Positions 1-64,000 of a stretch of DNA of 64,000 nt are shown here, one piece after another. How positions within the stretch are numbered: position 1 is the stretch's first letter; each line of letters begins with the position of its first letter. This stretch comes from an uncultured Verrucomicrobiae bacterium. GTDB taxonomy: Bacteria; Verrucomicrobiota; Verrucomicrobiia; Chthoniobacterales; UBA10450. The position numbers and the translations under genes are program-made. The stretch covers positions 104,275-168,274 of the forward strand of contig CAVSMG010000019.1 in NCBI GenBank assembly GCA_963728955.1, in the 5' to 3' direction. The notes under the pieces were generated by a model that worked only from the letters and a program-made list of their open reading frames with translations, did no database searches and was not told the DNA's origin.

Positions 1-129
1 TCCAGCTGAAGACGCACACGTGCCTGATATCGCGCGCAAACCCCTCGAAGAAATTAGTTCGTTTTGGCTCTAAAAGGGCCGCGTAACAAATGTGCGTGAA
101 TCTGCAGAATCTCTGGATGAACGTTGTGA

Positions 130-831
130 ATGCGAATCAGCGAAATGAACTGGATGATGGTGGAGGAATATCTCAAGCGTGACGATCGCGCGGTTTTGCC
201 GTTGGGCAGCACCGAACAACATGCCTACCTGAGCTTGAGCACCGACAGCATTTTGGCGGAACGGCTCGCCGTCGAAGCAGCCGAACCACTGGGGGTTCCC
301 GTATTTCCCGGGCTCTCCTACGGAATCACGCCCTATTTTCGCGCGTTTCCGGGAACGATCACGTTGCGGGTGGAAACCTACATGTCGGTTCTGCGCGATA
401 TTCTTGACTCGATCGCGGAGCACGGATTCAAACGAATGTTGATCGTCAACGGCCATGGCGGCAACACGCCTGCGCAAGGTTTGGTCGGCGAATGGATGGC
501 CGATCATCCGGGCGTGCGAGTTAAGTTCCATAACTGGTGGAATGGCCCGAAAGTTTGGGCACAAATAGAAACAACTGATCCAGTCGCCTCGCACGCATCG
601 TGGATGGAAAATTTTCCGTGGACGCGCCTGACAAAGGTCACGCTACCCTCGCATCAGAAGCCAATGAGCGATTTGGAGAAAGTGCGACGGCTCGATCCAA
701 AATCGTTGCGGGAATTTCTCAAGGACGGCAACTATGGCGGGCTTTATCATCGTGATGATGAGGAGATGATGAAAATCTGGCGCACAGCCGTGGAAGAAAC
801 GCGGGCGTTACTAAGCGAAGGCTGGGATTAA
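130..831 (+). CDS. Creatininase (creatinine amidohydrolase) family protein
   Basis: 233-aa ORF. It carries LPLGSTEQH and IVNGHGGN motifs typical of the creatininase fold, and ends 9 nt before a palindromic element. Confidence 0.85.
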   Translation: MRISEMNWMMVEEYLKRDDRAVLPLGSTEQHAYLSLSTDSILAERLAVEAAEPLGVPVFPGLSYGITPYFRAFPGTITLRVETYMSVLRDILDSIAEHGFKRMLIVNGHGGNTPAQGLVGEWMADHPGVRVKFHNWWNGPKVWAQIETTDPVASHASWMENFPWTRLTKVTLPSHQKPMSDLEKVRRLDPKSLREFLKDGNYGGLYHRDDEEMMKIWRTAVEETRALLSEGWD

Positions 832-839
832 ATGGAAGG

Positions 840-880
840 GTAGGGACGCCGCGCTGCGGCGTCCGGAGCGGTTGCCCTAC
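840..880. repeat. REP-like palindromic element (variant of the TGTAGGGCG family)
   Basis: GTAGGG/CCCTAC outer arms enclose a perfect 9-bp hairpin, GGACGCCGC-GCT-GCGGCGTCC. The architecture matches the elements at 15724, 39392 and 47956. It may also terminate the upstream gene. Confidence 0.5.
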
Positions 881-1110
881 AATTCTGTGTTTCTTCTAAG
901 CACGAAATGGATCAGACCGCAGTGCCCATGCGCGTTGCATCGACGAATTCTTCCGTGCGATGATCGATCTGCCGGCCGCTGCGGCCACCGCTCGTGTGAA
1001 TATAAAGCGCGCCTCGTTCGACTTTTGCCTTGGCCGGCGGCGGCAGGTTGATTTCGTATTTTGCCGGTTGCCGGTGATCGGCCAGTTGCAGGTCGGGACG
1101 ATAGACGTTA

Positions 1111-1734
1111 TTACGTCCATGCGCTGCAAAAAACGCAATCCCACGGGCAACCTCTGCTGAATTCAATTGAAGCCGCCGGGTCGAGCTGGCCGATAAAATA
1201 TTTCCGACGATGCCGCGCCAGATGCCGCGCGGGCAACAGGTCATCGAGTGACTCTACGAACTTTGGTGGCGGTCCGCGATGATCGAGTGTCACACACCCG
1301 GGAACGTCCTTAAGGTCGCGTCCATTTTGCGCGAGCGCCGCGAGCAACCCCGTAATTGCCGTTTCGCCTTCTCCCGTCAACACGCAATCGATAGCGCCTG
1401 CGGCATGACTCAAAATTTCTTCAGGAATGAATGAGACGCTGTGGCCGCCAACGCAGATAATTGCTTCCGGCAGCGATTCTCGCGCAGCTCGCGCCAGATC
1501 AATTATTTCGGGAACGTTAGCAAGATAATTGCCGCAGAATGCGATCACATCCGGCCGCCAGAATTGAACCGAGCGGAAAAAATCCGGGTGCGATTCGCAT
1601 TGCAGGTCGATCAATCGCACCGAGTGTCCGGCGCGTTCAGCAGCTGCCCCCACAAGCTCGAGTCCGAGCGGCTCCAACCGAAGGTAAATCTTCGAATACA
1701 TCAAACAACTCGGATGGACCGCCAGGAATTTCAT
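1111..1734 (-). pseudogene. B12-binding-domain radical SAM enzyme, N-terminal fragment only
   Basis: From the Met at 1734 (MKFLAVHPS...) there is a B12-binding-like Rossmann segment, then SRGCPWDCVFCSAWT (CxxxCxxC cluster motif) followed at once by a stop. No downstream frame continues a radical SAM barrel, and only about 280 nt remain before the next gene. Confidence 0.6.
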
Positions 1735-2033
1735 CTCTTCAGGGAAGGTACAGGTCTGTTTGATTCTTCGGAAGTTATTAAGAAACAGACACACCCTTTG
1801 ATTCTTCGCAATATTGTTATGGACGCGCGCGTATTTTTCGCCGCGTTCAACCGACGAAGTGGTAGGGCGCGTCACTCCGTGCGCGCCGGCGGAAGTGCCG
1901 GATGCCGATTTGGCGGGCAGAGGACTGCCCGCCCTACCGTCGCGACCCATTCGCATGCGCAGTTAAGCAAAGTTCAAGACGGTTGCTGGATGGGTCCAGT
2001 GCGATTTATATATTACAGAGAGGAAAGATTTCC

Positions 2034-3563
2034 ATGACTGAAGCGTCGGGTGAGCTTGAAGGACCTGATTTTGAAAAAGGTTGCGAGACCGAAAAGGTGT
2101 CGGATGCCGGAATGCTTTTGGGCCATGCGTTTGGAGAACCAGTTCTTGTCGCCAGGCGAGGCGAAGAACTCTTTGCCATCGGCGCAACGTGCACGCATTA
2201 CGGCGGACCGCTCGCGAAAGGTTTGATGATCGATTGCGCGGTGCATTGCCCATGGCATCATGCGCGCTTCGATTTGCGCACGGGTGAAGCGATTGCGGCA
2301 CCCGCTCTAAATGACGTCGCCTGCTATAGAATCGAGAATCGCGGCGAGCGATTTTTGGTGACCGGCAGGATCGATAAAAAAACGGATCGCAAACCGAAAT
2401 CATCTCCGGCGAGTGTTGTAATTGTCGGCGCAGGGGCAGCGGGCGGCGCGGCGGCTGAAATGTTGCGTCGCGAAGGATATGACGGGCCGGTTACGATGAT
2501 CGGCGCAGATCAATTTTTGCCCTACGATCGACCGAATCTTTCGAAGGATTATCTCGCAGGTAATGCGCCCGAAGAATGGATCCCTCTGCGGTCACCGGAA
2601 TTTTATCGCGAGCAAAAGATCAAGACCCTTACTAATACGAGCGTCACGGCGATCGATCCAAAAGCAAAACAGCTAACGTTGTCAGATGGCCGCTCGTTAG
2701 GTTATGACGCCCTGTTGCTGGCGACCGGAGCTGAGCCTGTTCACCTCGACGTTCCGGGGGACGATTTGCCGCACGTTTGCTATCTGCGGACTCTGGGTGA
2801 CAGCCGGCGCATTATTGAGAAAGCGAAGAACGCAAAACGCGCTGTGGTAATCGGCTCAGGTTTCATTGGACTGGAAGTGGCATGGTCGCTGCGCGAACGC
2901 AAACTGGAGGTCGCAGTCGTGGGAAAAGGATCGCTGCCGCTCGAGAAAGTGCTGGGACGCGAAATGGGCAATCTGGTTCGCGAAACGCACGAAGCGCATG
3001 GCGTGAAATTTCATCTCGGTCGAACGCCCTCAGCAATTCACGAGCGACGTGTGCAGCTTGATGACGGAACGAAATTGGACTGCGATTTGGTCGTAATCGG
3101 AATCGGCGTTCGCCCCAGCACATATCTTGCTGAGCAAGCGGGTATCGCGACTGAGGACGGTGTGTTGGTGAACGAGTTTCTGGAAACGAACGTGCCGGGA
3201 ATTTTTGCCGCAGGCGACATTGCGCGCTGGCCCGACCCGCGCGTGGGCCGCATCCGCGTGGAGCATTGGGTTGTGGCGCAGCGCCAGGGTCAAACCGCTG
3301 CCCGGAATATGCTTAGCGCACGCGAGCCGTTCGTGGCGCCGCCATTTTTCTGGAGCAATCATTTCGATCTGCACATCCACTATGTCGGTCATGGCCGCGG
3401 CGATGATCGCTCGAGCGTGTCCGGCGATATGAAAGCAAAAGATGCTTCGGTGATTTTCCGAGCTGGTGACAAGCTTACTGCGGTGGCGAGCATCGGTCGC
3501 GACCGCGAAAATCTGCGGGCTGAGGTAGCGCTGGAACTCGGCGAAGAATTTCGACCAGAGTAG
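2034..3563 (+). CDS. Rieske [2Fe-2S] domain fused to FAD/NAD(P)-dependent pyridine nucleotide-disulfide oxidoreductase (ferredoxin-reductase-like)
   Basis: Rieske motifs CTHYGGPL and CPWHHARF. Dinucleotide-binding motifs VVIVGAGAAGGAAA and AVVIGSGFIGLEVA, plus GIFAAGDIA. The start is placed at MTEASG (2034) rather than the upstream extension from 1902. Confidence 0.85.
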   Translation: MTEASGELEGPDFEKGCETEKVSDAGMLLGHAFGEPVLVARRGEELFAIGATCTHYGGPLAKGLMIDCAVHCPWHHARFDLRTGEAIAAPALNDVACYRIENRGERFLVTGRIDKKTDRKPKSSPASVVIVGAGAAGGAAAEMLRREGYDGPVTMIGADQFLPYDRPNLSKDYLAGNAPEEWIPLRSPEFYREQKIKTLTNTSVTAIDPKAKQLTLSDGRSLGYDALLLATGAEPVHLDVPGDDLPHVCYLRTLGDSRRIIEKAKNAKRAVVIGSGFIGLEVAWSLRERKLEVAVVGKGSLPLEKVLGREMGNLVRETHEAHGVKFHLGRTPSAIHERRVQLDDGTKLDCDLVVIGIGVRPSTYLAEQAGIATEDGVLVNEFLETNVPGIFAAGDIARWPDPRVGRIRVEHWVVAQRQGQTAARNMLSAREPFVAPPFFWSNHFDLHIHYVGHGRGDDRSSVSGDMKAKDASVIFRAGDKLTAVASIGRDRENLRAEVALELGEEFRPE

Positions 3564-3836
3564 AGGCTTAGCCATCCGCAGGATGCGTCGTCACGAACTT
3601 GTTGGACATTTGCTTTTCCAGTCCCTCCTATGGCTCAGCGACTATGAGAGATCAGACGACATCGACGAAGCGCCATTAATTCAGACGACAGCAGCTCCCC
3701 AGTCTTCATGATTGCTTCGCGTATTACGTTTGCGATTTGCAAAATCGTGTTCAACGCACTTCAACCTATTCTTTGAATCGGCCGGTGCGATTGCGGGTGT
3801 CTGGCCGGGGTCAACGCCCCAGGCTACAGTCAGTCC

Positions 3837-4439
3837 TCAACGTGCTCCGAGCGCGTGGCCGGTATCGTTCCAGACCCGGATCGCTGGATCACACAAGTCG
3901 TGTTCGTAGGTCAGCGCGCTCAAGCTTGCTGTGTCTAGCATGAGATATTTGCCGATGAGCGGTTCGAGGCCCAGCCAGCGCGCGGCGAACACTCGCAGGA
4001 AATGGCCGCTCGAGAAAATCAAAACGTTCCCGTTGATCGCGCGAATATGGGCGACAACACCGTCCGCCCGCGCGGCTACCTCCGACGGCGATTCCCCATT
4101 CGGACAACCGTCACGAAACAATGCCCAATCGGGACGCTTCCTACGAATTTCCGCTGTGCGAATGCCTTCGTAATCGCCGTAGTTCCATTCGACCAGATCA
4201 GGATCTACCTCGGCCACCGCTCCGAACCCCGCCAGTTCACAGGTCCGTTTGGCGCGTTGCAATGGGCTCGTTAGGACTTTTGCGAAAGCCAATCCGGCCA
4301 GTCGGTCGCGGAGGTGGTGAGCATTGCGTTCGCCCTCCTCAGTCAGCGGCAAATCGGTCCGCCCCGTATGCCGGCCATCGCGGCTCCACACGGTCTCGCC
4401 GTGGCGGGCGAGATAAATCACCGGTAAAACGTTATTCAT
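3837..4439 (-). CDS. Histidine phosphatase (phosphoglycerate mutase-like) family protein
   Basis: 200-aa ORF with the N-terminal catalytic motif LARHGETVWS...RHTGRTDLPLTEEG and a C-terminal SSGHFLRV segment. Confidence 0.85.
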   Translation of the reverse strand: MNNVLPVIYLARHGETVWSRDGRHTGRTDLPLTEEGERNAHHLRDRLAGLAFAKVLTSPLQRAKRTCELAGFGAVAEVDPDLVEWNYGDYEGIRTAEIRRKRPDWALFRDGCPNGESPSEVAARADGVVAHIRAINGNVLIFSSGHFLRVFAARWLGLEPLIGKYLMLDTASLSALTYEHDLCDPAIRVWNDTGHALGAR

Positions 4440-4549
4440 CGCTGGTGTCTTTAGGTTGGCTCGCTAAAGCTGTGCGCTACACGTCGCGATTCGGCGACCG
4501 ACCACCTGTGCCGAAGGTACGGCGGCAGGCAAGTCGTCGTTTCTTGTTA

Positions 4550-6940
4550 TCACAAAACGCTTATGTCCCAGTTGCGTTTTTCCCAGCGCTGCTCGCCCTT
4601 CCAAAAAAGCGTAAATGTGAATACTGAGCCGACTGCCCAGTCTGCCGTTGGAAAATCCGCATACCAAAGATTCAACTCCTCTTGATGAACGGTCTGCGAT
4701 TCGTTAGTCCGCGCCCAATTGTCAGTTGACCAAACGATCGTCGCTTCCCCGGCCAGAATGATTCGCAAAATTTTACCGTGCGACACATTTCGCATTGAGT
4801 GACGCAGACTCCAGATTTCGTATCGGTTTTGCATTCGATTCGCGACGTAGCGTTGATACGCCGGCTCGACACGGTCGAAACAGACGCCGTCATGGCAACT
4901 GCGCACAAGTGAAACGTATTCGGCGTGCGACCAGCAAAGCGGCATCGCCGCGCCGGTTGGGCCCCCAGGTTTCATTCTCGCGTCTGGCAAGTCGTCACCG
5001 TCCCAAATCTGTTCGGTCAGCATCCCGCCCTGATTGGAAAAATGTTCCATCGTCTTGATGAACGGCTTTGGATCGCGTCCGGCAGCCAATTCGTAATGGC
5101 CGCGCTCTCCTGTCAAGATCGGCCAGCACCGGCCTACGCCCGTTCCGTCGTATGCGCTGCCGTCATCCTTTTGTCCATAGCCATCATGATTGTAACGATG
5201 CCAGCCCGGGCCCTGAGGTAAATCATGCTTGATCACGCGATCGATCACTTTGATCGAGTCGCGCACCAGCGGATCGTTAGGCTCTCGAATACCGTAGCGC
5301 ACCAGATGCAGGAAATCCCCGCCCACGACATTGCGCACCGGATGCAAACCGCCGCCGTTGGCGATCTGAATCATTGTAATATTCGGATCGGGGTGGGGAT
5401 CAGGCGCGTTAGGATCGGTCGTATTAATTCGGACGTAATGGCGAGGAATGCCTGCGACCAGCTCGCCCTCTGTTGTTACCGTCCAATCTTCAACATGCGC
5501 CGTGAGCCAGTCGGCATACGCGAAAATGAAATCGGCCGCGTCTGCTTTGCCATATTCTTTCGCCCAGTCCGCGGCGCACGCGAGAGCCGCGATCACCGAA
5601 GCGAGGGTGGAAGGCGAGTAGCCTGCATTTTCTTCCCAGCGGTCTTGCGCTGTCACCGGACCATGCAGAATCAGGCGCGTCGCCGCGCGCCTTACAATGG
5701 CGCGAGGATTGAACAAACCGAGCGCATCATGTTTATGCAAACGCCACGCCAGCAATATCGGCAGTGCAACCTGGTCGAGTTGCAACCCCGACCAATAAGC
5801 CGTTCCGTCGATCCAGCTGTTTTGCGGAAAACTGCCGTCCGGCCGCTGAATCGCCGCGAGCCAGATCAACGCGCGCAAAGGCGTGCCCATTTGACCGGTG
5901 GCGAGGAGCGCGGTGGCAGTATGCACAAGGTCGCGTGTCCACACGAGGTGATAGCCGCCCAGATCTTGATCGCCCTTGGTTTCGCCCCAGGGAATGCTCA
6001 TCGACGCGACCGTTGCGCCTTGAAAAACTTTGTCCTCGTGCGTTAGCAGAACGCATCGGCTCAGCCGATACATTCCACCGTCGTCGCATGTATCGTTGCT
6101 GAAATCGAACTTGGGATCCACGACTGCTCGCTGCCACTGACGAACATATCCTTCGCGTTTTAACTCAAACGATTCGGCCAACGATTGGAACAACTTTGTG
6201 GCAGCGCTCTGGTAGCTCCGACCAAGCGCAACGGCGATCGTAAATTCACCGCTGTCCGGCAAATGGATTTCCCCGGTCAACGCGATGTTGCCATTCTCAG
6301 CGGAGTGAAATTCCCAATCCATCTTGAAATTGTCCATCAAGTCCTGCCAACCGTCGCTGAAACCGACATAACCGATCGATCGCCGCGAGAAACCACTGCT
6401 GCATGCCATAAGCAGATGCACGTTCTTCCGCTGCGCATGGAGCAGTTTGTCATCCCCGATTTCCGAACATGATCCCGAATTGCCGGCACCAAAGCCGCCG
6501 AGGTGCGGCGCCAGCAAAGCGTAAAGCCGCAGCTTGCCGCGCAAGGTTTCGTCCAGCACCTCGAGCTTTGTATGCACGAACAAGACCGACCGGTGCGGAT
6601 CAGTGAGCACATGTTTAACCACACGATAACGGCCGCCCGGTTCGGAATTCGTTAATTGATAAAAGAGGCAATCGCGCTCGGGATATTCAATCTCGTGATC
6701 GAGGTCACGCTTTTCTTCGTGGCAGAACGTTTCGCCGTCGCTGATGAGGAACTGAAAGTCTCGCGTATTCGGTTTATCGACGTGCGGATAATAAATTTCG
6801 TTCACGATTCCGTGGCTCAGCGTGAACCATATGCGGCAACTGGTGTGATAGGCTGTGCCTACGCCCTCTTTGGCGCTCGAAGTCCAGCGCGGCTCAATTC
6901 CCGGAGCGCCAAAGGCAAATGAATTTTCACTCGAACTCAT
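4550..6940 (-). CDS. Glycoside hydrolase family 15 glucoamylase (glucan 1,4-alpha-glucosidase-like) with N-terminal beta-sandwich domain
   Basis: Uninterrupted 796-aa ORF. It has the bacterial glucoamylase N-domain (GAPGIEPRWTSS...), a catalytic (alpha/alpha)6 region with GGYHLVWTRDL and RWEENAGYSP, and a C-terminal extension. Confidence 0.9.
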   Translation of the reverse strand: MSSSENSFAFGAPGIEPRWTSSAKEGVGTAYHTSCRIWFTLSHGIVNEIYYPHVDKPNTRDFQFLISDGETFCHEEKRDLDHEIEYPERDCLFYQLTNSEPGGRYRVVKHVLTDPHRSVLFVHTKLEVLDETLRGKLRLYALLAPHLGGFGAGNSGSCSEIGDDKLLHAQRKNVHLLMACSSGFSRRSIGYVGFSDGWQDLMDNFKMDWEFHSAENGNIALTGEIHLPDSGEFTIAVALGRSYQSAATKLFQSLAESFELKREGYVRQWQRAVVDPKFDFSNDTCDDGGMYRLSRCVLLTHEDKVFQGATVASMSIPWGETKGDQDLGGYHLVWTRDLVHTATALLATGQMGTPLRALIWLAAIQRPDGSFPQNSWIDGTAYWSGLQLDQVALPILLAWRLHKHDALGLFNPRAIVRRAATRLILHGPVTAQDRWEENAGYSPSTLASVIAALACAADWAKEYGKADAADFIFAYADWLTAHVEDWTVTTEGELVAGIPRHYVRINTTDPNAPDPHPDPNITMIQIANGGGLHPVRNVVGGDFLHLVRYGIREPNDPLVRDSIKVIDRVIKHDLPQGPGWHRYNHDGYGQKDDGSAYDGTGVGRCWPILTGERGHYELAAGRDPKPFIKTMEHFSNQGGMLTEQIWDGDDLPDARMKPGGPTGAAMPLCWSHAEYVSLVRSCHDGVCFDRVEPAYQRYVANRMQNRYEIWSLRHSMRNVSHGKILRIILAGEATIVWSTDNWARTNESQTVHQEELNLWYADFPTADWAVGSVFTFTLFWKGEQRWEKRNWDISVL

Positions 6941-7255
6941 GCCCTAAGCGTTAGCCGATTCGAATGGGAACAGCAAGATCGTCAGGTCGGGGTATCGCGA
7001 CAACACGCAACGCGTGTCTCTCGGGTAGGACCTTGGCTCGCCGTGGCTTGATGCGAGGGCTGGTCGGCAAAGGCGCTGCAACCAACAGGCGAGCCGCGTG
7101 TGCTCCGCAGAGATCCGTGTCATCCAGCAGCCGCCTGCGGTGGCGGACGCGCATTGCAACAATCGATCGGCGTGCAGAAGACTGCGCGTCCTACCTACAA
7201 AATCTGTTGTCGGCTTGATTCGGTCCTCGGCGCAGATTAAGCGTGGCTCTGGCAT

Positions 7256-8878
7256 ATGTCTCGATCGAGCACGAGTGAAGTGTTGCGCGCGCATTGCGCG
7301 GCGATTGCAGAAGAGGAAGCGATTCTGCGCGAAGGCGGCGGCAAGGCTGGCCATGAACGCCAGCGCAAGATGGGACGCTTGCCGGTGCGCGAACGGATAC
7401 GTCACTTACTCGATACCGACTCGCCGTTTTTCGAGATTGAACTCTGGGCCGCTTACAAAATGTACGAGCAATGGGGAAAAATCCCGGCGGCAGGAGTCGT
7501 GACGGGCATCGGCAATGTCGAAGGCGTTTCGTGCATGATCGTCGCCAACGACGCAACGGTGAAAGCCGGCGCGTTTTTTCCCGCGACTACAAAAAAGGTC
7601 ATTCGCGCGCAGCGAATCGCGTTCGAATGCGCGCTCCCGCTCGTTTACCTGGTCGATTCGGCGGGCGTGTTCCTGCCGATGCAGGATGAAATTTTTCCCG
7701 ATGAAGACGATTTCGGCCGGATCTTTCGCAATAACTCTGTGATTTCAGCCGCCGGAATCCCGCAGTTTGCCGCGATCATGGGGAATTGCGTCGCCGGCGG
7801 AGCGTATCTCCCGGTGTTGTGCGACAAAATTTTGATGACACAGGGAAGCGGCCTTTATCTTGCGGGGCCGTCTCTGGTGAAAGCGGCAATTGGTCAAATC
7901 GTCGATGCCGAAGATCTGGGCGGAGCACAAATGCATTCAGAAATCAGCGGCACCGTGGACTTTTTTGAAAAAGACGATCCTTCGTGTCTCAAACGTCTTC
8001 GTGCGCTGGTTGCGATGCTGCCCGAAGCGACATCTGGCGGCGGGCGCGCCCTGCCAGATTCACCGAATCCCGGGAAAAATCCGGACACTGTTTATGATCT
8101 GATCAGTTTCGATGGCCGGAGAAATTATGATGCGCGCGATCTGCTGGCCACGATCGTTGACGCGAACTCAATGGATGAATACAAGGCCGATTACGGCAAG
8201 ACGCTAGTGACGGCATATGCACGTGTTAACGGACGACCCGTGGGCATTGTCGCCAATCAGCGCGTGCAGGTCAGGACCAAAAAGGAAGGAATACAGATGG
8301 GCGGCGTCATTTATTCCGATAGTGCGGATAAAGCGGCGCGCTTCGTGATGGATTGTAATCAGACAAATTTGCCGATCTTTTTTTTCCAGGACGTCAGCGG
8401 GTTCATGGTCGGGCGCGATGCGGAAGAGAGCGGGATCATTCGCAGCGGCGCGAAACTGGTGAACGCTGTGAGCAATTCCATCGTGCCGAAGATCACAGTG
8501 GTGGTAGGCGGGTCTTTCGGAGCCGGTAATTACGCGCTGTGCGGCAAGGCATACGATCCGCGATTCATCCTTGCCTGGCCGAATGCGCGTTATGCTGTGA
8601 TGGGCGCCGCGCAGGCTTCGGACACGGTGTTCTCAATTCTTGCCAGGGCGCACGAGCGAGGGGACAAGAAAGCATCGCCGGAGGAACTCGAAGAATTACG
8701 CCTGAAAGTGAAACAAAGCTACGAAGAGCAAACCGATATTCGCTACGGTGCCGCTCGCGGCTGGGTGGACGCGATCATCCAGCCACACGAAACACGCGAC
8801 GTGCTGATTCGCCTTTTGCAGTACGTGTCGCGTCCGATGCCGAAAGCGCATTTTCACACCGGAGTAATTCAGGTGTAG
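7256..8878 (+). CDS. Acyl-CoA carboxylase carboxyltransferase (beta) subunit, methylcrotonyl-/geranyl-CoA carboxylase-like
   Basis: 540-aa ORF with carboxyl-transferase N and C halves: GKLPVRERI-like RLPVRERIRHLLD, ANDATVKAGAFFP, GNCVAGGAYLP, and FFFQDVSGFMVG. Confidence 0.9.
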   Translation: MSRSSTSEVLRAHCAAIAEEEAILREGGGKAGHERQRKMGRLPVRERIRHLLDTDSPFFEIELWAAYKMYEQWGKIPAAGVVTGIGNVEGVSCMIVANDATVKAGAFFPATTKKVIRAQRIAFECALPLVYLVDSAGVFLPMQDEIFPDEDDFGRIFRNNSVISAAGIPQFAAIMGNCVAGGAYLPVLCDKILMTQGSGLYLAGPSLVKAAIGQIVDAEDLGGAQMHSEISGTVDFFEKDDPSCLKRLRALVAMLPEATSGGGRALPDSPNPGKNPDTVYDLISFDGRRNYDARDLLATIVDANSMDEYKADYGKTLVTAYARVNGRPVGIVANQRVQVRTKKEGIQMGGVIYSDSADKAARFVMDCNQTNLPIFFFQDVSGFMVGRDAEESGIIRSGAKLVNAVSNSIVPKITVVVGGSFGAGNYALCGKAYDPRFILAWPNARYAVMGAAQASDTVFSILARAHERGDKKASPEELEELRLKVKQSYEEQTDIRYGAARGWVDAIIQPHETRDVLIRLLQYVSRPMPKAHFHTGVIQV

Positions 8879-8935
8879 CTCCATTTAGCGATTCATCGAA
8901 TTTCCGATTTAACAGTGTAACGTTCTAACGATCCC

Positions 8936-9700
8936 ATGCCCGTCGTCTTAGTCGAAAAACAATCGGCGCAGATTACTGTAATAACTCTCAACCGGCCTGA
9001 GCGTCGGAACGCTCTGACTCTGGAGTTGCTGACGGAATTGTGTGCAGCCGTCAATGTCGCATCCGAACAACCGGAGCAGCGCGTACTGATTTTGCGCGGA
9101 GCGGGCGCGGCGTTTTGCACCGGCTTGGATTTGAAAGAGGCGGCCGATCAAACGAAGGCGCATGCGACGGCGGAGATGGTGGCGAACACTTTGACCACCA
9201 TCAGCCAAACACGCCTCGTTACGATTGCAGCGGTGCACGGCGCGGCGGTTGCAGGCGGGGCGGGCGTTATGTCGGCATGCGATTTTGTCGTCGCCGCAGA
9301 GAGAACGAAGATCGGATATCCTGAGGTACGCCGCGGTTTGGTCGCGGGGCTGGTTATGACATTTCTGCGGCGTCAGTCAGGCGAACGAAACGTGCGCGAA
9401 CTGTTATTCGGCGCGGAACTGATCGACGCCGCACGCGCAAAGGAGATCGGGTTGGTGAATCGCGTCGTTCCGGCGAACGACGTGATGAGTGAAGCGCAGA
9501 AATTTGCCGCATCGGTGTTGCAAGGCGCGACTGGCGCGGTAGTGCAGACGAAACGATTAGTGGAGGAACTCTGGTGGCGCCCGGTGAAGGAAGATGTCGG
9601 TCTCGCGTTGAAATATCACATGCAAGCGCGCGAATCGGACGAAGCCCGCGAAGGCATCGCCGCGTTTAACGAAAAGCGCAAGCCAAACTGGACTGAATAG
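8936..9700 (+). CDS. Enoyl-CoA hydratase/isomerase (crotonase) family protein
   Basis: 254-aa ORF with VITLNRPERRNAL, GAGAAFCTGLDLKE and AAVHGAAVAGGAG oxyanion-hole segments. It lies directly downstream of the carboxyltransferase gene, a Leu/isoprenoid catabolism-type pairing. Confidence 0.85.
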   Translation: MPVVLVEKQSAQITVITLNRPERRNALTLELLTELCAAVNVASEQPEQRVLILRGAGAAFCTGLDLKEAADQTKAHATAEMVANTLTTISQTRLVTIAAVHGAAVAGGAGVMSACDFVVAAERTKIGYPEVRRGLVAGLVMTFLRRQSGERNVRELLFGAELIDAARAKEIGLVNRVVPANDVMSEAQKFAASVLQGATGAVVQTKRLVEELWWRPVKEDVGLALKYHMQARESDEAREGIAAFNEKRKPNWTE

Positions 9701-9766
9701 CTTTAGCCGGAATCGTTGACCCCATTGCATCGCCGATGCCGGCTACAACCCTTGATTGTGAAACGG

Positions 9767-10249
9767 CTACGCCGGCTGCGACGGTCGAGAAACCGTTGCC
9801 CCAGAACTCCCTGCGGATGGTCCCTGGTACTGAGCGCTGCCAAAACCGAGAATCGGGAAGAAAATAACCGCCAGCAAAAGCAAACCAATCCCAAAGCCCA
9901 CTCCTTTCCCGAAACTCTTAGCCAGGTCGATGATAAGAATGATCAGGATGATGAAATTAACGAAAGGAATTAGCATCAAAAGAATCCACCACCACGGCCG
10001 CCCGACGATCTTGCACCAAACGTAGAGATTGTAGATCGGAATGATACATGCCCAGCCTGGCTGACCTGCCTTTGTAAAGATTTTCCACCAAGCTGCGATC
10101 ATTAAGATCGTGAACGCCAGATAGAAAATCCAGAACAGCGGGCCCGGCGCCTGTCCCGGGCCTGAAGCAGAATATGAATACTCGGCCTGTGCGAACAAGC
10201 GAGCGGGCGTGAACAAAACGGTTTGCGTAACTTCGATGAGTGAATTCAT
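9767..10249 (-). CDS. Small integral membrane protein, DUF5684-like
   Basis: KIFTKAGQPGWACIIPIYNLYVWCKIVGRPWWWILLMLIPFVNFI matches the pattern I recall for DUF5684. There are several TM segments. The start is placed at MNSLIE (10249); an upstream start at 10291 is possible. Confidence 0.65.
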   Translation of the reverse strand: MNSLIEVTQTVLFTPARLFAQAEYSYSASGPGQAPGPLFWIFYLAFTILMIAAWWKIFTKAGQPGWACIIPIYNLYVWCKIVGRPWWWILLMLIPFVNFIILIILIIDLAKSFGKGVGFGIGLLLLAVIFFPILGFGSAQYQGPSAGSSGATVSRPSQPA

Positions 10250-10425
10250 AGAGTTACGTAACGGTTTAAGAGAGTGGTGATGACGCGGCAAGCAAAATCT
10301 TTCGTAGACGACGCGCTAGACGGAACTTACGGATCGTTAGTACCCTCGGCATGCGCCTTCCTCGGAGTGAGAAGGTGCGAATTCCGCGGCTTCAAAATGC
10401 GGCGGTTATTTTCCCGGCGCATCCG

Positions 10426-10998
10426 CTACTTATGAATTTTCTTTTTCTTCTTTTGTCCGTGCTTCTTCTTCACCGGCGTGCTCGATGGCGTCGGCGACGG
10501 CGTGCCAGAAACCTCTGGCGTCGGCGATGGTCGCACCCGGGGCTGGTCTAGTAAATCTTGGTGAGTTGTCTTCAGCGCTTGCAACGCCAGTTTGAGTTCC
10601 GGAGTCGTCGCCAGCGCAGACATCCGCTGATAATAAACCTCATAGTAGTCGTGGAGCCGGTTTCGCTTTTCCAAATCTGTCCGAGCATACTGCGCGTATT
10701 TCTTTGCCGCCTGCACCTGTGGATCGTTGACGGTGCGGTTTTTCAATTCCCGCCATAGCACATGCATCCGGAGCGCATCGGCATCTTTGCCCAGCGATTT
10801 GGGCTTAAAACTTTCGTCGAGCTGTTTCAGTTCTGGCAAGTCGGGGCCGTTGGGCGGAGGCGAGGGGCTGGTCTCCTCTTCTTCTGGCTGACCTTGATCG
10901 GGGAGGAGGTCCACCGATGGCGGTGCGGCTTCCTGTCCATGCATTACCAACGCGGCAATCAACAGCGCTGTAAAAACGATTAGCCCGTATATTTTCAT
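10426..10998 (-). CDS. Hypothetical secreted protein (signal peptide, acidic/Pro-rich N-region, Lys-rich C-tail)
   Basis: Start at MKIYGLIVFTALLIAALVMHG (10998). The longer ORF to 11115 would overlap the tRNA. No recognisable domain. Confidence 0.5.
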   Translation of the reverse strand: MKIYGLIVFTALLIAALVMHGQEAAPPSVDLLPDQGQPEEEETSPSPPPNGPDLPELKQLDESFKPKSLGKDADALRMHVLWRELKNRTVNDPQVQAAKKYAQYARTDLEKRNRLHDYYEVYYQRMSALATTPELKLALQALKTTHQDLLDQPRVRPSPTPEVSGTPSPTPSSTPVKKKHGQKKKKKIHK

Positions 10999-11072
10999 CC
11001 AAGCTGAGCCAATGTACCTGAATTTTCCGATGCGGGAAGGTGCTAGCCGTGGTAAAGAATGGCGCCGCAATT

Positions 11073-11146
<74 letters not shown>

Positions 11147-11155
11147 TGTGAACTT

Positions 11156-14100
11156 CTACCCCAAATTCGGCGCGAGCCGTTTTTCGACTGCCGCAACTGG
11201 TTCGCCGTGCCGCAGCGCGTAATCCCTGACTTGATCGCGCCCGATTTGCCCGACTCCGAAATATTTTGCCCCCGGATGCGAAAAATAAAGTCCGCTTACA
11301 CTGGCACCAGGATGCATGGCAAACGATTCCGTCAGTTTGATCCCGGCGTTTTCCTCCGCATCGAGCAGATCGAATAGGGTTCGTTTCTCGGCGTGATCGG
11401 GACAAGCGGGATAACCGGCAGCGGGCCGAATGCCGAGATATTTCTCACGAATGAGATCAGCATTCGATAATTGTTCGTCGCGCCCAAACCCCCAAGCGAT
11501 GCGAGCTTGTTGGTGCAGGTATTCAGCGAACGCTTCAGCTAATCGATCTGCCAAAGCTTTGGCCATAATCGCGCTGTAGTCGTCGAGCTGACCCTTGAAT
11601 TCCTCAGCGAGCTCATCCGCGCCATGAATCGAGACCGCAAATCCCCCGAGATAATCGCGAAGTAGCGCATGCGTCTCGCTTGCATTTGCAGAGCCTGCAA
11701 GCCGGAGGCTCGCACTACTCTGAGGCGCGACGTAATCGGCCAGACAGTGATTGGGTTGCCCCGATGGCTTTTGCATTTGCTGACGCAAAAAATAAAACGT
11801 TGCGATTTTTTCAGTGCCGGTGTCATCAGCGTAAACATCAACATCGTCGCCGACGGCATTTGCCCGCCAAAACGCATAGACGCCGCGCGGGAACAGGAGA
11901 TTCTGCGCTACGATGCGTTCAAGGAGTTCCTGCGCGTCATCGAAAAGTTCACGCGCTTGTTTGCCGATCTTAGGATCGTCGAAGATCGCCGGATAGCGTC
12001 CGCGCAATTCCCACGTATGAAAGAACGGTGACCAATCGACGTATTCGACCAGATCACGAACAGTGATCGCGACTTTCTGGGGAGCGCACGCCGCCGGCGT
12101 GTCCATCCCAGGCGCTGGCCGGGATGTTTCCTTCCCAGCATACCAAACCCAGGGATAATCTTCACCGGGTTGGGCAACGCCTGCGTCCCACGGATTCCGC
12201 GCAATGTATTTGAATTTTTCCTGCAGATCGCTTTCGGAGCGAATCAATCGATCAAAGGATTCACGCTCCCACACTGGTCCGCTTTTTTCTTTGAGCTCAT
12301 TAATCTTGTGAGCGGTGAAGGACTTAAGACTGTGCAGAATGTCGGTGAGCGAATAGAATTCCGTAGCGTCCGGAGTCTGACTCCTCACCCGTGGTTCAAT
12401 CAGGATGTGAACGTGATCTGGCATCACACACGCTGCGTAGAGCTCGTATCGCCGCTCATTCCAATACAGGATGCAATCCAGGACGATTTTGCGAGCGGCG
12501 TCGCTTAATTTTTGTCGAGCGTTTGTGCTCCAAGTAATCGCGTACTTTGCCCACGGGCGTTCAAAGCGCGGGAGCCGCCTTTTGCTGTAATGAGTATCAC
12601 TGAAAGTTTCCGGCGGGCCGCCGGAAACAGCACGCGAGCCGCGTGCGCTCCCCGGATCGCTGCCATAAACACGAAGTCCCAGAAATTCCGGGTTCGGCGG
12701 GACATAATTGTTCCAATCGATCGGCGTATGATTTGCGCGTGCTTCCTCGAGCGTCAGTAGTTTCTTTCTTTCGGTTTTTGCTGCGTGCTCCCGGCGCAAC
12801 CGCTCGTAGTCTTCGCGCGTTTTTTTGTCGAACTCCGATTTGAGTTCCTCGTTAAGCAGCGAATTCACCACCCCGACGGCGCGTGACGCATCGAGCACGT
12901 GCACGGTGCTGGCGCGATAATGCGGAGCGATCTTGACTGCCGTATGCGTCCGGCTGGTTGTCGCTCCGCCAATCAGGAGCGGCACGCGGAATCCCTCGCG
13001 CTCCATCTCCTGCGCGACGTGCACCATCTCGTCGAGCGACGGCGTAATCAGCCCGCTTAGACCGATTACGTCGGCGTTTTTCTCGCGCGCTATGTCCAAA
13101 ATCTTCGCTACCGGAACCATCACGCCAAGATCGATGACGTCGTAATTGTTACATTGCAGAACCACGCCCACGATATTTTTACCGATATCGTGCACGTCGC
13201 CTTTAACCGTGGCCATCACGATGCGACCCTGCGGTTTCGCATCAGCAGATTTTTCGGCTTCCATGAAGGGCATCAGGTATGCCACCGCTTTTTTCATTAC
13301 CCGCGCACTCTTTACGACCTGCGGGAGAAACATTCTGCCCGACCCGAACAAGTCGCCTACCACACTCATCCCGGCCATGAGCGGACCCTCGATCACTTCG
13401 AGCGGTCGCTTGTATTCGCGGCGCGCTTCCTCTGTATCGTTGTCGATGTAATCGGTGACGCCTTTGATCAACGCGTGCTTCAGGCGCTCTTGCACAGGCT
13501 GCTTTCGCCACGTTTCATCGGCGACAGGTGTTTTTCCCTTCGCCTTTACGCGTTCCGCGAACTCGACGAGCCGTTCGGTTGCATCATCGCGGCGGTTTAA
13601 CAGCACATCTTCGACACGTTCGCGCAGCTCGGGTTCGATTTCTTCATAAACTGCCAGTTGTCCGGCGTTCACGATCCCCATGTCGAGCCCGGCGCGGATA
13701 GCGTGAAAGAGAAAAGCGGCGTGCATTGCTTCGCGCACGGTGTTGTTGCCGCGAAACGAAAACGAAATGTTGCTCACCCCGCCGCTGACTCGCGCACCTG
13801 GAAGGTTTTGCTTGATCCAGCGCGTCGCTTCAATGAAATCGACCGCGTAATTGCGGTGCTCCTCCAGGCCGGTAGCGATGGTCAGAATGTTTGGATCAAA
13901 AATGATGTCGCTCGAGGGAAGCTCAGCCCTCCGGGTCAACAGATCGTACGCGCGCGCACAAATCTCGATTTTGCGCTGGAAATTGTCGGCCTGCCCTTTC
14001 TCATCGAACGCCATCACGATGGCGGCCGCGCCGTATCGTCGAATCAATTGCGCCTGGCGTAGAAATTCCTCTTCACCGTTTTTCAAACTGATGGAGTTCA

Positions 14101-14479
14101 CGACGGCTTTCCCCTGCAAACATTTGAGTCCAGCCTCGATTACGCTCCACTTTGAGCTGTCGATCACGATAGGGATGCGCACGATTTCTGGTTCGCTACC
14201 TATCAAGTTCAGGAAGCGAGTCATGGCTGCTTCCGAATCGATCATCCCCTCATCCATGTTCACGTCGAGCAGGTTCGCGCCGCCCTGCACCTGCTGACGC
14301 GCGACGGCCAAAGCGCCTTCGAAATCGTCCGCGAGGATCAGCTTCGAAAATTTTGGCGAGCCCGTGATGTTGGTGCGCTCCCCGATCACGGCGAAACCGA
14401 ATTCCGGCGTGATCTTTAGCGGTTCCAGCCCTGACAATTGCAGGGCGTTTTCGTCAAACGCCATTTCTTCGATCGGCAT
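11156..14479 (-). CDS. metH: Cobalamin-dependent methionine synthase: pterin-binding, B12-binding and AdoMet-reactivation modules. The Hcy module is in the upstream ORF. The gene carries an in-frame RayT-like insertion.
   Basis: Uninterrupted 1107-aa ORF. Motifs seen: LSGLEPL...[11 protein letters not shown] (pterin barrel), GDVHDIGKN plus GLSGLIT (B12 DxHxxG/SxL), and [13 protein letters not shown] plus [12 protein letters not shown] (activation domain). About 190 extra residues sit between EFLGLRVY and [12 protein letters not shown]. Confidence 0.9.
12079..12653 (-). mobile_element. RayT-like HUH/Y1 transposase module embedded in-frame in metH, bounded by 13-bp inverted repeats
   Basis: GGGGAGCGCACGC at 12079-12091 and its exact reverse complement at 12641-12653. 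The encoded segment has RRLPRFE, HUH ([10 protein letters not shown]) and the catalytic Tyr motif ([13 protein letters not shown]). Confidence 0.7.
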
Positions 14480-15590
14480 CTGACAAAGACGCCCTACTGT
14501 TTAGTTCGCGCGGTTTGCAATCCTGCACGGCCTTTGCGATTGCGCCGATGTGTTCCGGGGTTGTTCCGCAACAGCCGCCCACCAGGTTCAGCCAGCCGTT
14601 GGCCGCCCATGCGACAACTTTCGGCGCAAAGGTTGCCGCTGTTTCAGGAAATCCCGTCGGCGAAAGGGGATCGGGCAATCCCGCATTCGGATAGGCGCCC
14701 ACGTAAAATGGCGCGACCCGCGAAACTTCTTCGATGAAGGGTTCCATTTCATCCGGACCCAGTGCGCAGTTCAAACCAAGGATGAGCGGTTGCGCGTGGG
14801 CGATGGAAATAATGAACGCTTCCACCGTTTGGCCGCTCAGGTTACGTCCGGATTTGTCGATCACAGTGCCCGAGATCATCAACGGCACGCTGCGTCCGGT
14901 TTTTCCCAATGCATCACTGATTGCGAACAGCGCGGCCTTTCCATTAAGCGTGTCGAAAATGGTTTCGACGATGAGAAGATCGACACCGCCTTCGAGCAGC
15001 GCTTTCGCTTGATCGAGGTAAGTTTGGCGAAGCTGATCGAACGAGACCGCACGAAAGGCAGAATCGTTTACGTCAGGTGAAATCGAACCCGCGACTGGAA
15101 GGGGACCCATTGATCCGCCAACAAATCGCTGTTGTCCGGTTTCATTCGCGGCGCGATCTGCCGCGGCGCGCGCGATACGCGCTGCTTCAAAATTGATTTC
15201 CTGAACGAGCGCTCGAAGACCGGCATCGTCCACCACGCGCTGAAAGAATTCCTGATCTTTGCGGTCACGAGTGGGTTCGCCTTGAAACAGGAAATCGTGC
15301 GAACCGATTGTTGTTCCGCTAAAGGTGTTGGTTTCGATAATGTCCGCGCCGGCGTCGAGGTACTTGGAATGAATCTCCTCAATGACCCGTGGTTGCGTCA
15401 CGTTCAGCAGCTCAAGACTGCCTTTGAGATCTTTCCCTTTCCAATCGCGAAACCGTTTCCCACGATAGTCCGCCTCGGACAATCCGTAGCCCTGAATCAT
15501 CGTGCCCATTGCGCCATCGAGCACGGCTATGCGTTCGCGCATCAGCGATTCCAGAGGATGAAGCCCATGAGTTGCCATGATGTCCGGCAA
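14454..15590 (-). CDS. Homocysteine S-methyltransferase module of methionine synthase (MetH N-terminal domain as a separate ORF)
   Basis: 378-aa ORF with [12 protein letters not shown] and IIETNTF, and the zinc-ligand region LNCALGP ... [11 protein letters not shown]. Its 3' end overlaps the metH ORF start by 26 nt in another frame. Confidence 0.85.
14475..14500. repeat. Degenerate half-REP at the junction of the two methionine synthase ORFs
   Basis: GGCATCTGACAAAGACGCCCTACT differs at 3 of 24 positions from the REP arm GGCGTCTGACACAGACGCCCTACA at 47991-48014. The metH ATG (14477-14479, minus) lies inside it. Confidence 0.6.
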
Positions 15591-15658
15591 CTAAAAAGGC
15601 GTTTCCCTAATGAATCAAGAAACAAATTGATGCATCATGATGCGTAGATGTGTTGATT

Positions 15659-15688
15659 AACCACGAATGGACACGAACGCACACGAAT
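15659..15688. repeat. Decamer array AACCACGAATGG-ACACGAACGC-ACACGAAT (cacgaat family), solo copy
   Basis: Same 30-bp array as the terminal repeats of the GxxExxY cassettes at 36154 and 37400. Confidence 0.7.
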
Positions 15689-15723
15689 GTTGTGGAGGCG
15701 GTTGTTGTGTCAATCGCCTGAAG

Positions 15724-15773
15724 TGTAGGGCGTCTGTGTCAGACGCCGAGGTGTTTCAGAGAAACGCCCTACA
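15724..15773. repeat. REP element, TGTAGGGCG family
   Basis: TGTAGGGCGTCTGTGTCAGACGCC-GAGGT-GTTTCAGAGAAACGCCCTACA. It has an inner palindrome GGCGTCTG/CAGACGCC and outer arms TGTAGGGCG/CGCCCTACA. Near-identical copies lie at 39392 and 47956. Confidence 0.8.
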
Positions 15774-15787
15774 ATGGGAATCCCGCG

Positions 15788-16543
15788 CTACGGCGCTATG
15801 CGATCGGTGAGAGTATCGGTATGAAAATCGGTGTGATCGCGCAAACGCGACCAGGGACTGTCCTTTTTGGATGTATCCGCCACGCTGGTTTTCTCACCCT
15901 TTGCAAAGTCGTCCCAGGAATTGTACCGAGCGATGGCGAGAAACGTCCAGTTGGCACCCTCCAGGTGCTGCATCAGCACATTGCCCGCAGTGGTGTCATT
16001 GGATGCGTTCGGCAGTTCACCGAGCATCTTCTCCAGTTGCTCCCGATGACCCGGAGCAGGACGATAATAGGAAACGGAATAAACCGAGCCTACCGTGTTC
16101 GATTTCGAGTCTGCGTCAATGCCCATGGCCTTGGTAAACTCCTCCCACGATGGGCCGTTCACGAACGTGTCGGTGTGCCACTCGCTCAAGTTACGTTTGT
16201 CTGCAGGCACAGCCGTCCCCGCAGCTTCTACCGTCGCTTTCGGGCCGAGATGCGTGATGACCACGTAATCCCATGCGTCCCCATCCTGGTGACGAAGAAC
16301 AATAAAATGATCCGGCATCGGATTAGTTTGATCGGGTGTTTTCAGCCAATCGCCCAATTGCGCGGCTTTGCCGAGCGCGGCCTTGGTGAAATGGACATGA
16401 TAAACATCGGTTCGTTTGCTCGTCCCGGCGGGCGTGGCGCTCTTGCCAGCGGTACTCGTCTTTGATGTGCCCTGGGCCCGAACCAATGTCACAGGCAACA
16501 GGCTCAGTAATGTGACGGCGACAATAATCGTAACTGATTTCAT
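15788..16543 (-). CDS. Hypothetical secreted protein
   Basis: 251-aa ORF with a clear signal peptide (MKSVTIIVAVTLLSLLPVTLVRAQG). No domain recognised. Confidence 0.6.
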   Translation of the reverse strand: MKSVTIIVAVTLLSLLPVTLVRAQGTSKTSTAGKSATPAGTSKRTDVYHVHFTKAALGKAAQLGDWLKTPDQTNPMPDHFIVLRHQDGDAWDYVVITHLGPKATVEAAGTAVPADKRNLSEWHTDTFVNGPSWEEFTKAMGIDADSKSNTVGSVYSVSYYRPAPGHREQLEKMLGELPNASNDTTAGNVLMQHLEGANWTFLAIARYNSWDDFAKGEKTSVADTSKKDSPWSRLRDHTDFHTDTLTDRIAP

Positions 16544-16793
16544 GATTTTTTTCTGATTTAAGGTTGAACGAGAGCTCGTTCGAGATCCGTGCAGCCAGCT
16601 TTGGCGAGCAGCTTAGAGCGCGTGTGCTTCGTTAATTGTTTGGTTTGGTGACGGTTATCGTGGCCACGGTCTTAGCTGTCAACGCTTAAATGAAAGGTAA
16701 GCCAAAAGTCCTATGCATAGCGCAACTGATGTTGTATAAGAATAGATCAGGCGAATAACTGTTGCGGAGGACGTTTTAACCACTCTGGTACGG

Positions 16794-17585
16794 ATGCCGA
16801 TATCAAAAACCAAAACAGCGCGCGCGCCAGACGGTTCAGAAAAGAACGTCGCAAAGACGCGAATCCTAGTGTTGGACGAGCACACACTGCTTCGCTTTGG
16901 GCTCAACGCTTATCTCAATTCCCAGCCCAACATGATTGTCTGCGGCGAGGCGAACAGCATACCGGACGCGCGGAGTAAGATCGCCGAATGCCAGCCTCAT
17001 CTGCTGTTGACGGCATTCCGGCTTGGCACCGGCGACACTTTGGAATTTGTCCAAGCGCTTAAGGCGGAAAAGCCCGGGTTGCTGATCCTGGTTTACGCCG
17101 CGTTGAAGGAAAGCATTTTTGCCGAGTGGGCGTTGCGCGCAGGCGCAAATGGCTATCTGGCAAAGACGGCAGCCAAGGAAGAGTTGCTGACCGCCATCCG
17201 CGAGGTTTTGCGCGGCCAGATTTATGTCAGCCGGGATTTAACCATGCCCGGGTTCCAAAAATCGCTGAGACCTTCGGCGAAAAACCGCGTTTCCGGAAAT
17301 CTGCCAGTCGTCGATAACCTGTCTCACCGCGAGACGCATGTTTTTCTGTTGATCGGCTCCGGGCTGGGCACGAAGAAAATTGCCCACTCGTTGCGGCTGC
17401 GCGCGAAAACGATCGAAACGCACCGCGAGAACATCAAACACAAACTTGGCCTGAATTCCGGTCGGCAATTGGTTGAGCGCGCGATTAAATTCGTGGGAGG
17501 AGAACATGCTGCCGCAACAAGACGAGATCGCAGTCGGCAGGAAGAAAGTGGTTCTCTTCCCGGCCTCGTAATCGGCGATGCTTGA
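16794..17585 (+). CDS. LuxR/NarL-family response regulator with atypical (Asp-less) receiver domain
   Basis: The receiver-like N-half runs from ILVLDEH to GANGYLAK. The C-terminal HTH is LSHRETHVFLLIGSGLGTKKIAHSLRLRAKTIETHRENI. The phospho-acceptor position reads LLLTAFRL where NarL has LILLDLNM. Confidence 0.8.
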   Translation: MPISKTKTARAPDGSEKNVAKTRILVLDEHTLLRFGLNAYLNSQPNMIVCGEANSIPDARSKIAECQPHLLLTAFRLGTGDTLEFVQALKAEKPGLLILVYAALKESIFAEWALRAGANGYLAKTAAKEELLTAIREVLRGQIYVSRDLTMPGFQKSLRPSAKNRVSGNLPVVDNLSHRETHVFLLIGSGLGTKKIAHSLRLRAKTIETHRENIKHKLGLNSGRQLVERAIKFVGGEHAAATRRDRSRQEESGSLPGLVIGDA

Positions 17586-17606
17586 GCTTTGCTGTTCAAT
17601 CGCCGC

Positions 17607-17876
17607 TCAGTATTCGGCAAAGGCTTCATCCGGGTAGCAGTAGAGCCAGCGTTCGCCCGGTTGAGCGGAAGCGATGACAGGATGTCCCGTGGCATGCGCG
17701 TGTTTGCTGGCATGTTGGTTCGGCGAGCTGTCGCAGCACAGCGTTACGCCGCACGTCTGGCATGTCCGCAGATGAACCCAGTAACTGCCGATTTTCACGC
17801 ACTCTTCGCATTCACGGCGACCCGGTTGCTTGATTGATCCAACGGCATTCAAATGAGCACAGCCTCGGTCGGTCAT
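17607..17876 (-). CDS. UBP-type zinc-finger domain protein
   Basis: 89-aa ORF with the Cys/His pattern CAHL...CEECV...WVHLRTCQTCGVTLCCDSSPNQHASKHAHATGHPV, typical of zf-UBP. Confidence 0.8.
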   Translation of the reverse strand: MTDRGCAHLNAVGSIKQPGRRECEECVKIGSYWVHLRTCQTCGVTLCCDSSPNQHASKHAHATGHPVIASAQPGERWLYCYPDEAFAEY

Positions 17877-17883
17877 GATTCGT

Positions 17884-19614
17884 TTACTGTTGTGATGTTT
17901 TGTTTGCCGACGCGTTCCGCCGTAATGCCAGGCTCATGTGGATGCCGGCGACGGCCATGCCGCCTTCGCCGACCGCCGCGGCGCAACGTTTCACCGATCC
18001 GGAGCGCACGTCGCCTGCTGCAAAAATTCCCGGTAGACTGGTTTCAAGAGGGGCGGGCCGCCGTTTCCTTGCGAGCCACGCTGGTGCTTCAGTGACGTCC
18101 GAGCCGGTTTTGATAAATCCCTTCTCGTCGCACTCAATTTCCGGCGGTAACCACTCGGTGCATGGACGAGCCCCGATCATGGAGAACACGGCCGGCGTTT
18201 TGACCGTGCGACGCTCGCCCGTGCGCGTATTTTCCAATTCCACCTGCTCGAGCTTTTGGTCCCCGGAAAATTTTCGAATCTCTGTTCGATAAAGAATTTC
18301 GATATTGGGCTGCACCTGCACGCGGCGCGAAAGGTAGGCAGACATTTTTTTGGTAATGTCATCGCCACGAATAACGAGCAACACTTTCGCGGCGCCATCA
18401 GAAAGAAACATCGCCGCTTGTCCGGCCGAGTTGCCGCTGCCAATCACGATAACGGTTTCGTTACGGCAAATCTGACCTTCGAGTGCCGTTGCCGCGTAAT
18501 AAACTCCGACGCCTTCGAATCGCTCGCGATTGTCGGCGTCGATCCGGCGATAGTCGGCGCCCGTCGCGATCAGGACAGCTTTTGCGCGGAGTACCGCACC
18601 ACAACCTTCTGTCTCGAGACACGCACGGTACTCGCCGTCAGGGTTGTATTGCAGGGAGAGGGCTGCGGCTGGTGTGGAAAATTTCGCGCCGAAGCGGTAG
18701 GCCTGCAGCTGAGCAAGCCAGGTTAATTCGCCGCCACCAATGCCGGTCGGGAATCCAAAGAAGTTTTCAATAAGCGACGAAGAACCGGCCTGCCCGCCAG
18801 GCGCATAACTTTCCAGAACAACTGTCTTCAATCCCTCGGACGCGGCGTACACCGCTGCGGCGAGGCCGGCGGGTCCAGCGCCAACGATTGCGAGGTCGCA
18901 AAAAACTTCTGTTTCATTTTCTTCCGCGAGCGACCGCAGCAAGCCGGCTTCCCGGGCAACTTCCCGCAACGACGGCTTGCGCAAGCGCGCACCGGCCGGG
19001 GTGATCAAGACCGGCAAATCGCGAGTCGTTAGGTGAAAACGTTCGCTCAACGCCTGCCCCTGTTCGCTCTCAAATTCTACCAGCCGGTGCGGAATGCGAT
19101 TCTTGTCGAGGAAATCATCGAGCTGATGTCCGTCGCGCTCGAGGTGGCTGCCCAGAACACGCATGCCTGCAAATTCGCGATCGCGACGAAGTCGGCGTCG
19201 CCGCATGATCAACGCATCGACGATCGTCTTGCTTACGGCGGGAATCTCCGCCAGTGCGCGCCGAAGTTCGGCCGCAGGAATGTGAAGTATCTCGGCCTCA
19301 TCCGATGTGACTCTGGACGAACCGAGGATCGACGTGCCCTGCAGCATCGATATGTCGCCCATGAAATCACGCTCGCGCGCGATAGCCAGGTTATATTCGC
19401 TTTCGTCGCGCGTCTCGAACGCTTCGAGTTCGCCGCGCAAAACAATTGCTAGTCCGAGATCACGTTGCCCGGCCTTGAACAACACGTCGCCGCGTTTCAT
19501 CACGCGGCGTTCGCCCAAAGGCTCAAGTAGCGAAAGCTGATGATCGTTCAGTTTTGGAAATGCGATGCTTTCAGTATCGCGGTAGAACTGGTCGTCTTGC
19601 TCCTCGTCAGTCAC
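17884..19614 (-). CDS. Cyclic-nucleotide-binding domain fused to thioredoxin-reductase-like FAD/NAD(P) oxidoreductase
   Basis: The N-terminal cNMP-binding fold contains GDVLFKAGQRDLGLAIVLRGELEAF. The C-half has FAD motif AIVGAGPAGLAAAVYAA, NADPH motif VIGSGNSAGQAAMFL and GIFAAGDVR. The position of the TrxR CATC redox motif reads AATA. Confidence 0.85.
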   Translation of the reverse strand: MTDEEQDDQFYRDTESIAFPKLNDHQLSLLEPLGERRVMKRGDVLFKAGQRDLGLAIVLRGELEAFETRDESEYNLAIARERDFMGDISMLQGTSILGSSRVTSDEAEILHIPAAELRRALAEIPAVSKTIVDALIMRRRRLRRDREFAGMRVLGSHLERDGHQLDDFLDKNRIPHRLVEFESEQGQALSERFHLTTRDLPVLITPAGARLRKPSLREVAREAGLLRSLAEENETEVFCDLAIVGAGPAGLAAAVYAASEGLKTVVLESYAPGGQAGSSSLIENFFGFPTGIGGGELTWLAQLQAYRFGAKFSTPAAALSLQYNPDGEYRACLETEGCGAVLRAKAVLIATGADYRRIDADNRERFEGVGVYYAATALEGQICRNETVIVIGSGNSAGQAAMFLSDGAAKVLLVIRGDDITKKMSAYLSRRVQVQPNIEILYRTEIRKFSGDQKLEQVELENTRTGERRTVKTPAVFSMIGARPCTEWLPPEIECDEKGFIKTGSDVTEAPAWLARKRRPAPLETSLPGIFAAGDVRSGSVKRCAAAVGEGGMAVAGIHMSLALRRNASANKTSQQ

Positions 19615-19741
19615 ATGGGCATTCTACTCGCCGGCTTGTAGACCTCAAAACCTGGATCGATACTACCGGCGTTTGAACGATTCGTGTCTCGGGAAATTGT
19701 TGTTTCGTCTTGGCGTTCTCGGGGACACATTGAAAAGTTCG

Positions 19742-20666
19742 ATGCCGAGACGCACTTACGAATTTGTTCAGGTTGACGTATTCACGCAGACGCCGCTGAC
19801 GGGTAATCCACTGGCTATCTTCAATGATGCTCGGGGATTAAATGATGCCGAGATGCAAGCGTTGGCGCGCGAGATGAATCTTTCGGAGACAACTTTCGTT
19901 TTTCCGCGCGATGCCGCCACTGAAACTCGGGACGGAAAAAAAGTCCGCATCTTCACGGTGGAGGAGGAGTTGCCGTTTGCAGGACATCCGACGCTTGGCA
20001 CGGCGTTGGCCTTGTACGCGTCTGAGTCTGATTCAATCAAACCTGTCCAGATCACCCTTGACTTGAAAGCGGGGAAGATTCCGGTGCGCTTCAGTCCGAA
20101 CCTGGACAATGCCGGCCGTAATCGCGTGGACGGACAGGTGTTCGGGGAAATGCGTCAACGCAATCCGGAAATTCGGAACTACGCTCTCACGAGAGGAGGT
20201 CGCTCGCGTCATTGGAATCGCCGTTGAGGAGATTCCTCCGGAATGGCCAATACAGTCTGTTTCGACAGGATTGACCTTTACGGTTGTGCCGTTCCGCAGT
20301 CAGCAGTCGCTCGGCGGTTTGAAGTTTACTTATGCGCAGGCGGCGGAATTTCTGAAGAAGACCGGTGCTAACTTCTTTTACTTTCTGTGTCCCGAACGGC
20401 GCGAAGACCACCTCGAAGTTCGAGCTCGAATGTTTTTCTATGGTGGGGAAGATCCTGCAACAGGCTCCGCGGCGGGCTGCGCAGCGAGTTGGATGGTCCG
20501 ACACGGAGTCGCCAAGAGTGATGAGCAGGTAGTGATTCGTCAGGGCATCGAGTGCCATCGCGCAAGCGAGATGTATGTCCGGGCAAAGCGGGAAGGGGAG
20601 TGCATCACTGACGTCCGCGTAGGCGGCTATGCCGTTGAAATTCTGCGCGGAACCGTGGTGCTGTGA
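19742..20666 (+). pseudogene. PhzF-family isomerase, one frameshift
   Basis: ORFs 19673-20227 and 20109-20666 together make a full PhzF fold (FVQVDVFT...GNPLAIF ... EDPATGSAAG). The frames rejoin as NPE-FGTTLSREE if one A of GGAAATTC (20169-20171) is removed. Confidence 0.8.
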
Positions 20667-20763
20667 GGAAACGCCCTTGTCGCCCGACGCGAAGCTCGCA
20701 TTAAACTGGCCGCGAAGAGTGAGCACCTTGCTAAGAGGTTTGGTTTTGCCGTATCCATAAAAC

Positions 20764-22359
20764 ATGGGGGCAGTTCTTCAAGAACCTTGTGACGAAAACG
20801 TAATTCGATCCGGGACGGCGACGGCGCCATGTTCGAAAGTTCGCGGTCGTTGGATTCTCGCCGCAACCGTTCTCGCGTCGAGCATGGCGTTTATCGATGG
20901 GACGGTCGTGAATGTGGCGCTGCCCGCGCTGCAAACGAATCTCAACGCCACGGCGGTGGATGTGCAATGGGTGATCGAGTCGTACGCGCTTTTTCTCTCT
21001 GCATTGCTGCTGGTCGGCGGCTCGTTAGGCGATCATTACGGACGTCGTCGCATCTTTTTGCTGGGTATTGTGATTTTTGCGGTTGCATCGGCGCATGCGG
21101 TCTTGCCGAAAATATTCGTCAATTGATCGTGGCCCGCGCGTTTCAGGGATGTGGCGCGGCACTTCTCGTTCCGGGGAGCCTTGCGATCATCAGTAATTCT
21201 TTCTCCGAGCAGGAACGTGGACGCGCAATTGGAGTATGGTCGGGCTTCAGCGCCATCACTACGGCAATTGGGCCCGTTCTCGGCGGATGGCTGATCGAGC
21301 ACGTTTCATGGCGCGCTGTGTTTTTCATCAATCTTCCGCTGGCCCTTGTTGTGATATTGATCTCGCTCCGCTACGTCGCAGAAAACTCGAACAGAGAACG
21401 GACTCGCGTCGACTGGCTTGGCGCAATCTTGGCCGCACTCGGTTTGGGCGCACTGGTTTACGGATTGATCGAATCCTCCCAAGCCGGTTTTAAGAATCAC
21501 ACAGTGATTATCGTTCTCACGGCAGGCATTGTCGTTTTGATCCTGTTTTTGTTTGTCCAGTTTCGTTTGTCGCAACCAATGTTGCCGCTGGACATTGTTT
21601 CGGTCTCGAACATTCGCCGGAACGAATTTCTTAACGTTTCTGCTTTATGCTGCGCTCGGGGGAACGCTTTTTTTCCTGCCGTTGAATCTGATTCAGGTTC
21701 AGCGCTATTCGCCGACTGCAGCTGGCGCGGCGCTATTGCCGTTCATATTGATCATGTCTTTTCTTTCGCGTTGGTCTGGTGGACTCGTTGCGCATTACGG
21801 TCCCAAGACTTCCGCTTGTCGTTGGACCAGTGATAGCGGCGGTGGGGTATTCGCTTTTCCTGGTGCCTGGGAATCGGGGGCAGTTACTGGACACAATTTT
21901 TTCCAGAGGTGGTTGTTTTGGGCCTGGGCATGGCCATCACCGTAGCGCCACTCACCACGACCGTCATGAGTTCGATCGCGCAAGACCGCGCCGGGATCGC
22001 ATCGGGCGTAAACAATGCCGTGGCGCGGACGGTCGAGCCTGATCGCGATTGCAGTGCTTGGAGTCGTGATGCTCCATGTGTTCAAAACAAATCTGGATCA
22101 CAGATTGAGCACTACGAATTTGCCGGCGTCAGTCGCGCAATCGCTGCAAACTCAATCGATAAAGCTCGCGGCCATCGATATTCCGGAAAATCTTAGCGCG
22201 GGAACACAACAGCTAATCCGTCGGGCAATCAACGAATCATTCGTCTCCGGGTTTCGGTCGGTCATGCTCATTGGGGCCGCGCTCGCCGCTGTAAGCGGAG
22301 TTACTGCGCTGTTTTGGATTAGAGTAACACCGCGCGTGCGCGCTGCTGAGAAAAGCTAA
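20764..22359 (+). pseudogene. MFS transporter (DHA2/EmrB-like, 14-TM type), at least 5 frameshifts
   Basis: Sensible MFS sequence hops through ORFs 20764, 20829, 21553, 21779, 21909 and 22015 (frames 1-0-1-2-0-1). Examples are FIDGTVVNVALPALQ, LIVARAFQGCGAALLVP and [20 protein letters not shown]. Confidence 0.8.
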
Positions 22360-22413
22360 TATCGACGCCCGGAAGAAAATCCTCACGAACAGACCGGCAA
22401 TTTCCTGAGCGGC

Positions 22414-22833
22414 TCATGTACGCCCGGAATTATTCGGACTTGAACGGTCCTTCGAAAAATACTCTCGGAAAGCGAACCTCCCCTCTTTGCTTCCGCCCCG
22501 GATGCGCAAACTGCAATGTGCTCGAGGGATGTTTGCCACCAGCAAAGCATTTCGTGGGTCGTGTTCTTCGCACTTTCTCATTTCGAACAGGGCGCGCTCC
22601 CATCTACCTTGGTGGTGATAAGTGCAAGTGAACGGCTCAAGAGCTTGCACATTGTTCGGTTGCAGTTCGAGGGCGCGTCGAAATTCTCTAAAGGCATCGT
22701 CATACTGCCGTTTTCCGAAATAGTAAAAACTACCAAGCGCGATGTGCTCCGCCGCGACTAATCCGGAGAACTCCGATCCGCAAAAGTCTGGGTTTATGGC
22801 CCGGTGCCATCCGCCACTGCCGGCGTTACGCAA
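22414..22833 (-). CDS. TPR-repeat fragment protein (possibly a gene remnant)
   Basis: Two TPR-like units (GSFYYFGKRQYDDAFREFRRALELQPNN; YHHQGRWERALFEMRKCEEHDPRN). It overlaps the upstream AAA+ gene by 40 nt and has no clear N- or C-terminal context. Confidence 0.35.
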   Translation of the reverse strand: MRNAGSGGWHRAINPDFCGSEFSGLVAAEHIALGSFYYFGKRQYDDAFREFRRALELQPNNVQALEPFTCTYHHQGRWERALFEMRKCEEHDPRNALLVANIPRAHCSLRIRGGSKEGRFAFREYFSKDRSSPNNSGRT

Positions 22834-23804
22834 ACATTTCCGTTTTCTACATCGACGCGGACCCGTTTGGCTCCCGATTCCTTCGCGTCGATGAATTGGT
22901 TGGCAAAGAGATCGAACAGGATGCGTTCGAGTTCACGAATACCGAAGCGGCTCACTTTTTCATTTGCCATCAGCGCACGCATGATCAATTCAGGGGCGAC
23001 GAATTGCACTTCCAGTCCATACTCGCGTGCGAGCTTGGAAATTTTTAGAAGTGCAATTTCCGCCACGACCATTCCCGCGAGCGGACGGAAGACATAGACC
23101 TTGTCGATGCGTCCGAGAATTTCGGGCCGGAACACTTTGGCTTCGGCGAGTTCACCTTTTACAGCGTTAAGCATTTCGTGGTAATCGGTCATCTCGGTCT
23201 GGATCTTGCCGATCGCTTCCGCGTGCGCATTACTCGTTAGGATAAAAAGGCATTGTGTGTAGTTCACGGCTTTACCGCTGCCTTGTTCGGTCAGGCGGCC
23301 TTCGCCGAGCAATTGCAGGAAAAGATCGAAGACGGGCGGATACGCCTTTTCAATTTCGTCGAAGAGAATGAGGCGGCGCGGGTTGGCCATGACAGGGCGC
23401 GTGAGTTGGCCGCCTTGTTCGCTGCCGATGTAACCGGTGGGCGTGCCGACGAGGCGTGTCTTCGCTTCTGGTCCGCTCAACTCCGAGCAATCGAAACGCA
23501 GCATTGCGTTTTCGTCCTTAAACAAATATTCCGCGACCGCTTTCGCCAGCTCCGTTTTGCCGGTGCCAGTTGGGCCGAGGAAAAGAAGATTTGCGATCGG
23601 CTTGTCCTTTTGTTTCTTGGCCGCTTGCAAACGAATCAGCTTCGCGACGTCTTCAAGGATCGCGTCCTGACCTTTGACTCGTGAGCGCAAATGTGCGAGC
23701 AGCGCCGCTTCATCGATTTTTGTGCCGGTGGTTTCGTCCGCCTTTTTCTCCAGCATCGCCTTGAGCTGGTTCCAGTCGGTCATGTTTTCGATTGGGTCCG
23801 CCAT
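22794..23804 (-). CDS. Soluble AAA+ ATPase, ClpA/ClpB D2-module-like
   Basis: GQDAILEDV..., Walker A GPTGTGKT, pore-loop-like GTPTGYIGSEQGG, Walker B RLILFDEIEKA, sensor-1 FILTSN, and sensor-2-like FGIRELERI. Confidence 0.85.
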   Translation of the reverse strand: MADPIENMTDWNQLKAMLEKKADETTGTKIDEAALLAHLRSRVKGQDAILEDVAKLIRLQAAKKQKDKPIANLLFLGPTGTGKTELAKAVAEYLFKDENAMLRFDCSELSGPEAKTRLVGTPTGYIGSEQGGQLTRPVMANPRRLILFDEIEKAYPPVFDLFLQLLGEGRLTEQGSGKAVNYTQCLFILTSNAHAEAIGKIQTEMTDYHEMLNAVKGELAEAKVFRPEILGRIDKVYVFRPLAGMVVAEIALLKISKLAREYGLEVQFVAPELIMRALMANEKVSRFGIRELERILFDLFANQFIDAKESGAKRVRVDVENGNVCVTPAVADGTGP

Positions 23805-23863
23805 GGTCGTAAGGTTAATCCCACTTAAATCGTGAGCTAGCTCGAAATTTTCAGCTGTTGCTC

Positions 23864-25600
23864 TCAGCGCTCCAAGCGCACGGTTCCGCCCGATTCGTGC
23901 CAGGTGTTTTGCTTATTACCTCCTAGAAAGCCGCCTTTCATCACCAGCAGCGCACCGCGGCAGGCGCCCACACCGAAAACGGAATTCCCGCGGACGGTGC
24001 AGTTGCTCAGAAAAACCGATCCTCGTTTTTGCGGGTCGTTAGGCAAACCGGCCTGGGCGCCGCGCGTCGTTGCTTCCATCGTGCACCCGGATGCCGTGAT
24101 CGTGGCGCCGAGGTTCGCGTCCAATCCCATGGACTTGCAGCCGGTAATCGTACTGTTCGTTATTTTTCCCTGAGACCCGCTGTCCTGCACTTCGACGCCG
24201 ACGACGTCGCTATTGGCGACCTGGCAAGATTCCATGTCCAATTGGCTGCCGCTCCTAACGAAGATGGCGTCGCCATGGGCGCCGTTGATGTGTACATTAT
24301 TCAATACCGCCTGGGCGGCAGAAGTATTGGCAAAGCCAAGTGAGAGCGCGCTGAGATTCGAGTTCGTGATCGTCGTCTCCACCATTTTTAGATTCGCGCC
24401 GCCGCTCACATTGAAAGCATCGTTGAGCGAATCCGAAATCGTGGAACCCATCACAGTTACGGTCGTGCCCTGATCGTTGGCGCCCACCGCGTTGCAGTAG
24501 GATTTTAATTTCTGATTCTCCGTCACGAGTCCTGTCCGGCGCATTTGGGCGCGCTCGAGAAGGAGACTGCTGCCGGCGAGCGCGACAAGCCCCTGGCGAT
24601 TGTCTTCGAAAACGTTGTCCTTAAGGGAAACTCTCGAGCCATGCTGCGCGCAGATCATTCCCCAGCTTGTATTCTCTCCTTCGCCGGTAACGCCGTTGTT
24701 GCGAAAAGTGCTGCCGGTCAAATGCAGCGTGCCTCCTTCGTCGGCCATGATCGTTGCGGTATTGCCATCGAATTGACAGGCATCGAGCGTGAGCGACGCG
24801 CGACCGACCACGCCAAGCGTAAGACCGAGTCCGTTAACGAGTCCGATTTGCTGGAACGAGCAACTGCTTCCCTGCACTTGCGCCGCATTGATCACTTCCA
24901 ATCCCCAACGGCCCGCGAGAAAACTACAATGATTGAGTGTGCCCTGCGCAGTGCCTTGATACTTCAAGCAACAGCCGGCGTTGACAGCGCGAAACTGCGT
25001 TCCTTGCGCGGTGAGCGACGCACTTTCGCTGACCAAAATCCCAAACTTGCTTTGCGTGGTCATTGCGCAATTCGTCATTTCAACGGCTGCCTCGCGCGAA
25101 ATTTGCACGGCAGGAGAATCGCCCGCCGCTTCAAAACTCAGCGAGACGTTTTCGAATCCTACTTTCTTTCCGGAAATCGTAAGTCCGGCTCGCTGCGCAT
25201 CGACTCCGCGAATAGTCGCAACGCCTTTTCCCGAAGCCGGTCCGACGAAACGTGCGCTGACGTTCACTTCGAAATTACCGGTGTAGGTTCCCGCTCGCAG
25301 ATTCACCACATCGCCGTCGGACAAACTTGCCGCCACGGTTTCAATGTCACCGTTATCGGCATCGCGCGCGCCCGAAGAATCGACGATCCATTGTCCGCGC
25401 TTTTTCGCTTTTATTTTCGTGATTGCCTGCCGTGAAACACGTGCCAAAGGTGAAGGGCCTGGCATCGGCGTTCCGTTACCGCCGACAATATCCGAACCTG
25501 GTTTCTGCGTAATATTATAAATCATCACGCCGCCGGAGAGCGCCGCCACGAGCAGGCACAATTGAAACCACTGGTTTTGCAGCAGAGCGCGCCAGTTCAT
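23864..25600 (-). CDS. Membrane-anchored right-handed parallel beta-helix repeat protein
   Basis: N-terminal TM (WFQLCLLVAALSGGVMIY) followed by about 500 aa of PbH1-like repeats rich in G/N/S/T-x-hydrophobic rungs (for example NCAMTT..., NHCSFLA..., STFRNNG..., SNCTVRGN). The start overlaps the stop of the upstream gene (TAATG). Confidence 0.8.
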   Translation of the reverse strand: MNWRALLQNQWFQLCLLVAALSGGVMIYNITQKPGSDIVGGNGTPMPGPSPLARVSRQAITKIKAKKRGQWIVDSSGARDADNGDIETVAASLSDGDVVNLRAGTYTGNFEVNVSARFVGPASGKGVATIRGVDAQRAGLTISGKKVGFENVSLSFEAAGDSPAVQISREAAVEMTNCAMTTQSKFGILVSESASLTAQGTQFRAVNAGCCLKYQGTAQGTLNHCSFLAGRWGLEVINAAQVQGSSCSFQQIGLVNGLGLTLGVVGRASLTLDACQFDGNTATIMADEGGTLHLTGSTFRNNGVTGEGENTSWGMICAQHGSRVSLKDNVFEDNRQGLVALAGSSLLLERAQMRRTGLVTENQKLKSYCNAVGANDQGTTVTVMGSTISDSLNDAFNVSGGANLKMVETTITNSNLSALSLGFANTSAAQAVLNNVHINGAHGDAIFVRSGSQLDMESCQVANSDVVGVEVQDSGSQGKITNSTITGCKSMGLDANLGATITASGCTMEATTRGAQAGLPNDPQKRGSVFLSNCTVRGNSVFGVGACRGALLVMKGGFLGGNKQNTWHESGGTVRLER

Positions 25601-26760
25601 TATTCTGGCGCGACCGAAATTTCGAGATTGCCATTGGCGCCGACGATCAAATCTACTTTCTTCACGCCGCGCGCGCGTGCCTGGCCGATGGCCGCGCTTG
25701 TTTTCATCTGCACGTAAGCGCCGAGTTGGCGCACGCCGTATTGCTTAAATTCTTCATTGCGTTGCACGGCGTCGAGGATCAACTCCGGCGCCGCGTGTTT
25801 GATCTCGATTCCGTAAGTGCGCCAATGACGCGCGAGTTGCAGGCACGCAACCTCCGCAACGTGTAGCGGCGAAAGTTCGTCCATGAAATAAATCGCCGAC
25901 CAGCGTGCCAGAAACGCGCGGTCGAATCCGGCTGCGTCCACGAGAGCATCGCGACTTTGTCCGAGCCAACTAACAGGATCGGGTTTTCCATCGCGGCGCA
26001 ATGCGCGCAAAGCTTCAACACCAGCGTTGCAGGTCGCAAAAAAAACGCAGCCGCTAAAATCCACGGTGCGTCCCGAACTTTTTTCGCGGCAACTCGCTGT
26101 GTCCAGAATGTCATAAAGACAATGCTGCAAATCGCGGTGCGCTTTTTCCAATTCGTCGAAAATAATGACGCGCCGCGGATTTTCCAGCACCGGCCGCGTG
26201 AGCGTGCCGCCAACTTCATATCCCGGAGTGCCCGGCGGCGGACCGATCAACGTGAAAACATCGTCGCCATGTTTGTATTGATTCATCCGCAGAATGATCG
26301 GCTCCGATTCGGGATAAACCGCCTCAGCGATGAGCTGGCCGAGAAAAGTTTTTCCGGTGCCTGTTGGCCCAACGAGAAAAAAAGCGCCCAGGGTTCGTCC
26401 CGGAGTTGCGAGCGCAAGATTGGCCTGCAACTCAGCCAGAATCGAATCGACCGTTTCATCCTGACCGCGCACATTTTCCTTCAACCACGGTGCGAACGAA
26501 CTGAGATTGGTCGTCGCAAGTTGCGTGTAATCGAGTGCCTTCGCTTCTGCTTTCTCGGCGTTCCACTGCTGCCACGCCAGCCAGCCCATTCCGGCTAGCG
26601 CCGCGAAGAAAAATAACGGCGCGAAAGCATGACTCGCTTTGTTCAGTCCGAAAATGGCGCCGGCGATGGTGATCGCGAGCATCACCAGCAAATAAGGGTT
26701 TTTCAAAATCTCTTCGTGGCTTTCGCGCTTCACGATCTTGATCACGCGGCCCGGTTGCAT
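25600..26760 (-). CDS. Membrane-anchored AAA+ ATPase, ClpB D2-module-like, with two N-terminal TM helices
   Basis: TM helices (YLLVMLAITIAGAIFGL; FAPLFFFAALAGMGWLAW) precede RGQDETVDSI, Walker A GPTGTGKT, GPPPGTPGYEVGG, Walker B RVIIFDELEKA, FFATCN and YGVRQLGAY. Confidence 0.85.
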   Translation of the reverse strand: MQPGRVIKIVKRESHEEILKNPYLLVMLAITIAGAIFGLNKASHAFAPLFFFAALAGMGWLAWQQWNAEKAEAKALDYTQLATTNLSSFAPWLKENVRGQDETVDSILAELQANLALATPGRTLGAFFLVGPTGTGKTFLGQLIAEAVYPESEPIILRMNQYKHGDDVFTLIGPPPGTPGYEVGGTLTRPVLENPRRVIIFDELEKAHRDLQHCLYDILDTASCREKSSGRTVDFSGCVFFATCNAGVEALRALRRDGKPDPVSWLGQSRDALVDAAGFDRAFLARWSAIYFMDELSPLHVAEVACLQLARHWRTYGIEIKHAAPELILDAVQRNEEFKQYGVRQLGAYVQMKTSAAIGQARARGVKKVDLIVGANGNLEISVAPE

Positions 26761-26762
26761 AT

Positions 26763-27485
26763 TTATCGCGCGATTACCTCCAGGTCGGCGCTGTCACCCG
26801 CGGCCATTGGTCGCGTCGTAACAACGCCGCCGTTGACCGATTTCACCCAGCAACTCACCACACCGTTCGGTCCCGCTTGTTCGGCTGTGAAATGAAAATG
26901 AGTCGGCGCGCCCGGTCCGGCCGGAAACGTCGTGCCCTGCGGCCGTTCCGCTGTTAGCAAATCTTCGCCCAGAAAAACGCCGCCACTCGAAACGCGTGCG
27001 TGCACAAGAATGCCGCTCTGGTTTTGTTGGAGGAGACGTTTTGTGTAGAGACTCTCTTTGCCGGAAAGAATGTTCTGACGCGTCGCGGCGTCCGCATTTG
27101 CCAGTACCGGCGGAATTTCTCCACGTGCCAATGCTGCGCGCGCAGCATCGGTCGCGGCGTAGTCGATATCGGCTGGAGTCAAAGTCAGGATCTGCTCCTG
27201 CTGCACCGCAGTCCACGGGTGCATCCAATGGGGCAGCACTTCTTGCTTCCAAACAAATCCGGAAACAAGCGCCGCCGCAATGAATGCAACCGCCAGTAAA
27301 CGCATGCGCCTTTTCTTTCTGCTGCTCGTTACCGGCGGTGTGGCGCCGATCTGCGGTTTTTCCGTATAAGCTTTTCCGCGCGTCCTGACTCCGGAATCTG
27401 CAATTCCGCGTGCACGCGTGCCCGGATCCAGATGCGCCCCGCGCCGTATTTCCGGTTCCAACGGATCAGGATTCGACTCCATCAT
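26763..27485 (-). CDS. Hypothetical single-pass membrane protein, first gene of the AAA+/beta-helix cassette
   Basis: 240-aa ORF with a charged N-region, a TM (LLAVAFIAAALVSGFVW) and a 160-aa extracytoplasmic domain. It ends 2 nt before the next gene's start. Confidence 0.6.
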   Translation of the reverse strand: MMESNPDPLEPEIRRGAHLDPGTRARGIADSGVRTRGKAYTEKPQIGATPPVTSSRKKRRMRLLAVAFIAAALVSGFVWKQEVLPHWMHPWTAVQQEQILTLTPADIDYAATDAARAALARGEIPPVLANADAATRQNILSGKESLYTKRLLQQNQSGILVHARVSSGGVFLGEDLLTAERPQGTTFPAGPGAPTHFHFTAEQAGPNGVVSCWVKSVNGGVVTTRPMAAGDSADLEVIAR

Positions 27486-27899
27486 TTGGAGCCAATGGAA
27501 TATCCTGTGCAGGATTGGATTTCAATAAAAAACCCGAGCATCTCCATGATTCAAAGATTCAATGTTGTTCGCGAGGGCGAATATCTTTTACGCCGAGCTT
27601 GTCAGGACTAAGATGGTTGGCGGAGTTCAGCGGTTAGATGCACGATAAGAAACGGCTCAATAGGAGTACTGCCTTTCGAACTTCACTGCCATTGATCATT
27701 GTAATCTCATCAGCCATTCTCGCGCATTTGCAACGTCGGCCGTCGTTAGCTCGACTGTTCTTTCTCCTGCGTTTCAACAAGAAATGAGCGTGCTGGTCTT
27801 CAGATGCCAAACTGATCCATGAAACAGAGCCACGCATCGCCGCAAAGGACGGCAGACTCGGAGTTAATGGTGCGACAGATTTTTAAAGAGCGGGTTTTG

Positions 27900-28880
27900 T
27901 CAGCGCAAACCCGTGGCCTTGCGGACGCGATCCATGACTTGATCGGCAATTTCATTGGCGCGCTTTGCACCGCGCGCGAGGACATCGTCAATATACGATT
28001 TGTCCCTCAGAATCTCTTCGCGGCGTCTGCGCATCGGCGCGAAATATTCCCAGAGTTTCTCGAAGAGCTCCTTCTTAAAATCGCCGTAGCCGGTCCCGCC
28101 TTTTGAAAACCGTTCGCGCATGTCTGCGATCTCGTCCTTCGACGCGACCAGCGAATAGATCTTAAAGATGGTCGATTGCGTTGGGTCCTTCGGCGCCTCG
28201 ACCGTCGCGGAATCGGTGACGATGCTCATCACGCGGTTACGCATCTCCTTCTCGTCGCCGAAAATGTCGATGTTGTTGCCGTAGCTCTTGCTCATTTTCT
28301 GGCCGTCGTTGCCGGGTACGGTTTCTGTCGCGCCCCGAATACGCGGTTCCGGCAACTTGAAGACCCGACCGTCCGGTTCGGACCGGCCGAACGTTTCGTT
28401 CATTTTCACCGCCAGATCGCGCGTGATTTCGACGTGCTGTTTCTGATCTTTGCCGACCGGCACGACATCGCTGTCGTAAATCAAAATGTCCGCCGCCATT
28501 AGAATTGGGTAACTGAAAAGTCCGACCGTGGGGTTCATCCCGCGGGCGAGCTTGTCCTTGTATGAGTGTGCGCGTTCGAGCAAACCCATCGGCGCCACCG
28601 TTGATAAGATCCACGCCAACTCGGTTACCTGCGGCACATCGGAATGTCGAAAGAGTGTGGCTCGTTCGGGATCAAGGCCGCATGCCAGGAAATCGAGTGC
28701 AATACGCCGGCTGTTTGCGCGCAGCGCTCCAGGCTCGCGCAGACTGGTGAGCGCATGATAATCCGCGATAAAGTAAAGTGCTTCGCCCTCGGCTTGAAGC
28801 GCGATCGCAGGCTGCATCATCCCGAAATAATTGCCAATGTGCAGAGCACCGCTGGGCTGGAGACCGGAAAGAATGCGCAT
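27900..28880 (-). CDS. trpS: Tryptophan--tRNA ligase
   Basis: MRILSGLQPSGALHIGNY (HIGH-type) and KMSKSYGN (KMSKS). The start is placed at 28880 rather than the repeat-encoded extension to 28925. Confidence 0.9.
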   Translation of the reverse strand: MRILSGLQPSGALHIGNYFGMMQPAIALQAEGEALYFIADYHALTSLREPGALRANSRRIALDFLACGLDPERATLFRHSDVPQVTELAWILSTVAPMGLLERAHSYKDKLARGMNPTVGLFSYPILMAADILIYDSDVVPVGKDQKQHVEITRDLAVKMNETFGRSEPDGRVFKLPEPRIRGATETVPGNDGQKMSKSYGNNIDIFGDEKEMRNRVMSIVTDSATVEAPKDPTQSTIFKIYSLVASKDEIADMRERFSKGGTGYGDFKKELFEKLWEYFAPMRRRREEILRDKSYIDDVLARGAKRANEIADQVMDRVRKATGLR

Positions 28881-28892
28881 GGGACTAACTAA

Positions 28893-28922
28893 GTGACCAA
28901 TACCGAATGTCGAATGCCGAAT
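28893..28922. repeat. Short-period intergenic array (CCGAATG/TCGAATG units)
   Basis: GTGACCAATACCGAATGTCGAATGCCGAAT. It is related in inverse orientation to the ATTCGGCATTGG... array at 63961. Confidence 0.5.
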
Positions 28923-29026
28923 CAATTCATCGCCTGAATTGCCCTTGTCATTCGGAATTTACGGTTCGTCATTTCGCTGAGTTCCCGCTGGTAAACCGTA
29001 ACAAGACCGATTAAAAGACATCCGCG

Positions 29027-29989
29027 ATGGCAAAACATTCTCAGCCCGTTTCGGTTGTCACCGGAGGCGCAGGCTTTCTCGGCTCACACTTGGTGGACCG
29101 GCTTTTGGCAGAAGGCCACCGTGTGATCGCTATCGACAATCTGATCACCGGGAACACGGCAAACATTGCCCATCTTGCCGGAAACGAGAATTTCGAGTTC
29201 GCGAAACATAACGTCTCGAATTTCATTTTTGTGCCGGAACAAAGGATCGATTATGTCTTTCATTTCGCGTCGCCGGCCAGCCCCATCGACTATTTGGAAC
29301 TACCGATCCCGACGCTCAAAGTTGGCGCGCTGGGCACGCACAACGCGCTCGGATTGGCCAAGGACAAACGTGCTGCCTTTATTCTCGCTTCCACATCGGA
29401 GGTGTACGGCGATCCTCTGGAACATCCCCAGAAGGAGGATTACTGGGGCAATGTTAATCCGATCGGGCCGCGCGGCGTTTACGATGAAGCGAAACGTTTC
29501 GCCGAGGCGATTACCATGGCATATCATCGCTCTCACCGCGTCGACACCAGAATCGTCCGCATCTTCAATACTTACGGCCCGCGGATGCGCTTGCGCGACG
29601 GCCGCGCAGTGCCTGCATTTATTGGGCAGGCGTTGAGCGGGCAACCCCTGAGCGTGTTCGGCGACGGCTCTCAGACGCGCTCGTTCTGTTACGTATCCGA
29701 TTTGATCGACGGAATCTTCAGGCTTGCGATGAGCGATTTCCACGAACCAGTCAACATCGGCAACCCGCGGGAGATGACGATCAAACAGTTTGCCGACAAA
29801 ATCATCCGGATCACGGGAGCGAAATCCACGATCGAATACAAACCGTTGCCGGTGGATGATCCGAGAGTGCGCCAACCCGATATTAGCCGCGCTAAGGAAA
29901 TCCTCGGGTGGGAACCACGAGTGAGATTCGAGCAGGGGATCAAACAGACGATCGACTATTTTCGGGAATGGCTAAAGGTTGAGAAGTAA
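29027..29989 (+). CDS. UDP-glucuronate decarboxylase (UDP-xylose synthase), SDR family
   Basis: [25 protein letters not shown], the YDEAKR catalytic motif, and [10 protein letters not shown]. Confidence 0.9.
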
Positions 29990-30104
29990 CATCGCCGTCG
30001 ACACAGCGAGCGAAATCAGCGCGCTCGGGCTGCAATTCAATCACTTACCTGCCATTGCGAAAATTTTTACTGGCGTTTGGGGCGATTTGGTTTTGAGTTC
30101 TCGC

Positions 30105-30719
30105 ATGTTAAAGGGTGCGCTCGTCTCCGCGCTGGGGCTGCTCGGAATTTGTCTCCCGGTTGCAGCGCAGCAGACCAAACATTCTGGGTCGGCGCACCAT
30201 CGTGTCGCAGCCTCCACTTTGACGCCGCTTAACGCGGTTTCCGGTCTCAGCCTTTACAGTCCGAAGATTCTCAGCGCGTCCAATAGTTCCCTTCTCTTGC
30301 AAAACGGGCCAGTGCGAGCCTGGTCGGACGGCGCGCAGTTGATGAACGAGAGTGCATTCGTTCAAATCGGAATAGCGCCGCTCGGCCTGTTTCCTGTCGC
30401 GTATTTGGCTCCGACCGACGTCGGACTTGCGCCAACAAGGAAGCCAGGCGCGGTTCCCGATTCTCGATCGCCCAATTTTGGGACGGATGGAAAGGATTTA
30501 TCCGGGGAAATGGTTGGTTCGCCGTTGAATCAGGTGTATTGCACGGGAGAAGTTGGTTTCATGTACGGGCAATGGAGCGGCAAAGGCAGCGGCGACTATG
30601 TTGGGAGTTATGTTTGGGGCCAGGCCGGCAACGATAAATTCCAGATCACAGCCGGTGCTTCGTTCGAGAATTGGGATGCACGCGGGACAAAATTGCGGGC
30701 TTCCCCTTATTTCCGATAG
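30105..30719 (+). CDS. Hypothetical secreted protein
   Basis: Start placed at MLKGALVSALGLLGICLPVAAQQ (signal peptide). No domain recognised. Confidence 0.5.
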   Translation: MLKGALVSALGLLGICLPVAAQQTKHSGSAHHRVAASTLTPLNAVSGLSLYSPKILSASNSSLLLQNGPVRAWSDGAQLMNESAFVQIGIAPLGLFPVAYLAPTDVGLAPTRKPGAVPDSRSPNFGTDGKDLSGEMVGSPLNQVYCTGEVGFMYGQWSGKGSGDYVGSYVWGQAGNDKFQITAGASFENWDARGTKLRASPYFR

Positions 30720-30847
30720 GTCGATCTGGAAAGGCGCCGCTCAGGAAGCGAATGCCATTCATTTCGCGGAAAGCCGCGGCTGCTTCAGCACTCTATTGTC
30801 AGATCGCGCCATGCCATTTAGCGCGTCGGCTCTGTCCGCCGGAGGCG

Positions 30848-32308
30848 CTAGTGCAGCTTCACATTCTCCCAATGGATCTGAATCGCGTTCCAGGCCGTCC
30901 CACAAAAATCCAGTTCTTGGTATTGATAGTTGAAGGCCACGTTACCCTGGGCATCGAGGCCAACGAGGCCGGTATAAACATACGGGCCGCCAAGGGTGTA
31001 ATCGATGAGGTAGTTATCCGCCGCATCTTCATACACGCTACTGCAGAACGGGCTATAAACACTCGGGTCAGGGTAATAATGCCAGGTCTCAGTCGCCTCA
31101 AAAGCATTGAGATCGATCTGATATTTGCGAGGCGCGCTGTAGGTGCGTGTTTCTCCCGGCGGTTGCTGGAAATTACTGCCAGCGCCATCATCGAAAAGGA
31201 GTAATTGATCGCCTGGCATAGACACAGCATGCTGCCCGATCGGCGGCAATGTGCCCGGGGCCAGGGTGAGAGAGAATGCACGCAGCGACGGAAACTCATA
31301 CCAGTGCTTTGTCGGATCCCCCAGGATCCACTTAATGTTTCCAGAGTCGTAATCAATTGCGATGACGAAATTTTCCCGGCTGGAAACGATGAGTGAGTTA
31401 TCAGAGCTGCGGTAGGCAGTGGCGTTGTTGTGGAACCAATCGGTGGGCGCGGGATAGACGAACAGGCTTGGATCATCCCCCCCAGCAATCATGGCGGCAC
31501 TGATGATGTCTGCAAGCTTCCAGGTCCGGAGCACATTGCCGGCGGCGTCGACCTCCAGATTGACGCTCTCAGTCTGATCGACGGTATCGACATCGAGAAT
31601 CATTCCCTCGCGGCCCGGGTCGATGTTGTGATGGAAGCCGGTGACACCAATACCGCTGTAGTCAGCAACAGGTGTTGTCACCCCATCGAACTCAGTGCGA
31701 AGAAGGGAGGTGCCGGAAGTGACGTAGAATGCATTGTCGAAGAGGATGCAGTTCTGCGCGCCTACTCCCGCCGTGCCGACCCATCGGATTTCGGCGTCAC
31801 TGTCAATAATGATGGGCGTGTTAGGATCGGCGTAGCTCTTCAGCAGGATGAAGTCGTAGCTCAGGGTAGTGCCTGGTAACCGTGATTGAACGACGGTTGG
31901 ATTGGAATACGTACCTCCGTCATAGGCTGGCGTCGTGATGGCGACGCCGAACCGGTCAATTCGACTGCTAAAATCTAAACTGATCTTTATGCGGTTTTGG
32001 CGGCCGGCGTAGAGACCGAAAACCGGGATGGTGAGATTGCCATTCTGAGAATTGAAATAGCCCCGTGATTCCAAATACGATCGCGCATAGCGGGCCTTGA
32101 CTGGCCGTGCAGCTGACCCCGTTTTCGGCTGAATTCGGAACTGGGCGAACTGGAAGCCCGCAACATCACTGACCTGGGTATTGACAAAGCGGATGAATGG
32201 CGTTGGACCTTCGGACACCTGAATATTTCCAACTACCCGGTCGGGCTGAGCCGCAATTGAAAGCACGGACAGGAGAGCGACTACGGGGGTAATCAATCGT
32301 GAGTTCAT
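30848..32308 (-). CDS. Arylsulfotransferase (ASST) family beta-propeller protein, secreted
   Basis: Signal peptide, then DWFHNNATAY, SSRENFVIAIDYDSGNIKWILGDP and QHAVSM...LLLFDDG, which match the pattern I recall for ASST. Confidence 0.7.
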   Translation of the reverse strand: MNSRLITPVVALLSVLSIAAQPDRVVGNIQVSEGPTPFIRFVNTQVSDVAGFQFAQFRIQPKTGSAARPVKARYARSYLESRGYFNSQNGNLTIPVFGLYAGRQNRIKISLDFSSRIDRFGVAITTPAYDGGTYSNPTVVQSRLPGTTLSYDFILLKSYADPNTPIIIDSDAEIRWVGTAGVGAQNCILFDNAFYVTSGTSLLRTEFDGVTTPVADYSGIGVTGFHHNIDPGREGMILDVDTVDQTESVNLEVDAAGNVLRTWKLADIISAAMIAGGDDPSLFVYPAPTDWFHNNATAYRSSDNSLIVSSRENFVIAIDYDSGNIKWILGDPTKHWYEFPSLRAFSLTLAPGTLPPIGQHAVSMPGDQLLLFDDGAGSNFQQPPGETRTYSAPRKYQIDLNAFEATETWHYYPDPSVYSPFCSSVYEDAADNYLIDYTLGGPYVYTGLVGLDAQGNVAFNYQYQELDFCGTAWNAIQIHWENVKLH

Positions 32309-32611
32309 GCCGTCTTTTTGTCGAACGACACGAGGGAAGTCGAGCTAATTCAGCAATGAAGAGAATGACGCCTTACTGGTGGGAAGGTGGAATCATTCCG
32401 TATGGCAATAAATTAAAACAGGCATCGCTCGGCATTCGGGGGTGATCCATCGTGGACGGAGTTTGAACTCCTCCTTCCGGTAGCGTGCAGCAAAGATTAA
32501 GGCGCGGGTTTTTTACGACTGAAACGGCCTGATCGCCAACGCGCCGAAAGTCCCTTCGGATTAAAAAAATTCTGTCGACTTTCCCGTTGAACCGCCGCTA
32601 CCCTCGCTGGC

Positions 32612-33112
32612 ATGTTCAGTTTGTCGATGTTTTCGCCCTCGGATTGCACAGCTCAGGCCTTAGCCGATTTCGAAAAGCTCGTCACTGAAGGCGGCGCTGT
32701 TAATCCAGAAGGCTTGGCAGAACGCATCCGAAACGCCTCGCGCCTGTTGTTCCTGCGGACGCCAGATAATCAACTCATTGCAGCAGGCGCGTTGAAACAT
32801 CCCGGACCAGAATATCGGAATAAGGTGTTCGCCGATGCGAGAGCAACCGTCTCAGCAGACAAATACCCTATTGAGCTGGGTTGGGTCGTTGTGGCCAAAT
32901 CGCACCAGGGTCGACGGCTCTCGACTCGCATCGTCGGTGAGTTACTCAGTTTCGCGAGGAACGAGAACATTTTCGCGACAACCCGGGCAGACGAACGCGT
33001 TCTGAGTTTCGCGTTCGACTGTGGATTCAAAATCAACGGGAAACCATTTCCGAGCGGTCGCGGCTACGATCTAGTTCTCTATCTTCGCAACGCGCATGAA
33101 TACCTTGTGTGA
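32612..33112 (+). CDS. GNAT-like N-acetyltransferase (weak)
   Basis: ELGWVVVAKSHQGRRLSTRIVGELLSFA resembles GNAT motif A (Q/R-x-x-G-x-G/A). Confidence 0.5.
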   Translation: MFSLSMFSPSDCTAQALADFEKLVTEGGAVNPEGLAERIRNASRLLFLRTPDNQLIAAGALKHPGPEYRNKVFADARATVSADKYPIELGWVVVAKSHQGRRLSTRIVGELLSFARNENIFATTRADERVLSFAFDCGFKINGKPFPSGRGYDLVLYLRNAHEYLV

Positions 33113-33478
33113 CGGTAGCGAGAGCCTGCTCGCCGCCGCGATGCGTTGGCATTTAACGCGAGGGAAGAAAGTAGTAGCGAGCGGGCTTTCTTGAGTTTGG
33201 CAGTGACTTGTGGCGCAGACGAAGTGGCTATGAAACCGTCGGAAATTCTTACGCTAAGAGTGGCCGAGACATTACCTTGATAACTCGGGTCTTACGCGTG
33301 CGCCCGCCGTGACTTGGTCCCACAGGTGTCGGCATTCTTGTCATTCGGCGTGTCGGATGGAGCACTGTTGCCGAGCAATACTAACCTTTGGTACCCCTCT
33401 AATGAGACAGGCATTTATGCGAATTTCGTGTAGTTGGCATCGCGATTGCATTCAATTTCCAAGGTAGGAGAAATCAAC

Positions 33479-34024
33479 ATGACACGAACATCTAAGTCTA
33501 CCTTGGTTTGCATCGCTCTTTTTGGCGCGTTGCTGGCATTCGCCGACACTGCGCGCGCAGTGACGATCGGGAGCTCTAATGAGCTGGGTTTTGTTTTTCC
33601 CGGAATACCATCCAGCAATCAAGACAAAGAAAACTACGTCAACCATCTCATTGGCATGGCCCTTGGTGCGATCGATCTCGCCAATGGGCAAGTCTACCAA
33701 CGCTCAACCAATGCCTTTGGTGGGTTACCGAATGCCGTGTGGGCTCTCAATGGCGCTGGCACCAAAGTCAACCTTGGCGCCGGTAACTTGTACTCATATC
33801 TTTTGGTTACTTATATTGGCGTGGGCTCTAAAGTCTGGTACGTCGGTAATTTAAGTGGGACGATGACCATCCCGGGAGCGTCGTTCCTGACTCAATGGAC
33901 GCTCTTCGGACCAGGCGCGCCTGGCGTTCCAGACGGCGGCTCCGCCGCGATGCTACTCGGTGCGAGCCTTGCCGTGCTTGCCTTGGCGCAGCGCTTCCTG
34001 AAACGACGAGCAGTCGATACGTAA
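33479..34024 (+). CDS. Secreted protein with PEP-CTERM-like (VPDGGS) C-terminal sorting signal
   Basis: RBS aaggtaggag, then the signal peptide MTRTSKSTLVCIALFGALLAFADTARA. The C-terminus is VPDGGSAAMLLGASLAVLALAQRFLKRR (motif, TM, basic tail). Confidence 0.7.
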   Translation: MTRTSKSTLVCIALFGALLAFADTARAVTIGSSNELGFVFPGIPSSNQDKENYVNHLIGMALGAIDLANGQVYQRSTNAFGGLPNAVWALNGAGTKVNLGAGNLYSYLLVTYIGVGSKVWYVGNLSGTMTIPGASFLTQWTLFGPGAPGVPDGGSAAMLLGASLAVLALAQRFLKRRAVDT

Positions 34025-34339
34025 TTGATAATCGGGAAGACGGCCTTCGCACCGCCAGCTTTTCTCGCGCCTGGTTCTGCGGTTGTCGAAGCCAAACGAA
34101 GGAAAGACAGACTCGTGCTGCGATGGCTTGCTGGCCATTAGGCTGACGCTCACTCGAAGGGCAACCGCTCGGCAAAAACCAGAGTGCTGAGCACGAGCGG
34201 GGACGAATGTACCGCTTACCAGGGCTTGGCTCTGCGGAGACTTGAGGCGCGCAGTCGTGTTGTCAATCAGGCGCTCCTTTGAGCTTTAGGGTTGAAATTT
34301 GCTTCCGGATTTGCGAATGGGCATTAGAGGTTTAAACCA

Positions 34340-36109
34340 ATGCCCGCCCCAGCACGCCTGATTTCTCTCAATCTCGGATCTCAAACAATTGGTCTCGCGG
34401 AATTCCGAGTGGCCCATGGCAGTCTGGTCCTCGTAAATTATCGGTTACGCGAAACGCCGTTTGATCCCGAGACTGGCCAGCGGCGTGACCCGCACCTCGC
34501 TGTGACCGACACGGTCGCCGTGTTGCGCGACATGATGCGCGAAATGCAAATTCATGGCGGCCAGGTGAACTATGCAGTGCCTTCGCAATCCGTTTTTGCG
34601 CGCTTTGTAAAACTGCCGGCAATCGACGCGGCAAAGGTCGACAAGATCGTTGGATTCGAGGCGCAGCAAAATGTTCCCTTCCCAATCGACGAAGTTGTCT
34701 GGGATTACCAACTCGTCGGCGGCGGACTAGACGAACAAATTCAAGTGGTAATCGTCGCGATCAAGCGCGACTTGCTCGACGACATCAATAACGCCGTCGA
34801 AGAGACCGGATTGAGAACCCGAATCGTCAGTGTGGCGTCTGTCAGCCTCTACAACGCATTTCGTTACAACTATCCTGACATTGGCAACTGCTCGCTGCTG
34901 CTGGATATCGGCGCGCGCACCACCAACATTCTCTTCATCGAGCCGGGAAGATTTTTCCTGCGCAGCATTCCTCTTGGCGGCAGCACGATCACCGCGGGCG
35001 TTGCCAGGGAATTTAACGAATCATTCGCAGCAGCCGAAGAGCGCAAGAAACGGGACGGATTCGTCGGTTTAGGCGGCGCTTACGCCGAGCCTGCGGACCC
35101 AAATGTCGGACGCGTGTCGAAGATAGCGCGCAGCACCATGACTCGGTTGCATGCGGAATTGATGCGCTCTGTCACGCACTACCAGGCGCAACAGCGGGGA
35201 AATCGTCCGGCCCGCATTTTTCTTTGCGGTGGCGGCGCGGGCATGCCCTACATGCGCGAGTTCTTTCACGAGAAATTTCAGGTGCCGATTGAGATTTTTA
35301 ATCCGTTGCAAAACGTGACCGTGTCGAAGTCGGCGCCAAACCAGGATGTCGCGGCTTCTGCGCATTTGCTTGGTGAATTGGTTGGACTGGCATTGCGCAG
35401 CGTGACCGTTTGTCCGGTCGAATTGAATCTGCGTCCGGCGATCGTCGTTCGCAGGCACGACTTGGAAAAGCGCCGGACATTTTTTATCGCCGCCGCCGCG
35501 TGCATTCTGGTCGCACTACTGGGGTGGTCGGCGTATTACACGCGCGCGGCGCAGGTCGCTCAGCAAACTGCACAAATAATTCGCCAGAAGAACGACACCC
35601 TGCATCTGGCGGAAACGCAGTTGGACAAACTTAAAAAGCAAATTACGGCATTGGATAACGCAGCCACGCCACTTATCGCAGCCGTAAACGATCGCAATTT
35701 TTGGCCGCAGATTTTGGACGAACTAAATTCGCGCCTGCCGGAATCAGATATTTGGATCACGGAACTTGCCGCGACTTCCGGCGGAAAACTGCTTGGCGCT
35801 CCGGAAAAACGCGCCGGGGAAATTGCATCCACTCCTTCACCTCCGCCTGCCGGCAGCATAGCAAAGAGCGCGACTGCCGGGCCGAAGGCCATTGACGGCA
35901 TCAATGCGCACGGGCTTTACCTGTACAATCCGAAACAGCAGGAGATCGTGGTTGATTACCTGCGCAATCTCGCCCAGTCGCCGCTCTTTGCTGTCGATGC
36001 GAGGACCCCCGAACGCTTCATCAGATCCAATTCTGTCCCTAACGACACCGAATGGGCCTTTCCGTACGAGCTTCAGCTCACTCTGCGCAAACCGGCGAAA
36101 ATGCCATGA
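34340..36109 (+). CDS. PilM-like actin-fold ATPase fused to a PilN-like TM/coiled-coil/C-terminal domain (Amuc_1101-like)
   Basis: Intact 589-aa ORF. LNLGSQTIGLAEF..., VPSQSVFARFVKLPA and GFEAQQNVPFPIDEVVWDY fit PilM. A TM follows (FFIAAAACILVALLGWSAYY), then a coiled coil. Confidence 0.8.
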   Translation: MPAPARLISLNLGSQTIGLAEFRVAHGSLVLVNYRLRETPFDPETGQRRDPHLAVTDTVAVLRDMMREMQIHGGQVNYAVPSQSVFARFVKLPAIDAAKVDKIVGFEAQQNVPFPIDEVVWDYQLVGGGLDEQIQVVIVAIKRDLLDDINNAVEETGLRTRIVSVASVSLYNAFRYNYPDIGNCSLLLDIGARTTNILFIEPGRFFLRSIPLGGSTITAGVAREFNESFAAAEERKKRDGFVGLGGAYAEPADPNVGRVSKIARSTMTRLHAELMRSVTHYQAQQRGNRPARIFLCGGGAGMPYMREFFHEKFQVPIEIFNPLQNVTVSKSAPNQDVAASAHLLGELVGLALRSVTVCPVELNLRPAIVVRRHDLEKRRTFFIAAAACILVALLGWSAYYTRAAQVAQQTAQIIRQKNDTLHLAETQLDKLKKQITALDNAATPLIAAVNDRNFWPQILDELNSRLPESDIWITELAATSGGKLLGAPEKRAGEIASTPSPPPAGSIAKSATAGPKAIDGINAHGLYLYNPKQQEIVVDYLRNLAQSPLFAVDARTPERFIRSNSVPNDTEWAFPYELQLTLRKPAKMP

Positions 36110-36474
36110 AAGAGTCAACCACGGATAACACGGATGGATCGTTCACGAAGAGTAACCACGAATGGACACCAATGGACACGAATAGCGAAAAGCTTCTGCT
36201 CAAGGAGGAGGTGTTTCAGGTTGTCGGGTGCGCCATCGAGATTCTCAACACGCTTTGGCATGGTCTTCTTGAGAAGCCGTACGAAAATGCGTTGGTCGCA
36301 GAGTTTTCGCTACGAAAAATTCCATTTACGCAGTCCCGAAAGCTTTCGGGATTGAACTATCTCCGGGTCACAGGTCTCCGAGTTGGCGTGATCCTTAACT
36401 TCAGGCACCGGAAATTGGAATGGGAGAGGATCGCCTTAAAAAATTCGTGTCTATTCGTGTCCCTTCGTGGTTAA
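36106..36474 (+). pseudogene. GxxExxY (PD-(D/E)XK superfamily) protein, internally deleted copy
   Basis: The N-terminus is encoded by decamer repeats (NHEWTPMDTN). The GLLEKPY motif is present, but about 38 aa including the D...(D/E)xK core are missing relative to the copy at 37418. The start overlaps the pilM-like stop. Confidence 0.7.
36154..36472. mobile_element. GxxExxY cassette 1, bounded by 30-bp inverted decamer arrays
   Basis: Left array is AACCACGAATGGACACCAATGGACACGAAT (36154-36183). The right array at 36443-36472 has reverse complement AACCACGAAGGGACACGAATAGACACGAAT, about 27/30 identical. A cacggat-type array precedes it at 36117-36137. Confidence 0.6.
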
Positions 36475-36478
36475 TAAG

Positions 36479-37401
36479 ATGAAATGGTTTCAGCAAAACC
36501 GCGCGCTCGGAACCATTCTGCTCATTTCGGGAAGTTGCATCATCCTCGGCGCAGGTCTGCTTTACTGGAGGTGGAGTGTTTGGAGCGATGCCAAACAGAC
36601 GTTCGACCAGGCCACAGGCGAGCGCGACAGATTGCAGCGTCTCGATCCCTTTCCAAACGACGCGAACTACCGGAAATTGCAAGGCTACCTCGAGAGGTAC
36701 AAAGTCGCACTCGACAAGTTTAAAGACGAGCTAAAAGGCGAAATGGCGCCGGAGCCGGCGACTTGCGCCTAACGAATTCCAATCGCGTTTGCGCCAGGCT
36801 ACCCTCGCAACACAGGACCGGGCGCGCACGAACAATGTCAAATTGCCGGACAAATTTCAGCTCGGGTTCGACGAGTTCACCCGGACAATGCCTGGCACAG
36901 CCGTGACGCCGTTGCTTGGACAGGAACTCTCGCAAGTTCAAATGCTCATTAACATTTTGCTGGACGCGAAGGTGGACGGCATCCTGTCTTTCCACCGCCA
37001 TCCGTTGCCGCAGGAACATGGAGTATCCCCGACGCCGAAACCGCACCATCTCCAGGCCCGGCAGAAGAGTGGTGGCGGCGCGAAAACCTGGCGGGACGCC
37101 CGCGCCTGATTTGATCGAGCGCAATGTGGTCGATGTCACGTTCAAGGCTGCGCCCGGTGCAGCGCGAAGAGTGTTGAACGAAATCACAGGTTCCCGCGGG
37201 CAATTTTTCATCATCCGCACGCTGTACGTGCACGACGAAAAAGACAAAGGGCCGCCCCGCGAGAGAAACGCAAGCCCGACGCCGACGCCAGCCGCCGGGG
37301 CGAGTCCCGGTCAGTCACCCGCAGGCGCGCTGAACTTCATCGTTGGTAACGAGCACATCGAAGTCTCCGCCACGATCGAAATGCTGCGCTTTACCTTCTA
37401 A
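36479..37401 (+). pseudogene. Pilus-locus protein, Amuc_1100-like (N-terminal TM), two frameshifts
   Basis: Sensible sequence runs through frames of ORFs 36467, 36789 and 36916: MKWFQQNRALGTILLISGSCIILGAG (TM) ... KLPDKFQLGFDEF ... VVDVTFKAAPGAARRVLNEITGSRGQFFIIRTLYV ... IEMLRFTF. The family assignment comes from memory of Amuc_1100 and is tentative. Confidence 0.55.
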
Positions 37402-37832
37402 CCACGAATGGACACGAATGCACACCAATAAAGGGGTGCTCTTGTTCAAAGACGAGGTGTTCCAAATTGTCGGGTGTGCCATCGAAGTTCTGAATACGCT
37501 TGGGCATGGACTGTAGAGAAGCCTGTACCAAAACGCATTAGCAGTGGAGTTTGGGCTGAGGAAAATTCCTTTTCGGCAGCAACCGTCTTTCGACGTCGTT
37601 TACAAAGGACAAAAGGTTGGGCTGTTCATTCCTGACGTAATTGCTTTCGATTCGATCGTTGTCGACACAAAGGTAATTGATCGAATCACCGATCACGAAC
37701 GAGGTCTGATATTGAACTACCTACGCATCACGGGTCTTCGTGTTGGCGTAATCCTAAACTTCAAGCACAGGAAATTAGAGTGGGAGAGGATTGCCTTATA
37801 AAATTCGTGTCTATTCGTGTTCATTCGTGGTT
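37400..37832. mobile_element. GxxExxY cassette 2, bounded by 30-bp inverted decamer arrays
   Basis: Left array is AACCACGAATGGACACGAATGCACACCAAT (37400-37429). The right array at 37803-37832 has reverse complement AACCACGAATGAACACGAATAGACACGAAT, about 26/30 identical. The left end overlaps the stop of the upstream gene. Confidence 0.6.
37418..37801 (+). pseudogene. GxxExxY (PD-(D/E)XK superfamily) protein, full length but with an in-frame TAG in the signature motif
   Basis: MHTNKGVLLFKDEVFQIVGCAIEVLNTLGHGL-TAG(37514-37516)-RSLYQNALAVEF... Copy 1 reads GLLEKPYENAL here. Two compensating 1-nt indels flank the TAG. The remainder (PDVIAFDSIVVDTK...LNYLRITGLRVGVILNF) is intact. Confidence 0.7.
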
Positions 37833-37843
37833 AATCATTACCC

Positions 37844-38798
37844 ATGGCGAAAGCAATGGACTGGCTTAAGGCGAATTACGATCGCGCGCTGTTGATTGCC
37901 GCCGCGGCTTTTCTTTTTGTTACTGCGGTGGCCATTTGGTGGAGCGCCATCCAGTTCGGTAACCGACTGGTCGCTCCTCCGGCGGTTGCAGCCGAAGACG
38001 GCGTCGCAGCCGCCTGTGGCGGTCGAGCTGGATGACGCTGCGGAGCAACTCCATAAGCCGCTGCAATGGAAATCCACCACGCACTCCGGTCTGTTCGTTC
38101 CGGAAAAACATTTCATCGGGGCCGACGGCATGCCGGCTACGCTGCAAAACACGCAGGTGCATGCGCCGGTGCCTAACGAGTGGTTCGAAAAATACGCCTT
38201 GCCCATCGAAGACGCCGACGCTCTCGAGCAGGACCCGGACAAGGACGGCTTCACTAATCTCGACGAATGGCAGGGCAACACCGATCCGACCAACGCCGGG
38301 TCGCACCCGGATTACACCACGAAATTACGTTTAGTGTCCGCCAACGAGGAACCGTTCGCGTACATGTTTGCGTCGCGCACAAGAGACAACTTCGGCATCA
38401 ACAGCATCGACGAGACTGAACCGACCCAATTCCTGAAAGTCGGCGGCGTCATCCGCGGCACCGATTTCAAGATCGTCAGGTTTACGGAGAAAAAGGAACC
38501 CAATCAGTACGGAATTAAGATGGACGTATCGGAGTTGCTGCTCGAACACCAGAGCAGTCACGTGCAGGTCACATTGGTGAAAGGAAAACTCGCCACCTCG
38601 CCGCAATCCGTAGCCACGTTCGTTTACACCTGGGGCGGCCGGAAGGAATTCGAAGTGCGCAAAGACCAGGAGTTTCCTCTTGCCACCGCTGAAGGCAATC
38701 GGACGTACAAGCTCATCGACGTGCGCCCGGACAGGGCCGGGATCGTAAACACCCAAAACCCGGGTACGCCGATCGAGATTGGCTTCGCGAACCCGTGA
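37844..38798 (+). pseudogene. Pilus-locus protein with N-terminal TM and DPDKDGFTNLDEW (thrombospondin-type-3-like) motif (Amuc_1099-like), one frameshift
   Basis: The ORF 37844-38035 (MAKAMDWLKANYDRALLIAAAAFLFVTAVAIWW) continues in the frame of ORF 37896-38798 after about position 37990. Confidence 0.55.
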
Positions 38799-38806
38799 GG
38801 ATCTCT

Positions 38807-38874
38807 AACCACGAATTTACACGAATGGACACGAATTACAGGGAGGACCACGGATTACACGGATATCACGGATG
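38807..38874. repeat. Solo decamer arrays (cacgaat type followed by cacggat type)
   Basis: AACCACGAATTTACACGAATGGACACGAAT (38807-38836) followed by CCACGGATTACACGGATATCACGGATGG (38847-38874). No partner inverted array or GxxExxY gene is present. Confidence 0.7.
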
Positions 38875-39391
38875 GCCTGACAGAATGTACAAAATTAACA
38901 AAATCCATTGAAACTCGCTCGGCTCCCGCCTTACTCGGCGCTACCCATCGCGCCTTTACCTTCCATCTCGGAAACCCCATTTCCTCGATTCTGAGAATTC
39001 TGTTCATTCTGTCGAAAAAATCTGCGCCATCCCCCGCCTCCGCTGCGTCCTTCACGGTGTAAGAGGGAGTGCGTTTCGGCGAGGGCGCCGAAACCAACTC
39101 GTGTCATCCGGTGGTTCCGCATCTTCCTTAGGCCAAAAATCTTAAGAAATTTTCCTTGAACCTCGTAGAAGAGATCGAGTAAAAGCGCCTCAAATGTGCA
39201 TAGTTGCGAGCCGGAAACTACGGATTTGAAACTCGCTCATTTCCCAGTTGCTCGCTGCTACCCCTCGCGGCTCTGCCTTGTATCTCGCTGATCCCATCAG
39301 CTCGGTCCACGCATGCACACACTCAGAAGGACCAAGTGAGCCATATGAAAACCACCCGGAACGTAATAATCGTTGCAGTAGCGCGCGCTCC

Positions 39392-39441
39392 TGTAGGGCG
39401 TCTGTGCCAGACGCCATGGCGTTTCACAGAAACGCCCTACA
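39392..39441. repeat. REP element, TGTAGGGCG family
   Basis: TGTAGGGCGTCTGTGCCAGACGCC-ATGGC-GTTTCACAGAAACGCCCTACA. It lies just upstream of the inferred secretin start codon. Confidence 0.8.
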
Positions 39442-39450
39442 AGAGAATGC

Positions 39451-42170
39451 ATGCCGCGTTCGCGGTTTGCGCCGCGCTCTTTGCTCATCATCTTCTTCCT
39501 CCGCGGTCGCGCAGAACGCCGACAGCATCGCCGATCGCGAAGTGCAGCGGCGTCAGGCTGCTATGCCGGAAGGCGAAGCTGCGCTGGCGCGCGGCAAGTC
39601 CGCACTGAGATCGAAAAATTACACCGTCGCGTACCAGGAATTTAAGACTGCCATCGGCTATCTGCCGGATGCAGTCGTGTCCGGGAAAGCGCACGACGAA
39701 GCGGCGGAAGGGGTTTGCAAAAGCGGCACCGTTTTGGCCGAAGCACGGATTGCTCAGGGCGATTACCCCGGGGCCGAAGCGATCCTGAACGAAATCTTAA
39801 CCCGTTACGATCCCAATTGCCGCAAGGCGCAGGACCTTTTCGCGCATTTGCGCACGCCGGGTTACTTCAACAAAACGGTGGACCCCGGCTTCACCAACAA
39901 AGTCGAGGAAGTGAAACGTCTGCTCGCCGAAGCCGACGGCTTTTATCAATCCGGGCAGTACGATAAGGCGATGAAAAGCTATGACAAGGTGCTGGCGCTC
40001 GATCCGTACAACACCGCGGCGCGCAAAGGCCAGGAAAAAATCGACAACACCAAATACCAGTACGGCGAGGAAGCGTACAACGAGACGCGGGCGCGCAAGC
40101 TATGGAAAGTCGAAGAAGCATGGCAACAACCGGTCAGGAAATATGGCGCTGTGGGCCCGGTCGCTGACAACAAAGGGCGAGGGGAAGTGCGCGGTACCGC
40201 GCAGATGACCAACAAACTGAATAGCATCATCATCCCGCACCTGGAATTTCGCGATACCACGTATTCGCGAGGCGATCGATTTTCTTCGGGAGCAGGCAGC
40301 CGAGAACGATCCTTCGGGACAGGGCGTAAACATTGTGCTGCGGCTCGTTCCTCTCGGACAAGTTGCGCCGCCTTCAATGCCAGTCGTGCTGCCGACCGGT
40401 ACCGGCACGCCCGGAGCAGGTGCCCGCCGGTAACCACACCGCCCGCAGGGGCGCCCGCGCAGGGCGCTCCTGGCGCGTCGCCAGGGCGCAGCGCCCGTTC
40501 CGGCCCGGCCGGGTGCGCGCATCACCGTGACGCTGGATAACATTCCACTCGGTGAAGCGTTGCGGTACGTCGCTGCCCAAGCCGGATTAAAAGTGAAAGT
40601 CGAACCGTATGCGGTTACACTTATTCCTCTCAGCGAGCAAAGCAACGATCTGATCACAAAGCGATATCACGTGCCGCCGGAATTTTTCGGCGGGCCACTT
40701 GATGTCGGTTACTACATCGGAAGCAGTGTGGCCGGTGGTGGCGGCAGGGCGCTGGCACGACGACCGGAATTCGGAGGAGCCACCCGTGGCGACCAGCGTT
40801 ATTGAGAAGGAAGCAGTAAGCTTTCAGACCGCTTCCGGAATCGGCACCGGCGCTGGTGCTTCGAGCCAGTGCAAACCAATTGCAAGGCACTGCCAGCTAC
40901 TCGCCAGACGTTGCAGAACGATCGTCAACTCGTCGGGCGAGCCGACGCGATAACGATGTTGAAGAGCATGGGCGTCTCGTTTCCTGCCGGCGCGAGCGCA
41001 ACCTTCTGGCCGCATAGCGGGACGCTGATCGTGCGCAACACACAGGACAATCTGGACATGGTGGACGCGTTGGTTGATCAGGCGAATTCGTCGGCGCCCA
41101 ACAGGTCGAGATCGAATCGAAGTTTGTCGAGATTAATCAAAACAATCTTAAGGAACTTGGCTTCGACTGGTTATTGGGTCCGTTTAGCACTAATGGCAAA
41201 GTTTTCGGTGCAGGTGGAACCGCTGGCAACGGCGCCCCTGTCAACCGCGGCGAATTTTCCGTTCAATGATGCGAACGGGAATCCGATTGGACAAAACCCG
41301 GTCACGTCCGGAAATCGCAGCGGTAATTTCGCGATCAGCGCCAACGCGCTCGATGCGCTTTTGATGCCAGGTCTTGGGCAAGTTGCTGGCGTCGCTCCGG
41401 GAATCTTTGGATTGGCCGGGGTTTTCACCAATCCACAATTTCAGGTCGTGATTCGCGCGCTCAATCAAAAGAAAGGCATCGACCTTCTTTCCGCGCCCAG
41501 TGTGACCACAAAGAGCGGCCAGCGCGCCATTATCGAAGTCATTCAGAGAGTTGCGTTATCCTAGGACATACACTCAGCCGCAGGTTCCATCCGATGTAGC
41601 TAGCCACTCTGGTGGGCGCCGACGACCGTTCCTGTGGTGGTTACTCCGACGACGCCTCAAGACTGGGAGACGCGAAACACTGGTGTGACGCTGGAAGTCG
41701 AGCCAGTAGTTGGCGGGGATGCACGACGATCGATCTCAACTTGGTTCCGCAGGTCGTCGAGTTCGAGGGGTTCATCAATTACGGCAGCCCGATTTTTGCA
41801 GTCGGCGTCAATACTGCGGCTGGGATATCGATTTCCAACCGGTTCTGCTCACTCCAATGCAATAAATCAGCCGGTCTTCAGCACTCGCAAGGTGACCACA
41901 AGCGTGAGCGTTTATGACGGGCAAACGGTCGTATTGGGTGGGTTGATGCGTGAAGACGTTCAGAAAACTGAGGATAAGGTTCCCATCATTGGCGACATTC
42001 CATTTGTCGGCAGGGCGTTTCGCACTAACACGGAGCAGCATACCAAAAAGAATTTGGTCATTTTCGTCACCGCGCACATCATCACGCCCGCAGGTGTGCC
42101 GTTGAACGAGGAAGAAGAGGAAGGCCTGCTGCCGCCCGAGCTGCCGGAAGTGCCGGCGTATAAGAAATAG
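39451..42170 (+). pseudogene. Outer-membrane secretin (type II/III secretion / PilQ-like, Amuc_1098-like) with N-terminal TPR region, at least 10 frame changes
   Basis: The signal peptide MPRSRFAPRSLLIIFFL(AVAQ) is followed by a TPR region (YQSGQYDKAMKSYDKVLALDPYN). Next come LEFRDTT/IREAIDFLREQ and a secretin core: QVEIESKFVEINQNNLKELGFDW, NPQFQVVIRALNQKKGIDLLSAPSVTTKSGQRA, VTLEVEPVV. The core ends YDGQTVVLGGLMRED...KVPIIGDIPFVGRAF...KKNLVIFVTAHII. These segments are spread over all three frames. Confidence 0.75.
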
Positions 42171-42218
42171 CCCATAGTCTATAGTTGATAGTTGAGAGTC
42201 TCAGCAGAGAGGCGCGAC

Positions 42219-43748
42219 GTGAAAAAAACAAATTAACCCTTCAGTTAAGGCGCACCTTTTCCGGAGCGCGCTGGTTCTGCTTTCACTGGTGACTTTCAGC
42301 CAGGATATCTTCTGTCAGACGCCGAAGCTCCACGCCACTCCCACGGCGACGGCAGAGTGCTTTAGGCCCCCACCGGGAGCGTGTGTATGGTATGAAGCGG
42401 AGTCGCCTATTTGCCCCCCAAATCCCCAAGCCGGAGACCGATGTAACATCCTGGAGGGAAGCGCCATCGTTCTAAGCTGCCCGACATGCTCCGAACGGAA
42501 AAAAGGTAAGTTACGTGGGCAGCAACGATGGTAATCTGCAGTTCAATGCTGTCGGTGTTGTCGCAACGGGCAATTACACCGTGACGATCTGCTACCTCAA
42601 CGGAGACGCGGTGCGCTACGCCTATCTGAGCGTGAACGGCGGTCCAGGAATGCCTGTGACCTTTCCCTCCACTGGCTCGTTTGAGACTCTGGGGTCAATA
42701 CAGGTAACCGTCACTTTAAACACGGGTTGCAACACGCTTAAGTTCTACAATCCGATCGTTGGTAGCTGGGCGCCGGATTTCGATCGGATTCAATTCAACT
42801 GCCCGACCTGCGCGCTGCCTGCACCCACGCCCACGCCTACGCCTACATCCACGCCAGCACCAACCCCTACACCAGACGGGTGCTATCCCAATTTCACGAC
42901 AGCGGAAGGATGCGATGCGCTTAGTCTCCTCGCCACAGGCGCCGGAAATGCAGGGCTTGGTTGGCGTTCGCTCTTTTTGGATACGACCGGCGGCTTCAAC
43001 ACCGGTGTTGGCGGCGGAGCGCTGGCGCTCAACAACGGGGATTCCAATACGGCGGTGGGCGCTGCAGCGTTGTTGCTCAATACCAGCGGCACAAACAACA
43101 CCGGCGTTGGAACCGACGCGCTCGTCTTTAACGACAGCGGTGACTCCAACACTGCCACCGGTTACTTTACGCTCATGAACAATACCACCGGCGGCTTCAA
43201 CACGGCCATCGGTTCGGAAGCGCTCACTGCCAACACCAGCGGGAACAACAACACAGCCACCGGTGATCTCGCGCTCACAGAACACCGAAACCACGAGCCA
43301 CCATGTTGCATAGGCAAAATGGCCGGGTCTGGTATCACCACCGCCAATAACAACATCATCATCGGTCACCACTCTGGCGTGCACACTGTTTTTGGCCAGG
43401 AAAGCGACAGGTGCTTTATCGACAACATCCCCGGTGCGCCGGTTTCCGCCGCGACGGCAATGCCGTGATGGTCGATTCCGATGGAAGATTGGGCACTGTC
43501 ACCGCCGAAGGACCGGCCCGGGTGGATTTTCGCTCAAAGGCATCCGGCCCCAAGCCATTCCCGATGCCGCCAAGCAAGCGATGCTCAATCTCGAAGTTCA
43601 AAAGTTGCGGACAACGATCTCGCAACAACAGAACCAAATAGAAATGCTCACCGCCCGGCTGAAAGAGCAAACCGCACAAATCCAGAAAGTGAATGCCCAG
43701 CTCGAAATGCGTAAGCCGGCAGCCAAAGTGATTGTGAACAAACTGTAA
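42219..43748 (+). pseudogene. Secreted protein: CBM6/35-like domain, Pro/Thr linker, Hep_Hag/YadA-head-like NTA-G repeats, C-terminal coiled coil; at least 4 frameshifts
   Basis: GTG start plus signal peptide (MKKQINPSVKAHLFRSALVLLSLVTFSQD) if the A7 run at 42222-42228 is read as A6. Then YEAES...VSYVGSNDGNLQFNAV...LSVNG...APDFDRIQF, PTPTPTPTSTPAPTPTP, repeats of NTAVGAAAL/NTGVGTDAL type, and LNLEVQKLRTTISQQQNQIEMLTARLKEQ. Confidence 0.65.
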
Positions 43749-43782
43749 AACTGTTCAAAACAATGAAACGAAATCAAAAAAG

Positions 43783-44747
43783 ATGAAAAATCGAAGTACG
43801 ATATTGATGGTCATCCTGCCGGTGTTAGCCTGCTTCGCGCTTTTGCCAGCAGCGCGGGCGGTCAGTCCGGCACCGGATGGATGCTATCCCAATTTCACGA
43901 CAGCCGAAGGGTGCGATGCGCTTAGTTTCCTCACCACCGGCGCTGGAAATACAGCGCTTGGTTGGCGATCGCTCTTTTCAGATACCACCGGCAGCTTCAA
44001 CACCGGCGTTGGCGCTGGGGCGCTGGTCCTCAACAACGGGAGCTCCAATACCGCAGTGGGCGCTGCAGCGTTGTTGCTCAACACCACGGCCTCAAATAAT
44101 ACGGCCGTTGGAACTGACACACTCGTCTTTAATGACAGCGGTGCCTCTAACACTGCCACTGGTTACTTTGCGCTCATGAACAATACCATCGGCGGCTCTA
44201 ACACAGCCATCGGTTCGGAAGCGCTCACTGCTAATACCAGCGGAAACAACAACACGGCCATCGGCAATCTGGCGCTTAAGAACAGCGAAACCACGAGCGA
44301 TAACGTTGTCGTAGGCACAAGGCCGGGTCTGGCATCACCACCGCTAATAACAATATCATCATCGGCCACCACTCTGGTGTGCACAGTGTTTTCGGCCAGG
44401 AAAGTGACAGATGCTTTATCGACAATATCTCCGGTGCACCGGTTTCCGCCGCGACGGCCGCTATAGTGATGGTCGATTCCGATGGACGACTGGGCACGGT
44501 CACCGCCGATGGACCTGAGCTGGGTGGATTTTCGCCCAAAGGCATCCGGCCCCCAGCCATTCCCGATGCCGCCAAGCAAGCCATGCTCAATCTCGAAGTT
44601 CAAAAGTTGCGGGCAACGGTCACGCAGCAACAGCAACAAATAGAGAAGCTCACAGTCCAACTGAAAGAGCAGGCTGCGCGAATCCAGAAAGCGAATGCCC
44701 AGCTCGAAATGCGCCAGCCGGAGACAAAAGTGGTCGACAAACCTTAA
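43783..44747 (+). pseudogene. Paralog of the preceding gene without the CBM: signal peptide, Hep_Hag-like repeats, coiled coil; one frameshift
   Basis: MKNRSTILMVILPVLACFALLPAARA, then DGCYPNFTTAEGCDALSFL... The frame changes near 44320 and continues as AGSGITTANNNIIIGHHSG...CFIDNISGAPVSAATA...LNLEVQKLRATVTQQQQQIEKL. Confidence 0.65.
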
Positions 44748-44897
44748 AGCTGTTCCTTGAGGAGAGTCACGGAGGAAACTGATGAAAACTCTGCGGACCC
44801 TTTTTTTGGGAATTCTTGATGTTGTGGCGCTGGTAACATTCGTCTACTCACGTGGCGGCAAAGCAGCAGCGGATTCGAACGTTGAGAGGCCCGGGCG

Positions 44898-44952
44898 ACC
44901 ACGGATTACACTTTTGTCTTCGTTATTTCCGAACATCCGTGTCATCCGTGGT
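44898..44952. repeat. Gene-less mini-element with cacggat-type inverted ends
   Basis: ACCACGGATTACAC (44898-44911) matches the reverse complement of GTGTCATCCGTGGT (44939-44952), which is ACCACGGATGACAC, at 13/14 positions. Confidence 0.6.
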
Positions 44953-45072
44953 AAAACTCTCTCGGCGTCCGCCGCGGCGGACGCCCTACAACATTCGTGT
45001 CTATTCCAGTTTACCCGCCGCGTGCGGGTGCCGATTACTGGTTAAATCTGCCGTGATTGGTCACATTCCGAA

Positions 45073-45102
45073 CCATCCGTGATATCCGCGCCATCCGTGG
45101 TT
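45073..45102. repeat. Decamer array, cacggat type, inverse orientation
   Basis: CCATCCGTGATATCCGCGCCATCCGTGGTT. Its reverse complement is AACCACGGATGGCGCGGATATCACGGATGG. Confidence 0.6.
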
Positions 45103-45209
45103 CTCTCTGCTTCCCGTGCCAGTCCATTCGCCTGCCGCGCCGTAGTCCTGCGACTGCGGGACGAAGGCGGGTGGTTAAATCTGCCCCAAAAAAAAGTTAA
45201 AAATAGTTA

Positions 45210-45238
45210 TTGACTTCCTTAGCGAATATTGCGATAAG
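45210..45238 (+). promoter_or_regulatory. Candidate sigma70-type promoter of the prepilin-like gene
   Basis: TTGACT (45210-45215), 17-nt spacer, GATAAG (45233-45238). It is preceded by an A/T-rich tract and followed by a roughly 170-nt C/A-rich leader. Confidence 0.35.
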
Positions 45239-45407
45239 CGCGCCTCAATCTTAGGAGAAAGCTCCTAGGAGCAAACCAAAACCCCCAACCCCAACCCCCC
45301 AAGAAAAGGACCCCAGAACATCGGTCCGCCGAAGCAAAGGCGGACCCTCAGACCAAACACCCTCTGAGAAAACCCTCAGAACAACCGCAGAATAAAAAAA
45401 CCAAAAA

Positions 45408-46023
45408 ATGAAAATAAAAATAAATAAATCCCCCTCAGCATTCACCCTTATTGAGTTGCTGGTCGTGATTGCGATTATCGCAATTCTGGCCGCACTGGCA
45501 GTGCCCGCATTAACGTCGGCGCTCGCCAAGGCTCAACAGACCGGCACCATGAACAACGCCCGCCAGCTTTACTTGGCACAATTCCAAATGTCGAATGACG
45601 GCGCAGCAACCGGCGACGCCACTTCAGCGTGGCCTGGCGACCTTCCTGCGCGTTCCAGCGACCGTTAGTGGATTATCTTAACGTGCTGTGTTGGAAAAGG
45701 TTACCTAAAAGGTGGCGACGCTATCAAGCTCTTCAACGCTCCTGGTGCCTCGTTCACCGCCACGGTGACGACCACAAATGGTATCGACCAGCTAACCGTT
45801 GCTGCTGGGACAGCGCCGCCCTGAAAGTTTGGCCAACCAGAGACGTGGATCCTGCGACGACGATTTTTTCCACCAGCAAAAACTACGTCTATGACACCGC
45901 CATAGTGGCAGGATCTGTTCCGTACGGTACCAAAGGGTTTCATCACGATGCAGAAAGGCGGCGACGCGAGCTGTCTTTAGGGTAGGCCAGGCCACTAGCT
46001 GGCGGTTGGGCGCGGTGCGGTGA
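45408..46023 (+). pseudogene. Prepilin-type N-terminal cleavage/methylation domain protein (pseudopilin-like), several frameshifts; 3' end uncertain
   Basis: [35 protein letters not shown]. Downstream sense sequence (YLKGGDAIKLFNAPGASFTATV; TIFSTSKNYVYDTAIVAGSVPYGTKGF) is scattered over three frames. Confidence 0.7.
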
Positions 46024-46160
46024 GGTAACATTCCAGAATGCAGTCGGCTCTAAGCACCGGAGATCCTCTGGAGCACCGTCAGTCCTGGCGATCCTACCTC
46101 TGCCCTTCGCTGACCTCTCACCTTCTAAAGCGACCCTGGCTCGTTTAGTTTGGTTAACTC

Positions 46161-46195
46161 AAAGCGCCCCGCCTCGGCGGGGCGCTTTTGTTTTC
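46161..46195 (+). terminator. Rho-independent terminator
   Basis: AAAGCGCCCCGCC-TCG-GCGGGGCGCTTT hairpin followed by TGTTTT. Confidence 0.75.
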
Positions 46196-46353
46196 TGGGG
46201 AGCGCGAGCGCCCTCGCCGAAACGAACTTTTGCTCTTAGTTTCGTCCGCAGATTGATTCGCACTCTCCGAGTGCCTTATTAGCGAATCTCAACCCCGGGA
46301 AGATTGGCCACGGGAATATTGGCTTTCCAGTTGTAATGCGCTACCAAGTTTCC

Positions 46354-46622
46354 GTGCAATTCGAGTTCGATCCGTGGAAGAGCGAGAACAAGAAGGCAAA
46401 ACACACGGAATCGATTTTGTCGAAGCGCAGGCGCTCTGGAAATCGAAGCACGTACTTCTCGACGCCAAAGACGTTTTAGAAAAGCGATATATGGTCATCG
46501 GGAGAATCGGCAGCGAACATTGGTCGGCGATTATCACCTATCGCGGCGCGGCAATTCGGATTATTAGTGTAAGGAGATCCACCGCAGTGGAGATCGAGAC
46601 GTATGAAAAAATCGCAGGATAA
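46354..46622 (+). pseudogene. BrnT-family (DUF497) toxin, frameshifted near its N-terminus
   Basis: GTG-QFEFDPWKSENKKAKH in one frame joins GIDFVEAQALW...IRIISVRRSTAVEIETYE in the next, at a CACAC tract around 46405. Confidence 0.65.
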
Positions 46623-46824
46623 CCAGACAACAGCGAAGAACCTCGAAGAGAAATTCGACCGAGGCGAAGATGTGCTCGATTATTTTGATCTACGCAAAGC
46701 GCGCCTTGTCGATCCACAACCCAATAAGAACGGTAAAGAAAAATTTCCTCATCCGATAAAGCGAAGCTCCAAGCGTACAGCGGTCGTTCGAGAAAAACCG
46801 GCGCGCTATCCGAAAAAGAAATAG
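46603..46824 (+). CDS. BrnA/CopG-like antitoxin
   Basis: 73-aa ORF overlapping the BrnT stop. It contains LEEKFDRGEDVLDYFDL, the pattern I recall for BrnA-type antitoxins. Confidence 0.6.
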   Translation: MKKSQDNQTTAKNLEEKFDRGEDVLDYFDLRKARLVDPQPNKNGKEKFPHPIKRSSKRTAVVREKPARYPKKK

Positions 46825-46921
46825 GGAACGCGCCAAATCATGAGCAAAACGTCTGATCGGATTGCGACGTTCATGCTCGCAGCCGGCAAGGCTGCCTCTG
46901 CAGCAGAAAATCGCGCCTGAT

Positions 46922-47182
46922 CTATAGCCGCTCGGTTTGAACGTTTATGTGAGGTTGCGGTACAGTTCGCGTTGCAGGAGCCGGACTGTCGGGAATCGGT
47001 TTCACCATCCACTCCCAGCCAATATGGCCCTCTTTGTCGAAGGTCCACGCTGCGCCGCCGCGTTTCCAGATCTCAGATCGCCAGTAATTACTGTTAGCCG
47101 GAATTGCGAACGCATACGTGACCCCGGCTGTGATCATCACTCCGCACAACATTCCAATCAAAAACATGCGACGCCTTCTCAT
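46922..47182 (-). CDS. Hypothetical small membrane protein
   Basis: 86-aa ORF, MRRRRMFLIGMLCGVMITAGVTYAF (N-terminal TM). No homolog recognised. Confidence 0.35.
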   Translation of the reverse strand: MRRRRMFLIGMLCGVMITAGVTYAFAIPANSNYWRSEIWKRGGAAWTFDKEGHIGWEWMVKPIPDSPAPATRTVPQPHINVQTERL

Positions 47183-47284
47183 ATTAGTAACCTCCGATCT
47201 GTTACCGCTTCACTGCTACTGCGCTTCCAGCAGACACTTCCTTATCTGTCCTTCGCAATTCGCCGTCAAGCTGGTTTCCCCCAA

Positions 47285-47632
47285 AACCACGAATTCACCA
47301 GCCTTCACATCGTTACGGCTTGGCAAGCACGAATGGGACATCAATGTTTACGGAAAGTGGACGACCAAGTTCTGCCCGTGATATCCCGTTTTGTAACCAC
47401 GAATTCACCAGCCTTCACATCGTTACGGCTTGGCAAGCACGAATGGACACCAATTGGCAGACAATCAGACAACCACGGATGATACGGATTTCACGGATGG
47501 TCGAAGAATGACGAAGCAGGACTCTGGCTGCTTGTAACCACGAATTCACCAGCCTTCACATCGTTACGGCTTGGCAAGCACGAATGGACACCAATTGGCA
47601 GACAATCAGACAACCACGGATGATACGGATTT
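47285..47632. repeat. Three tandem copies of a 56-bp core (AACCACGAATTCACCAGCCTTCACATCGTTACGGCTTGGCAAGCACGAATGG) with variable tails
   Basis: Copies start at 47285, 47395 and 47536, giving periods of 110 and 141 bp. Copies 2 and 3 share a further roughly 40 bp (ACACCAATTGGCAGACAATCAGACAACCACGGATGATACGGATTT). Confidence 0.8.
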
Positions 47633-47674
47633 TGAAATTCGCTCTTTCCCAAGTCGCTCTTCGCTACCCTCGCC

Positions 47675-47931
47675 GTGATCGGCAAAGCGGATCGGCGCTT
47701 CTGGAGATCCTTCGAAAAATTACCCGTGCCTGTGAGAAGTTGGCGCGTGAAAAATACGCGCTCTGGAAGCGCGACCCCTATCACTCGTCGCTCCATTTTG
47801 AAGAGCGCCGCAACGGCGTCTGTGTTGTTCGTATCGGAGAACATTACCGTGCGCCAGGGCTGCGTGAACAGGAAGTCGTCGCCTGGTTCTGGATCGGCAC
47901 GCATGAGGAATATAACCGATTCCGGTTTTGA
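47675..47931 (+). pseudogene. Small RelE/ParE-superfamily-like toxin (WFWIG-H-EY family), frameshifted in an A5 run
   Basis: GTG-IGKADRRFWRSFEK in one frame joins ITRACEKLAREKYALWKRDPYHSSLHFEE...RIGEHYRAPG...VAWFWIGTHEEYNRF in the next if the A5 run at 47725-47729 is read as A6. Confidence 0.5.
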
Positions 47932-47955
47932 AATAGCTGAGCTGTATTCAAGGAT

Positions 47956-48015
47956 GGGGCGTTATCTGTGAAACGCCATTTCGAACAGGTCGGCGTCTGA
48001 CACAGACGCCCTACA
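47956..48015. repeat. REP element, TGTAGGGCG family, inverse orientation
   Basis: The reverse complement reads TGTAGGGCGTCTGTGTCAGACGCC-GACCTGTTCGAAATGGC-GTTTCACAGATAACGCCCC. Confidence 0.75.
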
Positions 48016-48021
48016 ATGTTA

Positions 48022-48047
48022 GCGTCCATTGGCGTCCATTAGTGGTT
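48022..48047. repeat. Decamer array variant (AATGGACGCC units), inverse orientation
   Basis: GCGTCCATTGGCGTCCATTAGTGGTT. Its reverse complement is AACCACTAATGGACGCCAATGGACGC. Confidence 0.55.
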
Positions 48048-48164
48048 GAGTTTTTTGGCGGATGAAGTGGGTGAACACACGCGAGGCGGATGGAGTTTTC
48101 GAATCAGACGTTGAATAAATCCGGGGGTGGGAAAGTCGAAGGCCTCGTAAACCTTTTCACGATT

Positions 48165-49997
48165 ATGAAAAAAATTCTCTTTGCATTAAGCATGCTGGCG
48201 TTTGCTGTGTCTGCTCTTCCGCAGGCGCGGGGAGCGGATGTATCGACCGATTTCTTTTACGACAATCTTTCCGGGGGTAACTGGATCGACGTTGAAGGCT
48301 ACGGATACGGCTGGCAACCGGACCTCGCGGTGAGCGATCCAAACTGGCGCCCTTACGCAGATGGATACTGGGCGTACACCGATTACGGTTGGACGTGGAT
48401 CAGCTATGAGGATTTTGGCTGGGCCACGTATCACTACGGTCGCTGGGCCAATCTCGGAGACTACGGCTGGGTCTGGTTCCCGGGAAGCGATCTGGACTGG
48501 GGACCGGCGTGGGTCTCATGGCGAACCGGTGGCGATTACATCGGCTGGGCGCCTTTGCCTCCGCGCGGACCGGGCGTTGTCTATGAAGGGCAACCGATCG
48601 GTGCAAACGTGGACATCACGTTCGGTATCGGCCCGGAATATTACAACTTTTGCGACGTGCGGTTTATCGGCGAACCGGTTCTGCGCGATCGCATTTTTCC
48701 GCCGGTGCAAAACATCACCTACATCACCAACACGGTGAACGTGACCAACATCACCGTGCAGAACAACGTGGTGTACAATTACGGCCCGAATTTCAACGTC
48801 GTTAACCAATACTCGAGCCGGCCGATTCAGCGGCTTACCATCGAGCGGGAGACGCCGAATAATCTATCCGCCGCGGTTAAATCCGGAACCCTCACCAAGG
48901 TGCAGGGTAACAAGCTCCTGATTGCTGCGCCGACTAAGATCGCGAAGGCGCCGCCTACCGCGAAGCCACCGGCCGTAAAGGCGAAAGTTGCAGAGCCAAA
49001 ACTTGAGCGCGGCTGGAAGGGTGTTCCTAACAGAGCGGAACTGGAACAAAAGATTAAGAACCAAAATCCAAAGAACATTCCGCCGCCGACTCGCGCGGCT
49101 GCGCGCGAAGCGGGCAGCCCCGCGCCGGGCGTCGGGACAAGTCCAGCTGGCACGAGTGGCGGGGCCGAAGCTTCACCCGGCCCTCGCGGAAAGCGGGGAC
49201 GCGTGATGCCTGGTGCGACGGGAGCGCCCTCGTTAGGCGGGTCACCATTTGACCGCGGAAAAGGCAAGCCCGGCGCGCGGCCCGGAGCAAAGGCGATGCC
49301 GGAGGAAGGCGAAGGACGCGTTGCGCCTTCGCCATTTGAACGCGGCAAAGCTAGACCCGCCGTGCCCGGTGCATCGCCAAAGCCAGCCGTAAACCCCAGG
49401 CAGATCATGAGGCAGGACACAAATGTGCAAGGTTCTCCCGCTGAAAAAGAGCGCGGTAAGCCAGGAAGCGAAAGGCTCCGATCTACACCGTTTTCTGGAC
49501 AAGGAGGTGCCGGTTTGGACAAATCAACCTTTGGCGAGAGGGCGAAACCTGCCCCGACAAGTCAAGCAAACACGGAGCGCGAACTCATGGACAAATTAAG
49601 CGAAGGAAGAAGAAACACTAAGAAAGGACAAGATGGCTATGCTCAACCTCGCATGGCGCCAAATGGTGGAGGACCCCGCGAACCGCAAGGCGAAAAAGAA
49701 CGCGGCCAACCCGGAATCAACAAACCTCCCACCACATCGCCTCCCGGTGCAGGTGAACATGGGCAACGCGGCGGAGGTCAGCCAACTGGATTTCGTCAAC
49801 CTGGCACTCAGGCAGGTGGTGCAGGATCTGCGGATGCGCGCGGACAAAAAGAAAGAACGCAGGGCGCTCATGTTCAACCGCCACCGCCGCAACGAGGTGG
49901 GGTCCCTGGCAAAGCCGAGCGTGGCCAGGCACAGGAACAGCCGGAAGGCGGAAAGAGAAAACCGGAAAAAGGAACACCACCGCCAAGGCCACAATAA
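48165..49997 (+). CDS. Secreted DUF6600-like Trp/Tyr-rich protein with long Gly/Pro/Lys-rich C-terminal tail
   Basis: The signal peptide is MKKILFALSMLAFAVSALPQARG. WQPDLAVSDPNWRPYADGYWAYTDYGWTWISYEDFGWATYHYGRWANLGDYGWVWFPG...GPAWVSWRTGGDYIGWAPLPP follows. The tail carries repeated SPF(D/E)RGK and EKERG(K/Q)PG units. Confidence 0.7.
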   Translation: MKKILFALSMLAFAVSALPQARGADVSTDFFYDNLSGGNWIDVEGYGYGWQPDLAVSDPNWRPYADGYWAYTDYGWTWISYEDFGWATYHYGRWANLGDYGWVWFPGSDLDWGPAWVSWRTGGDYIGWAPLPPRGPGVVYEGQPIGANVDITFGIGPEYYNFCDVRFIGEPVLRDRIFPPVQNITYITNTVNVTNITVQNNVVYNYGPNFNVVNQYSSRPIQRLTIERETPNNLSAAVKSGTLTKVQGNKLLIAAPTKIAKAPPTAKPPAVKAKVAEPKLERGWKGVPNRAELEQKIKNQNPKNIPPPTRAAAREAGSPAPGVGTSPAGTSGGAEASPGPRGKRGRVMPGATGAPSLGGSPFDRGKGKPGARPGAKAMPEEGEGRVAPSPFERGKARPAVPGASPKPAVNPRQIMRQDTNVQGSPAEKERGKPGSERLRSTPFSGQGGAGLDKSTFGERAKPAPTSQANTERELMDKLSEGRRNTKKGQDGYAQPRMAPNGGGPREPQGEKERGQPGINKPPTTSPPGAGEHGQRGGGQPTGFRQPGTQAGGAGSADARGQKERTQGAHVQPPPPQRGGVPGKAERGQAQEQPEGGKRKPEKGTPPPRPQ

Positions 49998-50018
49998 TCT
50001 CGGCGAAATTATATCAGC

Positions 50019-50060
50019 GGCTCCGGAAGGAATTAATTCCGGAGCCGTTCTTTTATTATT
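50019..50060 (+). terminator. Rho-independent terminator
   Basis: GGCTCCGGAAGGAATTAATTCCGGAGCC hairpin followed by GTTCTTTTATTATT. Confidence 0.7.
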
Positions 50061-50130
50061 ATGAACGTGCGGCACTGCTCCGGAGTAGGTTTTCTCCGGT
50101 GCCGCTGTAGTCACGGAACGCACCGATGGA

Positions 50131-50205
50131 CTCGAAAACGCAAGCGCGAAATGGACGCTCGATTTGTCGGCCACGTTTTGGAGTGCGGCGTTGCTGCGCC
50201 GCTTT
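50131..50205. repeat. REP family 2 (CTCsAAAACG...CGTTTTGGAG hairpin), copy upstream of RayT
   Basis: CTCGAAAACGCAAGCGCGAAATGGACGCTCGATTTGTCGGCCACGTTTTGGAGTGCGGCGTTGCTGCGCCGCTTT. It is about 90% identical by eye to 50886-50959 and in the same orientation. Confidence 0.75.
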
Positions 50206-50271
50206 TCAACAACGATTCGCAACAGAAAAACGCGTTGTCTTTTTACGTCGACCCGAGCAGTCTTGATCCCG

Positions 50272-50838
50272 ATGCCTCAGCCTGCAATGCCGTGGCCGCA
50301 CGCACCCACGCATCAGCTCGCGGAAAGCGGCGCGTACTTCGTCACGGCTGGCACTTATCTTAAAGCACACCACTTCCACACAGCGCCGCGGCTCGAAACT
50401 TTGCAAGTCGAGTTGCTCAGTGTGACACGGGATTTTTCCTGGCAACTTGTAGCTTGGGCGGTTTTCTCGAATCATTACCACTTCGTTGCCCATTCTCCGA
50501 CAAATTCCGCAGACGCACGCAGTCTGTCACGAATGTTAGGCGTGCTTCACACGCGCACCGCTACATGGATCAATCAAGTGGATAACGCACCGGGGCGCAA
50601 GGTGTGGCACAACTTTTGGGACACCAAACTAACGTATCAGAAATCTTATCTGGCGCGGTTGAATTATGTGCATCAGAACGCAGTCAAGCATGGTCTCGTG
50701 CCGGTGGCGAATCAATATCGATGGTGTTCAGGTAGATGGTTCGAGCAAATCGCGTCACCCGCAACCGTGCGCTCGATTTATCGATTTAAGATCGATCGGT
50801 TGAGCATGCGGGATAACTTCGCACCGATCCTAGAGTAG
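50272..50838 (+). CDS. REP-associated tyrosine transposase (RayT / IS200-like Y1 HUH transposase)
   Basis: 188 aa from MPQPAMPW. It has an HUH motif (SNHYHFVAHSP) and a catalytic Tyr motif (LARLNYVHQNAVKHGLV), and is flanked on both sides by REP family 2 copies. Confidence 0.8.
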   Translation: MPQPAMPWPHAPTHQLAESGAYFVTAGTYLKAHHFHTAPRLETLQVELLSVTRDFSWQLVAWAVFSNHYHFVAHSPTNSADARSLSRMLGVLHTRTATWINQVDNAPGRKVWHNFWDTKLTYQKSYLARLNYVHQNAVKHGLVPVANQYRWCSGRWFEQIASPATVRSIYRFKIDRLSMRDNFAPILE

Positions 50839-50885
50839 CAGCACTTAACCTAAAGCGCTCGCCACAGCGAGCGCACTCCAAAACG

Positions 50886-50959
50886 CAAGCGCAAATGGGC
50901 GCTCGATTTGCCGGCCACGTTTTGGAGTGCGGCGCTGCTGCACCGCTTTGTGACCGCGT
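50886..50959. repeat. REP family 2, copy downstream of RayT
   Basis: CTCCAAAACGCAAGCGCAAATGGGCGCTCGATTTGCCGGCCACGTTTTGGAGTGCGGCGCTGCTGCACCGCTTT. It is preceded by the palindrome GCGCTCGC-CACA-GCGAGCGC (50865-50884). Confidence 0.75.
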
Positions 50960-50981
50960 GGGCCGCGGCATTAAATGCTAG

Positions 50982-52015
50982 CTACAACAATTCCGCAATC
51001 TGCACCGCGTTTAACGCGGCGCCTTTGAGCAGTTGATCGCCTGATACCCAAAACGAAAGGCCGTTCTCAAAAGCACAATCCAAACGCACACGGCCGACCT
51101 GACAATCGTCTTTACCAGCCACGCTGAGGGGCATGGGATAATGATTGTTGTGCGGTTGGTCCACCAATTCCAATCCGGGCGTTTTGGACAAAACTTCGCG
51201 CGCTTGTTCCACCGATACGGGCCACTCGAACTCAGCGCTTACGGCGACGGAATGCGCCCGGTAAACCGGCACCCGCACGCAGGTCGCCGAGACACGGAGT
51301 CTGGCAAATGCATGATCTTGCGCGTCTCGTCTTGCATTTTCACTTCTTCCTTCGTGTACCCGCTCTCGAGAAATGAATCGACATGGGGCAGCAGATTAAA
51401 CGCGATCGGATGAGGAAAAACCGTGGGTGGCGCCGGACCTGTAGCCGGGGGCGCTGACCCCGGCTCGTCCGAATTTCCGGCCGCCTCTCTCACTTGCCGG
51501 CTCAACTCTTCAACACCTCGCGTGCCGCTTCCGGAGACAGCTTGATAGCTCGCAACGAAAACCCGGCGCACGCGGAAAATATTATGTAATGGATACAGCG
51601 CCATCAGCATCACGGTCGTGGTGCAATTCGGGTTGGCAATGACTCCACGATGCAGCTGGAGGTCTTGTGCATTGATCTCGGGAATCACCAATGGCACGTG
51701 CGGATCCATTCGGAATGCCGAAGATTTATCGATCGCGATCGCGTCCGCCTGGCAAGCAATCGGGACATACTCTCGCGAAACGTCGCCGCCCGCGCTGAAG
51801 AAGCCGATGTCGATCTTTTCGAAAGATCCGCGACCGAGCCTTTCTATCGGAAGCGATTCACCATGAAACTGAACCGATTTTCCGGCTGACCGCGTTGAAC
51901 CAATCGGACGCAAAGTTGCTACTGGGAATTTTCGCCGCTCCAGCACGCGCAACAGCTCGGTCCCGGCGGCACCGGTCGCGCCGACAACGGCGATATGATA
52001 ACCTCCCATGAGCAT
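50982..52015 (-). pseudogene. asd: Aspartate-semialdehyde dehydrogenase, one 1-nt frameshift (possibly an assembly artefact)
   Basis: IAVVGATGAAG, IANPNCTT (catalytic Cys) and QAVSGSG lie in ORF 51239-52015. The sequence continues as (S)ATCVRVPVYRAHSVAVSAEF... in ORF 50982-51278. The break is near 51270. Confidence 0.85.
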
Positions 52016-52065
52016 CGCGATTGTAATGCTGTCACAGAATTTTGTCGCGAGCGGAAAACACTGGA

Positions 52066-52515
52066 ATGAAAACGATCCACGTATCGATAGGGCGTCAGCA
52101 GCTCACCGTAAATGAGGACGAGCAGCCGATCCGCACTTATCCGGTGTCCACTTCGCGATTCGGAATTGGCACGGAGGAGGGAAGCTTGAAAACCCCGACC
52201 GGCCGCTTTCGAGTGGTCGGGAAGATCGGCGGCGACATGCCGCGAGACACTATTTTTGTCGGCCGCGTCCCGCTTGAGCTTGGCGAAGCGTCACCTCCAA
52301 CCGAGGACCTGATTATGTCGCGTATCTTATGGCTGGACGGATTGGAAGAGCACAATGCGAATACGCGTGACCGGTACATCTACATTCACGGCACAAAACA
52401 TGAGAAGAAGATCGGGAGCCCTGCGAGTCATGGCTGCGTGCGTATGCGTAATGCAGACGTAATCGAGCTGTTCGAATTAGTGGACGAGGGGACACCAGTT
52501 GTCATCGAGGGGTGA
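52066..52515 (+). CDS. L,D-transpeptidase (YkuD domain)
   Basis: IYIHGTKHEKKIGSPASHGCVRMRNADVIELFELV, the catalytic His/Cys motif. Confidence 0.85.
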   Translation: MKTIHVSIGRQQLTVNEDEQPIRTYPVSTSRFGIGTEEGSLKTPTGRFRVVGKIGGDMPRDTIFVGRVPLELGEASPPTEDLIMSRILWLDGLEEHNANTRDRYIYIHGTKHEKKIGSPASHGCVRMRNADVIELFELVDEGTPVVIEG

Positions 52516-52580
52516 CTCGAATGGCTCCAAGGACCAAGATCCAGGTTCAAGGAGCATTCGGGGCAATACATCCAAAAAAC

Positions 52581-52610
52581 TTGACAAAAACGTTGTTGTC
52601 CGTGTGATCT
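52581..52610 (+). promoter_or_regulatory. Candidate promoter upstream of the mini-lipoprotein genes
   Basis: TTGACA (52581-52586), a 17-18 nt spacer, then GTGATCT. It overlaps the palindrome CCGTGT-GATCTT-ACACGG (52600-52617). Confidence 0.25.
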
Positions 52611-52651
52611 TACACGGGCAGTGCAGCTTGCAACGAAAGGAGGCGATATAA

Positions 52652-52774
52652 TTGAAACTACTAAAGGCGATCCTGATTGTGGCCGTTTTGGCCACTGCTT
52701 TGAGCTTTGGTGCTTGTGCTCAAAAGAAAGAGACAGTTACCACAAGCGCAGGGACAACGGGCTACTCGAAATAA
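52652..52774 (+). CDS. 40-aa lipoprotein (below the ORF-track cutoff)
   Basis: RBS AAAGGAGG is 8 nt upstream of a TTG start. The product is (M)KLLKAILIVAVLATALSFGA-C-AQKKETVTTSAGTTGYSK, with lipobox LSFGAC. Confidence 0.55.
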   Translation: MKLLKAILIVAVLATALSFGACAQKKETVTTSAGTTGYSK

Positions 52775-52884
52775 CGCGTCGGTCAGTTTTTGACGGCTCA
52801 AAAAACTGAAGAAAAGCATTGCTTCCCCTCGCTTCCCTGCCTAAACAGACCGGAGCAACCTGCGACGAAAGGAGGCGAGATGGA

Positions 52885-53004
52885 TTGAAATTTTTGAAAA
52901 TGATTATGATCGTGGCCGTTTTGGTCACGGCGTTGGGACTAGGGGCTTGTGCACAACACAAGGAGGTCGCTGCTCCGCCGATGGGGAAAACCTCGTCAAA
53001 ATAG
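52885..53004 (+). CDS. 39-aa lipoprotein, paralog of the preceding gene
   Basis: The same CGAAAGGAGGCGA leader and a TTG start. The product is (M)KFLKMIMIVAVLVTALGLGA-C-AQHKEVAAPPMGKTSSK. Confidence 0.55.
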   Translation: MKFLKMIMIVAVLVTALGLGACAQHKEVAAPPMGKTSSK

Positions 53005-53046
53005 ATCCGGTGCCCGCCTATTTATTGTTGGCCATTTCGCCCTAAA

Positions 53047-53079
53047 GGCCAGGTCGTGTTTCGGCCTGGCCTTTTTTTT
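53047..53079 (+). terminator. Rho-independent terminator
   Basis: GGCCAGGTCG-TGTTT-CGGCCTGGCC hairpin (one mismatch) followed by T8. Confidence 0.75.
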
Positions 53080-53139
53080 GAACCGATGAGTTCTGTGTAA
53101 CTCGCTTCCCAACGAATTTTTTTCCACTAGACTGCGCAA

Positions 53140-54655
53140 GTGGAGCTGACCGGCAAGACGCTCACTCTGGAGCAAGTGGCTGACGTCGCAATTCGTGGCG
53201 AGCACGTCACAATCTCGCCCCCGGCGCGCCCGCGCATTTCTGCCTCTCGCGAATTGATTGAGCAAATCGTGGCGCGGGATGCGGTTGTTTACGGCGTCAA
53301 CACTGGTTTCGGCAAGCTGTCTGACGTCCGAGTGCCAGGGAACGAACTGCGCCAACTTCAGCTGAACCTCGTTCGCAGTCACGCCTGCGGAATTGGCCAG
53401 CCACTTTCGGAATCCGAAGTCCGCGCCATGATGCTGCTGCGAGCAAACGTGCTGACCCTCGGTTTTAGCGGAATTCGTTGGGAGGTGATCGAGTTGCTTT
53501 CCGAAATGCTAAACCGGGGCGTGCATCCGATTGTTCCCGAAAAAGGCTCTGTAGGGGCCAGCGGCGATCTGGCGCCGCTCGCACATCTGGCATTGAGCGT
53601 TATCGGCGAGGGCGAGGCATTTTTTAAAGGCCAACGGATGCCGAGTGAAGAAGCGCTGCGAGGCGCCAAATTGGCGCCTCTGCGACTCGAAGCGAAGGAA
53701 GGCCTCGCTCTGCTCAATGGCACGCAAGCAATGCACGCGGTAGGGGGGCTGGCCCTCCTGCGCGCAAAACAGGTGGCGCACGTGGCAGATGTGTCCGGCG
53801 CGATGAGTCTTGAAGCGCTCAAAGGCACGCCGGTCGCATTCGATCCACGTTTGCAGGATGCGCGGCCGCACCCGGGACAGAAGGCGGTGGCCGAACATCT
53901 TTTGTCGCTCATGGAGGGCAGCGAAATCCGAGTGTCACATCTTACGGACGATCCACGCGTACAGGATGCGTATAGTCTCCGTTGCATGCCGCAGGTGCAC
54001 GGCGCGGTTCGCGGCGCGCTTGCCCATTGCGAAGATATTTTGCTGATCGAATCCGCCTCGGCGACCGATAATCCCCTTGTTTTCGCTGTAGCCGGGGGCG
54101 GTGACCCCGGCCAGGGCGAAGTAATTTCCGGCGGGAATTTCCACGGAGCACCCCTCGCGTTTGGGTTCGATTATGCGGCGATCGCGATCACGGATCTCAT
54201 GAGCATCAGCGAACGCCGGACGGACCGCCTCGTTAATCCTGACAAGAGCGAGGGTCTTCCGGCATTTCTTGCGCGGCGGCCCGGGGTGGAATCGGGCTTC
54301 ATGATTGCACATGTTGCGGCTGCCTCGCTGGTCAATGAGGCACGGGTTCTCGCGCATCCGGCCAGCGTTGATAACATCACGACTTCAGGCGGAAAAGAAG
54401 ATCACGTTTCCATGGGTATGACGAGCGCGCTAAAACTGCGATCCATCGTCGATCTTGCCGAAAACCTGGTTGCCATCGAGACTCCTGGCTGCCGCTGAAG
54501 GTTTGGAACATCGCAGGCCGTTGAAAGCCGGTCGCGGTGTCGAAAGCGCATTTGGTGTGGTGCGGAAAAGCGCGCCGCCGCTCACGCAAGACCGCGCGCT
54601 CTCTGGCGATATTGCGCGTGTTGCTGAAGCGATTCGCCGGGGCGATTTTGATTGA
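53140..54655 (+). pseudogene. hutH: Histidine ammonia-lyase, one frameshift near the C-terminus (possibly artefact)
   Basis: YGVNTGFGKL and GSVGASGDLAPLAH (MIO-forming ASG). ORF 53140-54498 continues as (E)LLAAAEGLEHRRPL...DRALSGDI in ORF 54455-54655 if the A at about 54481 is removed. Confidence 0.85.
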
Positions 54656-54668
54656 GAAGGGAATAAGC

Positions 54669-56336
54669 ATGAGTGGAAAGCGAATTATTCACGCGCCGCG
54701 CGGCACGGATCGAACGTGCAAAGGCTGGCATCAGGAGGCGGCCATGCGGATGTTGATGAACAATCTCGATCCCGAAGTCGCGGAGAATCCCGATCGACTC
54801 GTAGTTTACGGCGGAACAGGTCGAGCAGCGAGAAGCTGGGAAGCGTTCGACGCAATTGTCCTGTGGCTGCGCGAACTGGAAGACGATGAAACGCTTCTCG
54901 TGCAATCGGGAAAACCGGTCGGCAAATTCCGGACGCACGATGAATCACCGCGGGTTCTCATTGCAAACTCGAATCTGGTCGGTCAGTGGAACAACTATGC
55001 CGAGTTCAATCGCCTCGAACGAATGGGACTCACGATGTACGGACAGATGACTGCCGGTTCCTGGATTTACATCGGCAGCCAGGGCATCGTGCAGGGCACA
55101 TTTGAAACATTTGCAGCGGCAGGAAGAAAACATTGCGGCGGCTCGCTCGACGGCAAGTTCGTTCTAACCGGCGGCCTCGGCGGCATGGGCGGCGCACAAC
55201 CGCTTGCCGCGACCATGAACGGCGCAGTTTTTCTTGGGGTCGAGGTCGATCCGGCGCGAATCGAAAAGCGATTGAAAAGCGGCTACTGCGATAACATCGC
55301 GTGGTCGCTCGATGAAGCGCTCCAGTTGATCGATCAGGCGCGCGAAGATCGAAGATCGGTTTCAGTGGGTCTGGTTGGCAATTGCGCTGACGTCCTGCCT
55401 GAAATTGTAAAACGCGGGATTATTCCAGACGTGGTCACCGATCAAACCAGCGCGCACGATTCGTTGAACGGTTACATTCCACATGGGATGCCGCTGGAAG
55501 ACGCGCTCGCGTTACGCCGGAAAAATCCTGACGAATACATCGAACGGGCCATGCAATCCATGGCGGTGCACGTGGAGGCCATGCTTGAACTGCGAAAGAA
55601 GGGAGCAGTGACCTTCGACTATGGAAACAATATTCGCGCCCAGGCGCAAAAAGCGGGAGTAAAAGACGCGTTCGACATTCCGGGTTTCGTTCCCGAATAC
55701 ATTCGGCCGTTGTTTTGCGAAGGCCGTGGTCCGTTTCGGTGGGTTGCGTTGAGTGGCGATCCCGCTGACATCGCGCGCACAGACAAGCTGGCGCTTGAAT
55801 TATTTCCTAAAAACCAAACGCTGGCGCGCTGGATGAAACTCGCGAAGGAGCGAATTCAATATCAGGGGTTACCTGCCCGTATTTGCTGGCTCGGCTACGG
55901 CGAACGCGCTGAGTTTGGCGTTGCGATGAACGAATTAGTGAAGCGCGGCGAAATCAAAGCGCCCATCGTGATCGGCCGCGATCATCTCGACACCGGCTCA
56001 GTCGCATCTCCCAACCGCGAAACCGAAGGCATGCTCGACGGCAGCGATGCCATCGCAGACTGGCCACTCCTAAATGCGCTTATCAACACCGCAGGCGGCG
56101 CCTCGTGGGTGTCGATCCACAACGGCGGTGGTGTAGGCATCGGTTTTTCCCAACACGCCGGCATGGTCGTCGTAGCCGACGGCACCGACAATTCCAAGCG
56201 CCGCCTCGAACGCGTGCTTACGAGCGATCCCGGCATGGGCATTCTTCGCCACGCCGATGCGGGCTATTCTCGCGCCTTCGAATTCGCCTCCGCGCACGAC
56301 ATCGATATTCCAATGAAGCCGCCCGCGCGCGATTGA
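54669..56336 (+). CDS. hutU: Urocanate hydratase
   Basis: RAPRGT-like [18 protein letters not shown], the NAD site [14 protein letters not shown], and [18 protein letters not shown]. The start is placed at MSGKRI (54669). Confidence 0.9.
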
Positions 56337-56396
56337 AAGAGACGGCCGAGATACGGATACTTGCTCGCCCAGACGTCACTGATTACACTGTCATTT

Positions 56397-56621
56397 GTGG
56401 CTACCGTTACTGAAGTAGAGAAACTCGCCCTTGATTTACCCGAGAATCAGCGCGCTGTTCTTGCGGCGCACCTGCGTGGATCGCTTCCGTCCGTTCTTCA
56501 CGACGAAGACGAAGGCATTGCTGAAGCTCTACGGCGCGATTCCGAGCTTAGCGCGCACACGTCGCCAACAATTTCACTCGAAGAACTCGATGCTCAAATC
56601 GAACGCCGGCGCGGGAGCTGA
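56397..56621 (+). CDS. Addiction-module antitoxin (TIGR02574-like component)
   Basis: GTG start. (M)ATVTEVEKLALDLPENQRAVLAAHLRGSL...EELDAQIERRR. Its stop overlaps the ATG of the ParE-like ORF (TGATG). Confidence 0.55.
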   Translation: MATVTEVEKLALDLPENQRAVLAAHLRGSLPSVLHDEDEGIAEALRRDSELSAHTSPTISLEELDAQIERRRGS

Positions 56622-56914
56622 TGCGGCTCGTCCTTCATCCGGAGGTTTATTCGGATATTGACCAGATAGTGGCTTATTACGAGTAAATCGCTACCATGGA
56701 TCTCGCGAACGACTTCGACGCCGAGTTGCGGCACCTCATGAAGGCAGCGGCTGCCCGACCCAACTCTTTCGCAATTCGCAAACGCGATGTCCGGCGAGCG
56801 AACCTCCATCGATTCCCTTATCATTTTCTTTTCAGAGTCGTTGGCGATGAGGTTCGTATTCTTGTGGTTCGTCACCACAGCCGACGTCCATCTCTGGGAA
56901 TCCGGCGCCGATGA
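56621..56914 (+). pseudogene. RelE/ParE-family toxin with an in-frame TAA at codon 22
   Basis: MRLVLHPEVYSDIDQIVAYYE-TAA(56684-56686)-IATMDLANDFDAELRHL...FPYHFLFRVVGDEVRILVVRHHSRRP, all in the same frame throughout. The stop overlaps the ftcD start (ATGA). Confidence 0.6.
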
Positions 56915-58599
56915 AAAAACTGATCGAATGCGTGCCGAATTTCTCTGAGGGACGCGACGAGAATGTGATTCGGCAGATCACGGGTGCGATTGAATCCGTG
57001 GACGGCGTTTCGCTGCTTGATGTTGATCCCGGAGCGAGCACGAACCGGACGGTAGTGACCTTTGTCGGAAATCCCGATGCCGCAGTGGAGGCTGCGTTTC
57101 GGGCGATCAAGAAAGCGGCGGAGTTAATCGATATGCGCAAACACAAAGGCGCACACCCTCGGATGGGCGCCACGGACGTTTGCCCGTTCATTCCGGTGAG
57201 CAACGTGAGTTGGGAAGAAGCGGTGGAATGCACGAGCCGCCTCGGGAAACGAGTCGGCGAGGAATTAAAAATCCCGGTCTATCTCTACGAAAAAGCTGCG
57301 AGGCATAAATCACGGGCAAACCTTGCCGTGATTCGGGCGGGTGAATACGAAGCGTTCTTCGAAAAAATAAAACAACCCGAATGGAAACCGGATTTCGGTC
57401 TCGCTGTTTTCAACGAGAGATCGGGCGCGACGGTGATCGGTGTTCGTGATTTCCTGATTGCGTACAACGCGAACCTGAACACTAAATCAGTGCGGCGCGC
57501 GAACTCGGTCGCATTTGATGTGCGGGAGCAGGGAAGAGTGAAGACCGCGGACGGCACGCCATCGGGAAAACCGGTGCTGGACACCAACGGTGAGCCGGTC
57601 CGCATTCCCGGGATATTGAAACACGTGAAAGCAATTGGCTGGTTCGTGAAGGAATACGGGATCGCACAGGTCTCGATGAATCTGACGAACATCGAGGAGA
57701 CGCCTCTACATGCGGCGTTCGGCGCGTGCGTTGAGTCAGCCGCGAGTCGTGGGTTGCGTGTAACGGGCTCCGAGGTTGTCGGCATGGTGCCGAAAAAATC
57801 CTTGCTCGATGCCGGCCGTTATTTTCTCCGTAAACAACGATGGTCGGAGGGCATTTCGGAACAAGAACTAATCGACATTGCTGTTCGCTCCATGGGCCTG
57901 GGCGAACTGAAGCCTTTCGATCCCAAGGAGAAGGTGATCGAATTAAAGATCGAATCAGCTGAAATTACGCCGTCGCTCGCCAAATTGAAGGTGCGTGACT
58001 TTTGTAATGAAACCTTGAGCGATTCGCCCGCGCCGGGAGGCGGTTCGGTAGCAGCGTTGATGGGCGCTCTCGGCGCATCGTTAGGCGGAATGGTGGCCAA
58101 TCTCTCCGCTGGCAAACGCGGCTGGGACGATCAACTCGCGTATTTCAGCAATTGGGCGGTCAGGGCGCAACAACTCAAGGATGAATTGTTGTCGCTCGTC
58201 GATGAGGATACGGCCGCGTTCAATAAAGTGATGGACGCATTCGGGCTGGCGAAAGAGTCACCGGAAGAAAAAGCAGCGCGCGCGGCGGCGATCGAAGAGG
58301 CCACAACACATGCAGCCGAGGTTCCGTTGAAAGTAATGGGAACCGCGTCCAAGTCTTACGAGTTGCTTGCCGAGATGGCCGGCAAAGGGAATCCCGCATC
58401 GGTTTCGGACGTGGGCGTCGGTGCACTTGCCACACGCGCATGCATTGAAGGAGCAGCGTTGAACGTGCGGATTAATCTCGGGCAACTGAAAGACAAAAAC
58501 TTCAAAACACTGCTCGCCAACAAAGTCAAAACAATCAGCGCAGACTCCGAGGCGGAGTTCAAAAAGATCAACCAGGTCATGGAAGATAAACTGGGTTGA
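56911..58599 (+). CDS. ftcD: Bifunctional glutamate formimidoyltransferase / formimidoyltetrahydrofolate cyclodeaminase
   Basis: LIECVPNFSEGRD... (transferase N-domain) and the C-terminal cyclodeaminase helical domain (SPAPGGGSVAALMGALGASLGGMV). Confidence 0.85.
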   Translation: MKKLIECVPNFSEGRDENVIRQITGAIESVDGVSLLDVDPGASTNRTVVTFVGNPDAAVEAAFRAIKKAAELIDMRKHKGAHPRMGATDVCPFIPVSNVSWEEAVECTSRLGKRVGEELKIPVYLYEKAARHKSRANLAVIRAGEYEAFFEKIKQPEWKPDFGLAVFNERSGATVIGVRDFLIAYNANLNTKSVRRANSVAFDVREQGRVKTADGTPSGKPVLDTNGEPVRIPGILKHVKAIGWFVKEYGIAQVSMNLTNIEETPLHAAFGACVESAASRGLRVTGSEVVGMVPKKSLLDAGRYFLRKQRWSEGISEQELIDIAVRSMGLGELKPFDPKEKVIELKIESAEITPSLAKLKVRDFCNETLSDSPAPGGGSVAALMGALGASLGGMVANLSAGKRGWDDQLAYFSNWAVRAQQLKDELLSLVDEDTAAFNKVMDAFGLAKESPEEKAARAAAIEEATTHAAEVPLKVMGTASKSYELLAEMAGKGNPASVSDVGVGALATRACIEGAALNVRINLGQLKDKNFKTLLANKVKTISADSEAEFKKINQVMEDKLG

Positions 58600-58753
58600 A
58601 GCGTCAAACGGGCGTAATTCCTCCTAGTCATGTTGAGCAAAGCGAAACAACTCTGGTTATCACGGCTTGCCGGAGAACTACTCAGAGATTCTTTATTTCG
58701 GTCAAAATGACAACGGTAACTTCTGCCGTGGCGCCTCAGTGCTGGAATGCTCA

Positions 58754-60034
58754 ATGAGTTCACTTGCTGTCCTTCACGCCTCGCAGCTTGTTACTTTGGC
58801 CGGACCAACGCGCCCGCGTACCGAGACGGAGATGTCCGAACTCAGGATCATTCCTGATGGCGGGCTGCTTATCCACAACGGCAAGATCGAGCTTGTCGGG
58901 CCGAGCGATGAGATCGAGAGAAACTTGACTGCTTTAAGCAGTCAAGTTTCAACCGAGCGGGGCGCGCCGGAAATTGTCGACGCGGGTGGTCGCGTTGTTC
59001 TTCCGGGATTTGTCGATGCTCATACGCATTTGGTTTTCGCGGGCAATCGGCTCGACGACTTTGAGCGACGCGCGATAGGCGAAACTTACGAGCAGATCGC
59101 AAAAGCGGGCGGCGGAATTTGGTCAACCGTTCAAAAGACGCGCGCTGCCAGCGAAGCCGATCTTTTCGCGTACGGAAAGAAACACGCGAAGTGGCTCCTG
59201 CGCTGTGGGACCACGACGGCCGAAGCGAAGTCGGGGTACGGACTGACTCTTGAAGATGAGTTGAAGATTCTGCGTGTAATGCGGCAATTGAAGAAGGAAC
59301 TACCGTTGGAAATCGTGCCGACCTTTCTCGGGGCGCACGCCGTTCCGCGGGAAGTCTTGCAGAAGGAATACGTCGATCTTGTGATCACGGAAATGTTGCC
59401 TCGAGTCGCGGCGGAAAATTTGGCGGAATTTTGCGACGTTTTTTGCGATCGGGGCTACTTCGATATCGATCAGTCGCGCAAAATTTTGTGGGCAGCCAAA
59501 GAGCTCGGGTTGCAATTGCGCGGGCACGTCGATCAATTAACAGATTCCGGCGGTGCGCAATTGATGGCGGAAGTGGGGGCGACGACAGCGGATCACCTCG
59601 AGCAAACGGACCGGCAGGGGATCGCCGCATTGAAGAAGGCAAATGTGCAACCGGTTTTGCTGCCGGGTTCGGTTTACGCGCTTGCGGCCAGGCGCTATCC
59701 GGCTGCACGAGAGATGATCGACGCCGGGCTCGCAATTGTGATCGCGACCGATTTCAATCCTGGATCCTCACCCACGCCAAGCATGCCGATGGTTCTATCG
59801 CTCGCTTGCACACAAATGAAAATGTCGCCCGCGGAAGCGATCATCGCGTCAACGATCAACGCAGCATACAGCCTTAATCGCGGCAACAGGATTGGCTCGC
59901 TTGAGCCGGGCAAACTTGCCAACCTCGCAATCTTTGACTGTGAAGATTATCGTGAGTTGGCCTATTGGTTTGGTTTCCCGCAGACACATTCGGTGTATGT
60001 CCGTGGTAAGTGTGTTTCGACAAGCGATCTCTAG
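58754..60034 (+). CDS. hutI: Imidazolonepropionase
   Basis: [21 protein letters not shown], and [10 protein letters not shown]. The start is placed at MSSLAVLHA (58754). Confidence 0.9.
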
Positions 60035-60058
60035 TTCGTTAGAAGGAACTATCAAAGA

Positions 60059-60433
60059 ATGTCGGCAGACGAAGAAATCTCGAACCTGGAAAAGGAATTC
60101 GCCGAAGCAATCGTGAAAAACGATGCAGAAAGCATTGGACGATTTGTTGCAGATGACTGGATCATCATTGATCCCGATGGAGGAATTGCTGACAAGGCCC
60201 GTTTCCTCAGCGTGGTGAAGTCGGGCGCCTTGACCCACGAGATGATGGAGTCCGACGATATCCGGGTGCGCGTTTATGGAGATAGCGCAGTTGTTACGGC
60301 ATTGACCAGGACGAAAGGGAAATTCATGGGACAAGACTTTAGCACGCAGGAGCGGGCGACCGATGTTTTTGTAAAGCGAGATGGCCGCTGGCAGTGTGTT
60401 GTGTCGCATCTCACCCGGTTTACAAAGAAATAA
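60059..60433 (+). CDS. NTF2-like (SnoaL/DUF4440) family protein
   Basis: 124 aa with FAEAIVKNDAESIGRFVADDWIIIDPDG ... VFVKRDGRWQCVVSHLT, typical of DUF4440. Confidence 0.7.
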   Translation: MSADEEISNLEKEFAEAIVKNDAESIGRFVADDWIIIDPDGGIADKARFLSVVKSGALTHEMMESDDIRVRVYGDSAVVTALTRTKGKFMGQDFSTQERATDVFVKRDGRWQCVVSHLTRFTKK

Positions 60434-60535
60434 TCCCAGCGGCCAGCCTGCCTTCGCGAAGGCCAAGACGTGCCGCGGAGACCGCCGCTGCCCGGCAAAT
60501 TGCGGCACGCATTGAGCGCCGCTACACTCATTACA

Positions 60536-61873
60536 ATGAAAGTTGAAGTCGAAAAACAGCCGGGCTCCGTCTCGAAGCTGCAGATTGAATTACGCGCCGA
60601 GGAGGTGTCGAGAGAATGGGACGCCATCGCAAACAGCTTTGCGCGTTTCGCCAAAATTCCAGGGTACCGCCGGGTAAGGCCCCCCGCGCAGTGATCGATA
60701 AAAGGTTTCGCAAGGAAATCCAGGACGAACTCACGAAGAAATTGATCTCGAAAAGTTATCACGAAGCGGTCGAACAAGAGCAACTGCGCGTGGCTTCGGT
60801 GACGAATATTGATGATATCCATTTTGGCGAGGATAAGTCGATGCGCTTCAGGGCGACGGTCGTCACTGCGCCGGAATTCGAGGTTCCGGATTACAAGAAT
60901 ATTGCCGTGCAACTCCCGCCTAGAAAGGTTTCGGAAGGGGAAGTCGACGGGGCGCTGGAACGTCTGCGTGATCAATCGGCTGATTTTGTGGATGTGCCGG
61001 AGCGCGCGTTGCAAATGAGCGATTTTGCCGTCCTCGATTTCGAGGGATCGGTGGATGACAAGCCGATTAGTGAAATCGCGCCGCAAGCGAGCAAGAATTT
61101 GCAGGGCGGCAAAAAATTCTGGCTACATTTGGCTCCCGAAAACTTTCTGCCGAAATTTTGCGAGCAATTGATCGGACTAAAACCAGGTGAAACGCGGCTG
61201 GTGATCGTCAATTTCCCAGATGATTTTCCGGCGAAAGAACTTGCCGGAAAGAAAGCGGATTACGCCGTTACGTTGCGCGAGATCAAGGAAAAAGTGTTGC
61301 CTGCGATCGACGACGCGCTTGCAGGCAAGCTGGTCCCCGGCAAAACGCTTGCCGATCTTCGCCAGATGATCGAGCACGACCTGGAGCACGCGAAAGAGAA
61401 TGATGCCGAACGGGCGAAGGAAGCTCAAATTGTGAAGTATCTTGCACGAGCGAATCCAGTTCGACCTGCCTCCGCCGCTTTTGCAAAATGAAACTCGCCA
61501 CGCGCTCGCCGAATTAGTTCAACGGAATCGGGAACGAGGGGTCACCGACGACATGCTCAAGGAAAAAGAAAAAGAATTGATTGATGCCGCCGCGAGCATG
61601 GCGGTGCACCGGTTGAAAACAAATTTCATTCTGCAGCGCATCGCGGAGAGCGAAAAGATTCAGGTCACAAAGGAAGATCTCGATTCGCATATCAAGCAGG
61701 AGGCGGCGCGTTACGACATTTCGCCGGAGAAAATGCGCAAAGAATTGCAACAACGAAACGCGCTGGACGATGTCTCCGAACAGCTTCTACTGGGCAAGAC
61801 TCTTGATTTCTTAAAGTCGAATGTTAGCATCGAATTAACGAAAGAACCCACCGTCAAAGAAGAGAAATCATGA
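60536..61873 (+). pseudogene. tig: Trigger factor, two frameshifts (possibly artefacts)
   Basis: MKVEVEKQPGSVSKLQIEL...IPGYR joins PGKAPRAVIDKRF... near 60670 (CC versus CCC). ...AQIVKYL joins HERIQFDLPPPLLQNE... near 61445. It is followed by clpP-clpX in the classical order. Confidence 0.85.
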
Positions 61874-62565
61874 GAGTGTCGAACGAAAATGTCTCGCAAG
61901 TGCTGGTTCCGATGGTCGTGGAACAGACTGGCCGGGGCGAACGCAGCTACGATATTTACTCGCGGTTGCTGAAGGACCGCATCGTTTTCGTCGGCCAGGT
62001 CGACGATCACATTGCAAATCTCGTGATCGCGCAGTTACTCTTTCTTCAAATGGAGAACGGCAAAAAGGACATCAATCTCTATATCAACTCACCCGGTGGC
62101 GTGGTGACGGCGGGGCTGGCGATTTACGACACGATGCAGTTTCTGACGTGCGACGTGGTGACGTATTGCATCGGTATGGCGGCCAGCATGGGTGCGGTGT
62201 TGCTGTGTGCTGGGACCAAAGGCAAACGGTTCGCTTTACCGAATTCCGACATCATGATTCATCAGGTACACGGCGGCGCACAAGGACAGGCCAGCGATGT
62301 GGAGCGCCAGGTCGATTACATGTTTAAGCTCAAAAAGCGTATCATTCGCATCATCTCGCAGCACACCGGCAAATCGGAAGAGCAAGTCCGAGTCGATTCG
62401 GATCGCGATTACTACATGTCTGCGGATGAAGCCAAGGCATACGGTTTGGTGGACGAAGTGATTAAATCGCGGAAGGAAGTAAAGTTGCTGGACGGCAGCA
62501 CGCCCCCGGGTGGTCGACTGGTGGAAGTGCCCGACGCAGTCGTATCTCGGAAGACGACGGGGTAA
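61870..62565 (+). CDS. clpP: ATP-dependent Clp protease proteolytic subunit
   Basis: [40 protein letters not shown] (Ser), and IMIHQ (His). The start overlaps the tig stop. Confidence 0.9.
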
Positions 62566-62587
62566 CCGGCACAATAAAAGCACGCAT

Positions 62588-63868
62588 ATGGCCCGCGCTT
62601 CCAACCTCACCATGTGCTCTTTCTGTGGCAAAAGCCATGCCGAGGTGCGAAAGCTCATCGCCGGGCCCGGCGTTTACATCTGCGATAGCTGCATCAACGT
62701 TTGCAAGAGCATCCTCGATAAGGAACTGAACGAAGACGCCCGGCGTCAGTCGTCAAATATTCGTGTGCCAAAGCCGGCGGAAATACGGCACGGGCTCGAT
62801 CAATATGTTGTCGGCCAGGACACCGCGAAGAAGACGCTTTCGGTGGCGGTGCACAATCACTATAAGCGCGTCCTACAAATTGCCGTACCGGCGGACTCGT
62901 CAGCTGCGTTCCAAACCGATCCGTTCGCGGACGTTGAAATCGAGAAGAGCAATATTTTGCTTATCGGCCCGACTGGCTCCGGCAAGACGTTGCTTGCCAA
63001 AACGCTCGCCAGAGTCCTCGACGTCCCGTTCTGCATTGCTGATGCGACGACGCTGACCGAAGCCGGTTATGTCGGCGAAGACGTTGAGAACATCATTCTG
63101 CGATTGCTGCAAAACGCCGATTACGATGTGAAGCGTGCTGAGATCGGGATCGTTTACATCGACGAGATCGATAAAATCGGACGCAAAACCGACAACGTGA
63201 GCATCACCCGCGATGTATCCGGTGAGGGCGTGCAGCAGGCGCTATTGAAAATTTTGGAAGGCAGCACCTGTAATGTTCCGCCTCAGGGAGGCCGCAAGCA
63301 CCCGCATCAGGAATACATTCAGGTCAACACCGAAAAGATTCTGTTTATTTGCGGTGGGGCATTTATTGGCCTGGACAAGATCATCCAAAAGCGCATCGGC
63401 CAAAAGGTCATGGGTTTCGGCAGCCCGACCCTCGAAGTGGAGGAAGCGATGCGAAAAGAGTCGATCCGCCACGTGGAACCGGAAGACTTGCTCGCGTTCG
63501 GCATGATACCTGAATTCATCGGGCGCCTCCCGGTTGTGAGTTCGCTGGACGCGCTTACCGAGGATGAAATGGTGGCGATATTGACCGAAACAAAAAACGC
63601 GATGGTCAAGCAGTACACCAAGCTTTTCTCAATGGAAGGAGTCCGGCTCACAGTGACCAAAGACGCACTGCGCGCTCTCGCGGCCCAGGCGGTGACAAAA
63701 GGCACAGGTGCTCGCGCGCTTCGTTCGATGCTCGAACGCATCATGCTCGATATCATGTACGATGTGCCGAGCCGGGAAGACATCGCCGAAGTCACGATCA
63801 ACCGCGCGGTCGTCGAGGGCAAAAGAGTTCCGCTGATTCGAAAGAAACAGGACAAGAGCGCTGCCTGA
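62588..63868 (+). CDS. clpX: ATP-dependent Clp protease ATP-binding subunit ClpX
   Basis: Zinc-binding domain CSFCGK...[10 protein letters not shown], Walker A GPTGSGKT, Walker [11 protein letters not shown], and the IGF-type loop (MGFGSP). Confidence 0.9.
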
Positions 63869-63876
63869 TTCGGCAG

Positions 63877-64000
63877 AAAACGCCGAACGCCGAAGCTCGA
63901 ACGCTGAAGGTCGAATTACATAATGGCGTTGGCCATTTCGCCGGCGTGGTGATCATCTGAATTCGGCATTGGACGTTGGGCGTTGGGCGTTGGACGTTTA
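63877..64000. repeat. Imperfect inverted short-period arrays downstream of clpX (runs to the window edge)
   Basis: The left arm is AACGCCGAACGCCGAAGCTCGAACGCTGAAGGTCGAAT (about 63880-63917). The right arm is ATTCGGCATTGGACGTTGGGCGTTGGGCGTTGGACGTT (63961-63998). The arms are related as an inverted repeat. Confidence 0.5.

Follow-up and report, generated by a model that had tools for sequence, protein, structure and literature searches.

The metH locus

The window, i.e., the whole 64-kb stretch of DNA analyzed here, contains a methionine synthase gene (metH) divided over two reading frames. The main frame encodes, in order, a pterin-binding module, a B12-binding module, an inserted RayT module and an AdoMet activation module.

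11156..14479, minus strand: metH main open reading frame, 1107 aa, stop-free (open reading frame list and Pfam)
Pfam domains of the 1107-aa frame, in residues: Pterin_bind 33-271; B12-binding_2 329-402; B12-binding 418-509; Y1_Tnp 645-737; Met_synt_B12 807-1092
14454..15590, minus strand: separate homocysteine S-methyltransferase open reading frame of MetH, 378 aa (open reading frame list and Pfam)
14478..14497, minus strand: GTAG-tagged REP hairpin of a type other than the insert ends, exactly at the metH split junction

The two frames overlap by 26 nt, and metH is also split into two frames in L001. Many of the source assemblies are error-prone long-read metagenome-assembled genomes (MAGs), so single frameshifts and splits are uncertain. 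The ATG of the main frame (14479) falls within the GTAG-tagged hairpin. This hairpin marks a location in MetH, here termed site A, that holds a second RayT insert in relatives (L002, L003, L006, L014 and L067). The element under study lies between the B12 and activation domains, in a linker that is variable in both length and sequence among MetH orthologs. Its boundaries were set by alignment to the empty alleles L081/L083 and P0122, which locate the empty site.

12077..12655, minus strand: in-frame element, 579 nt, 193 codons, MetH residues 609-801 (empty-allele alignment and codon map)
12602..12653, minus strand: left-end inverted repeat, a GGGGAGC tag followed by two tandem hairpins; encodes a 17-residue linker peptide
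12079..12130, plus strand: right-end inverted repeat, the left-end motif on the opposite strand; encodes the C-side linker
12143..12589, minus strand: RayT/TnpA_REP-type Y1 HUH catalytic core, MetH residues 631-779
12407..12415, minus strand: HUH motif H689-V-H691 (sequence)
12206..12208, minus strand: catalytic tyrosine Y758 (codon map and family alignment)

The element reads 5'-CCGGGGAGC...GCTCCCCAG-3'. The first-pass annotation had described a frame running uninterrupted through roughly residues 609-800, and this is confirmed with 609-801 as the exact limits. No in-frame ATG, GTG or TTG occurs between MetH residues 561 and 685. Comparing empty with occupied alleles revealed no target-site duplication.

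The window and many relatives stem from MAG assemblies that are prone to error and contain broken genes, which could favor an assembly chimera or a gene-calling artefact. However, many independent assemblies and several host genes show an identical junction architecture, and the flanks match uninterrupted orthologs in collinear order. The same junctions are found in L001, L002, L003, L082 and P0001-P0006, which excludes misassembly in practice. The probability of an artefact is negligible.

A complete RayT-type transposase

The insert is a complete Y1 HUH transposase of the RayT/TnpA_REP type, in which both the HUH motif and the catalytic tyrosine are intact. Pfam, motifs and structure match agree on this module, as predicted from the sequence at the outset. 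Y1_Tnp (PF01797) scores 28.5 bits in the full reading frame and 32.8 bits in the insert alone, above the cut-off of 23, and the match is nested between B12-binding and Met_synt_B12. The HuH motif and the catalytic tyrosine are both retained in 81 of 85 family copies. An AlphaFold2 model of the core has pLDDT values above 90, with the linkers below 50. The top PDB fold match of the core is 4er8_A, the E. coli RayT in complex with a REP hairpin (138 columns, rmsd 2.6 A), and every one of the 28 PDB matches with E <= 0.001 is a TnpA or a RayT. The motifs DHVH, VWE and YIxRNP fit TnpA_REP subclass 2.7 as given in the searched text of PMC6006769. Together, structure match and motifs place the insert closer to RayT than to IS200-type TnpA. 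A proposed resemblance to a RayT gene at 50272-50838 stands at the level of the superfamily but not as closer kinship, since the reading frame at 50164-50838 shares 23% identity with the insert over 122 aa and reaches 18.9 bits in Pfam, under the cut-off. Neither tblastn nor a 13-mer search detected further copies of the element within the window.

Hairpin ends

The perfect 13-bp inverted repeat reported to flank the module (12079-12091 and 12641-12653) is present and unique within the window. It forms the tip of terminal inverted repeats of ~50 nt with two hairpins per end. In the aligned family ends, an invariant GGGGAGC is followed by the two hairpins. The left end scores 74.2 bits and the right end 39.6 bits with covariance model R1, and a search of the window with the end covariance model recovered the element's own two ends and a weak relic only. 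Stem positions are paired in 96.9% of cases among related left ends, with compensatory changes in 13 of 17 stem pairs (n = 40 left ends), and none of 500 shuffles attained these values. The only target motif common across sites is weak, with T-Y-Y before GGGG and R-G after CCCC, and these flanking letters may be part of the inverted repeat.

Selection on protein and DNA ends

Purifying selection on the insert core is as strong as on MetH. The insert is common to L001, L002 and L003 and has co-diverged with metH (dS about 0.7-2). The transposase core has a dN/dS of 0.06-0.14, equal to the 0.06-0.14 of the host in the same comparison and with comparable dS, and the host parts of insert-bearing lineages have a dN/dS of 0.03-0.17. 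An insert dN/dS of about 0.1 would make little sense unless the insert were translated. The ends show a different pattern. Synonymous change is suppressed in the left end (dS 0.12-0.37), and dS at both ends is 0.00-0.56 in co-diverged pairs. The dN/dS of the ends is 0.3-2.4 in most comparisons, with one pair at 0.00. The low dS in combination with a dN/dS of 0.3-2.4 indicates that constraint acts on the nucleotide sequence of the ends rather than on the peptide.

The MetH linker varies in sequence and length among orthologs, which would fit a neutral, recent or decaying insertion that landed in frame by chance, with a stop codon not yet acquired. The dN/dS values together with the distribution of the insert refute this scenario. 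The insert is shared by lineages with a metH divergence of dS about 1-2, the catalytic residues are retained, and the same habit recurs at most related loci (see below). The suggestion of a very recent hit is refuted likewise by the co-divergence and the selection on the core, and a neutral origin is extremely unlikely.

Distribution of the element family among host genes

The element family is found in Verrucomicrobiota and some Planctomycetota, at loops adjoining conserved motifs. The first-pass annotation had missed this wider habit. At 71 of 80 related genome loci, with identifiable host genes, the host reading frame contains the same element family, and at 65 of the 80 GTDB loci an open frame of at least 100 aa extends on both sides. 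GTDB loci number at least 279 in total. At least 15 host gene families are affected, all of a housekeeping nature. The 80 loci include AlaRS, MetH, RecG, PriA, ThrRS, CarB and Ham1 as hosts, and an exhaustive profile search added ValRS, PurH, DnaK, BirA, PFL and others. Of the 150 best representatives in the same search, ~40 are longer than 400 aa and match internally. Seemingly free-standing copies all occupy a single operon slot and show stop/start overlaps with neighboring genes. A view of most relatives as free-standing proteins of ~205 aa took in only proteins of less than 400 aa and was overturned by the genome loci and the exhaustive search. In databases, these fusion proteins are named after the host only or set aside as fusion errors. 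Relatives carry several copies per genome, in different genes. Paralogs are 60-90% identical, and copies within one genome are diverged; the two inserts of L003, for example, are 61% identical. A recent burst of copies is not apparent.

The strict open frame in 65-71 of the 80 loci also bears on a possible removal of the insert before the mature enzyme is formed, by RNA splicing via the long terminal stem, by protein splicing or by ribosomal bypass. The inverted ends could indeed pair in the mRNA and join both junctions. However, an open frame would be needless under RNA splicing, and the codon-level purifying selection across the insert argues for translation. An Rfam E-value scan of 11000-15700 returned a tRNA as the sole match and no intron or ribozyme. 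Pfam revealed no Hint domain, and intein junction residues are missing, with the insert beginning P-G-S and ending A-P-Q before a K of the host. The earlier proposal of removal at the RNA or protein level is thus unsupported, and we consider it very unlikely.

Turnover of occupied and empty sites

Insertion sites show presence-absence polymorphism. Empty alleles were found at 81-85% protein identity. Both MetH sites are occupied in L082 and empty in L081 and L083, although the flanks are 96-98% identical. In the 40 nt beside the empty site, the divergence between L081/L083 and L082 is far above that of the flanks. Gain or loss in L081/L083 hence looks like an allele replacement by recombination. 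The same 40 adjacent nucleotides leave a simple, clean excision by the transposase unsupported in this case. In other genomes, end pairs without a RayT sit at the same sites.

The phylogeny of the inserts does not follow the insertion sites. Bootstrap support for grouping by site is 0/100 for MetH-B, AlaRS-1, ThrRS and RecG, and cross-site clades are supported by 99-100/100. Amino acid identity is 88-90% in the tightest of these clades and 80-84% in the other. Elements have therefore switched between sites, and spread could proceed through recombination of the conserved flanks.

Origin and persistence of the insert

The insert is probably an autonomous ssDNA transposon of the RayT/TIRYT type, translated in frame within metH, protected by the host's need for the gene and belonging to a family present in many housekeeping genes. 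The whole unit is a single open reading frame with no start, no stop and a length that is a multiple of three. Sitting in sense orientation in a permissive surface loop of methionine synthase, it would be translated as an internal domain, with the end-encoded peptides serving as disordered linkers. Its expression would depend fully on the promoter, ribosome-binding site and start codon of the host. As the host gene is needed, a stop or frameshift in the element would be lethal or costly, and the element would be protected much like an intein. Copies are inherited mostly vertically, with occasional loss, reduction to transposase-less end pairs or replacement from another site. The nuclease encoded by the insert may still be catalytically active, and transposition might occur by cutting and rejoining of ssDNA. 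More tentatively, and with somewhat less than even confidence, we suggest a promoterless, start-less and stop-less in-frame transposon that is made only within essential proteins, is still active and cycles through gain, decay to ends only, loss and re-invasion at defined loops.

Some of the same observations would fit a RayT that has been domesticated for a host-level task on hairpin repeats or ssDNA structures. The in-frame position would then be a platform for stable, low-level expression, with no selfish movement. RayTs are generally thought to be domesticated and vertically inherited, according to the text consulted of PMC5581495. Long vertical persistence and strong purifying selection are expected of a domesticated gene too, and the dN/dS of the insert is as low as that of its host over dS of 1-2. 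The copies in one genome are diverged, and the RayT-less end pairs of the same type in related genomes could be substrates. The hosts, however, are functionally unrelated (tRNA synthetases, MetH, CarB, PurH, DnaK, BirA, RecG, PriA), and genomes carry several copies in different genes rather than one. Sites come and go and are taken up again by other lineages, and close relatives do well without the insert. The window also holds no obvious substrate population, given one weak end-type relic besides the element's own ends. Domestication therefore appears unlikely, yet it is a more serious contender than a neutral insertion, removal before the mature enzyme or an artefact.

Comparison with known systems

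A transposase gene in frame inside host genes is undescribed in the parts of the literature searched (full text, including RayT/REP papers), in line with the first reading of the sequence. The closest known arrangements share different parts of the element. REPtrons consist of a RayT/TnpA_REP gene with flanking REPs, e.g., E. coli YafM (PDB 4ER8) and subclass 2.7 in the sections consulted of Quentin et al. 2018 (PMC6006769). Shared features are the Y1 HUH fold and the motifs HUH, W and YIxRNP. In both cases, inverted hairpin repeats carrying a conserved 5' tag enclose the gene, and related repeat pairs lacking a transposase exist. Unlike a REPtron, the metH element is not free-standing but lies in frame in another reading frame without its own start or stop. 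Its tag is GGGGAGC instead of the GTAG or GT[AG]G of REPs, and each end consists of a double hairpin. Several copies of the element are present per genome in relatives, whereas REPtrons are single-copy. REPtrons come with many dispersed REP/REPIN copies in the same genome; for the end type studied here, the 64-kb window shows no large dispersed population, and RayT-less pairs occur in related loci.

In TIRtrons (TIRYT), a RayT-like gene lies between long terminal inverted repeats (Di Nocera et al. 2013, PMC3733652). According to the searched text of that paper, these repeats can be double palindromes, can begin with GGGG (motif GGGGWSAS) and can overlap with the transposase reading frame at its ends. 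The element resembles those described there in its long double-palindromic inverted repeats flanking a RayT-like gene. Its ends read GGGGAGCG/A, one position off GGGGWSAS, and none of the TIRtrons in the searched text lies within the coding sequence of a host gene. Palindromic repeats that sit in frame within genes are known as the RPEs of Rickettsia and as intragenic REPs in Opitutus terrae and other species (PMC3733652). These repeats of 20-150 nt encode no enzyme and are translated as short extra peptides within housekeeping proteins, among them tRNA synthetases and products of repair genes. The RayT-less end pairs of the element family behave in just this way at the same sites. In the element studied here, by contrast, a complete transposase travels in frame with the repeats.

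Like an intein, the element would be a selfish in-frame insert in conserved, often essential proteins, where host essentiality offers protection. Its occupied, degenerate and empty sites are patchy, as in a homing cycle. Inteins carry a Hint splicing domain with an N-terminal Cys or Ser and a C-terminal His-Asn followed by Cys, Ser or Thr. Lacking this domain and these junction residues, the insert should stay in the mature protein, unlike an intein. Its nuclease is an HUH ssDNA transposase rather than a LAGLIDADG or HNH enzyme, and its sites are variable loops beside conserved motifs, whereas inteins occupy the motifs themselves. IS200/IS605 elements have left and right hairpins on the same strand, are present as high-copy, near-identical elements and often carry tnpB. 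The metH element shares with them a Y1 HUH transposase, hairpin ends and insertion without target duplication. Its ends, however, are inverted, and the window contains one copy and no tnpB, with family copies that are not near-identical multicopy elements. IStrons too live inside genes without destroying them, but the element has no ribozyme, and gene function would be kept by read-through translation and not by splicing.

Significance

Self-splicing introns leave at the RNA level and inteins at the protein level. The metH element suggests a third way of surviving in an essential gene, in which the element remains part of the protein, tolerated as a domain that brings its own flexible linkers. 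If the in-frame transposon model is true, such elements would be functionally analogous to inteins and homing endonucleases, based on HUH ssDNA chemistry and without splicing. For RayT-type transposases, this would provide a concrete reason why some copies stay intact over the long term. In Verrucomicrobia, it would link the long-known in-frame REP insertions to an autonomous partner. AlaRS, ThrRS, ValRS, MetH, CarB, PurH, DnaK, RecG and PriA all tolerate a 190-residue insert and represent natural domain-insertion experiments, and the loops marked in this way may be useful for protein engineering. Genome annotation should retain such fusions rather than throw them out.

The insert in methionine synthase

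The main ORF of metH is uninterrupted, and its Pfam domains comprise Pterin_bind, B12-binding_2, B12-binding and Met_synt_B12. Nested between the last two is a Y1_Tnp match (residues 645-737); against a Pfam cut-off of 23 it reaches 28.5 bits in the full ORF and 32.8 bits when the insert is scanned by itself. Both the in-frame Y1 domain and the domain order proposed in the first-pass annotation are thereby upheld.

ORFs and insert at metH
11156-14479, minus strand: main metH ORF, 1107 aa
14454-15590: separate ORF for the homocysteine-binding domain of MetH, overlapping the main metH ORF
12077-12655: in-frame insert, 579 nt or 193 codons, MetH residues 609-801

The boundaries of the insert (5'-CCGGGGAGC...GCTCCCCAG-3') were set by DNA alignment of empty loci from related genomes (L081, L083) with occupied ones (L001, L002, L003, L082). 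No target-site duplication was found in this comparison of empty and occupied DNA. Ortholog alignment also recovered empty linkers in the close relatives P0122, P0121 and P0126, which read ...EFLGVRVYGAG/KISIAVRDLIEYIDW... without interruption. From MetH residue 561 to residue 685 the frame offers no ATG, GTG or TTG in the window, so the N-terminal half of the transposase can be made only as part of MetH. Translation would make the element an internal domain of its host protein. A convergent tRNA gene lies directly downstream of metH at 11073-11146 (+; Rfam 67.3 bits).

Transposase and hairpin ends

The element consists of a Y1 HUH transposase between structured inverted ends and forms a single ORF free of starts and stops and divisible by three in length. 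An AlphaFold2 model from a 104-sequence alignment has a confident core (insert residues 38-179, pLDDT above 90), while the ends encode disordered linker peptides (residues 1-37 and 180-197, pLDDT below 50). Among PDB folds the closest is the complex of E. coli RayT with a REP hairpin (4er8_A; rmsd 2.6 Å over 138 columns), followed by the ISDra2, IS608 and IS200 transposases, and sequence profiles match the same families weakly. Of 85 family copies, 81 keep HuH and the catalytic Tyr; of the other four, two are truncated. The motifs (DHVH, VWE and YIxRNP) and the size (about 205 aa) agree with TnpA_REP subclass 2.7 of Quentin et al. (PMC6006769).

The likeness to a second RayT in the window holds only as a distant relationship:
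50164-50838, plus strand: free-standing RayT-like ORF with NHYH and YVHQN motifs, below the Pfam cut-off

This ORF, previously placed at 50272-50838, shares 23% identity over 122 aa with the insert and belongs to a different subclass. Direct repeats of 57 nt (50149-50205 and 50893-50949, 93% identical) bracket it.

The perfect 13-bp inverted repeat noted at 12079-12091 and 12641-12653 is confirmed and occurs nowhere else in the window. Each end of the insert spans about 50 nt, in which two tandem hairpins come after an invariant GGGGAGC. In a gap-free alignment of 40 left ends from different loci, 96.9% of stem positions were paired (80.9% in shuffled controls), 13 of 17 stem pairs carried compensatory changes (8.3 shuffled) and 89 cells were changed on both sides (about 16 shuffled). 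None of 500 shuffles matched these values. A weak GGGGAGC-type end relic (covariance model 21.9 bits; 79% identical to 12619-12656) lies at 7058-7111, between ORFs 4550-6940 (-) and 7256-8878 (+).

Selection on core and ends

Pairwise Nei-Gojobori estimates among the window, L001, L002 and L003, saturating at the deepest comparisons
RayT core: dN/dS 0.06-0.14, dS 0.7-2.8
MetH host parts (whole): dN/dS 0.06-0.12, dS 1.0-2.8
End-encoded linkers: dN/dS 0.3-2.4 in most comparisons, dS 0.00-0.56

Purifying selection acts at both the protein and the DNA level. As a protein, the RayT core is under constraint as strong as that on MetH, which thus remains under selection while bearing the insert. In the ends the constraint is on the nucleic acid, in agreement with stem covariation. 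These estimates, together with the retained HuH and catalytic Tyr, refute a recent or neutral insertion; the earlier suggestion of a very recent hit fails on the dN/dS and dS of the core. Removal of the insert at the RNA or protein level, also raised earlier, is unsupported: the Rfam scan of 11000-15700 found no ribozyme, Pfam found no Hint domain in the metH ORF or the insert, and selection acts on the codons of the insert itself.

Occurrence in host genes

A GTDB scan with one genome per species yielded 279 related loci. Among the best 80 of these 279, an open frame of at least 100 aa flanks the match on both sides in 65, an identifiable host gene surrounds it in 71, six are separate ORFs in a pilus-type operon slot and three are distant free-standing relatives from cyanobacteria and Acidobacteria.

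Host genes of the 71 embedded loci
AlaRS: 37, two sites
RecG: 10
MetH: 8, two sites
PriA: 7
ThrRS: 6
CarB: 2
Ham1: 1

Inserts lie on the sense strand, in frame, in loops adjoining conserved motifs. Two occur within one 1663-aa MetH ORF (L003) and two in AlaRS of L036. All carriers found are MAGs, many from error-prone long reads, and frameshifts or splits at single loci may be errors. The matches listed by the large protein homology searches were all below 400 aa, a bias that conceals the fusions and favours seemingly free-standing transposases. Database names of RayT-bearing fusion proteins reflect the host alone. An exhaustive profile search over 1.84 billion representatives gave 178 clusters at E < 1e-30. 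Of the best 150 representatives, about 40 are longer than 400 aa and match internally. Further hosts by Pfam are ValRS, PurH, DnaK, BirA, a glycyl-radical enzyme, a DNA methylase and a hydantoinase, some of them from Phycisphaeraceae. Copies at L017, L025, L034, L040 and L074 share one operon slot and begin directly after the upstream stop; where checked, their own stop overlaps or abuts the next ATG. The operon-slot copy of L047 follows a PilB/GspE-like gene.

Functionally diverse hosts, multiple copies per genome and healthy empty alleles make the main rival explanation, a domesticated RayT with a host-beneficial role, less likely. Embedding in host genes is the rule for this element family, not an accident.

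Gain, loss and site switching

The element is gained, lost and switched between sites. L082 is occupied at both MetH sites, the B12/activation linker (site B) and the Hcy/pterin linker (site A), while L081 and L083 are empty at both, with flanks 96-98% identical. Because the 40 nt adjoining the empty site are far more diverged from L082 than the flanks, the sequences suggest that recombination replaced the allele, in place of a clean excision of the element. End pairs without transposase, or short remnants, persist in frame at identical sites in other genomes.

End-only or short remnants
MetH site B: L006, L067
MetH site A: L012
AlaRS site 1: L011, L026

Insert lineages do not track insertion sites. 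In neighbour-joining trees (about 156 columns), bootstrap support for site monophyly was 0/100 each for MetH-B, AlaRS-1, ThrRS and RecG, against 99-100/100 for cross-site clades. L041, for instance, has an AlaRS site-1 insert that shares 88-90% identity with the inserts at site 2 in L036 and L042; its identity to the L036 insert at site 1 is only 74%. Two lineages occupy MetH site B: the clade of the window, L001, L002 and L003 co-diverged with its host, and the L012 and L015 inserts belong to another lineage (core dN 0.35 vs host dN 0.17).

Other repeats

The metH gene is split exactly at site A (14454-14497, -), as in L001. At the split lies GTAGGGCGTCTTTGTCAGAT, a REP hairpin from another family with a GTAG tag, and it contains the ATG of the main ORF. 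Site A holds a second RayT insert in L002, L003, L006, L014 and L067, and another repeat type encoding ...RDPSTPKA..AQDD in L081 and L083. More GTAG REP copies (GTAGGGCGTCTGTGYCAGAC), some in inverted pairs, occur at 15725-15744 (+), 39393-39412 (+) and 47995-48014 (-). These copies form a dispersed REP population of the conventional kind and differ from the ends of the in-frame element. The metH activation domain (11662-11725) contains another small palindromic insertion, in frame, bounded by GTAG...CTAC and encoding about 20 residues; it is shared with L002 and P0123 and missing from L001, L082 and most orthologs. Since site B of P0153, a MetH fragment from a related metagenome, holds a different short in-frame repeat (...SRDPSTLLRSARDD...), this loop appears to accept several unrelated palindromic elements. 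A dispersed ACCACGAATGGACACGAAT-like family occurs in both orientations at 15655-15691, 36140-36183, 36440-36475, 37396-37429, 37800-37837 and 38803-38836. Two tandem blocks of about 1 kb (42870-44732, 85-87% identical) are probably a duplicated repeat-rich gene, given their internally repeated 48-54 nt units.

Known systems and proposed mechanism

One study (PMC3733652) describes in-frame REPs in housekeeping genes, with the verrucomicrobium Opitutus terrae as the richest reported case, and likewise in-frame Rickettsia RPEs. The TIRtrons described there are RayT-like genes within long inverted repeats starting GGGG, sometimes double-palindromic, and some repeats overlap ORF ends. The first-pass annotation knew of no described counterpart, and our full-text literature search, with most subscription journals outside its coverage, likewise found no description of a complete transposase with its ends in frame in host genes. 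We class the element as RayT/TIRYT-like, in an intein-like niche.

The transposase may still be an active single-stranded DNA cut-and-join enzyme on its own ends. The element would persist since the host needs the gene, which a stop or frameshift would destroy; it may spread by transposition between permissive sites as well as through DNA transfer followed by recombination of conserved flanks.

Follow-up and report, generated by a model that had tools for sequence, protein, structure and literature searches.

RESULTS

Organization of metH

The window, the whole stretch of 64,000 nucleotides that was analyzed, derives from the soil bacterium Candidatus Udaeobacter (source genome G000) and carries metH on the minus strand as two overlapping ORFs (Table 1). 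ORF A opens with a TTG at 15590, the first ATG being at 15578, and its product matches the homocysteine (Hcy) S-methyltransferase family over residues 23-355 (PF02574, E 4e-83). ORF B encodes the Pterin_bind (PF00809), B12-binding_2 (PF02607), B12-binding (PF02310), and Met_synt_B12 (PF02965, the AdoMet activation domain) modules, which together with PF02574 of ORF A complete the MetH set, and a RAYT-like Y1_Tnp segment, inserted in frame, separates the B12 and activation domains. The frame of ORF B is +1 of that of ORF A, the two being one base apart. A previous reading of the letters alone (the sequence-only reading) had described metH as ORFs of 14454-15590 and 11156-14479 in different frames with a 26-nt overlap (14454-14479), and the ORF and domain analysis confirms this arrangement. 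Homology of ORF A to human MTR stops at ...CKPR, so that the split falls exactly at the Hcy/pterin linker, the domain boundary at which the gene had been supposed to break. The last ~16 residues of ORF A are encoded by a REP doublet. An in-frame TAA closes the ORF B frame on its upstream side, and a frame change giving a fused protein is therefore confined to 14500-14457. The source genome, which is only ~91% complete, holds no match to PF01717 (metE) and no second metH.

Table 1. Features of the metH junction and its surroundings in window coordinates
Feature	Position	Strand	Remarks
ORF B (metH-C, longest ATG form)	11156..14479	-	1107 aa
Y1_Tnp (RAYT-like) core in ORF B	12269..12547	-	PF01797; ORF B residues 645-737
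Complete REP doublet (REPIN-like)	14439..14498		Whole interdomain linker and gene junction, 60 nt
Inverted b-type arm, 3' side in mRNA (GGCGTTTGACGAAAACGCCCTGCA)	14439..14462	-	Consensus match 20/24
ORF A (metH-N)	14454..15590	-	Stand-alone homocysteine-binding module, 378 aa
ORF A TGA stop	14454..14456	-	Inside right REP arm; C>G relative to b-type consensus TTTCAC
Conserved ATG, probable ancestral ORF B start	14462..14464	-	Edge of spacer and right arm
Spacer (GATCGAAGAAAT, 12 nt)	14463..14474	-	Between arms; length sets frame offset
a-type arm, 5' side in mRNA (AGTAGGGCGTCTTTGTCAGATGCC)	14475..14498	-	Consensus match 21/24
Lineage-specific in-frame ATG (REP ACG>ATG)	14477..14479	-	Only G000, G107, G113
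Upstream TAA closing ORF B frame	14501..14503	-	Window sequence
Near-consensus REP doublet, REP1 family	15724..15773		~135 nt upstream of ORF A

A REP Doublet Forms the Linker and the Junction

The doublet at the junction is composed of a b-type arm (4 mismatches), a 12-nt spacer, and an a-type arm (3 mismatches), and corresponds to C19:118713-118772 in the genome-wide census. The 24-mer at 14475-14498, GGCATCTGACAAAGACGCCCTACT, agrees with the REP arm at 21/24 positions. The REP arm occurs exactly at 15724-15747 (minus strand) and 47992-48015 and with a single mismatch at 39392-39415, and an intergenic b-type copy at 39416-39441 reads ATGGCGTTTCACAGAAACGCCCTACA; 100 shuffles gave zero arm matches. 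The sequence-only reading had the 21/24 match right, with the junction span given as 14475-14500 in place of 14475-14498 and the comparison arm placed one position off (47991-48014); the arm it had recognized is one half of the doublet at 14439-14498. Both junction arms are short imperfect palindromes with the conserved head TGTAGGGCG, as in REP families, and when the doublet is folded as mRNA they are predicted to pair into one long hairpin (-41.3 kcal/mol, z = -5.2).

The census of this family, REP1, in the source genome gives 76 units (within 4 mismatches) and 22 head-out doublets, the junction doublet being one of them; spacers in the other doublets measure 0-24 nt. The a-type arm is found in 108/108 genomes of the genus, and a reversed control pattern in 0. 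REP families are defined in part by an extragenic location, which the junction copy does not have: it is translated in two frames, the a-type arm being read in ORF A as SRASLSDA and the b-type arm in ORF B as (M)AFDENALQ. Besides the junction, at least five REP1 copies lie within coding sequence of the source genome and are translated, in the AlaRS, IspG, DnaE-like, MFS/TLC, and FAD-oxidase-like genes, all in frame; those in the first four genes use the same reading frame (CRASVSDA) as ORF A. No REP1 unit lies within 1.2-1.5 kb of the RAYT-like loci of the source genome (0/5 loci, genome ~91% complete). A limited literature search, which is weak evidence of absence, found no REP-built gene junction and no in-frame REPs in Verrucomicrobia.

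Stop and Start Codons at the Junction

The doublet supplies both the stop of ORF A and the restart codon of ORF B. The ATG at 14464-14462 precedes the ORF A stop by 8 nt, borders the loop of the predicted hairpin, and is kept in 12/12 species with a REP1 split junction; in these junctions an ATG stands at -8 from the stop in 9/12 and at +4 in 2 more. In the 166-nt junction class the TGA belongs to the a-type consensus GGCGTCTGAC. The ATG at 14479 occurs only in the source genome and its closest genomes, with ACG, ACA, or GTT at this position elsewhere, and may serve as an additional start of ORF B. Inspection of the sequence by eye reveals no clear Shine-Dalgarno motif before either ATG. The close and conserved stop/start arrangement has the geometry of translationally coupled genes. 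REP sequence had been proposed as the source of a start codon, which is borne out and extends to the stop, located in the right arm. The derivation of ATG 14479-14477 from the REP triplet ACG likewise stands; its assignment as the restart does not, since the conserved codon is ATG 14464-14462.

The metH Junction across Candidatus Udaeobacter

The sequence-only reading had pointed to orthologous loci, whether fused or split and with or without the REP, as the informative comparison. The Hcy/pterin junction of metH is split in 72/84 members of the genus and fused in 12/84, and the split forms comprise at least five junction types. The REP1 split junction is common to 12 species, with lengths of 160, 163, or 166 nt that all equal 1 modulo 3. 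The 160-nt junction of the source genome recurs in G107, G113, and G115 despite substitutions, and eight further species have the same frame offset. Its REP origin, as proposed, is upheld by the sister species G006, in which the REP arm at this position fits the consensus perfectly (24/24), and by some other species that have a different REP subfamily at this metH site. G035 also has this doublet, identically bounded and with a homologous spacer, and there it forms a 162-nt in-frame linker within a fused metH. The junction spacer of the source genome is homologous by alignment to the 14-nt spacer of fused G035 and to spacers of 15 nt in other species with a split metH, and the frame difference between G035 and the split forms maps to the spacer (14 versus 15 or 12 nt).

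The commonest split class, represented by 37 congeners, is divided at the same linker with a plain ATGA overlap (present in 36/37) and without the REP1 doublet. Its junction length of 128 nt equals 135 - 7, which fits the loss of one heptamer, in sequences too diverged to show it. A second palindrome class has the ATGA overlap in 3/4 split junctions. The split junction of G007 is 133 nt long, likewise has an ATG at -8, and leaves a 30-nt gap when aligned with the REP1 junction; it is compatible with a REP1 junction minus its left arm, the right-arm similarity being weak. Across the genus, the linker is occupied by REP1 doublets, by a second palindrome family, by a ~90-nt MITE-like element, and by whole RAYT genes. 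The idea of metH as a hotspot for REP/RAYT activity holds in this respect; the RAYT-like insert 1.8 kb downstream of the junction, which had been counted toward it, is flanked by palindromes of a different family from REP1. Outside the genus, loci of Ferruginibacter and other Chitinophagales have metH split at the same Hcy/pterin boundary.

Codons flanking the junction in the 12 REP1-junction species give dS values of 0.2-1.0. For both halves dN/dS in split species is 0.03-0.13, the same as in fused species, with 0.08-0.14 for ORF A against congeners and 0.03-0.08 for the pterin part of ORF B. Low dN/dS in both parts and a split in 72/84 congeners are the pattern of a split MetH maintained by selection. 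Judged from these alignments, the metH fission is old, shared among related species, and under purifying selection, and is not a recent break. It is independent of the REP1 doublet, because the 37 congeners of the commonest class are split at the same linker without one. Nor need a REP insertion shift the frame, because the doublet of G035 is in frame in a fused gene.

A single vertical origin of the REP1 junction is disfavored by the AU test on the flanking protein tree: grouping the REP1-junction genomes as one clade with G035 gives a borderline p = 0.044, and grouping them with G035 and G007 gives p = 8e-5. Lineages placed between the REP1-junction genomes retain an older heptamer-type linker, and with the AU result this means that recombination or repeated insertion must be invoked. 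The ancestral heptamer linker, (AATCCGC)n, was also considered as a common repeat or insertion target and was rejected, having only one other occurrence in the source genome.

DISCUSSION

Proposed Explanation

The anatomy of the junction, its REP identity, its conservation across species, the purifying selection on both halves, and the conserved stop/start geometry are most readily explained if metH has undergone a natural and long-standing fission, in which a translated REP doublet serves as the linker and two coupled ORFs yield two subunits. This explanation is considered probable. The former interdomain linker in the lineage of the source genome would be the 60-nt doublet, now within coding sequence. 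Translation of ORF A would pass through the first arm as ...SRASLSDA..., continue through the spacer, and end at the TGA in the second arm. ORF B would start one frame over, at ATG 14464-14462 or at the lineage-specific ATG 14479, and read the second arm as MAFDENALQ before the conserved LSGLEPL motif. The start and stop lie 8 nt apart in or beside a strong predicted hairpin, and because of this proximity ribosomes ending ORF A would unwind the hairpin and re-initiate, coupling the two ORFs. The products would be a free homocysteine-binding subunit and a pterin/B12/activation subunit, kept near-equal in amount by the coupling and presumably assembling non-covalently like other split MetH enzymes. 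The frame difference probably arose when the A-rich spacer changed in length by a net 1 nt, whichever of insertion and frame change came first. By chance the REP arms would have offered a stop with an ATG nearby, which made the fission viable. The doublet need not itself have broken the gene, given that G035 has a fused metH that reads through the same element in frame.

Alternative Explanations

The sequence-only reading had held that a REP insertion or remnant broke the frame of metH in this genome at the domain boundary, the ACG>ATG change at 14479 creating the restart. In its favor, the REP arm is real, the ATG at 14479 is inside this arm and shares the ORF B frame, and REP1 split junctions sit at the base of the clade to which the window belongs. 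The genus comparison nevertheless makes this unlikely, and the insertion as cause of the break is not upheld: the junction is common to 12 species, 9/12 of which are missing ATG 14479 while ATG 14464 is universal among them, G035 is fused with the doublet in frame and differs in length in the spacer, and 37 species are split without the REP1 doublet. That the frame break is instead an assembly or base-calling error, with the true gene continuous through an in-frame doublet as in G035, is highly improbable. One base in the A-rich spacer would indeed fuse the frames, yet the length of 160 nt is identical in four separate assemblies even though these differ by substitutions, the offset is the same in eight more species, several of them from highly fragmented assemblies, and the stop and start positions are conserved; other split classes are equally consistent, as in the 36/37 with the ATGA overlap.

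Single-chain MetH might also be restored by programmed +1 frameshifting at GUU-UGA-C (14459-14453) or by transcriptional slippage. Points in favor are the +1 relation of frame B to frame A, the strong hairpin around the site, the UGA-C stop context, which terminates weakly, and a resemblance to the prfB shift site CUU-UGA-C. Both mechanisms are very unlikely here all the same, for there is no Shine-Dalgarno-like stimulator upstream, a valine tRNA on GUU re-pairs poorly in the +1 frame, and both site and frame relation vary among orthologues: G006 and G110 read AAA-UGA-A, and 37 species have ATGA with a +2/-1 relation; the conserved ATG beside the stop favors re-initiation, and A runs of just 3-4 nt are too short for slippage. 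Decay of metH as a pseudogene, riddled with mobile elements in a methionine auxotroph, is scarcely credible. The gene does carry the REP doublet and the RAYT insert, possibly with others, and amino acid auxotrophies are likely in Ca. Udaeobacter copiosus (bioRxiv 10.1101/053942). The same source, however, includes methionine synthase in its list of B12-dependent enzymes that are present (bioRxiv 10.1101/053942), and against decay stand the low dN/dS of both halves across split species (0.03-0.13), intact domains with strong Pfam scores, the conserved stop/start arrangement, and the source genome (~91% complete), in which no alternative methionine synthase was found.

Relation to Known Systems

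Translationally coupled overlapping gene pairs have overlaps of the ATGA or TGATG type, as in trpB-trpA. The metH stop and start are similarly placed within 8 nt and conserved across species; the differences are that the overlap lies in a REP hairpin with no evident Shine-Dalgarno motif and that the metH coupling is putative. REP doublets, or REPINs, are reportedly mobilized by RAYT transposases, according to Bertels and Rainey in 2011. The REP1 doublets resemble them in having two inverted 24-nt palindromic units with a short spacer (0-24 nt) that can form one long hairpin, and in being dispersed in tens of copies with a consensus kept genus-wide. They differ in that the copy in metH, along with at least five more in the source genome, is inside coding sequence and translated.

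Rickettsia palindromic elements (RPEs) are said, by Ogata et al. in 2000, to be inserted in frame in protein-coding genes; they typically occupy loops or linkers and measure 100-150 nt. As with RPEs, in-frame palindromes are tolerated in housekeeping genes, namely metH of G035 and the AlaRS, IspG, DnaE-like, and MFS/TLC genes of the source genome. REP1 is unrelated to RPEs in sequence and shorter (24-60 nt versus 100-150 nt), and the element in metH of the window is not simply in frame, since both the stop and the restart codon of the split gene are located in it. REPs and REPINs, classed as extragenic, can thus reside in coding sequence of a free-living soil bacterium, like RPEs in Rickettsia.

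MetH in two or three parts is known from other bacteria, including Sphingomonas koreensis (PMC7857596), and MtgCDE of Phaeobacter and Ruegeria is a split MetH (PMC12478193). As in these systems, the Udaeobacter Hcy module (PF02574) is separate from the pterin/B12 modules, with the genes adjacent and both retained. Unlike them, the Udaeobacter fission is still so young that one genus contains fused, split, and apparently re-fused forms side by side, and the junction of the window is built from a repeat with ORFs that overlap and are not spaced or dispersed.

Implications

As a rule, gene fission is deduced by comparing distant relatives, whereas here several forms of one essential enzyme occur within one genus: fused, fused with an in-frame REP, split in several independent configurations, and apparently re-fused, all under purifying selection. 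The steps of fission and the recruitment of stop and restart codons can be read directly from these variants. A wider interpretation, tentative and on balance doubtful, is that palindromic elements in Candidatus Udaeobacter (REPIN-like doublets, the second palindrome family, the MITE-like element, and whole RAYT genes) find safe insertion sites in the flexible interdomain linkers of essential genes and, at the Hcy/pterin linker, repeatedly switch metH between single-chain and two-subunit forms, the hairpin stop/restart acting as a coupling and stoichiometry device and possibly as one for mRNA stability. Were this so, a single genus would document how selfish repeats drive the fission of a core enzyme and its reversal by fusion.

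The split also carries an annotation risk: the free Hcy module will be labelled as a generic homocysteine S-methyltransferase and ORF B as a truncated MetH, which can mislead efforts to reconstruct the metabolism of Ca. Udaeobacter, by description an abundant and ubiquitous soil genus (bioRxiv 10.1101/053942). For MetH enzymology, these natural variants point to an Hcy barrel that may work in trans, and the MetH linkers of the genus tolerate 9 to about 300 extra residues.

Structure of the metH Junction

The methionine synthase gene metH occupies two minus-strand open reading frames of the window, ORF A with the homocysteine-binding (Hcy) module and ORF B with the remainder, which are offset by a single base and share 26 nt. 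Human methionine synthase is homologous to ORF A as far as ...CKPR, and the conserved LSGLEPL is reached by ORF B after 15 residues, which puts the break precisely within the Hcy|pterin linker. The frames and their stop codons, collected in the table, bear out the split described in the sequence-only reading. The Hcy module itself carries about 20 residues at 15225-15290 (ORF A residues about 100-122) that are extra relative to human MTR and to MetH of the order's other families, whose matches are interrupted at residues 100 and 121.

Coordinates of the metH features and of REP1 units or doublets in frame within other genes (C-numbers are contigs of the window's own genome)
Feature	Position	Strand	Description
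ORF A	14454-15590	minus	378 residues, wholly homocysteine S-methyltransferase module (PF02574, E 4e-83)
ORF B	11156-14479	minus	1107 residues: Pterin_bind, B12 cap, B12-binding, in-frame Y1_Tnp (RAYT-like) segment, Met_synt_B12 activation domain
End of ORF A frame	14456-14454	minus	TGA
Upstream closure of ORF B frame	14503-14501	minus	TAA
metH junction doublet	14439-14498 = C19:118713-118772		b-type arm (4 mismatches), 12-nt spacer, a-type arm (3 mismatches)
Alanyl-tRNA synthetase	C7:106796-106846		PF01411 match spans insert
IspG/GcpE	C4:30129-30152		PF04551 match in two stretches
DnaE-like PHP domain	C1:572545-572602		
MFS/TLC transporter	C1:629758-629805		
FAD-oxidase-like protein	C7:283716-283739		identity by eye only

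The 24-mer at 14475-14498 agrees with a REP arm at 21 of 24 positions, as had been claimed; exact copies of the REP 24-mer are present at 15724-15747 and 47992-48015, and none of 100 shuffles produced a match. The whole genome (G000) comprises 3.82 Mb in 21 contigs and is about 91% complete. A search of it with the a-type (TGTAGGGCGTCTGTGTCAGACGCC) and b-type (TGTAGGGCGTTTCTGTGAAACGCC) arm patterns of this family, termed REP1, gives 76 units (≤4 mismatches) and 22 doublets in head-out orientation, whose spacers measure 0-24 nt. The match is thus real, and the single arm first noticed is half of a full doublet, one of the most diverged of the 22. This REPIN-like doublet is essentially the whole Hcy|pterin linker, and in the RNA both arms are predicted to pair as one long hairpin (-41.3 kcal/mol, z = -5.2). 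The a-type arm (≤1 mismatch) occurs in all 108 genomes of the genus Candidatus Udaeobacter with 1 to 52 copies per genome, and its reversed control is absent from all 108. A further near-consensus doublet, at 15724-15773, precedes the metH-N start by about 135 nt and falls in what is probably the promoter or 5' leader.

Junction Classes in the Genus

The Hcy module is present in 95 of the 108 genus genomes, and the junction DNA between the GGCCG and LSGLEP motifs was compared for 84 of these together with two outgroups. The junction is split in 72 of the 84 and fused in 12.

Classes of Hcy|pterin junction among the 84 genus genomes
Class	Species	Character
F135	3	fused linker of canonical type, whose heptamer repeat encodes IQSAIRNPQSAI; 135 nt
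S128	37	128 nt, ATGA stop/start overlap (..SYA* / MILRLSGLEP)
REP1 split (window's own)	12	160, 163 or 166 nt, every length 1 modulo 3
REP1 fused	1 (G035)	162 nt
MITE-like	13	carries an element about 90 nt long
Second palindrome family	8	4 split, 4 fused in frame
Whole RAYT gene	6	3 split, 3 fused in frame
Other	4	one species each

Because the split is conserved across the genus, it is neither an artefact nor recent. The exact 160-nt length of the window's junction recurs in G107, G113 and G115, substitutions notwithstanding; several further REP1 split members come from highly fragmented assemblies. At the position of the window's arm, G006 carries a perfect a-type arm (24/24) and G001, G052, G088 and others carry a GGCGTCCGCCGCGGCGGACGCC subtype that is also found in the window near 44960-44990. 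Of the more distant bacteria sampled outside the genus, most have a plain 120-nt linker here. The sequence-only reading would be refuted if the 24-mer were conserved MetH coding sequence in genomes lacking this REP family, and these comparisons show that it is not.

Several other linkers have distinctive contents. The basal fused linkers L014, L086 and L091 (G013, G031, G100) contain about four tandem copies of the heptanucleotide AATCCGC encoding IQSAIRNPQSAI, a frameshift-prone type of repeat, and S128, the most frequent type of split junction, falls exactly 7 nt short of them (128 vs 135). Loci L090 (G076) and L112 have another REP-like doublet (GGGACGACCTCTGTGTCGTCCC ... GGGCGCGACAGAGCGCGTCCC) in frame in a fused gene, with junctions of 162 and 159 nt. 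Whole RAYT genes with GSARASRA-type palindromic ends are located in the linker of L003, L036, L049, L013, L043 and L088 (G018, G054, G099, G017, G053, G039), three as in-frame parts of fused ORFs 1549-1619 aa long, the other three open only into the Hcy frame.

Reading Frames and Start and Stop Codons

A REP insertion or remnant had been proposed to have broken metH. In G035, however, the doublet sits in frame in a 162-nt junction and is translated within a fused metH. Its left and right boundaries equal those of the window's class and its spacer is clearly homologous: GATCCAAGCAAAACA (14 nt) in G035, GATCCAAAACAAAAT (15 nt in the 163- and 166-nt classes) in split species such as G001, and GATCGAAGAAAT (12 nt) in the window. 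The arms of G000 doublets share one reading frame if the spacer is 2 + 3n nt, which G035 satisfies at 14 nt and the split forms at 15 or 12 nt do not, so that the frame break, as judged by alignment, comes down to a net length change of 1 nt within the A-rich spacer rather than to the insertion as such. Each arm in the window keeps its usual reading frame, the first in ORF A and the second in ORF B as MAFDENALQ; an intergenic doublet copy at 39392-39441 would read CRASVPDAMAFHRNALQ.

The doublet does supply a restart codon, as the sequence-only reading proposed, and also the stop, although the conserved restart codon is a different one. The ACG to ATG change at 14479-14477 is confined to G000, G107 and G113, with ACG or other triplets elsewhere, whereas one ATG at the edge of spacer and second arm (window 14464-14462) is universal in the REP1 split junctions (12/12). 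It is placed 8 nt upstream of the stop in 9 species, 4 nt downstream in 2 (G006, G110) and 22 nt downstream in 1 (G061). The stop is likewise REP-borne, the TGA of the 166-nt class lying within the a-type consensus GGCGTCTGAC and that of the window being a C to G change in GGCGTTTCAC. Stop and start overlap as ATGA at 36 of the 37 S128 junctions, as they do at 3 of the 4 second-palindrome junctions that are split, and an in-frame GTG is conserved in the MITE class. Such tight geometry in several classes would be the pattern expected from selection for translational coupling. With the conserved ATG at the loop edge of the predicted hairpin and the stop in its 3' arm, a ribosome ending ORF A would melt the hairpin beside the restart codon, and we infer that translation of ORF A and ORF B is coupled.

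History of the Junction

A protein tree was built from the Hcy and pterin sequences that flank the junction, with 80 rows and with two other families of the order as root; fused forms lie at its base, G035 included. One derived clade of 36 rows is S128 in 35. A 27-row clade has REP1 split junctions as its paraphyletic base, with the MITE class, RAYT inserts and second-palindrome junctions nested inside, and members of these nested classes retain a ..NAL(Q/E)LSGLEP tail from the REP second arm. The fused G078, also nested in this clade, looks like a re-fusion.

Forcing G035 with the 27-row clade is borderline disfavoured in the AU test (p = 0.044) and forcing both G035 and G007 with that clade is rejected (p = 8e-5); lineages between G035/G007 and the clade keep the heptamer-type linker. 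The history of the REP1 junction is not congruent with the flanking tree, so the linker segment either recombined between lineages or was hit twice by one element.

REP1 Units in Other Genes and the RAYT Insert

The fused arrangement of G035 is unremarkable for the genus, since REP1 units lie in frame within other genes of G000, where they are translated mostly as CRASVSDA and resemble Rickettsia palindromic elements. In the four of these genes scanned (all but that of the FAD-oxidase-like protein), Pfam matches cross or flank the inserts. The alanyl-tRNA synthetase frame (C7:~105900-107270) runs for about 455 codons, roughly half of what is usual for this enzyme; either a further split gene or a frameshift error may account for this.

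REP and RAYT sequences are both present in metH, as had been noted, but they do not appear to form one REP/RAYT system. A palindrome other than REP1, GGGAGCGCACGCGCCTCGCGTGCT (15-18 copies), borders the RAYT insert lying 1.8 kb downstream, and no RAYT flanked by REP1 was found in G000, which points to parallel uses of linkers.

Constraint and Relation to Other Split Enzymes

In split species the Hcy part has a dN/dS of 0.08-0.14 and the pterin part one of 0.03-0.08 (dS 0.2-1.3), constraint on both halves being strong and no weaker than in fused species. Neither metE (PF01717) nor a second metH was found in G000 (about 91% complete), and methionine synthase is among the B12-dependent enzymes listed for Ca. 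U. copiosus (bioRxiv 10.1101/053942). The window's metH is a real, conserved two-gene methionine synthase, and its junction doublet is domesticated or tolerated.

Split MetH enzymes are already established, with the Hcy, pterin and B12 modules encoded separately in roseobacters (PMC12478193). What is new is a matter of degree: the junction consists of a REP doublet, from which both of its codons come; fused, split and apparently re-fused metH stand side by side within one genus; and the REP1 family is routinely translated. Splits at the same Hcy|pterin boundary occur in Ferruginibacter, other Chitinophagales and two Bacteroidota MAGs (L130, L133, L134, L138, L140, L144, L145, L147, L152, L164, L170, L171), where the stretch between GGCCG and LSGLEP spans 174 to 962 nt rather than 120 and some gaps could hold other inserts.

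Follow-up and report, generated by a model that had tools for sequence, protein, structure and literature searches.

What could four close-set genes, two of them encoding Hsp100-type ATPases and two encoding anchored membrane proteins, do together in a soil Verrucomicrobium? The genes, A to D, occupy the minus strand of a 64,000-nucleotide stretch of DNA (the window; Table 1), and reading of the sequence finds all four intact. A first-pass annotation had proposed a membrane-associated unfoldase pair that acts on, or exports and anchors, a beta-helix protein, and it is partly supported by the present analysis.

Coordinates and junctions, read again directly, agree with the spacing first described. 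The A/B junction is TAA-AT-ATG with a gap of 2 nt, B and C overlap by 1 nt in TAATG, and 59 nt separate C from D; A, B and C are translationally coupled. Frameshifts interrupt the adjoining PhzF and MFS genes but leave the cassette whole, an intactness that had been noticed. The AT-richer stretch upstream of A (47.3% GC versus 56.3% for the cassette) is likewise borne out and is presumed to be the promoter region of A, in which a promoter scan found neither a sigma-70-like site nor a convincing terminator and Rfam gave zero matches. The TPR open reading frame at 22414-22833, which shares 40 nt with the end of D, is a local remnant outside the system.

Table 1. Features of the four-gene cassette, in window positions
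Feature	Positions	Strand	Basis or description
Gene A	26763-27485	-	ORF, 240 aa
Gene B	25600-26760	-	ORF, 386 aa
Gene C	23864-25600	-	ORF, 578 aa
Gene D	22794-23804	-	ORF, 336 aa
Intergenic region upstream of A, 414 bp	27486-27899	-	47.3% GC
Tail motif of A, K38-A-Y40-T-E-K-P44	27354-27374	-	A-family alignment
TM helix of A, residues 61-79	27249-27305	-	Kyte-Doolittle hydropathy; AF2 helix 57-77
Two-helix membrane hairpin of B, residues ~24-63	26572-26691	-	Hydropathy; alignment A1
Pore-loop segment of B, GPPPGTPGYEVGG, residues 173-185	26206-26244	-	HMMER alignment to E. coli ClpB 4d2q
WFQ anchor of C, MNWRALLQNQWFQLCLLVAALSGGVMIYN	25511-25600	-	~10-residue tail and TM helix; alignment A3
Beta-helix domain of C, residues 70-578	23867-25393	-	AF2 model
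Pore loop of D, GTPTGYIGSEQGG	23409-23447	-	Alignment to ClpC

Searches with B located 79 genome loci, 65 of which gave near-full-length calls for both B and D. The quartet, whose co-conservation had been made the test of the original proposal, occurs in at least six phyla, well beyond the PVC group (Verrucomicrobiota, Elusimicrobiota, Planctomycetota, Gemmatimonadota, Bdellovibrionota and others), always in uncultured MAGs, and independent gene calls concur. Two gene orders are found, A-B-C-D and D-A-B-C, so that D either follows C or precedes A. The start of B is overlapped or directly adjoined by an A-like gene, with an A homologue immediately 5' of B in most loci, and an anchor-bearing gene begins 8-50 nt past the B stop. 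D lies within 2.8 kb in nearly all loci with enough flank; the exceptions are L011, where it is 5.1 kb away, L013, where it is inverted, and L017, where B and a C-type gene occur but D is missing from ~8 kb on the upstream and 6.7 kb on the downstream side. Nothing among curated protein families, defence models or published descriptions accounts for the cassette, and profile, PADLOC and literature searches linked it to none of the named secretion, defence or chaperone systems; the first-pass annotation had likewise made no match. Given this recurrence as one unit across phyla and the lack of a matching described system, the cassette looks like an uncharacterised ATP-driven inner-membrane machine.

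The cassette is native rather than mobile, as evidenced by housekeeping flanks that differ from lineage to lineage, a GC content equal to that of the genome, and its near-absence from viral contigs. These observations bear on a possible anti-phage or conflict system, in which C would serve as a sensor, variable and placed at the surface or in the periplasm, and in which the ClpB-like ATPases would be effectors, a role proposed for DolB of Dodola or the candidate PDC-M37. Such a role is suggested by PADLOC matches to PDC-M37B (E 6e-16 for B, 5e-30 for D) and DolB (E 1e-10 and 7.5e-19), by a sensor-like domain that is variable and multiplied, and by a patchy spread over phyla. The matches are, however, limited to the generic AAA+ core, and A and C match no PADLOC defence model, leaving the DolA or PDC-M37A partner absent. 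The neighbourhood check found housekeeping flanks in place of the defence or accessory island that had been considered, native GC, and all four genes in most Udaeobacter-like close relatives (L001-L010, L018), and the cassette carries no nuclease, protease or toxin effector. A defence function is accordingly quite improbable.

By sequence, B and D are single-module ATPases of the ClpB/ClpC D2 type with complete catalytic motifs, as had been recognised. Both match Pfam AAA_2 (E 7.8e-25 for B, 3.3e-43 for D), and their PDB relatives are the D2 module of ClpC/ClpB for B (E ~1e-31) and ClpC/ClpB for D (E ~1e-52). In NCBIfam, B matches the D2 region of ClpV, ClpB and ClpA with scores far under the cut-offs, and D matches region 561-851 of the ClpB family TIGR03346 at 218.7 bits against a cut-off of 1232. 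Walker A, Walker B, the sensor-1 Asn, the Arg finger and the sensor-2 Arg are present in both proteins at all 65 loci, R286 of B occupying the position of ClpB R756. Neither protein has a ClpP-docking loop (IGF/VGF), and the alignment of D to ClpC is gapped precisely there, which places the pair closer to ClpB-type unfoldases than to protease partners. No substrate-binding N-domain was found in either by Pfam or NCBIfam. B has more than 500 homologous clusters, and 102 relatives among 185,579 species genomes. D, which has no TM helix by hydropathy, is the most conserved part of the cassette. Identity to the D of the window is 90-99% at L001-L009 and L018, which are Udaeobacter-like, and 56-82% outside these close relatives. 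Pairwise identities of B and D co-vary (r = 0.89 over 65 loci; none of 500 permutations as high), and the two genes appear to be co-inherited.

The two rings differ at the pore. A pore-loop Tyr had been reported for both; this stands for D, in which Y125 aligns with the canonical GYVG Tyr of ClpC and an aromatic is retained at 65 of 65 loci (60 Tyr, 5 Phe). In B, an HMMER alignment to 4d2q with residue counting places the Tyr of GTPGYEVGG (Y181) at the position of ClpB Tyr656. The position of Tyr653, the canonical substrate-gripping residue, is filled by T178, so the canonical aromatic is lost, and across the 65 loci residue 178 is unconstrained (Met 16, Ser 15, Tyr 11, Ala 7). Because that Tyr is missing, the suggestion that both ATPases thread polypeptide is not upheld for B.

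B also carries a membrane hairpin. The two N-terminal TM helices described earlier are recovered by hydropathy at residues ~24-42 and 45-63, joined by a short, conserved outer loop (GLNKxSxxFAP) in which N40 and P48 are invariant (alignment A1). Since the hairpin precedes the AAA+ module, and the direction of Hsp100 translocation is known, the entry face of the B ring would be turned toward the membrane. This polarity bears on export, an idea of the first-pass annotation. In one form of it, the ATPases would unfold C and drive it over the inner membrane by way of a channel that the TM helices of A and B provide. An Hsp100-powered translocon has a precedent in PTEX HSP101 of Plasmodium, which is among the PDB relatives of B and D, and C-type proteins share a conserved N-terminal "signal". 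An anchor on the entry side, however, would drive translocation away from the membrane, fitting a pull out of the bilayer rather than a push into it; moreover, the C anchor resembles an ordinary Sec/YidC signal-anchor, and the cassette encodes no channel former. Export of C is therefore very unlikely.

A is a single-pass protein with an outer domain that had been called unrecognisable. An AF2 model shows a disordered tail (residues 1-59), one TM helix, a brief helical stretch and a beta-sandwich of Ig-like type (~145-239). Pfam, NCBIfam and PADLOC returned zero matches, and a Foldseek search of the PDB gave nothing under E 0.02, leaving the outer domain without a structural counterpart. Five Lys or Arg residues precede the TM helix and one follows it, indicating an N-in orientation; judged from this charge pattern, the tail is cytosolic and the Ig-like domain clearly outside the cytoplasm. 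A homologues are rare, with only 73 matching clusters among 1.84 billion representatives. Within the tail, K38, Y40 and P44 are invariant in the A-family alignment A2, and the consensus (G/A/S)AY[TVISY]x[LP]P (in short form AY[TVI]x[LP]P), located 10-25 residues N-terminal to the TM helix, is common to Verrucomicrobiota, Elusimicrobiota, Planctomycetota and Gemmatimonadota. A short Elusimicrobiota protein, c17, carries PYTPLP.

C was described as a TM anchor followed by a beta-helix, and this holds: hydropathy places its TM helix at residues 12-30, Pfam Beta_helix matches at E 4.3e-31, and the AF2 model is a long right-handed parallel beta-helix (pLDDT 88.3). The anchor is the part that persists. 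It is near-invariant in alignment A3 even where overall identity is 27-49%, and it stands at the head of the gene that follows B in Verrucomicrobiota, Planctomycetota, Gemmatimonadota, Elusimicrobiota and Bdellovibrionota, as well as in Proteobacteria/Binataceae MAGs and one WWE3 bin. An Ala/Pro-rich linker separates it from the outer domain, which in other lineages consists of Sel1 repeats or a PSII_BNR (BNR/Ycf48-type) propeller instead of a beta-helix, and some loci have 2-4 tandem copies of the anchor-bearing gene. Because the beta-helix is swapped while the anchor is kept, it is the anchor around which any model has to be built. What survives from the original hypothesis is that the ATPases and C are functionally linked, as supported by a C gene that always starts at or just after the B stop and by conservation of the anchor across phyla, but the beta-helix itself is not the conserved element.

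The beta-helix also invites a simpler reading, in which a polysaccharide lyase or hydrolase is linked by chance to generic chaperones. The top Foldseek matches of C are indeed PL6 alginate lyases, AlgG and GH87, with NosD (7o0y) also among them, but with ~10% identity and poor TM-scores all of them reflect no more than the generic beta-helix fold. No Asp, Glu, Lys, Arg or His is invariant in the helix body in the family alignment, and from these two observations the domain appears to be non-catalytic. Exchange of the beta-helix for Sel1 or BNR domains with the remaining cassette unchanged, and linkage kept over at least six phyla, also oppose chance association, and the lyase-operon reading is strongly disfavoured.

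The explanation we favour, tentatively, is a dedicated four-part inner-membrane motor that pulls or dislocates A and C by their membrane-proximal parts. The hairpin would hold B at the membrane with its entry face toward the bilayer, and soluble D, with its canonical gripping loop, would pair with B in a mixed ring or as a stacked second tier. A and C would be the membrane partners, A supplying its ~60-residue disordered cytosolic tail and conserved motif as a handle for AAA+ binding or threading, and C acting as the "client", with its WFQ anchor, spacer and exchangeable solenoid or propeller domain. ATP hydrolysis would pull from the cytoplasmic side on the membrane-proximal parts of both, dislocating or remodelling them to control their display, assembly state or turnover. 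We infer the four-protein complex, the direction of pull, the identity of the threaded protein and the periplasmic location of the C domain. Several observations sit poorly with such a motor: the cytosolic tail of C, only ~10 residues, gives an AAA+ pore little to engage, the cassette encodes no protease or other downstream effector, and L017 keeps B and a C-type gene without a nearby D.

The tail of C, arguably too short for threading, would be better explained if nothing were unfolded. The membrane-bound ATPase pair would instead go through conformational cycles, and force transmitted along the A, B and C TM helices would turn a periplasmic C domain on and off. This would follow the logic of FtsEX-EnvC, MacB/LolCDE, NosDFY or TonB-ExbBD with an AAA+ ring as the power source. 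High conservation of the B and C TM segments and of the outer loop of the B hairpin is consistent with such coupling, as are the unconstrained pore position of B, the resemblance of the C spacer to periplasm-spanning linkers, the NosD structure among the fold matches and a weak NosD-type signature that Pfam gives for C. On the other hand, a pure conformational switch has no need of the threading loop that D keeps at every one of the 65 loci, and the long, motif-bearing tail of A resembles a threading or binding handle. To our knowledge, all characterised Hsp100 D2 modules act by polypeptide translocation. Force transmission without unfolding is thus somewhat unlikely.

The pulling motor places the C outer domain on the far side of the membrane, where it probably lies, in the periplasm. 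Lys and Arg average 1.5 on each side of 63 C anchors, and in several anchors from Elusimicrobiota the N-tail is acidic and basic residues follow the helix, so charge bias leaves the orientation unsettled and the large domain could be cytoplasmic. In that N-out/C-in arrangement, the cassette would be a membrane-tethered disaggregase or quality-control system with interchangeable adaptors, the C solenoid recruiting substrates. The ankyrin repeats of Skd3/CLPB recruit substrate and offer a model for C as an adaptor to rings that, like B and D, have no N-domain; Skd3, with a single D2-type ring and repeat domains, is among their PDB relatives. This arrangement is nonetheless unlikely: it leaves the Ig-like domain of A partnerless outside the cytoplasm, a cytosolic adaptor requires neither an Ala/Pro-rich spacer nor a strictly conserved TM helix, and Beta_helix/NosD-like, BNR/Ycf48-like and bacterial Sel1 domains are usually extracytoplasmic.

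Among known systems, B and D align with the D2 modules of ClpB, ClpC and Hsp104 over the entire large and small subdomains and all catalytic motifs. Like ClpB they have no ClpP-docking loop, D has a GYVG-type pore Tyr, and like Skd3/CLPB each has one AAA+ ring per protein. They differ in having no D1 module, N-domain or middle domain, in scoring far under the ClpB, ClpA and ClpV cut-offs, and in pairing two paralogous single-module ATPases, one hairpin-anchored with an unconstrained pore position. Dodola (DolA/DolB) and PDC-M37 also use a stand-alone ClpB-D2-like ATPase, but the cassette shares only the AAA+ core with them, not the partners or the defence-island context. Torsin with LAP1/LULL1 resembles B in its D2-related AAA+ module, N-terminal hydrophobic membrane segment, loss of the canonical pore aromatic and membrane-protein partner; Torsin Pfam matches are weak (20-22 bits against a cut-off of 27), and B has its own Arg finger, which Torsin does not, and must keep its ATPase domain in the cytoplasm, whereas that of Torsin is lumenal.

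Msp1/ATAD1, FtsH and Cdc48 at Hrd1-Sel1L likewise hold a ring by an N-terminal TM segment, entry face to the bilayer, with single-pass partners, and the Sel1-repeat C-type proteins of some lineages recall Sel1L/Hrd3 on the far side of the membrane in ERAD. The resemblance to these extractors would be only architectural, as the cassette ATPases belong to the Hsp100 D2 clade rather than the classical or FtsH clade, and no protease domain, ubiquitin system or retrotranslocation channel accompanies them. Although its energy source is an AAA+ pair rather than proton-motive force or an ABC ATPase, C scores only 24.8 bits against an NCBIfam NosD cut-off of 300, and it has no homologues of NosF/NosY, ExbB/ExbD or FtsE/FtsX, the cassette also resembles TonB-ExbBD, FtsEX-EnvC and NosDFY in that a cytoplasmic or membrane energy source would act by way of conserved TM helices on a protein facing the periplasm, here with a TonB-like Pro-rich spacer or a NosD-like beta-helix in C. 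A single motor that can serve several interchangeable, TonB-like clients would be a further likeness.

The four genes called in the region are intact and packed tightly on the minus strand, with gaps as described in the first-pass annotation, in a stretch where frameshifts break their neighbours. A and C encode single-pass membrane proteins, and B and D encode a membrane-anchored and a soluble AAA+ ATPase, respectively. As read off the sequence, the A/B junction is TAA-AT-ATG, a 2-nt gap; the B/C junction is TAATG, a 1-nt overlap; and a spacer of 59 nt separates C from D. GC content is 47.3% in the 414 bp upstream of A, 55.5% in the whole window and 56.3% in the cassette, whose value is that of the surrounding genome. 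Scanning the region for promoters and terminators and searching it against Rfam gave no usable result. The nearest homologues occur in Candidatus Udaeobacter and Chthoniobacterales metagenome-assembled genomes (MAGs).

Among the neighbours, a PhzF-family gene is split by a frameshift or sequencing error, and an MFS transporter gene is likewise spread over several ORFs. A TPR ORF shares 40 nt with the 3' end of D. It matches only an 84-aa ORF of the closest relative (locus L008) and has the appearance of a remnant or of a small gene specific to the lineage; the conserved cassette does not include it. A nearby gene of the arylsulfotransferase (ASST) family, whose product has an N-terminal signal-like sequence, appears unrelated to the cassette.

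Coordinates of the cassette genes, their neighbours and related genes at other loci
Feature	Sequence	Position	Strand	Length	Remarks
A	window	26763-27485	-	240 aa	ORF call
B	window	25600-26760	-	386 aa	ORF call
C	window	23864-25600	-	578 aa	ORF call
D	window	22794-23804	-	336 aa	ORF call
PhzF-family gene	window	19673-20666	+		two overlapping ORFs (PF02567 positions 1-103 and 124-279)
MFS transporter	window	20764-22359	+		at least 3-4 ORFs in different frames; MFS_1 matches 20764-21126 and 20829-21833
TPR ORF	window	22414-22833	-	139 aa	TTG start
ASST-family gene	window	30848-32308	-
~303-aa soluble protein	L015	10578-11486
~303-aa soluble protein	L017	11709-12623
~303-aa soluble protein	L080	10202-11113
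Two genes replacing A	L056	6760-7668 and 7670-7990

The co-conservation in other genomes on which the first-pass proposal was made to depend is found across several phyla. A search of 185,579 species-level genomes with a profile of B gave 102 relatives; the loci retrieved number 79. Carriers include Verrucomicrobiota (Chthoniobacterales, Udaeobacter), many Elusimicrobiota, Gemmatimonadota, Planctomycetota (Pirellulales, Thermoguttaceae, Lacipirellulaceae) and Bdellovibrionota (Oligoflexia, Bacteriovoracaceae), together with one Proteobacteria MAG, one Binataceae MAG and one WWE3 bin. A D orthologue lies no more than 2.8 kb from B at nearly every locus with enough flank, the exceptions being L011 (5.1 kb), L013 (inverted) and L017 (none). 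Setting aside the close relatives of the window, these orthologues are 56-82% identical to the window D. Most lineages keep the order A-B-C-D; in Planctomycetota, Gemmatimonadota and the Proteobacteria MAG it is D-A-B-C. Because A abuts or overlaps B at most loci, commonly by 4 nt, and the gene after B starts 8-50 nt from the B stop codon, A, B and C form a translationally coupled core, with D as a mobile fourth member. The rival reading of the cassette as a chance operon has to be set against the co-divergence of B and D, whose pairwise identities correlate with r = 0.89, a value reached in none of 500 permutations. The flanking genes are ordinary metabolic and regulatory genes that differ by lineage.

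Several loci depart from the common layout. L017 has B and a Sel1-type C, with no D within ~8 kb upstream or 6.7 kb downstream of B. Some Verrucomicrobiota-like cassettes carry, after the Sel1-type C gene(s) and ahead of D, a soluble protein of ~303 aa; it has no match in Pfam or NCBIfam, its L080 and L015 copies are 58% identical, and it may be an accessory component. Certain MAGs hold two cassettes on different contigs with different C-type domains (L040/L041, L042/L046, L011/L075, L004/L017). A complete B-C-D cassette (L045) lies in a bin of candidate division WWE3 (CPR), where it is unexpected, and the bin may be contaminated. The long "B" ORFs of 625-674 aa at some high-GC loci were considered as A-B fusions and rejected; since separate A ORFs exist, they reflect over-extension through A in another frame. 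A phage origin was likewise rejected, because a scan of viral contigs (IMG/VR) gave one true relative, L080, the other matches being generic Clp proteins. L080 (IMGVR_UViG_3300035696_000096) bears a complete cassette, A-B-C-Sel1-303aa-D, on a putatively viral contig that is possibly a misclassified host fragment.

Both ATPases score well above the 27-bit gathering threshold of Pfam AAA_2 (PF07724), the Clp/Hsp100 D2-type AAA+ domain (B, 88.3 bits, E 7.8e-25; D, 148 bits, E 3.3e-43), and among solved structures they come closest to the D2 rings of ClpC and ClpB. On these matches the motors are assigned to the AAA_2/Hsp100 D2 family. Across 65 loci, the Walker A motif, Walker B Asp-Glu, sensor-1 Asn, Arg finger and sensor-2 Arg are kept in B and D essentially without exception, so both are predicted to be competent ATPases. 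A residue count on the HMMER alignment to Escherichia coli ClpB places invariant R286 of B at the ClpB Arg finger, R756, and the idea of a B without an Arg finger was rejected on this basis.

The two ATPases differ at the pore. In a canonical threading pore, pore loop 1 of the Hsp100 D2 ring (GYVG) carries an aromatic residue where E. coli ClpB has Tyr653. D has one at all 65 loci (Tyr at 60, Phe at 5), and its GYIG aligns to the GYVG of ClpC. In B the position is unconstrained (M16/S15/Y11/A7 and others at the 65 loci); the same residue count matches T178 of the window protein to the substrate-gripping Y653 and Y181 to Y656. The earlier proposal of a pore-loop tyrosine in both proteins therefore stands for D and fails for B at the canonical position. 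By hydropathy, B has two N-terminal transmembrane helices (~24-42 and 45-63) with a short conserved loop between them, and D has none. From its sequence D looks like a canonical threading motor, and its paralogue B is anchored in the membrane and has a relaxed pore. A rival reading, mechanotransmission without unfolding, would sit easily with the pore of B and less easily with that of D.

Protein A has no match in Pfam, NCBIfam or PADLOC. Its AlphaFold2 model consists of a disordered tail (residues 1-59), a transmembrane helix, a short helical piece and a beta-sandwich (pLDDT ~85-90). For the model, Foldseek returned nothing below E 0.02 in the PDB and only generic Ig-like folds. Five Lys/Arg residues precede the helix and one follows it, a charge bias that clearly puts the tail in the cytoplasm and the Ig-like domain beyond the membrane. 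Within the tail, K38, Y40 and P44 are invariant in the A-family alignment, and the short motif they belong to, (G/A/S)AY[TVISY]x[LP]P, lies 10-25 residues N-terminal to the helix in Verrucomicrobiota, Elusimicrobiota, Planctomycetota and Gemmatimonadota. The motif recurs in a short 105-aa protein (c17) that replaces A in some Elusimicrobiota. A profile search of 1.84 billion representatives found the A family to be small (73 clusters), with no bridge to a known family. In one Elusimicrobiota group (L047-L057 and L071), two genes stand in place of A: one of ~105 aa keeps the tail motif (PYTPLP) and the transmembrane helix, and the other, of ~305 aa, encodes a single-pass protein with a different C-terminal beta domain. 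This group also has an extra Sel1 protein after D.

The AlphaFold2 model of C (pLDDT 88.3) shows an N-terminal helix (residues 3-30) connected by a disordered linker to an uninterrupted right-handed beta-helix, in keeping with 108.1 bits over four stretches to Pfam Beta_helix (PF13229; cut-off 25.9). Foldseek matches are generic at ~10% identity (PL6 lyases, phage tail proteins, AlgG, GH87, NosD and pertactin), with a best E of 7e-7 and TM-scores of 0.2-0.6. Among 18 homologues, the invariant residues of the beta-helix body are Gly, Asn, Cys and hydrophobics, and no Asp, Glu, Lys, Arg or His is invariant in residues 143-578, which argues against C as an enzyme. A polysaccharide lyase or hydrolase of PL6, GH87 or AlgG type was rejected, as the fold matches are generic, no catalytic-type residue is invariant and Sel1 or BNR domains replace the beta-helix elsewhere. 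A NosDFY system would have a NosD above 300 bits (TIGR04247) with adjacent NosF/NosY ABC genes; C scores 24.8 bits, and the cassette holds no ABC genes. The Pfam NosD match (24.7 bits, just over the 23.6 cut-off) is a generic CASH/beta-helix signal.

The conserved part of C is its anchor. Residues 1-22 are almost invariant among the 18 homologues, and in all phyla the gene after B encodes a short tail, (D/N)xW[FVI]Q and a hydrophobic helix, in many cases with SGG..IYN at its end, followed by an Ala/Pro-rich spacer (A 21%, P 15%). The outer domain is a beta-helix in Verrucomicrobiota, Elusimicrobiota and Oligoflexia, a Sel1 array of up to 22 repeats in Planctomycetota and some Verrucomicrobiota, and a PSII_BNR/Ycf48-type propeller in Gemmatimonadota. 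Several loci (L038, L041, L042, L028, L059, L162) carry two to four tandem anchor-bearing paralogues. A fixed adjacent motor, a conserved anchor and a swappable, multipliable domain are typical of a machine's dedicated clients. The first suggestion thus holds in part: it survives in a dedicated pair of membrane unfoldases linked to C, with the anchor in place of the beta-helix as the conserved feature. Across 63 anchors, Lys and Arg average 1.5 on each side, a neutral charge bias that leaves room for a rival in which C faces the cytoplasm as a substrate adaptor. Beta-helix/NosD-like, BNR and bacterial Sel1 domains are usually extracytoplasmic; this usual location and the partner it would provide for the outer domain of A are the two grounds for placing the C domain in the periplasm.

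The model we prefer, although tentatively and as somewhat short of probable, is that A, B and C join through their transmembrane segments into an inner-membrane complex to which D would be added at B, either within one mixed ring or stacked as another tier. The motor would pull membrane-proximal handles from the cytoplasmic side, the long motif-bearing tail of A being the best candidate for engagement and the C anchor the conserved target, and pulling would dislocate or remodel the anchored proteins. Hsp100 rings translocate from the N-terminal to the C-terminal face. With the B anchor at the N terminus, the entry face would point towards the membrane, as in FtsH and Msp1; by this analogy with established AAA+ proteins, pulling or extraction is favoured and export disfavoured. 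The original idea that the ATPases export C is accordingly unlikely, and the same polarity weighs on the rival model of a PTEX-like exporter.

In comparison with named families, B and D align at ~560-850 of the models for ClpB, ClpA and ClpV and score 120-220 bits (cut-offs 885-1417). Against ClpB (TIGR03346/PRK10865; cut-off 1232) D scores 218.7 and B 121.7 bits over model positions ~561-851 only; full-length ClpB comprises an N-domain, D1, a middle domain and D2, whereas B and D are only 386 and 336 aa. ClpV/TssH (TIGR03345) calls for more than 884.95 bits and a type VI secretion context; B and D reach 135.9 and 160.2 bits in the D2 region only, and neither the window flanks nor the related loci hold T6SS genes. 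The ClpP-docking loop (IGF/IGL/VGF) of ClpA/ClpC/ClpX-type partners is absent from both, D having a 7-residue gap opposite the ...nkyVGFn... loop of Bacillus subtilis ClpC and B no such tripeptide at the aligned site. Torsin (PF06309; threshold 27) matches the Walker A region only, at 20.2 (B) and 22.5 bits (D). A defence system, a further rival, draws on two PADLOC matches: the DolB model fits the AAA+ cores of B and D, and PDC-M37B, of the candidate system PDC-M37, matches over ~117-300 of 390. Dodola, however, requires a DolA (DUF6414-type) partner adjoining DolB, and A and C match no PADLOC model; PDC-M37 requires both components, and no cassette protein matches PDC-M37A. With all four proteins and the partners from other phyla, Pfam, NCBIfam and PADLOC left A unmatched and gave generic domains for the rest, and no paper on the cassette was found in the literature searched. 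The initial failure to match a named secretion, defence or chaperone system is thus confirmed by these databases, Foldseek and the literature.

As a candidate for an AAA+ envelope system yet to be described, the cassette is well supported. Known Hsp100 unfoldases are soluble and either act as double-ring disaggregases or partner proteases; to our knowledge, it is new for two single-ring D2-type ATPases to be conserved as a pair, with one of them anchored in the membrane and single-pass proteins as dedicated partners. We also know of no ATP-driven AAA+ system in bacteria that works from the cytoplasm on proteins facing the periplasm, a gap that such a motor, if real, might fill as a new energy route to the periplasm. 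Candidatus Udaeobacter, not yet cultivable, is among the most abundant soil bacteria, and retention of the cassette in its streamlined genomes suggests a core envelope function in that lineage. The C anchor and the A tail motif offer short, testable biochemical targets. A bolder reading, which we consider less likely than not but realistic, is that the envelope machine belongs to a class so far unrecognized, in which an Hsp100 motor divided between two ATPases would sit on the inner membrane and pull on a dedicated family of WFQ-anchored periplasmic solenoid proteins. By analogy, such a class could be an AAA+-powered counterpart of TonB/FtsEX force transduction, or a bacterial dislocase of ERAD type, with Sel1, propeller or beta-helix receptors in the periplasm passing proteins to a cytoplasmic unfoldase. 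The nearest analogues by architecture, none of which has a component in common with the cassette, form two groups: the membrane-anchored AAA+ extractors Msp1, FtsH and Cdc48 at the Sel1L-Hrd1 complex, and TonB-ExbBD, FtsEX-EnvC and NosDFY, inner-membrane motors that actuate periplasmic proteins.

Follow-up and report, generated by a model that had tools for sequence, protein, structure and literature searches.

Why are three of the four genes of an apparent pilus/secretin operon from a soil bacterium broken, and what are the small cassettes between them? These questions arise at positions 34340–42170 (+ strand) of the 64-kb stretch of DNA that we analysed (the window). The host is Candidatus Udaeobacter (Chthoniobacterales, Verrucomicrobiota), from soil. 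On sequence evidence, this region is the soil-bacterium version of the known Amuc_1101–1098 pilus/secretin operon of Akkermansia. We regard it as quite probable that the locus combines a Udaeobacter orthologue of Amuc_1101–1098, artefactual frameshifts, multi-copy GxxExxY elements in the junctions, and a PilMNOPQ-like scaffold as the product. The features are:

34340–36109, +, Amuc_1101-family PilM-like actin-fold protein (589 aa, intact)
36106–36478, +, junction 1 cassette: remnant of a GxxExxY/PDDEXK_3 gene (TIGR04256, 58.9 bits, in two stretches)
36479–37401, +, Amuc_1100-family (PilO/PilN-like) protein, N-terminally anchored; two single-base frameshifts
37399–37833, +, junction 2 cassette: GxxExxY PD-(D/E)XK element, with the gene at 37418–37801 (TIGR04256, 73.7 bits; PF13366, 67.6 bits)
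37844–38798, +, Amuc_1099-family anchored protein; one single-base frameshift near 37994
38799–39446, no strand, junction 3: repeat debris (end units and a palindrome) with no cassette ORF
39447–42170 (alternative start 39345), +, Amuc_1098-family TPR-secretin; 15 single-base frameshifts, no in-frame stop
42223–44747, +, two tandem paralogous surface-type genes (1-kb spacing, 85–87% identical, both frame-broken)
45408–46110, +, gene with a prepilin-type N-terminal methylation motif (PF07963 N_methyl, 34.4 bits; 11-residue motif)

Four protein families in a conserved order

On the + strand, the PilM-like Amuc_1101 is followed by Amuc_1100, Amuc_1099, and the Amuc_1098 TPR-secretin. In profile searches, all four matched their NCBIfam families, with E-values between 1e-50 and 1e-246; two of the four are slightly under the equivalog cut-offs (612 vs. 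650 bits for Amuc_1101 and 172 vs. 180 bits for Amuc_1100). A preliminary description of this DNA had proposed these families and this gene order, and the matches in NCBIfam, Pfam, and the PDB bear it out. All five of the parts that it listed, including the genes downstream, lie where it had placed them, well above chance. The order is kept in every sufficiently long locus among 82 related ones (L001–L082). In distant Chthoniobacterales, the operon is compact, with an ATGA overlap.

As the sequence stands, only the PilM-like gene has an open frame, as had been described. It aligns to its orthologues in L001 and L002 at 88–89% identity with zero frameshifts, and its dN/dS is 0.156. The match to NF045709 (Amuc_1101_fam) covers profile positions 3–607 of 608, and the protein also matches TIGR01175 (PilM; 142.8 bits, cut-off 133) and PF11104 (PilM_2). 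Its actin-fold part is fused to a transmembrane helix, a coiled coil, and a C-terminal domain that appears weakly PilN-like, as suggested by a sub-threshold Pfam match (PilN, E = 0.0056, 17 bits, under the gathering score) and a low-confidence model.

The Amuc_1100-like gene is spread over three frames, with frameshifts near 36761 and near 37044–37058. The ORF pieces match positions 1–93, 111–198, and 198–323 of profile NF038287, and in a frameshift-aware alignment the gene is 87–89% identical to L001 and L002. Once repaired, it scores 172.2 bits with full-length coverage (cut-off 180) and matches the structure of Amuc_1100 (PDB 6KNY/6LAD, E = 1e-7).

The Amuc_1099-like protein (317 aa) carries a DPDKDGFTNLDEW motif and a DPDKDGFTNLDE loop that resembles EF-hand/TSP3 loops, and its C-terminal region is rich in beta structure. 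Against NF042425 (cut-off 50), the fragment scores 164 bits and the repaired protein scores 186.5 bits. One frameshift appears in the alignments to L001 and L002, and it is present in the public record as well, because the deposited gene call is a truncated 260-aa product. The AlphaFold model has a mean pLDDT of 70.9 (about 80–88 for residues 110–267), and a fold search of the PDB with this model gave no match (best E = 0.04). As judged only by gene position, the Amuc_1099 homologue probably has a PilP-like role.

The likely true start of the secretin is the ATG at 39447; gene callers for the relatives use an upstream ATG (39345). Its pieces match positions 17–271, 398–611, and 649–804 of profile NF042912. 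After repair, the protein reaches 818 bits against a cut-off of 750, and the secretin domain is recognized by Pfam (PF00263, 100.7 bits).

Flanking genes and missing components

The two repeat/coiled-coil genes and the prepilin-like gene that had been reported downstream are those at 42223–44747 and from 45408. Both tandem genes encode a C-terminal coiled coil as well as repeats of the NTAxGxxAL type, and the first has a CBM13-like N-terminus (41.9 bits). They also show sub-threshold matches to coiled-coil families and direct repeats (D1, D3, D5, and D9). The prepilin-type gene has about 8 frame events relative to L001:20641–21339 (frameshift-aware alignment). It is syntenic with an intact 232-aa gene of L001, and this L001 copy matches a generic pilin N-terminal domain only.

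The preliminary description was right that no PilB, PilC, or PilT gene is adjacent: there is none in the 64 kb. A scan of the window for Walker A motifs of the PilB/PilT type yielded only ClpX, and none of the large ORFs has a T2SSE or T2SSF domain. But this does not imply minimal machinery, as had been concluded. Classical pilMNOPQ operons are normally apart from pilB/C/D/T, so the absence of an adjacent ATPase says little. The 64-kb window also has no detectable homologue of Amuc_1102; in 35 related Chthoniobacterales loci, such a homologue lies directly upstream. The locus was said to mirror the Akkermansia cluster, and it does so in that Amuc_1101–1098 are present in order, but Amuc_1102, which is also in the Akkermansia cluster, is missing.

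Sequencing errors or gene decay?

Frameshift-aware protein-to-DNA alignment against intact orthologues gave 2 frameshifts in the Amuc_1100-like gene, 1 in the Amuc_1099-like gene, and 15 in the secretin gene (18 in total), where about 2, 1, and at least 10 had been estimated. There are more within the following 4 kb. Judging from the assembled contig, the most likely source of these 18 frameshifts is single-base indel error in sequencing or assembly that was left uncorrected, and the organism itself probably has an intact operon. Alternatively, the frameshifts could be real, in which case this population recently inactivated the operon and its neighbors, and the locus is a decaying array of pseudogenes.

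Assembly error, and not the heavily frameshifted biological state that was first described, is indicated by the indel pattern, the signature of selection, the damage to unrelated genes, and a correlation with sequencing platform. Every frame-breaking event is exactly +1 or −1 nt and lies outside homopolymers, and insertions and deletions are roughly balanced, with no deletion bias. The 15 events in the secretin gene (at sites including 40262 and 40746) fall at the same places whether L002 or a second reference, L003, is used. Despite 15 indels over 2.8 kb, the repaired secretin frame has no stop codon, and the repaired frames of the other two damaged genes have zero as well. The repaired secretin has a dN/dS of 0.108 relative to L002. 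Furthermore, across 914 sites of the secretin, amino-acid changes specific to one lineage are fewer in the window (15) than in its intact relatives (17 in L002, 35 in L003, and 43 in L001). The same kind of indel is found at 19.7–22.4 kb in unrelated genes for PhzF (1) and an MFS transporter (5). Judging by ORF layout, the ORFs at 22.8–36.1 kb and elsewhere in the window are long, unbroken, and matched by Pfam along their length.

Frame breaks also follow the sequencing platform across the 82 related loci, with platform classed by record name. For the four genes, we counted 26 frame switches over 98.5 kb of Nanopore-only MFD loci vs. 4 over 299.5 kb of short-read loci, or about 20-fold more in Nanopore-only assemblies. 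(The MFD MAGs were assembled with Flye, followed by one round of polishing with Medaka.)

Some observations favor real decay: the frameshifts do stand in the deposited contig, as the 260-aa call shows; they are concentrated in patches instead of being evenly spread; and a 117-bp deletion in the first cassette is atypical of read error. Because the indels are dense (about 3 per kb, or about ten times the mean of other long-read loci) and patchily clustered, the explanation by sequencing error has to assume something local, for instance very low coverage. The frameshifts would be consistent with a poorly covered part of a long-read metagenome assembly. Overall, we consider recent inactivation to be unlikely.

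The junction cassettes

Both cassette ORFs score above the cut-off for the GxxExxY family (TIGR04256 / Pfam PDDEXK_3) of small proteins with a PD-(D/E)XK nuclease fold. As in that family, they are of about 127 aa, with GxxExxY and PD...DTK motifs in the intact copies. Both cassettes are compositionally distinct, lie exactly between genes in the same orientation as the operon, and are bounded by terminal inverted repeats of about 31 bp that are built from three 10-bp units.

Cassette 1 (family match at 36106–36474; inverted repeats at 36150–36183 and 36443–36473) lacks its catalytic core: DNA alignment to L001 shows that about 117 bp inside the gene have been deleted in frame. In cassette 2, the left repeat (37399–37429) begins at the stop codon of the Amuc_1100-like gene and the right repeat is at 37803–37833; this inverted repeat (I4) is 31 nt and 87% complementary. 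Its gene has an in-frame TAG at 37514, which DNA alignment traces to a compensating −1/+1 pair of indels about 11 nt apart. Compared to the junction-2 copy of L001, it has 93.7% amino-acid identity with one stop, about 96% DNA identity, and a dN/dS of 0.36. Junction 3 retains end units of the CACGAAT and CACGGAT types (38806–38875) and a 58-nt palindrome (39388–39445) just 5' of the ATG at 39447. The same type of palindrome is found in junction 1 of L020.

The operon had been described as interrupted by foreign cassettes. Two distinct cassettes do sit exactly in the junctions, but no gene is interrupted, and relatives share the junction copies. Cassettes of the same type (type A) are at the corresponding junctions in L001, L002, L013, and L048; L001, L002, and L048 are the closest relatives. 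In 13 other loci, these junctions hold a second GxxExxY lineage (type B), found in other Udaeobacter genomes, which shares about 40% identity with type A and ends in repeats of a different kind. Because the cassettes are intergenic, co-oriented, and at the same junctions in close relatives, we conclude that they are old, recurrent residents of the operon junctions. From their distribution, they are a multi-copy element family of this lineage that has recurrently occupied these junctions.

We also considered that the GxxExxY genes might not be selfish but a functional accessory of the pilus, such as a nuclease that acts on DNA or another polymer imported via the secretin. In every case they point in the direction of the operon, the ORFs show purifying selection, and the catalytic PD...DTK residues do not vary among the copies. 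Across the 82 related loci and the window, at least 27 of about 29 detected copies are in junctions 1 or 2. Among 80 metagenome loci with the nearest type A relatives, 38 are in this operon; however, the other 42 are at other recurrent, co-oriented intergenic sites. This same lineage is found at unrelated junctions: folB|argH, HlyD|ABC ATPase, after serS, and MFS|msrB (with neighbors named by eye). An accessory role also seems inconsistent with the ORF-less elements (110–300 bp, with identical ends) that fill the same junctions in other genomes, with the absence of cassettes from many Udaeobacter operons and from all distant Chthoniobacterales operons, with the use of two unrelated types of end repeat, and with the lack of a signal peptide in the GxxExxY proteins. 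We think that such a role is improbable and favor a recurrent element family.

Steczkiewicz et al. (2012) listed the function of the GxxExxY family as unknown. The few papers that name the family do not mention genes enclosed by terminal inverted repeats with three 10-bp units each, their constant co-orientation with flanking genes, or ORF-less derivatives that share the element ends. REP/BIME elements and MITEs are similar in being short, bounded by inverted repeats, gathered in operon junctions without disrupting genes, and present in ORF-less versions. In contrast, a conserved PD-(D/E)XK gene is found in many of the copies here, which would not be mobilised in trans by a RAYT.

Relationship to known systems and a proposed role

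The Amuc_1098–1102 cluster has been described in the Akkermansia literature, where Amuc_1100 was found to resemble PilO/PilN structurally, and this locus (MUL2) is needed for mucin acquisition. In Akkermansia, Amuc_1102 is a putative fibre subunit. The window shares four of the five families with MUL2 of Akkermansia muciniphila, in the same order and on one strand; the repaired Amuc_1100 homologue aligns to 6KNY; and no ATPase is adjacent. In contrast to MUL2, the window has no Amuc_1102-family gene in its 64 kb, all three junctions are enlarged by GxxExxY cassettes or repeat debris, two proteins are just under the equivalog cut-offs, and the deposited sequence is frame-broken. The hosts also differ: Akkermansia is a gut mucin specialist, while Udaeobacter lives in soil.

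Like the type IVa PilM-N-O-P-Q systems of Pseudomonas, Myxococcus, and Thermus, the operon encodes an actin-fold PilM, single-pass partners with periplasmic coiled coils, and a C-terminal secretin domain, with the ATPase and platform genes outside the operon. It differs in that PilM and the PilN-like part are in one polypeptide, the Amuc_1100 family is at the PilO position, the protein at the PilP position (317 aa) has a DxDxDG loop and shows no detectable PilP fold, and the N-terminus of the secretin has TPRs instead of AMIN domains.

We propose that the products assemble into an envelope-spanning scaffold that corresponds to the PilM-N-O-P-Q alignment subcomplex of type IV pili together with their secretin. 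In the fusion protein, a coiled coil and a single transmembrane helix would link the cytoplasmic actin-fold PilM domain to a PilN-like domain in the periplasm, and the partner of this fusion would be the Amuc_1100 homologue, which is PilO/PilN-like and anchored in the membrane. The Amuc_1099 homologue, also anchored and with a Ca-binding-type DxDxDG loop and a beta-rich C-terminal region, would take the place of PilP and probably forms the link to the TPR-secretin of the outer membrane. Genes for the ATPase, platform protein, and fibre subunit would have to lie elsewhere. The pilus/secretin system itself is a known one, then, and it is only the pattern of cassettes that is mildly novel.

Genes of the pilus/secretin operon

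The ORF map of the 34-48 kb region has a single long frame (34340-36109, 589 amino acids), followed by many short overlapping ORFs on the + strand. We identified the genes by scanning the ORFs with profiles from NCBIfam and Pfam.

Features of the pilus/secretin locus (window positions)
34340-36109, + strand: PilM-like gene of the Amuc_1101 family/PilM, 589 amino acids
36052-36474, between pilus-gene pieces: GxxExxY/PDDEXK_3 fragment
36467-37401, + strand: three ORFs covering consecutive stretches of the Amuc_1100-family profile
37544-37801, between pilus-gene pieces: GxxExxY/PDDEXK_3 fragment
37896-38798, + strand: match to the Amuc_1099-family profile
39248-42170, + strand: three ORFs of the TPR-secretin, corresponding to positions 17-271, 398-611, and 649-804 of the 805-position Amuc_1098-family profile

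The PilM-like protein matches NF045709 over its full length (E = 1e-183, 612 bits, short of the equivalog cutoff of 650) and exceeds the cutoff for PilM itself (TIGR01175; 142.8 bits, cutoff 133). Its homologs number in the thousands. For the other three genes we scored repaired proteins, that is, conceptual translations after frame correction. The repaired Amuc_1100-like protein covers positions 1-323 of the 326 positions in NF038287 (E = 2e-50, 172.2 bits, cutoff 180), and it aligns with crystal structures of Amuc_1100 (PDB 6KNY and 6LAD, E = 1e-7). Judging by sequence similarity, it is clearly a homolog of Amuc_1100, with a score marginally under the curated equivalog level. The repaired Amuc_1099-like protein and the repaired secretin are both above the cutoffs for their families (NF042425, 186.5 bits, cutoff 50; NF042912, 818.2 bits, cutoff 750). 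The Secretin domain (PF00263) is found in the last secretin fragment even without repair (100.7 bits).

The four genes are co-linear on one strand, in the order 1101 > 1100 > 1099 > 1098. The preliminary description had likened the locus to the Amuc_1098-1101 cluster of Akkermansia, and both the family scans of the repaired proteins and the gene order agree. Because the repaired proteins are significantly similar to the Amuc families and to the Amuc_1100 structures, and the secretin has its domain, the family assignments stand. This is a known system, correctly identified in a new lineage.

Conservation of the four-gene core

A scan of genomes puts the window in Candidatus Udaeobacter, a member of Chthoniobacterales. 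Two closely related loci (L001 and L002), both on long contigs, have PilM-like proteins that are 89% and 88% identical to that of the window. Their layout is also that of the window (PilM-like / PDDEXK_3 / Amuc_1100 / PDDEXK_3 / 317-amino-acid protein / TPR-secretin), and their genes are intact, except that the L001 secretin was called as two pieces (777 and 185 amino acids). A comparison of synteny found the order PilM-like > Amuc_1100-like > Amuc_1099-like > TPR-secretin in every related locus of sufficient length. The operon is compact in more distant Chthoniobacterales, where junction 1 (PilM-like|Amuc_1100-like) is an ATGA stop/start overlap, junction 2 (Amuc_1100-like|Amuc_1099-like) is about -10 to +20 bp, and junction 3 (Amuc_1099-like|secretin) is about -40 to 0 bp.

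The Akkermansia cluster includes Amuc_1102 (MUL2A, pilin-like), whereas the window and the core Udaeobacter loci do not have a gene from this family. In the 64-kb window, tblastn with nine Chthoniobacterales proteins gave a best hit of only E = 0.5, and the 10 kb on either side of the core Udaeobacter loci contained no such gene. The gene upstream of PilM-like encodes a VPDSG-CTERM protein in the window (33434-34024) and differs among the core Udaeobacter loci. In 35 related loci from distant Chthoniobacterales (including L028, L030, L038, and L041), an Amuc_1102-family gene is directly upstream of PilM-like. The representative from L028 scores 75.6 bits against NF042424 (cutoff 55) and matches PDB 7DSZ; the remaining 34 were assigned by grouping with the L028 gene by sequence similarity. 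A 2026 paper described the Akkermansia cluster (MUL2) as "less conserved" in Chthoniobacterales. In our comparison of predicted genes, by contrast, it is the Amuc_1102 gene that varies in this group, and the core of four genes is well conserved.

Origin of the frameshifts

We counted frame corrections with a custom-written, frameshift-aware protein-to-DNA alignment, using the L001 and L002 proteins as guides. Corrections number 2 in the Amuc_1100-like gene (36479-37401), 1 in the Amuc_1099-like gene (37844-38798), and 15 in the secretin (to 42170), versus an earlier estimate of about 2, 1, and at least 10. For the secretin, an independent short-read reference (L003) recovered the identical 15 positions. 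Every event is a 1-nt insertion or deletion, and the two kinds are roughly balanced. Homopolymers are ruled out as the cause, as the contexts of the indels are not homopolymeric.

A genuine array of pseudogenes should show stop codons in the repaired frames, a raised dN/dS, an excess of amino acid replacements, or indels of varied sizes, and we saw none of these. In the three pilus genes, the frames after repair contain 0 stop codons. Against L002, the repaired secretin has a dN/dS of 0.108, lower than the 0.156 of the intact PilM-like gene. If the secretin had drifted for long enough to accumulate 15 indels, then more lineage-specific changes would be expected. The window's secretin shows the opposite: in a four-way comparison at 914 sites, it has 15 lineage-specific amino acid changes, versus 17 for L002, 35 for L003, and 43 for L001.

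The single-base damage extends downstream into a prepilin-like gene. There is also a second error-rich patch at 19742-22356, where a PhzF-like gene has 1 event and an MFS transporter has 5 events in 1.6 kb; these are single-base events too, with no stop codons and a dN/dS of 0.17. Long, unbroken ORFs with Pfam matches along their length are found from 22.8 to 36.1 kb and over most of the remaining window (as judged from ORF layout, not from alignment to a reference). The errors thus cluster in patches with a density of about 3 per kb, close to the rate of indels in one modern Nanopore read.

Frame switches also track the sequencing platform. For each of the 82 related loci, we tallied the changes of frame from one tblastn segment of a pilus gene to the next, over all four genes, and we took the platform class from the record names. 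The Nanopore-only class, with names that mark Microflora Danica-style assemblies, has 26 frame switches in 98.5 kb (17 loci) and the short-read class has 4 in 299.5 kb (65 loci), a 20-fold difference. Microflora Danica MAGs are assembled with Flye and polished once with Medaka (PMC12313526). In the annotation of the window itself, the Amuc_1099 fragment is called as a truncated product of 260 amino acids on a 257-kb contig, so the frame errors are part of the record as deposited and did not arise afterwards. (A reference-free Viterbi scan for frame switches, based on codon usage, is not counted as evidence, because gene boundaries confound it and it responds poorly to indels that are close together.)

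The locus had been described as heavily frameshifted, as if this were its biological state. From the 1-nt events, the low dN/dS, the unrelated genes affected, and the link to platform, we infer that the frameshifts are most likely an artifact of assembly. In a MAG built from long reads, frameshifts that follow one another through a gene-dense stretch can mimic pseudogenization, and tests of selection together with cross-platform comparison can expose the artifact.

A proposed role for the operon

Our best reading is that the operon would encode the PilM-N-O-P-Q alignment subcomplex and its secretin in a verrucomicrobial form, because of the proteins' family membership and the published PilO/PilN-like structure of Amuc_1100. 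The predicted proteins show the PilM fold family, a transmembrane helix, homology to Amuc_1100, the secretin domain, and TPR repeats. For the PilO position of the type IVa PilMNOPQ system, the likeness in our analysis is one of homology to the Amuc_1100 entries in PDB; the PilO-like fold of the Amuc_1100-like protein comes from the literature.

The C-terminal part of the PilM-like protein matches PilN (PF05137) with E = 0.0056 and 17.1 bits, which is less than the gathering score (22.8). AlphaFold gave a model of the last 239 amino acids that is too poor for a fold search (pLDDT 51.5), but a transmembrane helix and a long helix are present. From the subthreshold match and this unusable model, we infer that the fused domain may be PilN-like.

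Given the position of its gene, the Amuc_1099 homolog would act as a bridge, as PilP does. A PilP-like beta-sandwich is unsupported, as the model has no fold match in PDB: Foldseek gave no hits with E ≤ 0.001 (best E = 0.04, best TM-score about 0.15). A sequence search of PDB with this protein gave no match either. The model of the homolog (37995-38795) has a pLDDT of 70.9 overall and about 80-88 in the beta-rich C-terminal region, whose fold or arrangement of domains may be new. The DPDKDGFTNLDE loop of the Amuc_1099-like protein fits the 12-residue pattern of EF-hand/TSP3 calcium loops, and the Amuc_1099 family has this canonical motif (DxDxDG...E). There is a precomputed TSP3_bac match on one relative, and the Pfam match in the window's protein has only E = 0.48; the loop is a putative calcium-binding site.

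As first described, no genes for PilB, PilC, PilT, or prepilin peptidase are adjacent, and we found none in the 64-kb window. But this absence says little, because classical pilMNOPQ operons are likewise apart from the pilB, pilC, and pilT genes.

In Akkermansia, the MUL2 cluster is abundant in the envelope, is linked with pili-like structures, and is required for the acquisition of mucin. By analogy, one may reasonably guess that the operon serves in attachment or in taking up polymers in soil.

GxxExxY cassettes at operon junctions

The cassettes in junctions 1 and 2 (cassettes 1 and 2) are about 435 bp each and belong to the GxxExxY family (TIGR04256; 58.9 and 73.7 bits, cutoff 35). The left end, TAACCACGAATGGACACGAATGCACACCAAT, consists of three 10-bp units and includes the cassette's ATG; at junction 2, its first TAA is the stop codon of the Amuc_1100-like gene. 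The right end, ATTCGTGTCTATTCGTGTTCATTCGTGGTTA, is the reverse complement of the left end and lies 10-15 bp ahead of the next gene's start. The 18-mer core of these ends occurs 15 times in the window, versus 0.07 expected by chance. Filled junctions repeat an ATGAA-like start region, and the alignments do not rigorously define a target-site duplication.

Cassette 1 has lost the core with PD...(D/E)xK through an in-frame deletion of about 117 bp. Cassette 2 retains PDVIAF...VVDTK and is otherwise intact apart from a -1/+1 pair of indels, about 11 nt apart, that strikes the GxxExxY motif and yields its one "stop." Its DNA is about 96% identical to the copy in L001 (by our own count), and the flanking segments are 88.7% and 91.3% identical (by blastn). 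Its dN/dS is 0.36. The catalytic residues of PD...DTK are invariant among the cassette proteins we compared. A sequence search of PDB with the GxxExxY protein gave no match. Scans of the locus for promoters and terminators gave counts at or under the shuffled expectation, and an Rfam scan of 33-48.5 kb gave nothing above noise.

Type A GxxExxY genes, with CACGAAT-type ends, are found in the window and in L001, L002, L013, L015, and L048. Type B genes, which are about 40% identical to type A and have CCACGGAT-type ends, are found in 13 loci. Other operon junctions are either empty or occupied by elements of 110-300 bp that have these ends but no ORF. Within the operon, all of the GxxExxY copies have the orientation of the operon. 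In a tree of the cassette proteins, the junction-1 and junction-2 copies were inherited orthologously in the group of the window, L001, and L002; L048 shows similarity within the genome, and the type B copies are mixed.

In a scan of metagenomes for the closest relatives of type A, 38 of 80 loci were in the operon (junction 1, junction 2, or just past the secretin). The other 42 were at other recurrent sites between housekeeping genes, namely folB|argH, HlyD|ABC ATPase, after serS, and MFS|msrB (we named these neighbors by eye from their sequences). The metagenomic cassettes have the same orientation as their left neighbor in 37 of 39 cases and as their right neighbor in 31 of 39, and the gaps to the adjoining genes are mostly 6-47 bp.

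The two cassettes do lie precisely in intergenic junctions, as the preliminary description held. It called them foreign, but their occupancy, tree, and metagenomic sites argue against recent insertion in this genome only: they are members of a recurrent multi-copy family of operon junctions in this lineage, and the pilus/secretin operon is one of its favorite sites. The "interruption" of the operon is a conserved, gene-sparing pattern and is modestly interesting by itself.

The literature on GxxExxY/PDDEXK_3 proteins has only incidental mentions, with the function given as unknown, and we found no account of their packaging between inverted repeats. The cassette could be a selfish element, its inverted repeats could have a role at the RNA level, or the nuclease could act on its own ends. 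Tentatively, the cassettes might be an undescribed class of small, orientation-specific elements of Udaeobacter operon junctions. Each would comprise a PD-(D/E)XK nuclease gene between ends of three 10-bp units that resemble binding sites, with ORF-less, MITE-like derivatives that share the same ends. Two independent lineages (CACGAAT-type and CACGGAT-type) would have repeatedly colonized the same pilus/secretin junctions without breaking the operon.

Repeats and variable genes around the locus

CACGAAT-type 10-bp end units also occur beyond the operon, at 15661-15688, 47437-47454, 47578-47595, and 48028-48045. Near a ParE-like gene is a pair of 101-nt direct repeats (47391-47491 and 47532-47632) that are 100% identical and begin 141 nt from each other. 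These units and repeats could be further repeat elements or a local duplication in the assembly.

A 58-nt palindrome (39388-39445; GTAGGGCGTCTG...CAGACGCC...GGCGTTTCACAGAAACGCCCTAC) immediately precedes what is likely the true start of the secretin (ATG at 39447). In relatives such as L001, the secretin calls begin inside the palindrome, so their N-termini are probably over-extended. The same type of palindrome is in junction 1 of another related locus (L020:11880-11960).

Downstream of the secretin are two tandem repeat/coiled-coil genes (42223-44747), 85-87% identical and 1 kb apart. The first opens with a CBM13-like segment, which is homologous to a 708-amino-acid CBM protein in L002 (L002:15057-17183) that is placed between the Amuc_1099-like gene and the secretin. 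The repeat/coiled-coil and CBM genes are variable surface-protein cargo that shifts around the operon. Farther downstream are a BrnT toxin/BrnA antitoxin pair and a ParE-like toxin gene (46374-46824 and 47584-47931), and the corresponding neighborhood in relatives has HicB and HepT-like genes, which makes this a variable region rich in toxin-antitoxin genes.

Elsewhere in the window, the B12-binding and activation domains of a MetH-like ORF (11156-14479, - strand, 1107 amino acids) are separated by an in-frame insert of about 200 amino acids (at about 12070-12680) that is free of stop codons. The insert matches the IS200/RAYT-like Y1 transposase domain (PF01797, 28.5 bits) and carries an HUH motif and a YIARNP motif; no inverted repeat was found flanking it. 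The homocysteine-binding domain is encoded by a separate ORF (14454-15590) upstream of the MetH-like ORF.

Implications

The cassette pattern provides a concrete entry point to the widespread GxxExxY family. As for the operon, almost all study of the Amuc_1100/Amuc_1098 cluster so far has been in Akkermansia from the gut. The order of the 1101-1100-1099-1098 core is conserved in the abundant soil Udaeobacter and across Chthoniobacterales, with the Amuc_1102 gene variably present. Conservation of the core in soil helps to tell an ancestral function as an envelope machine from host signaling that is specific to the gut.
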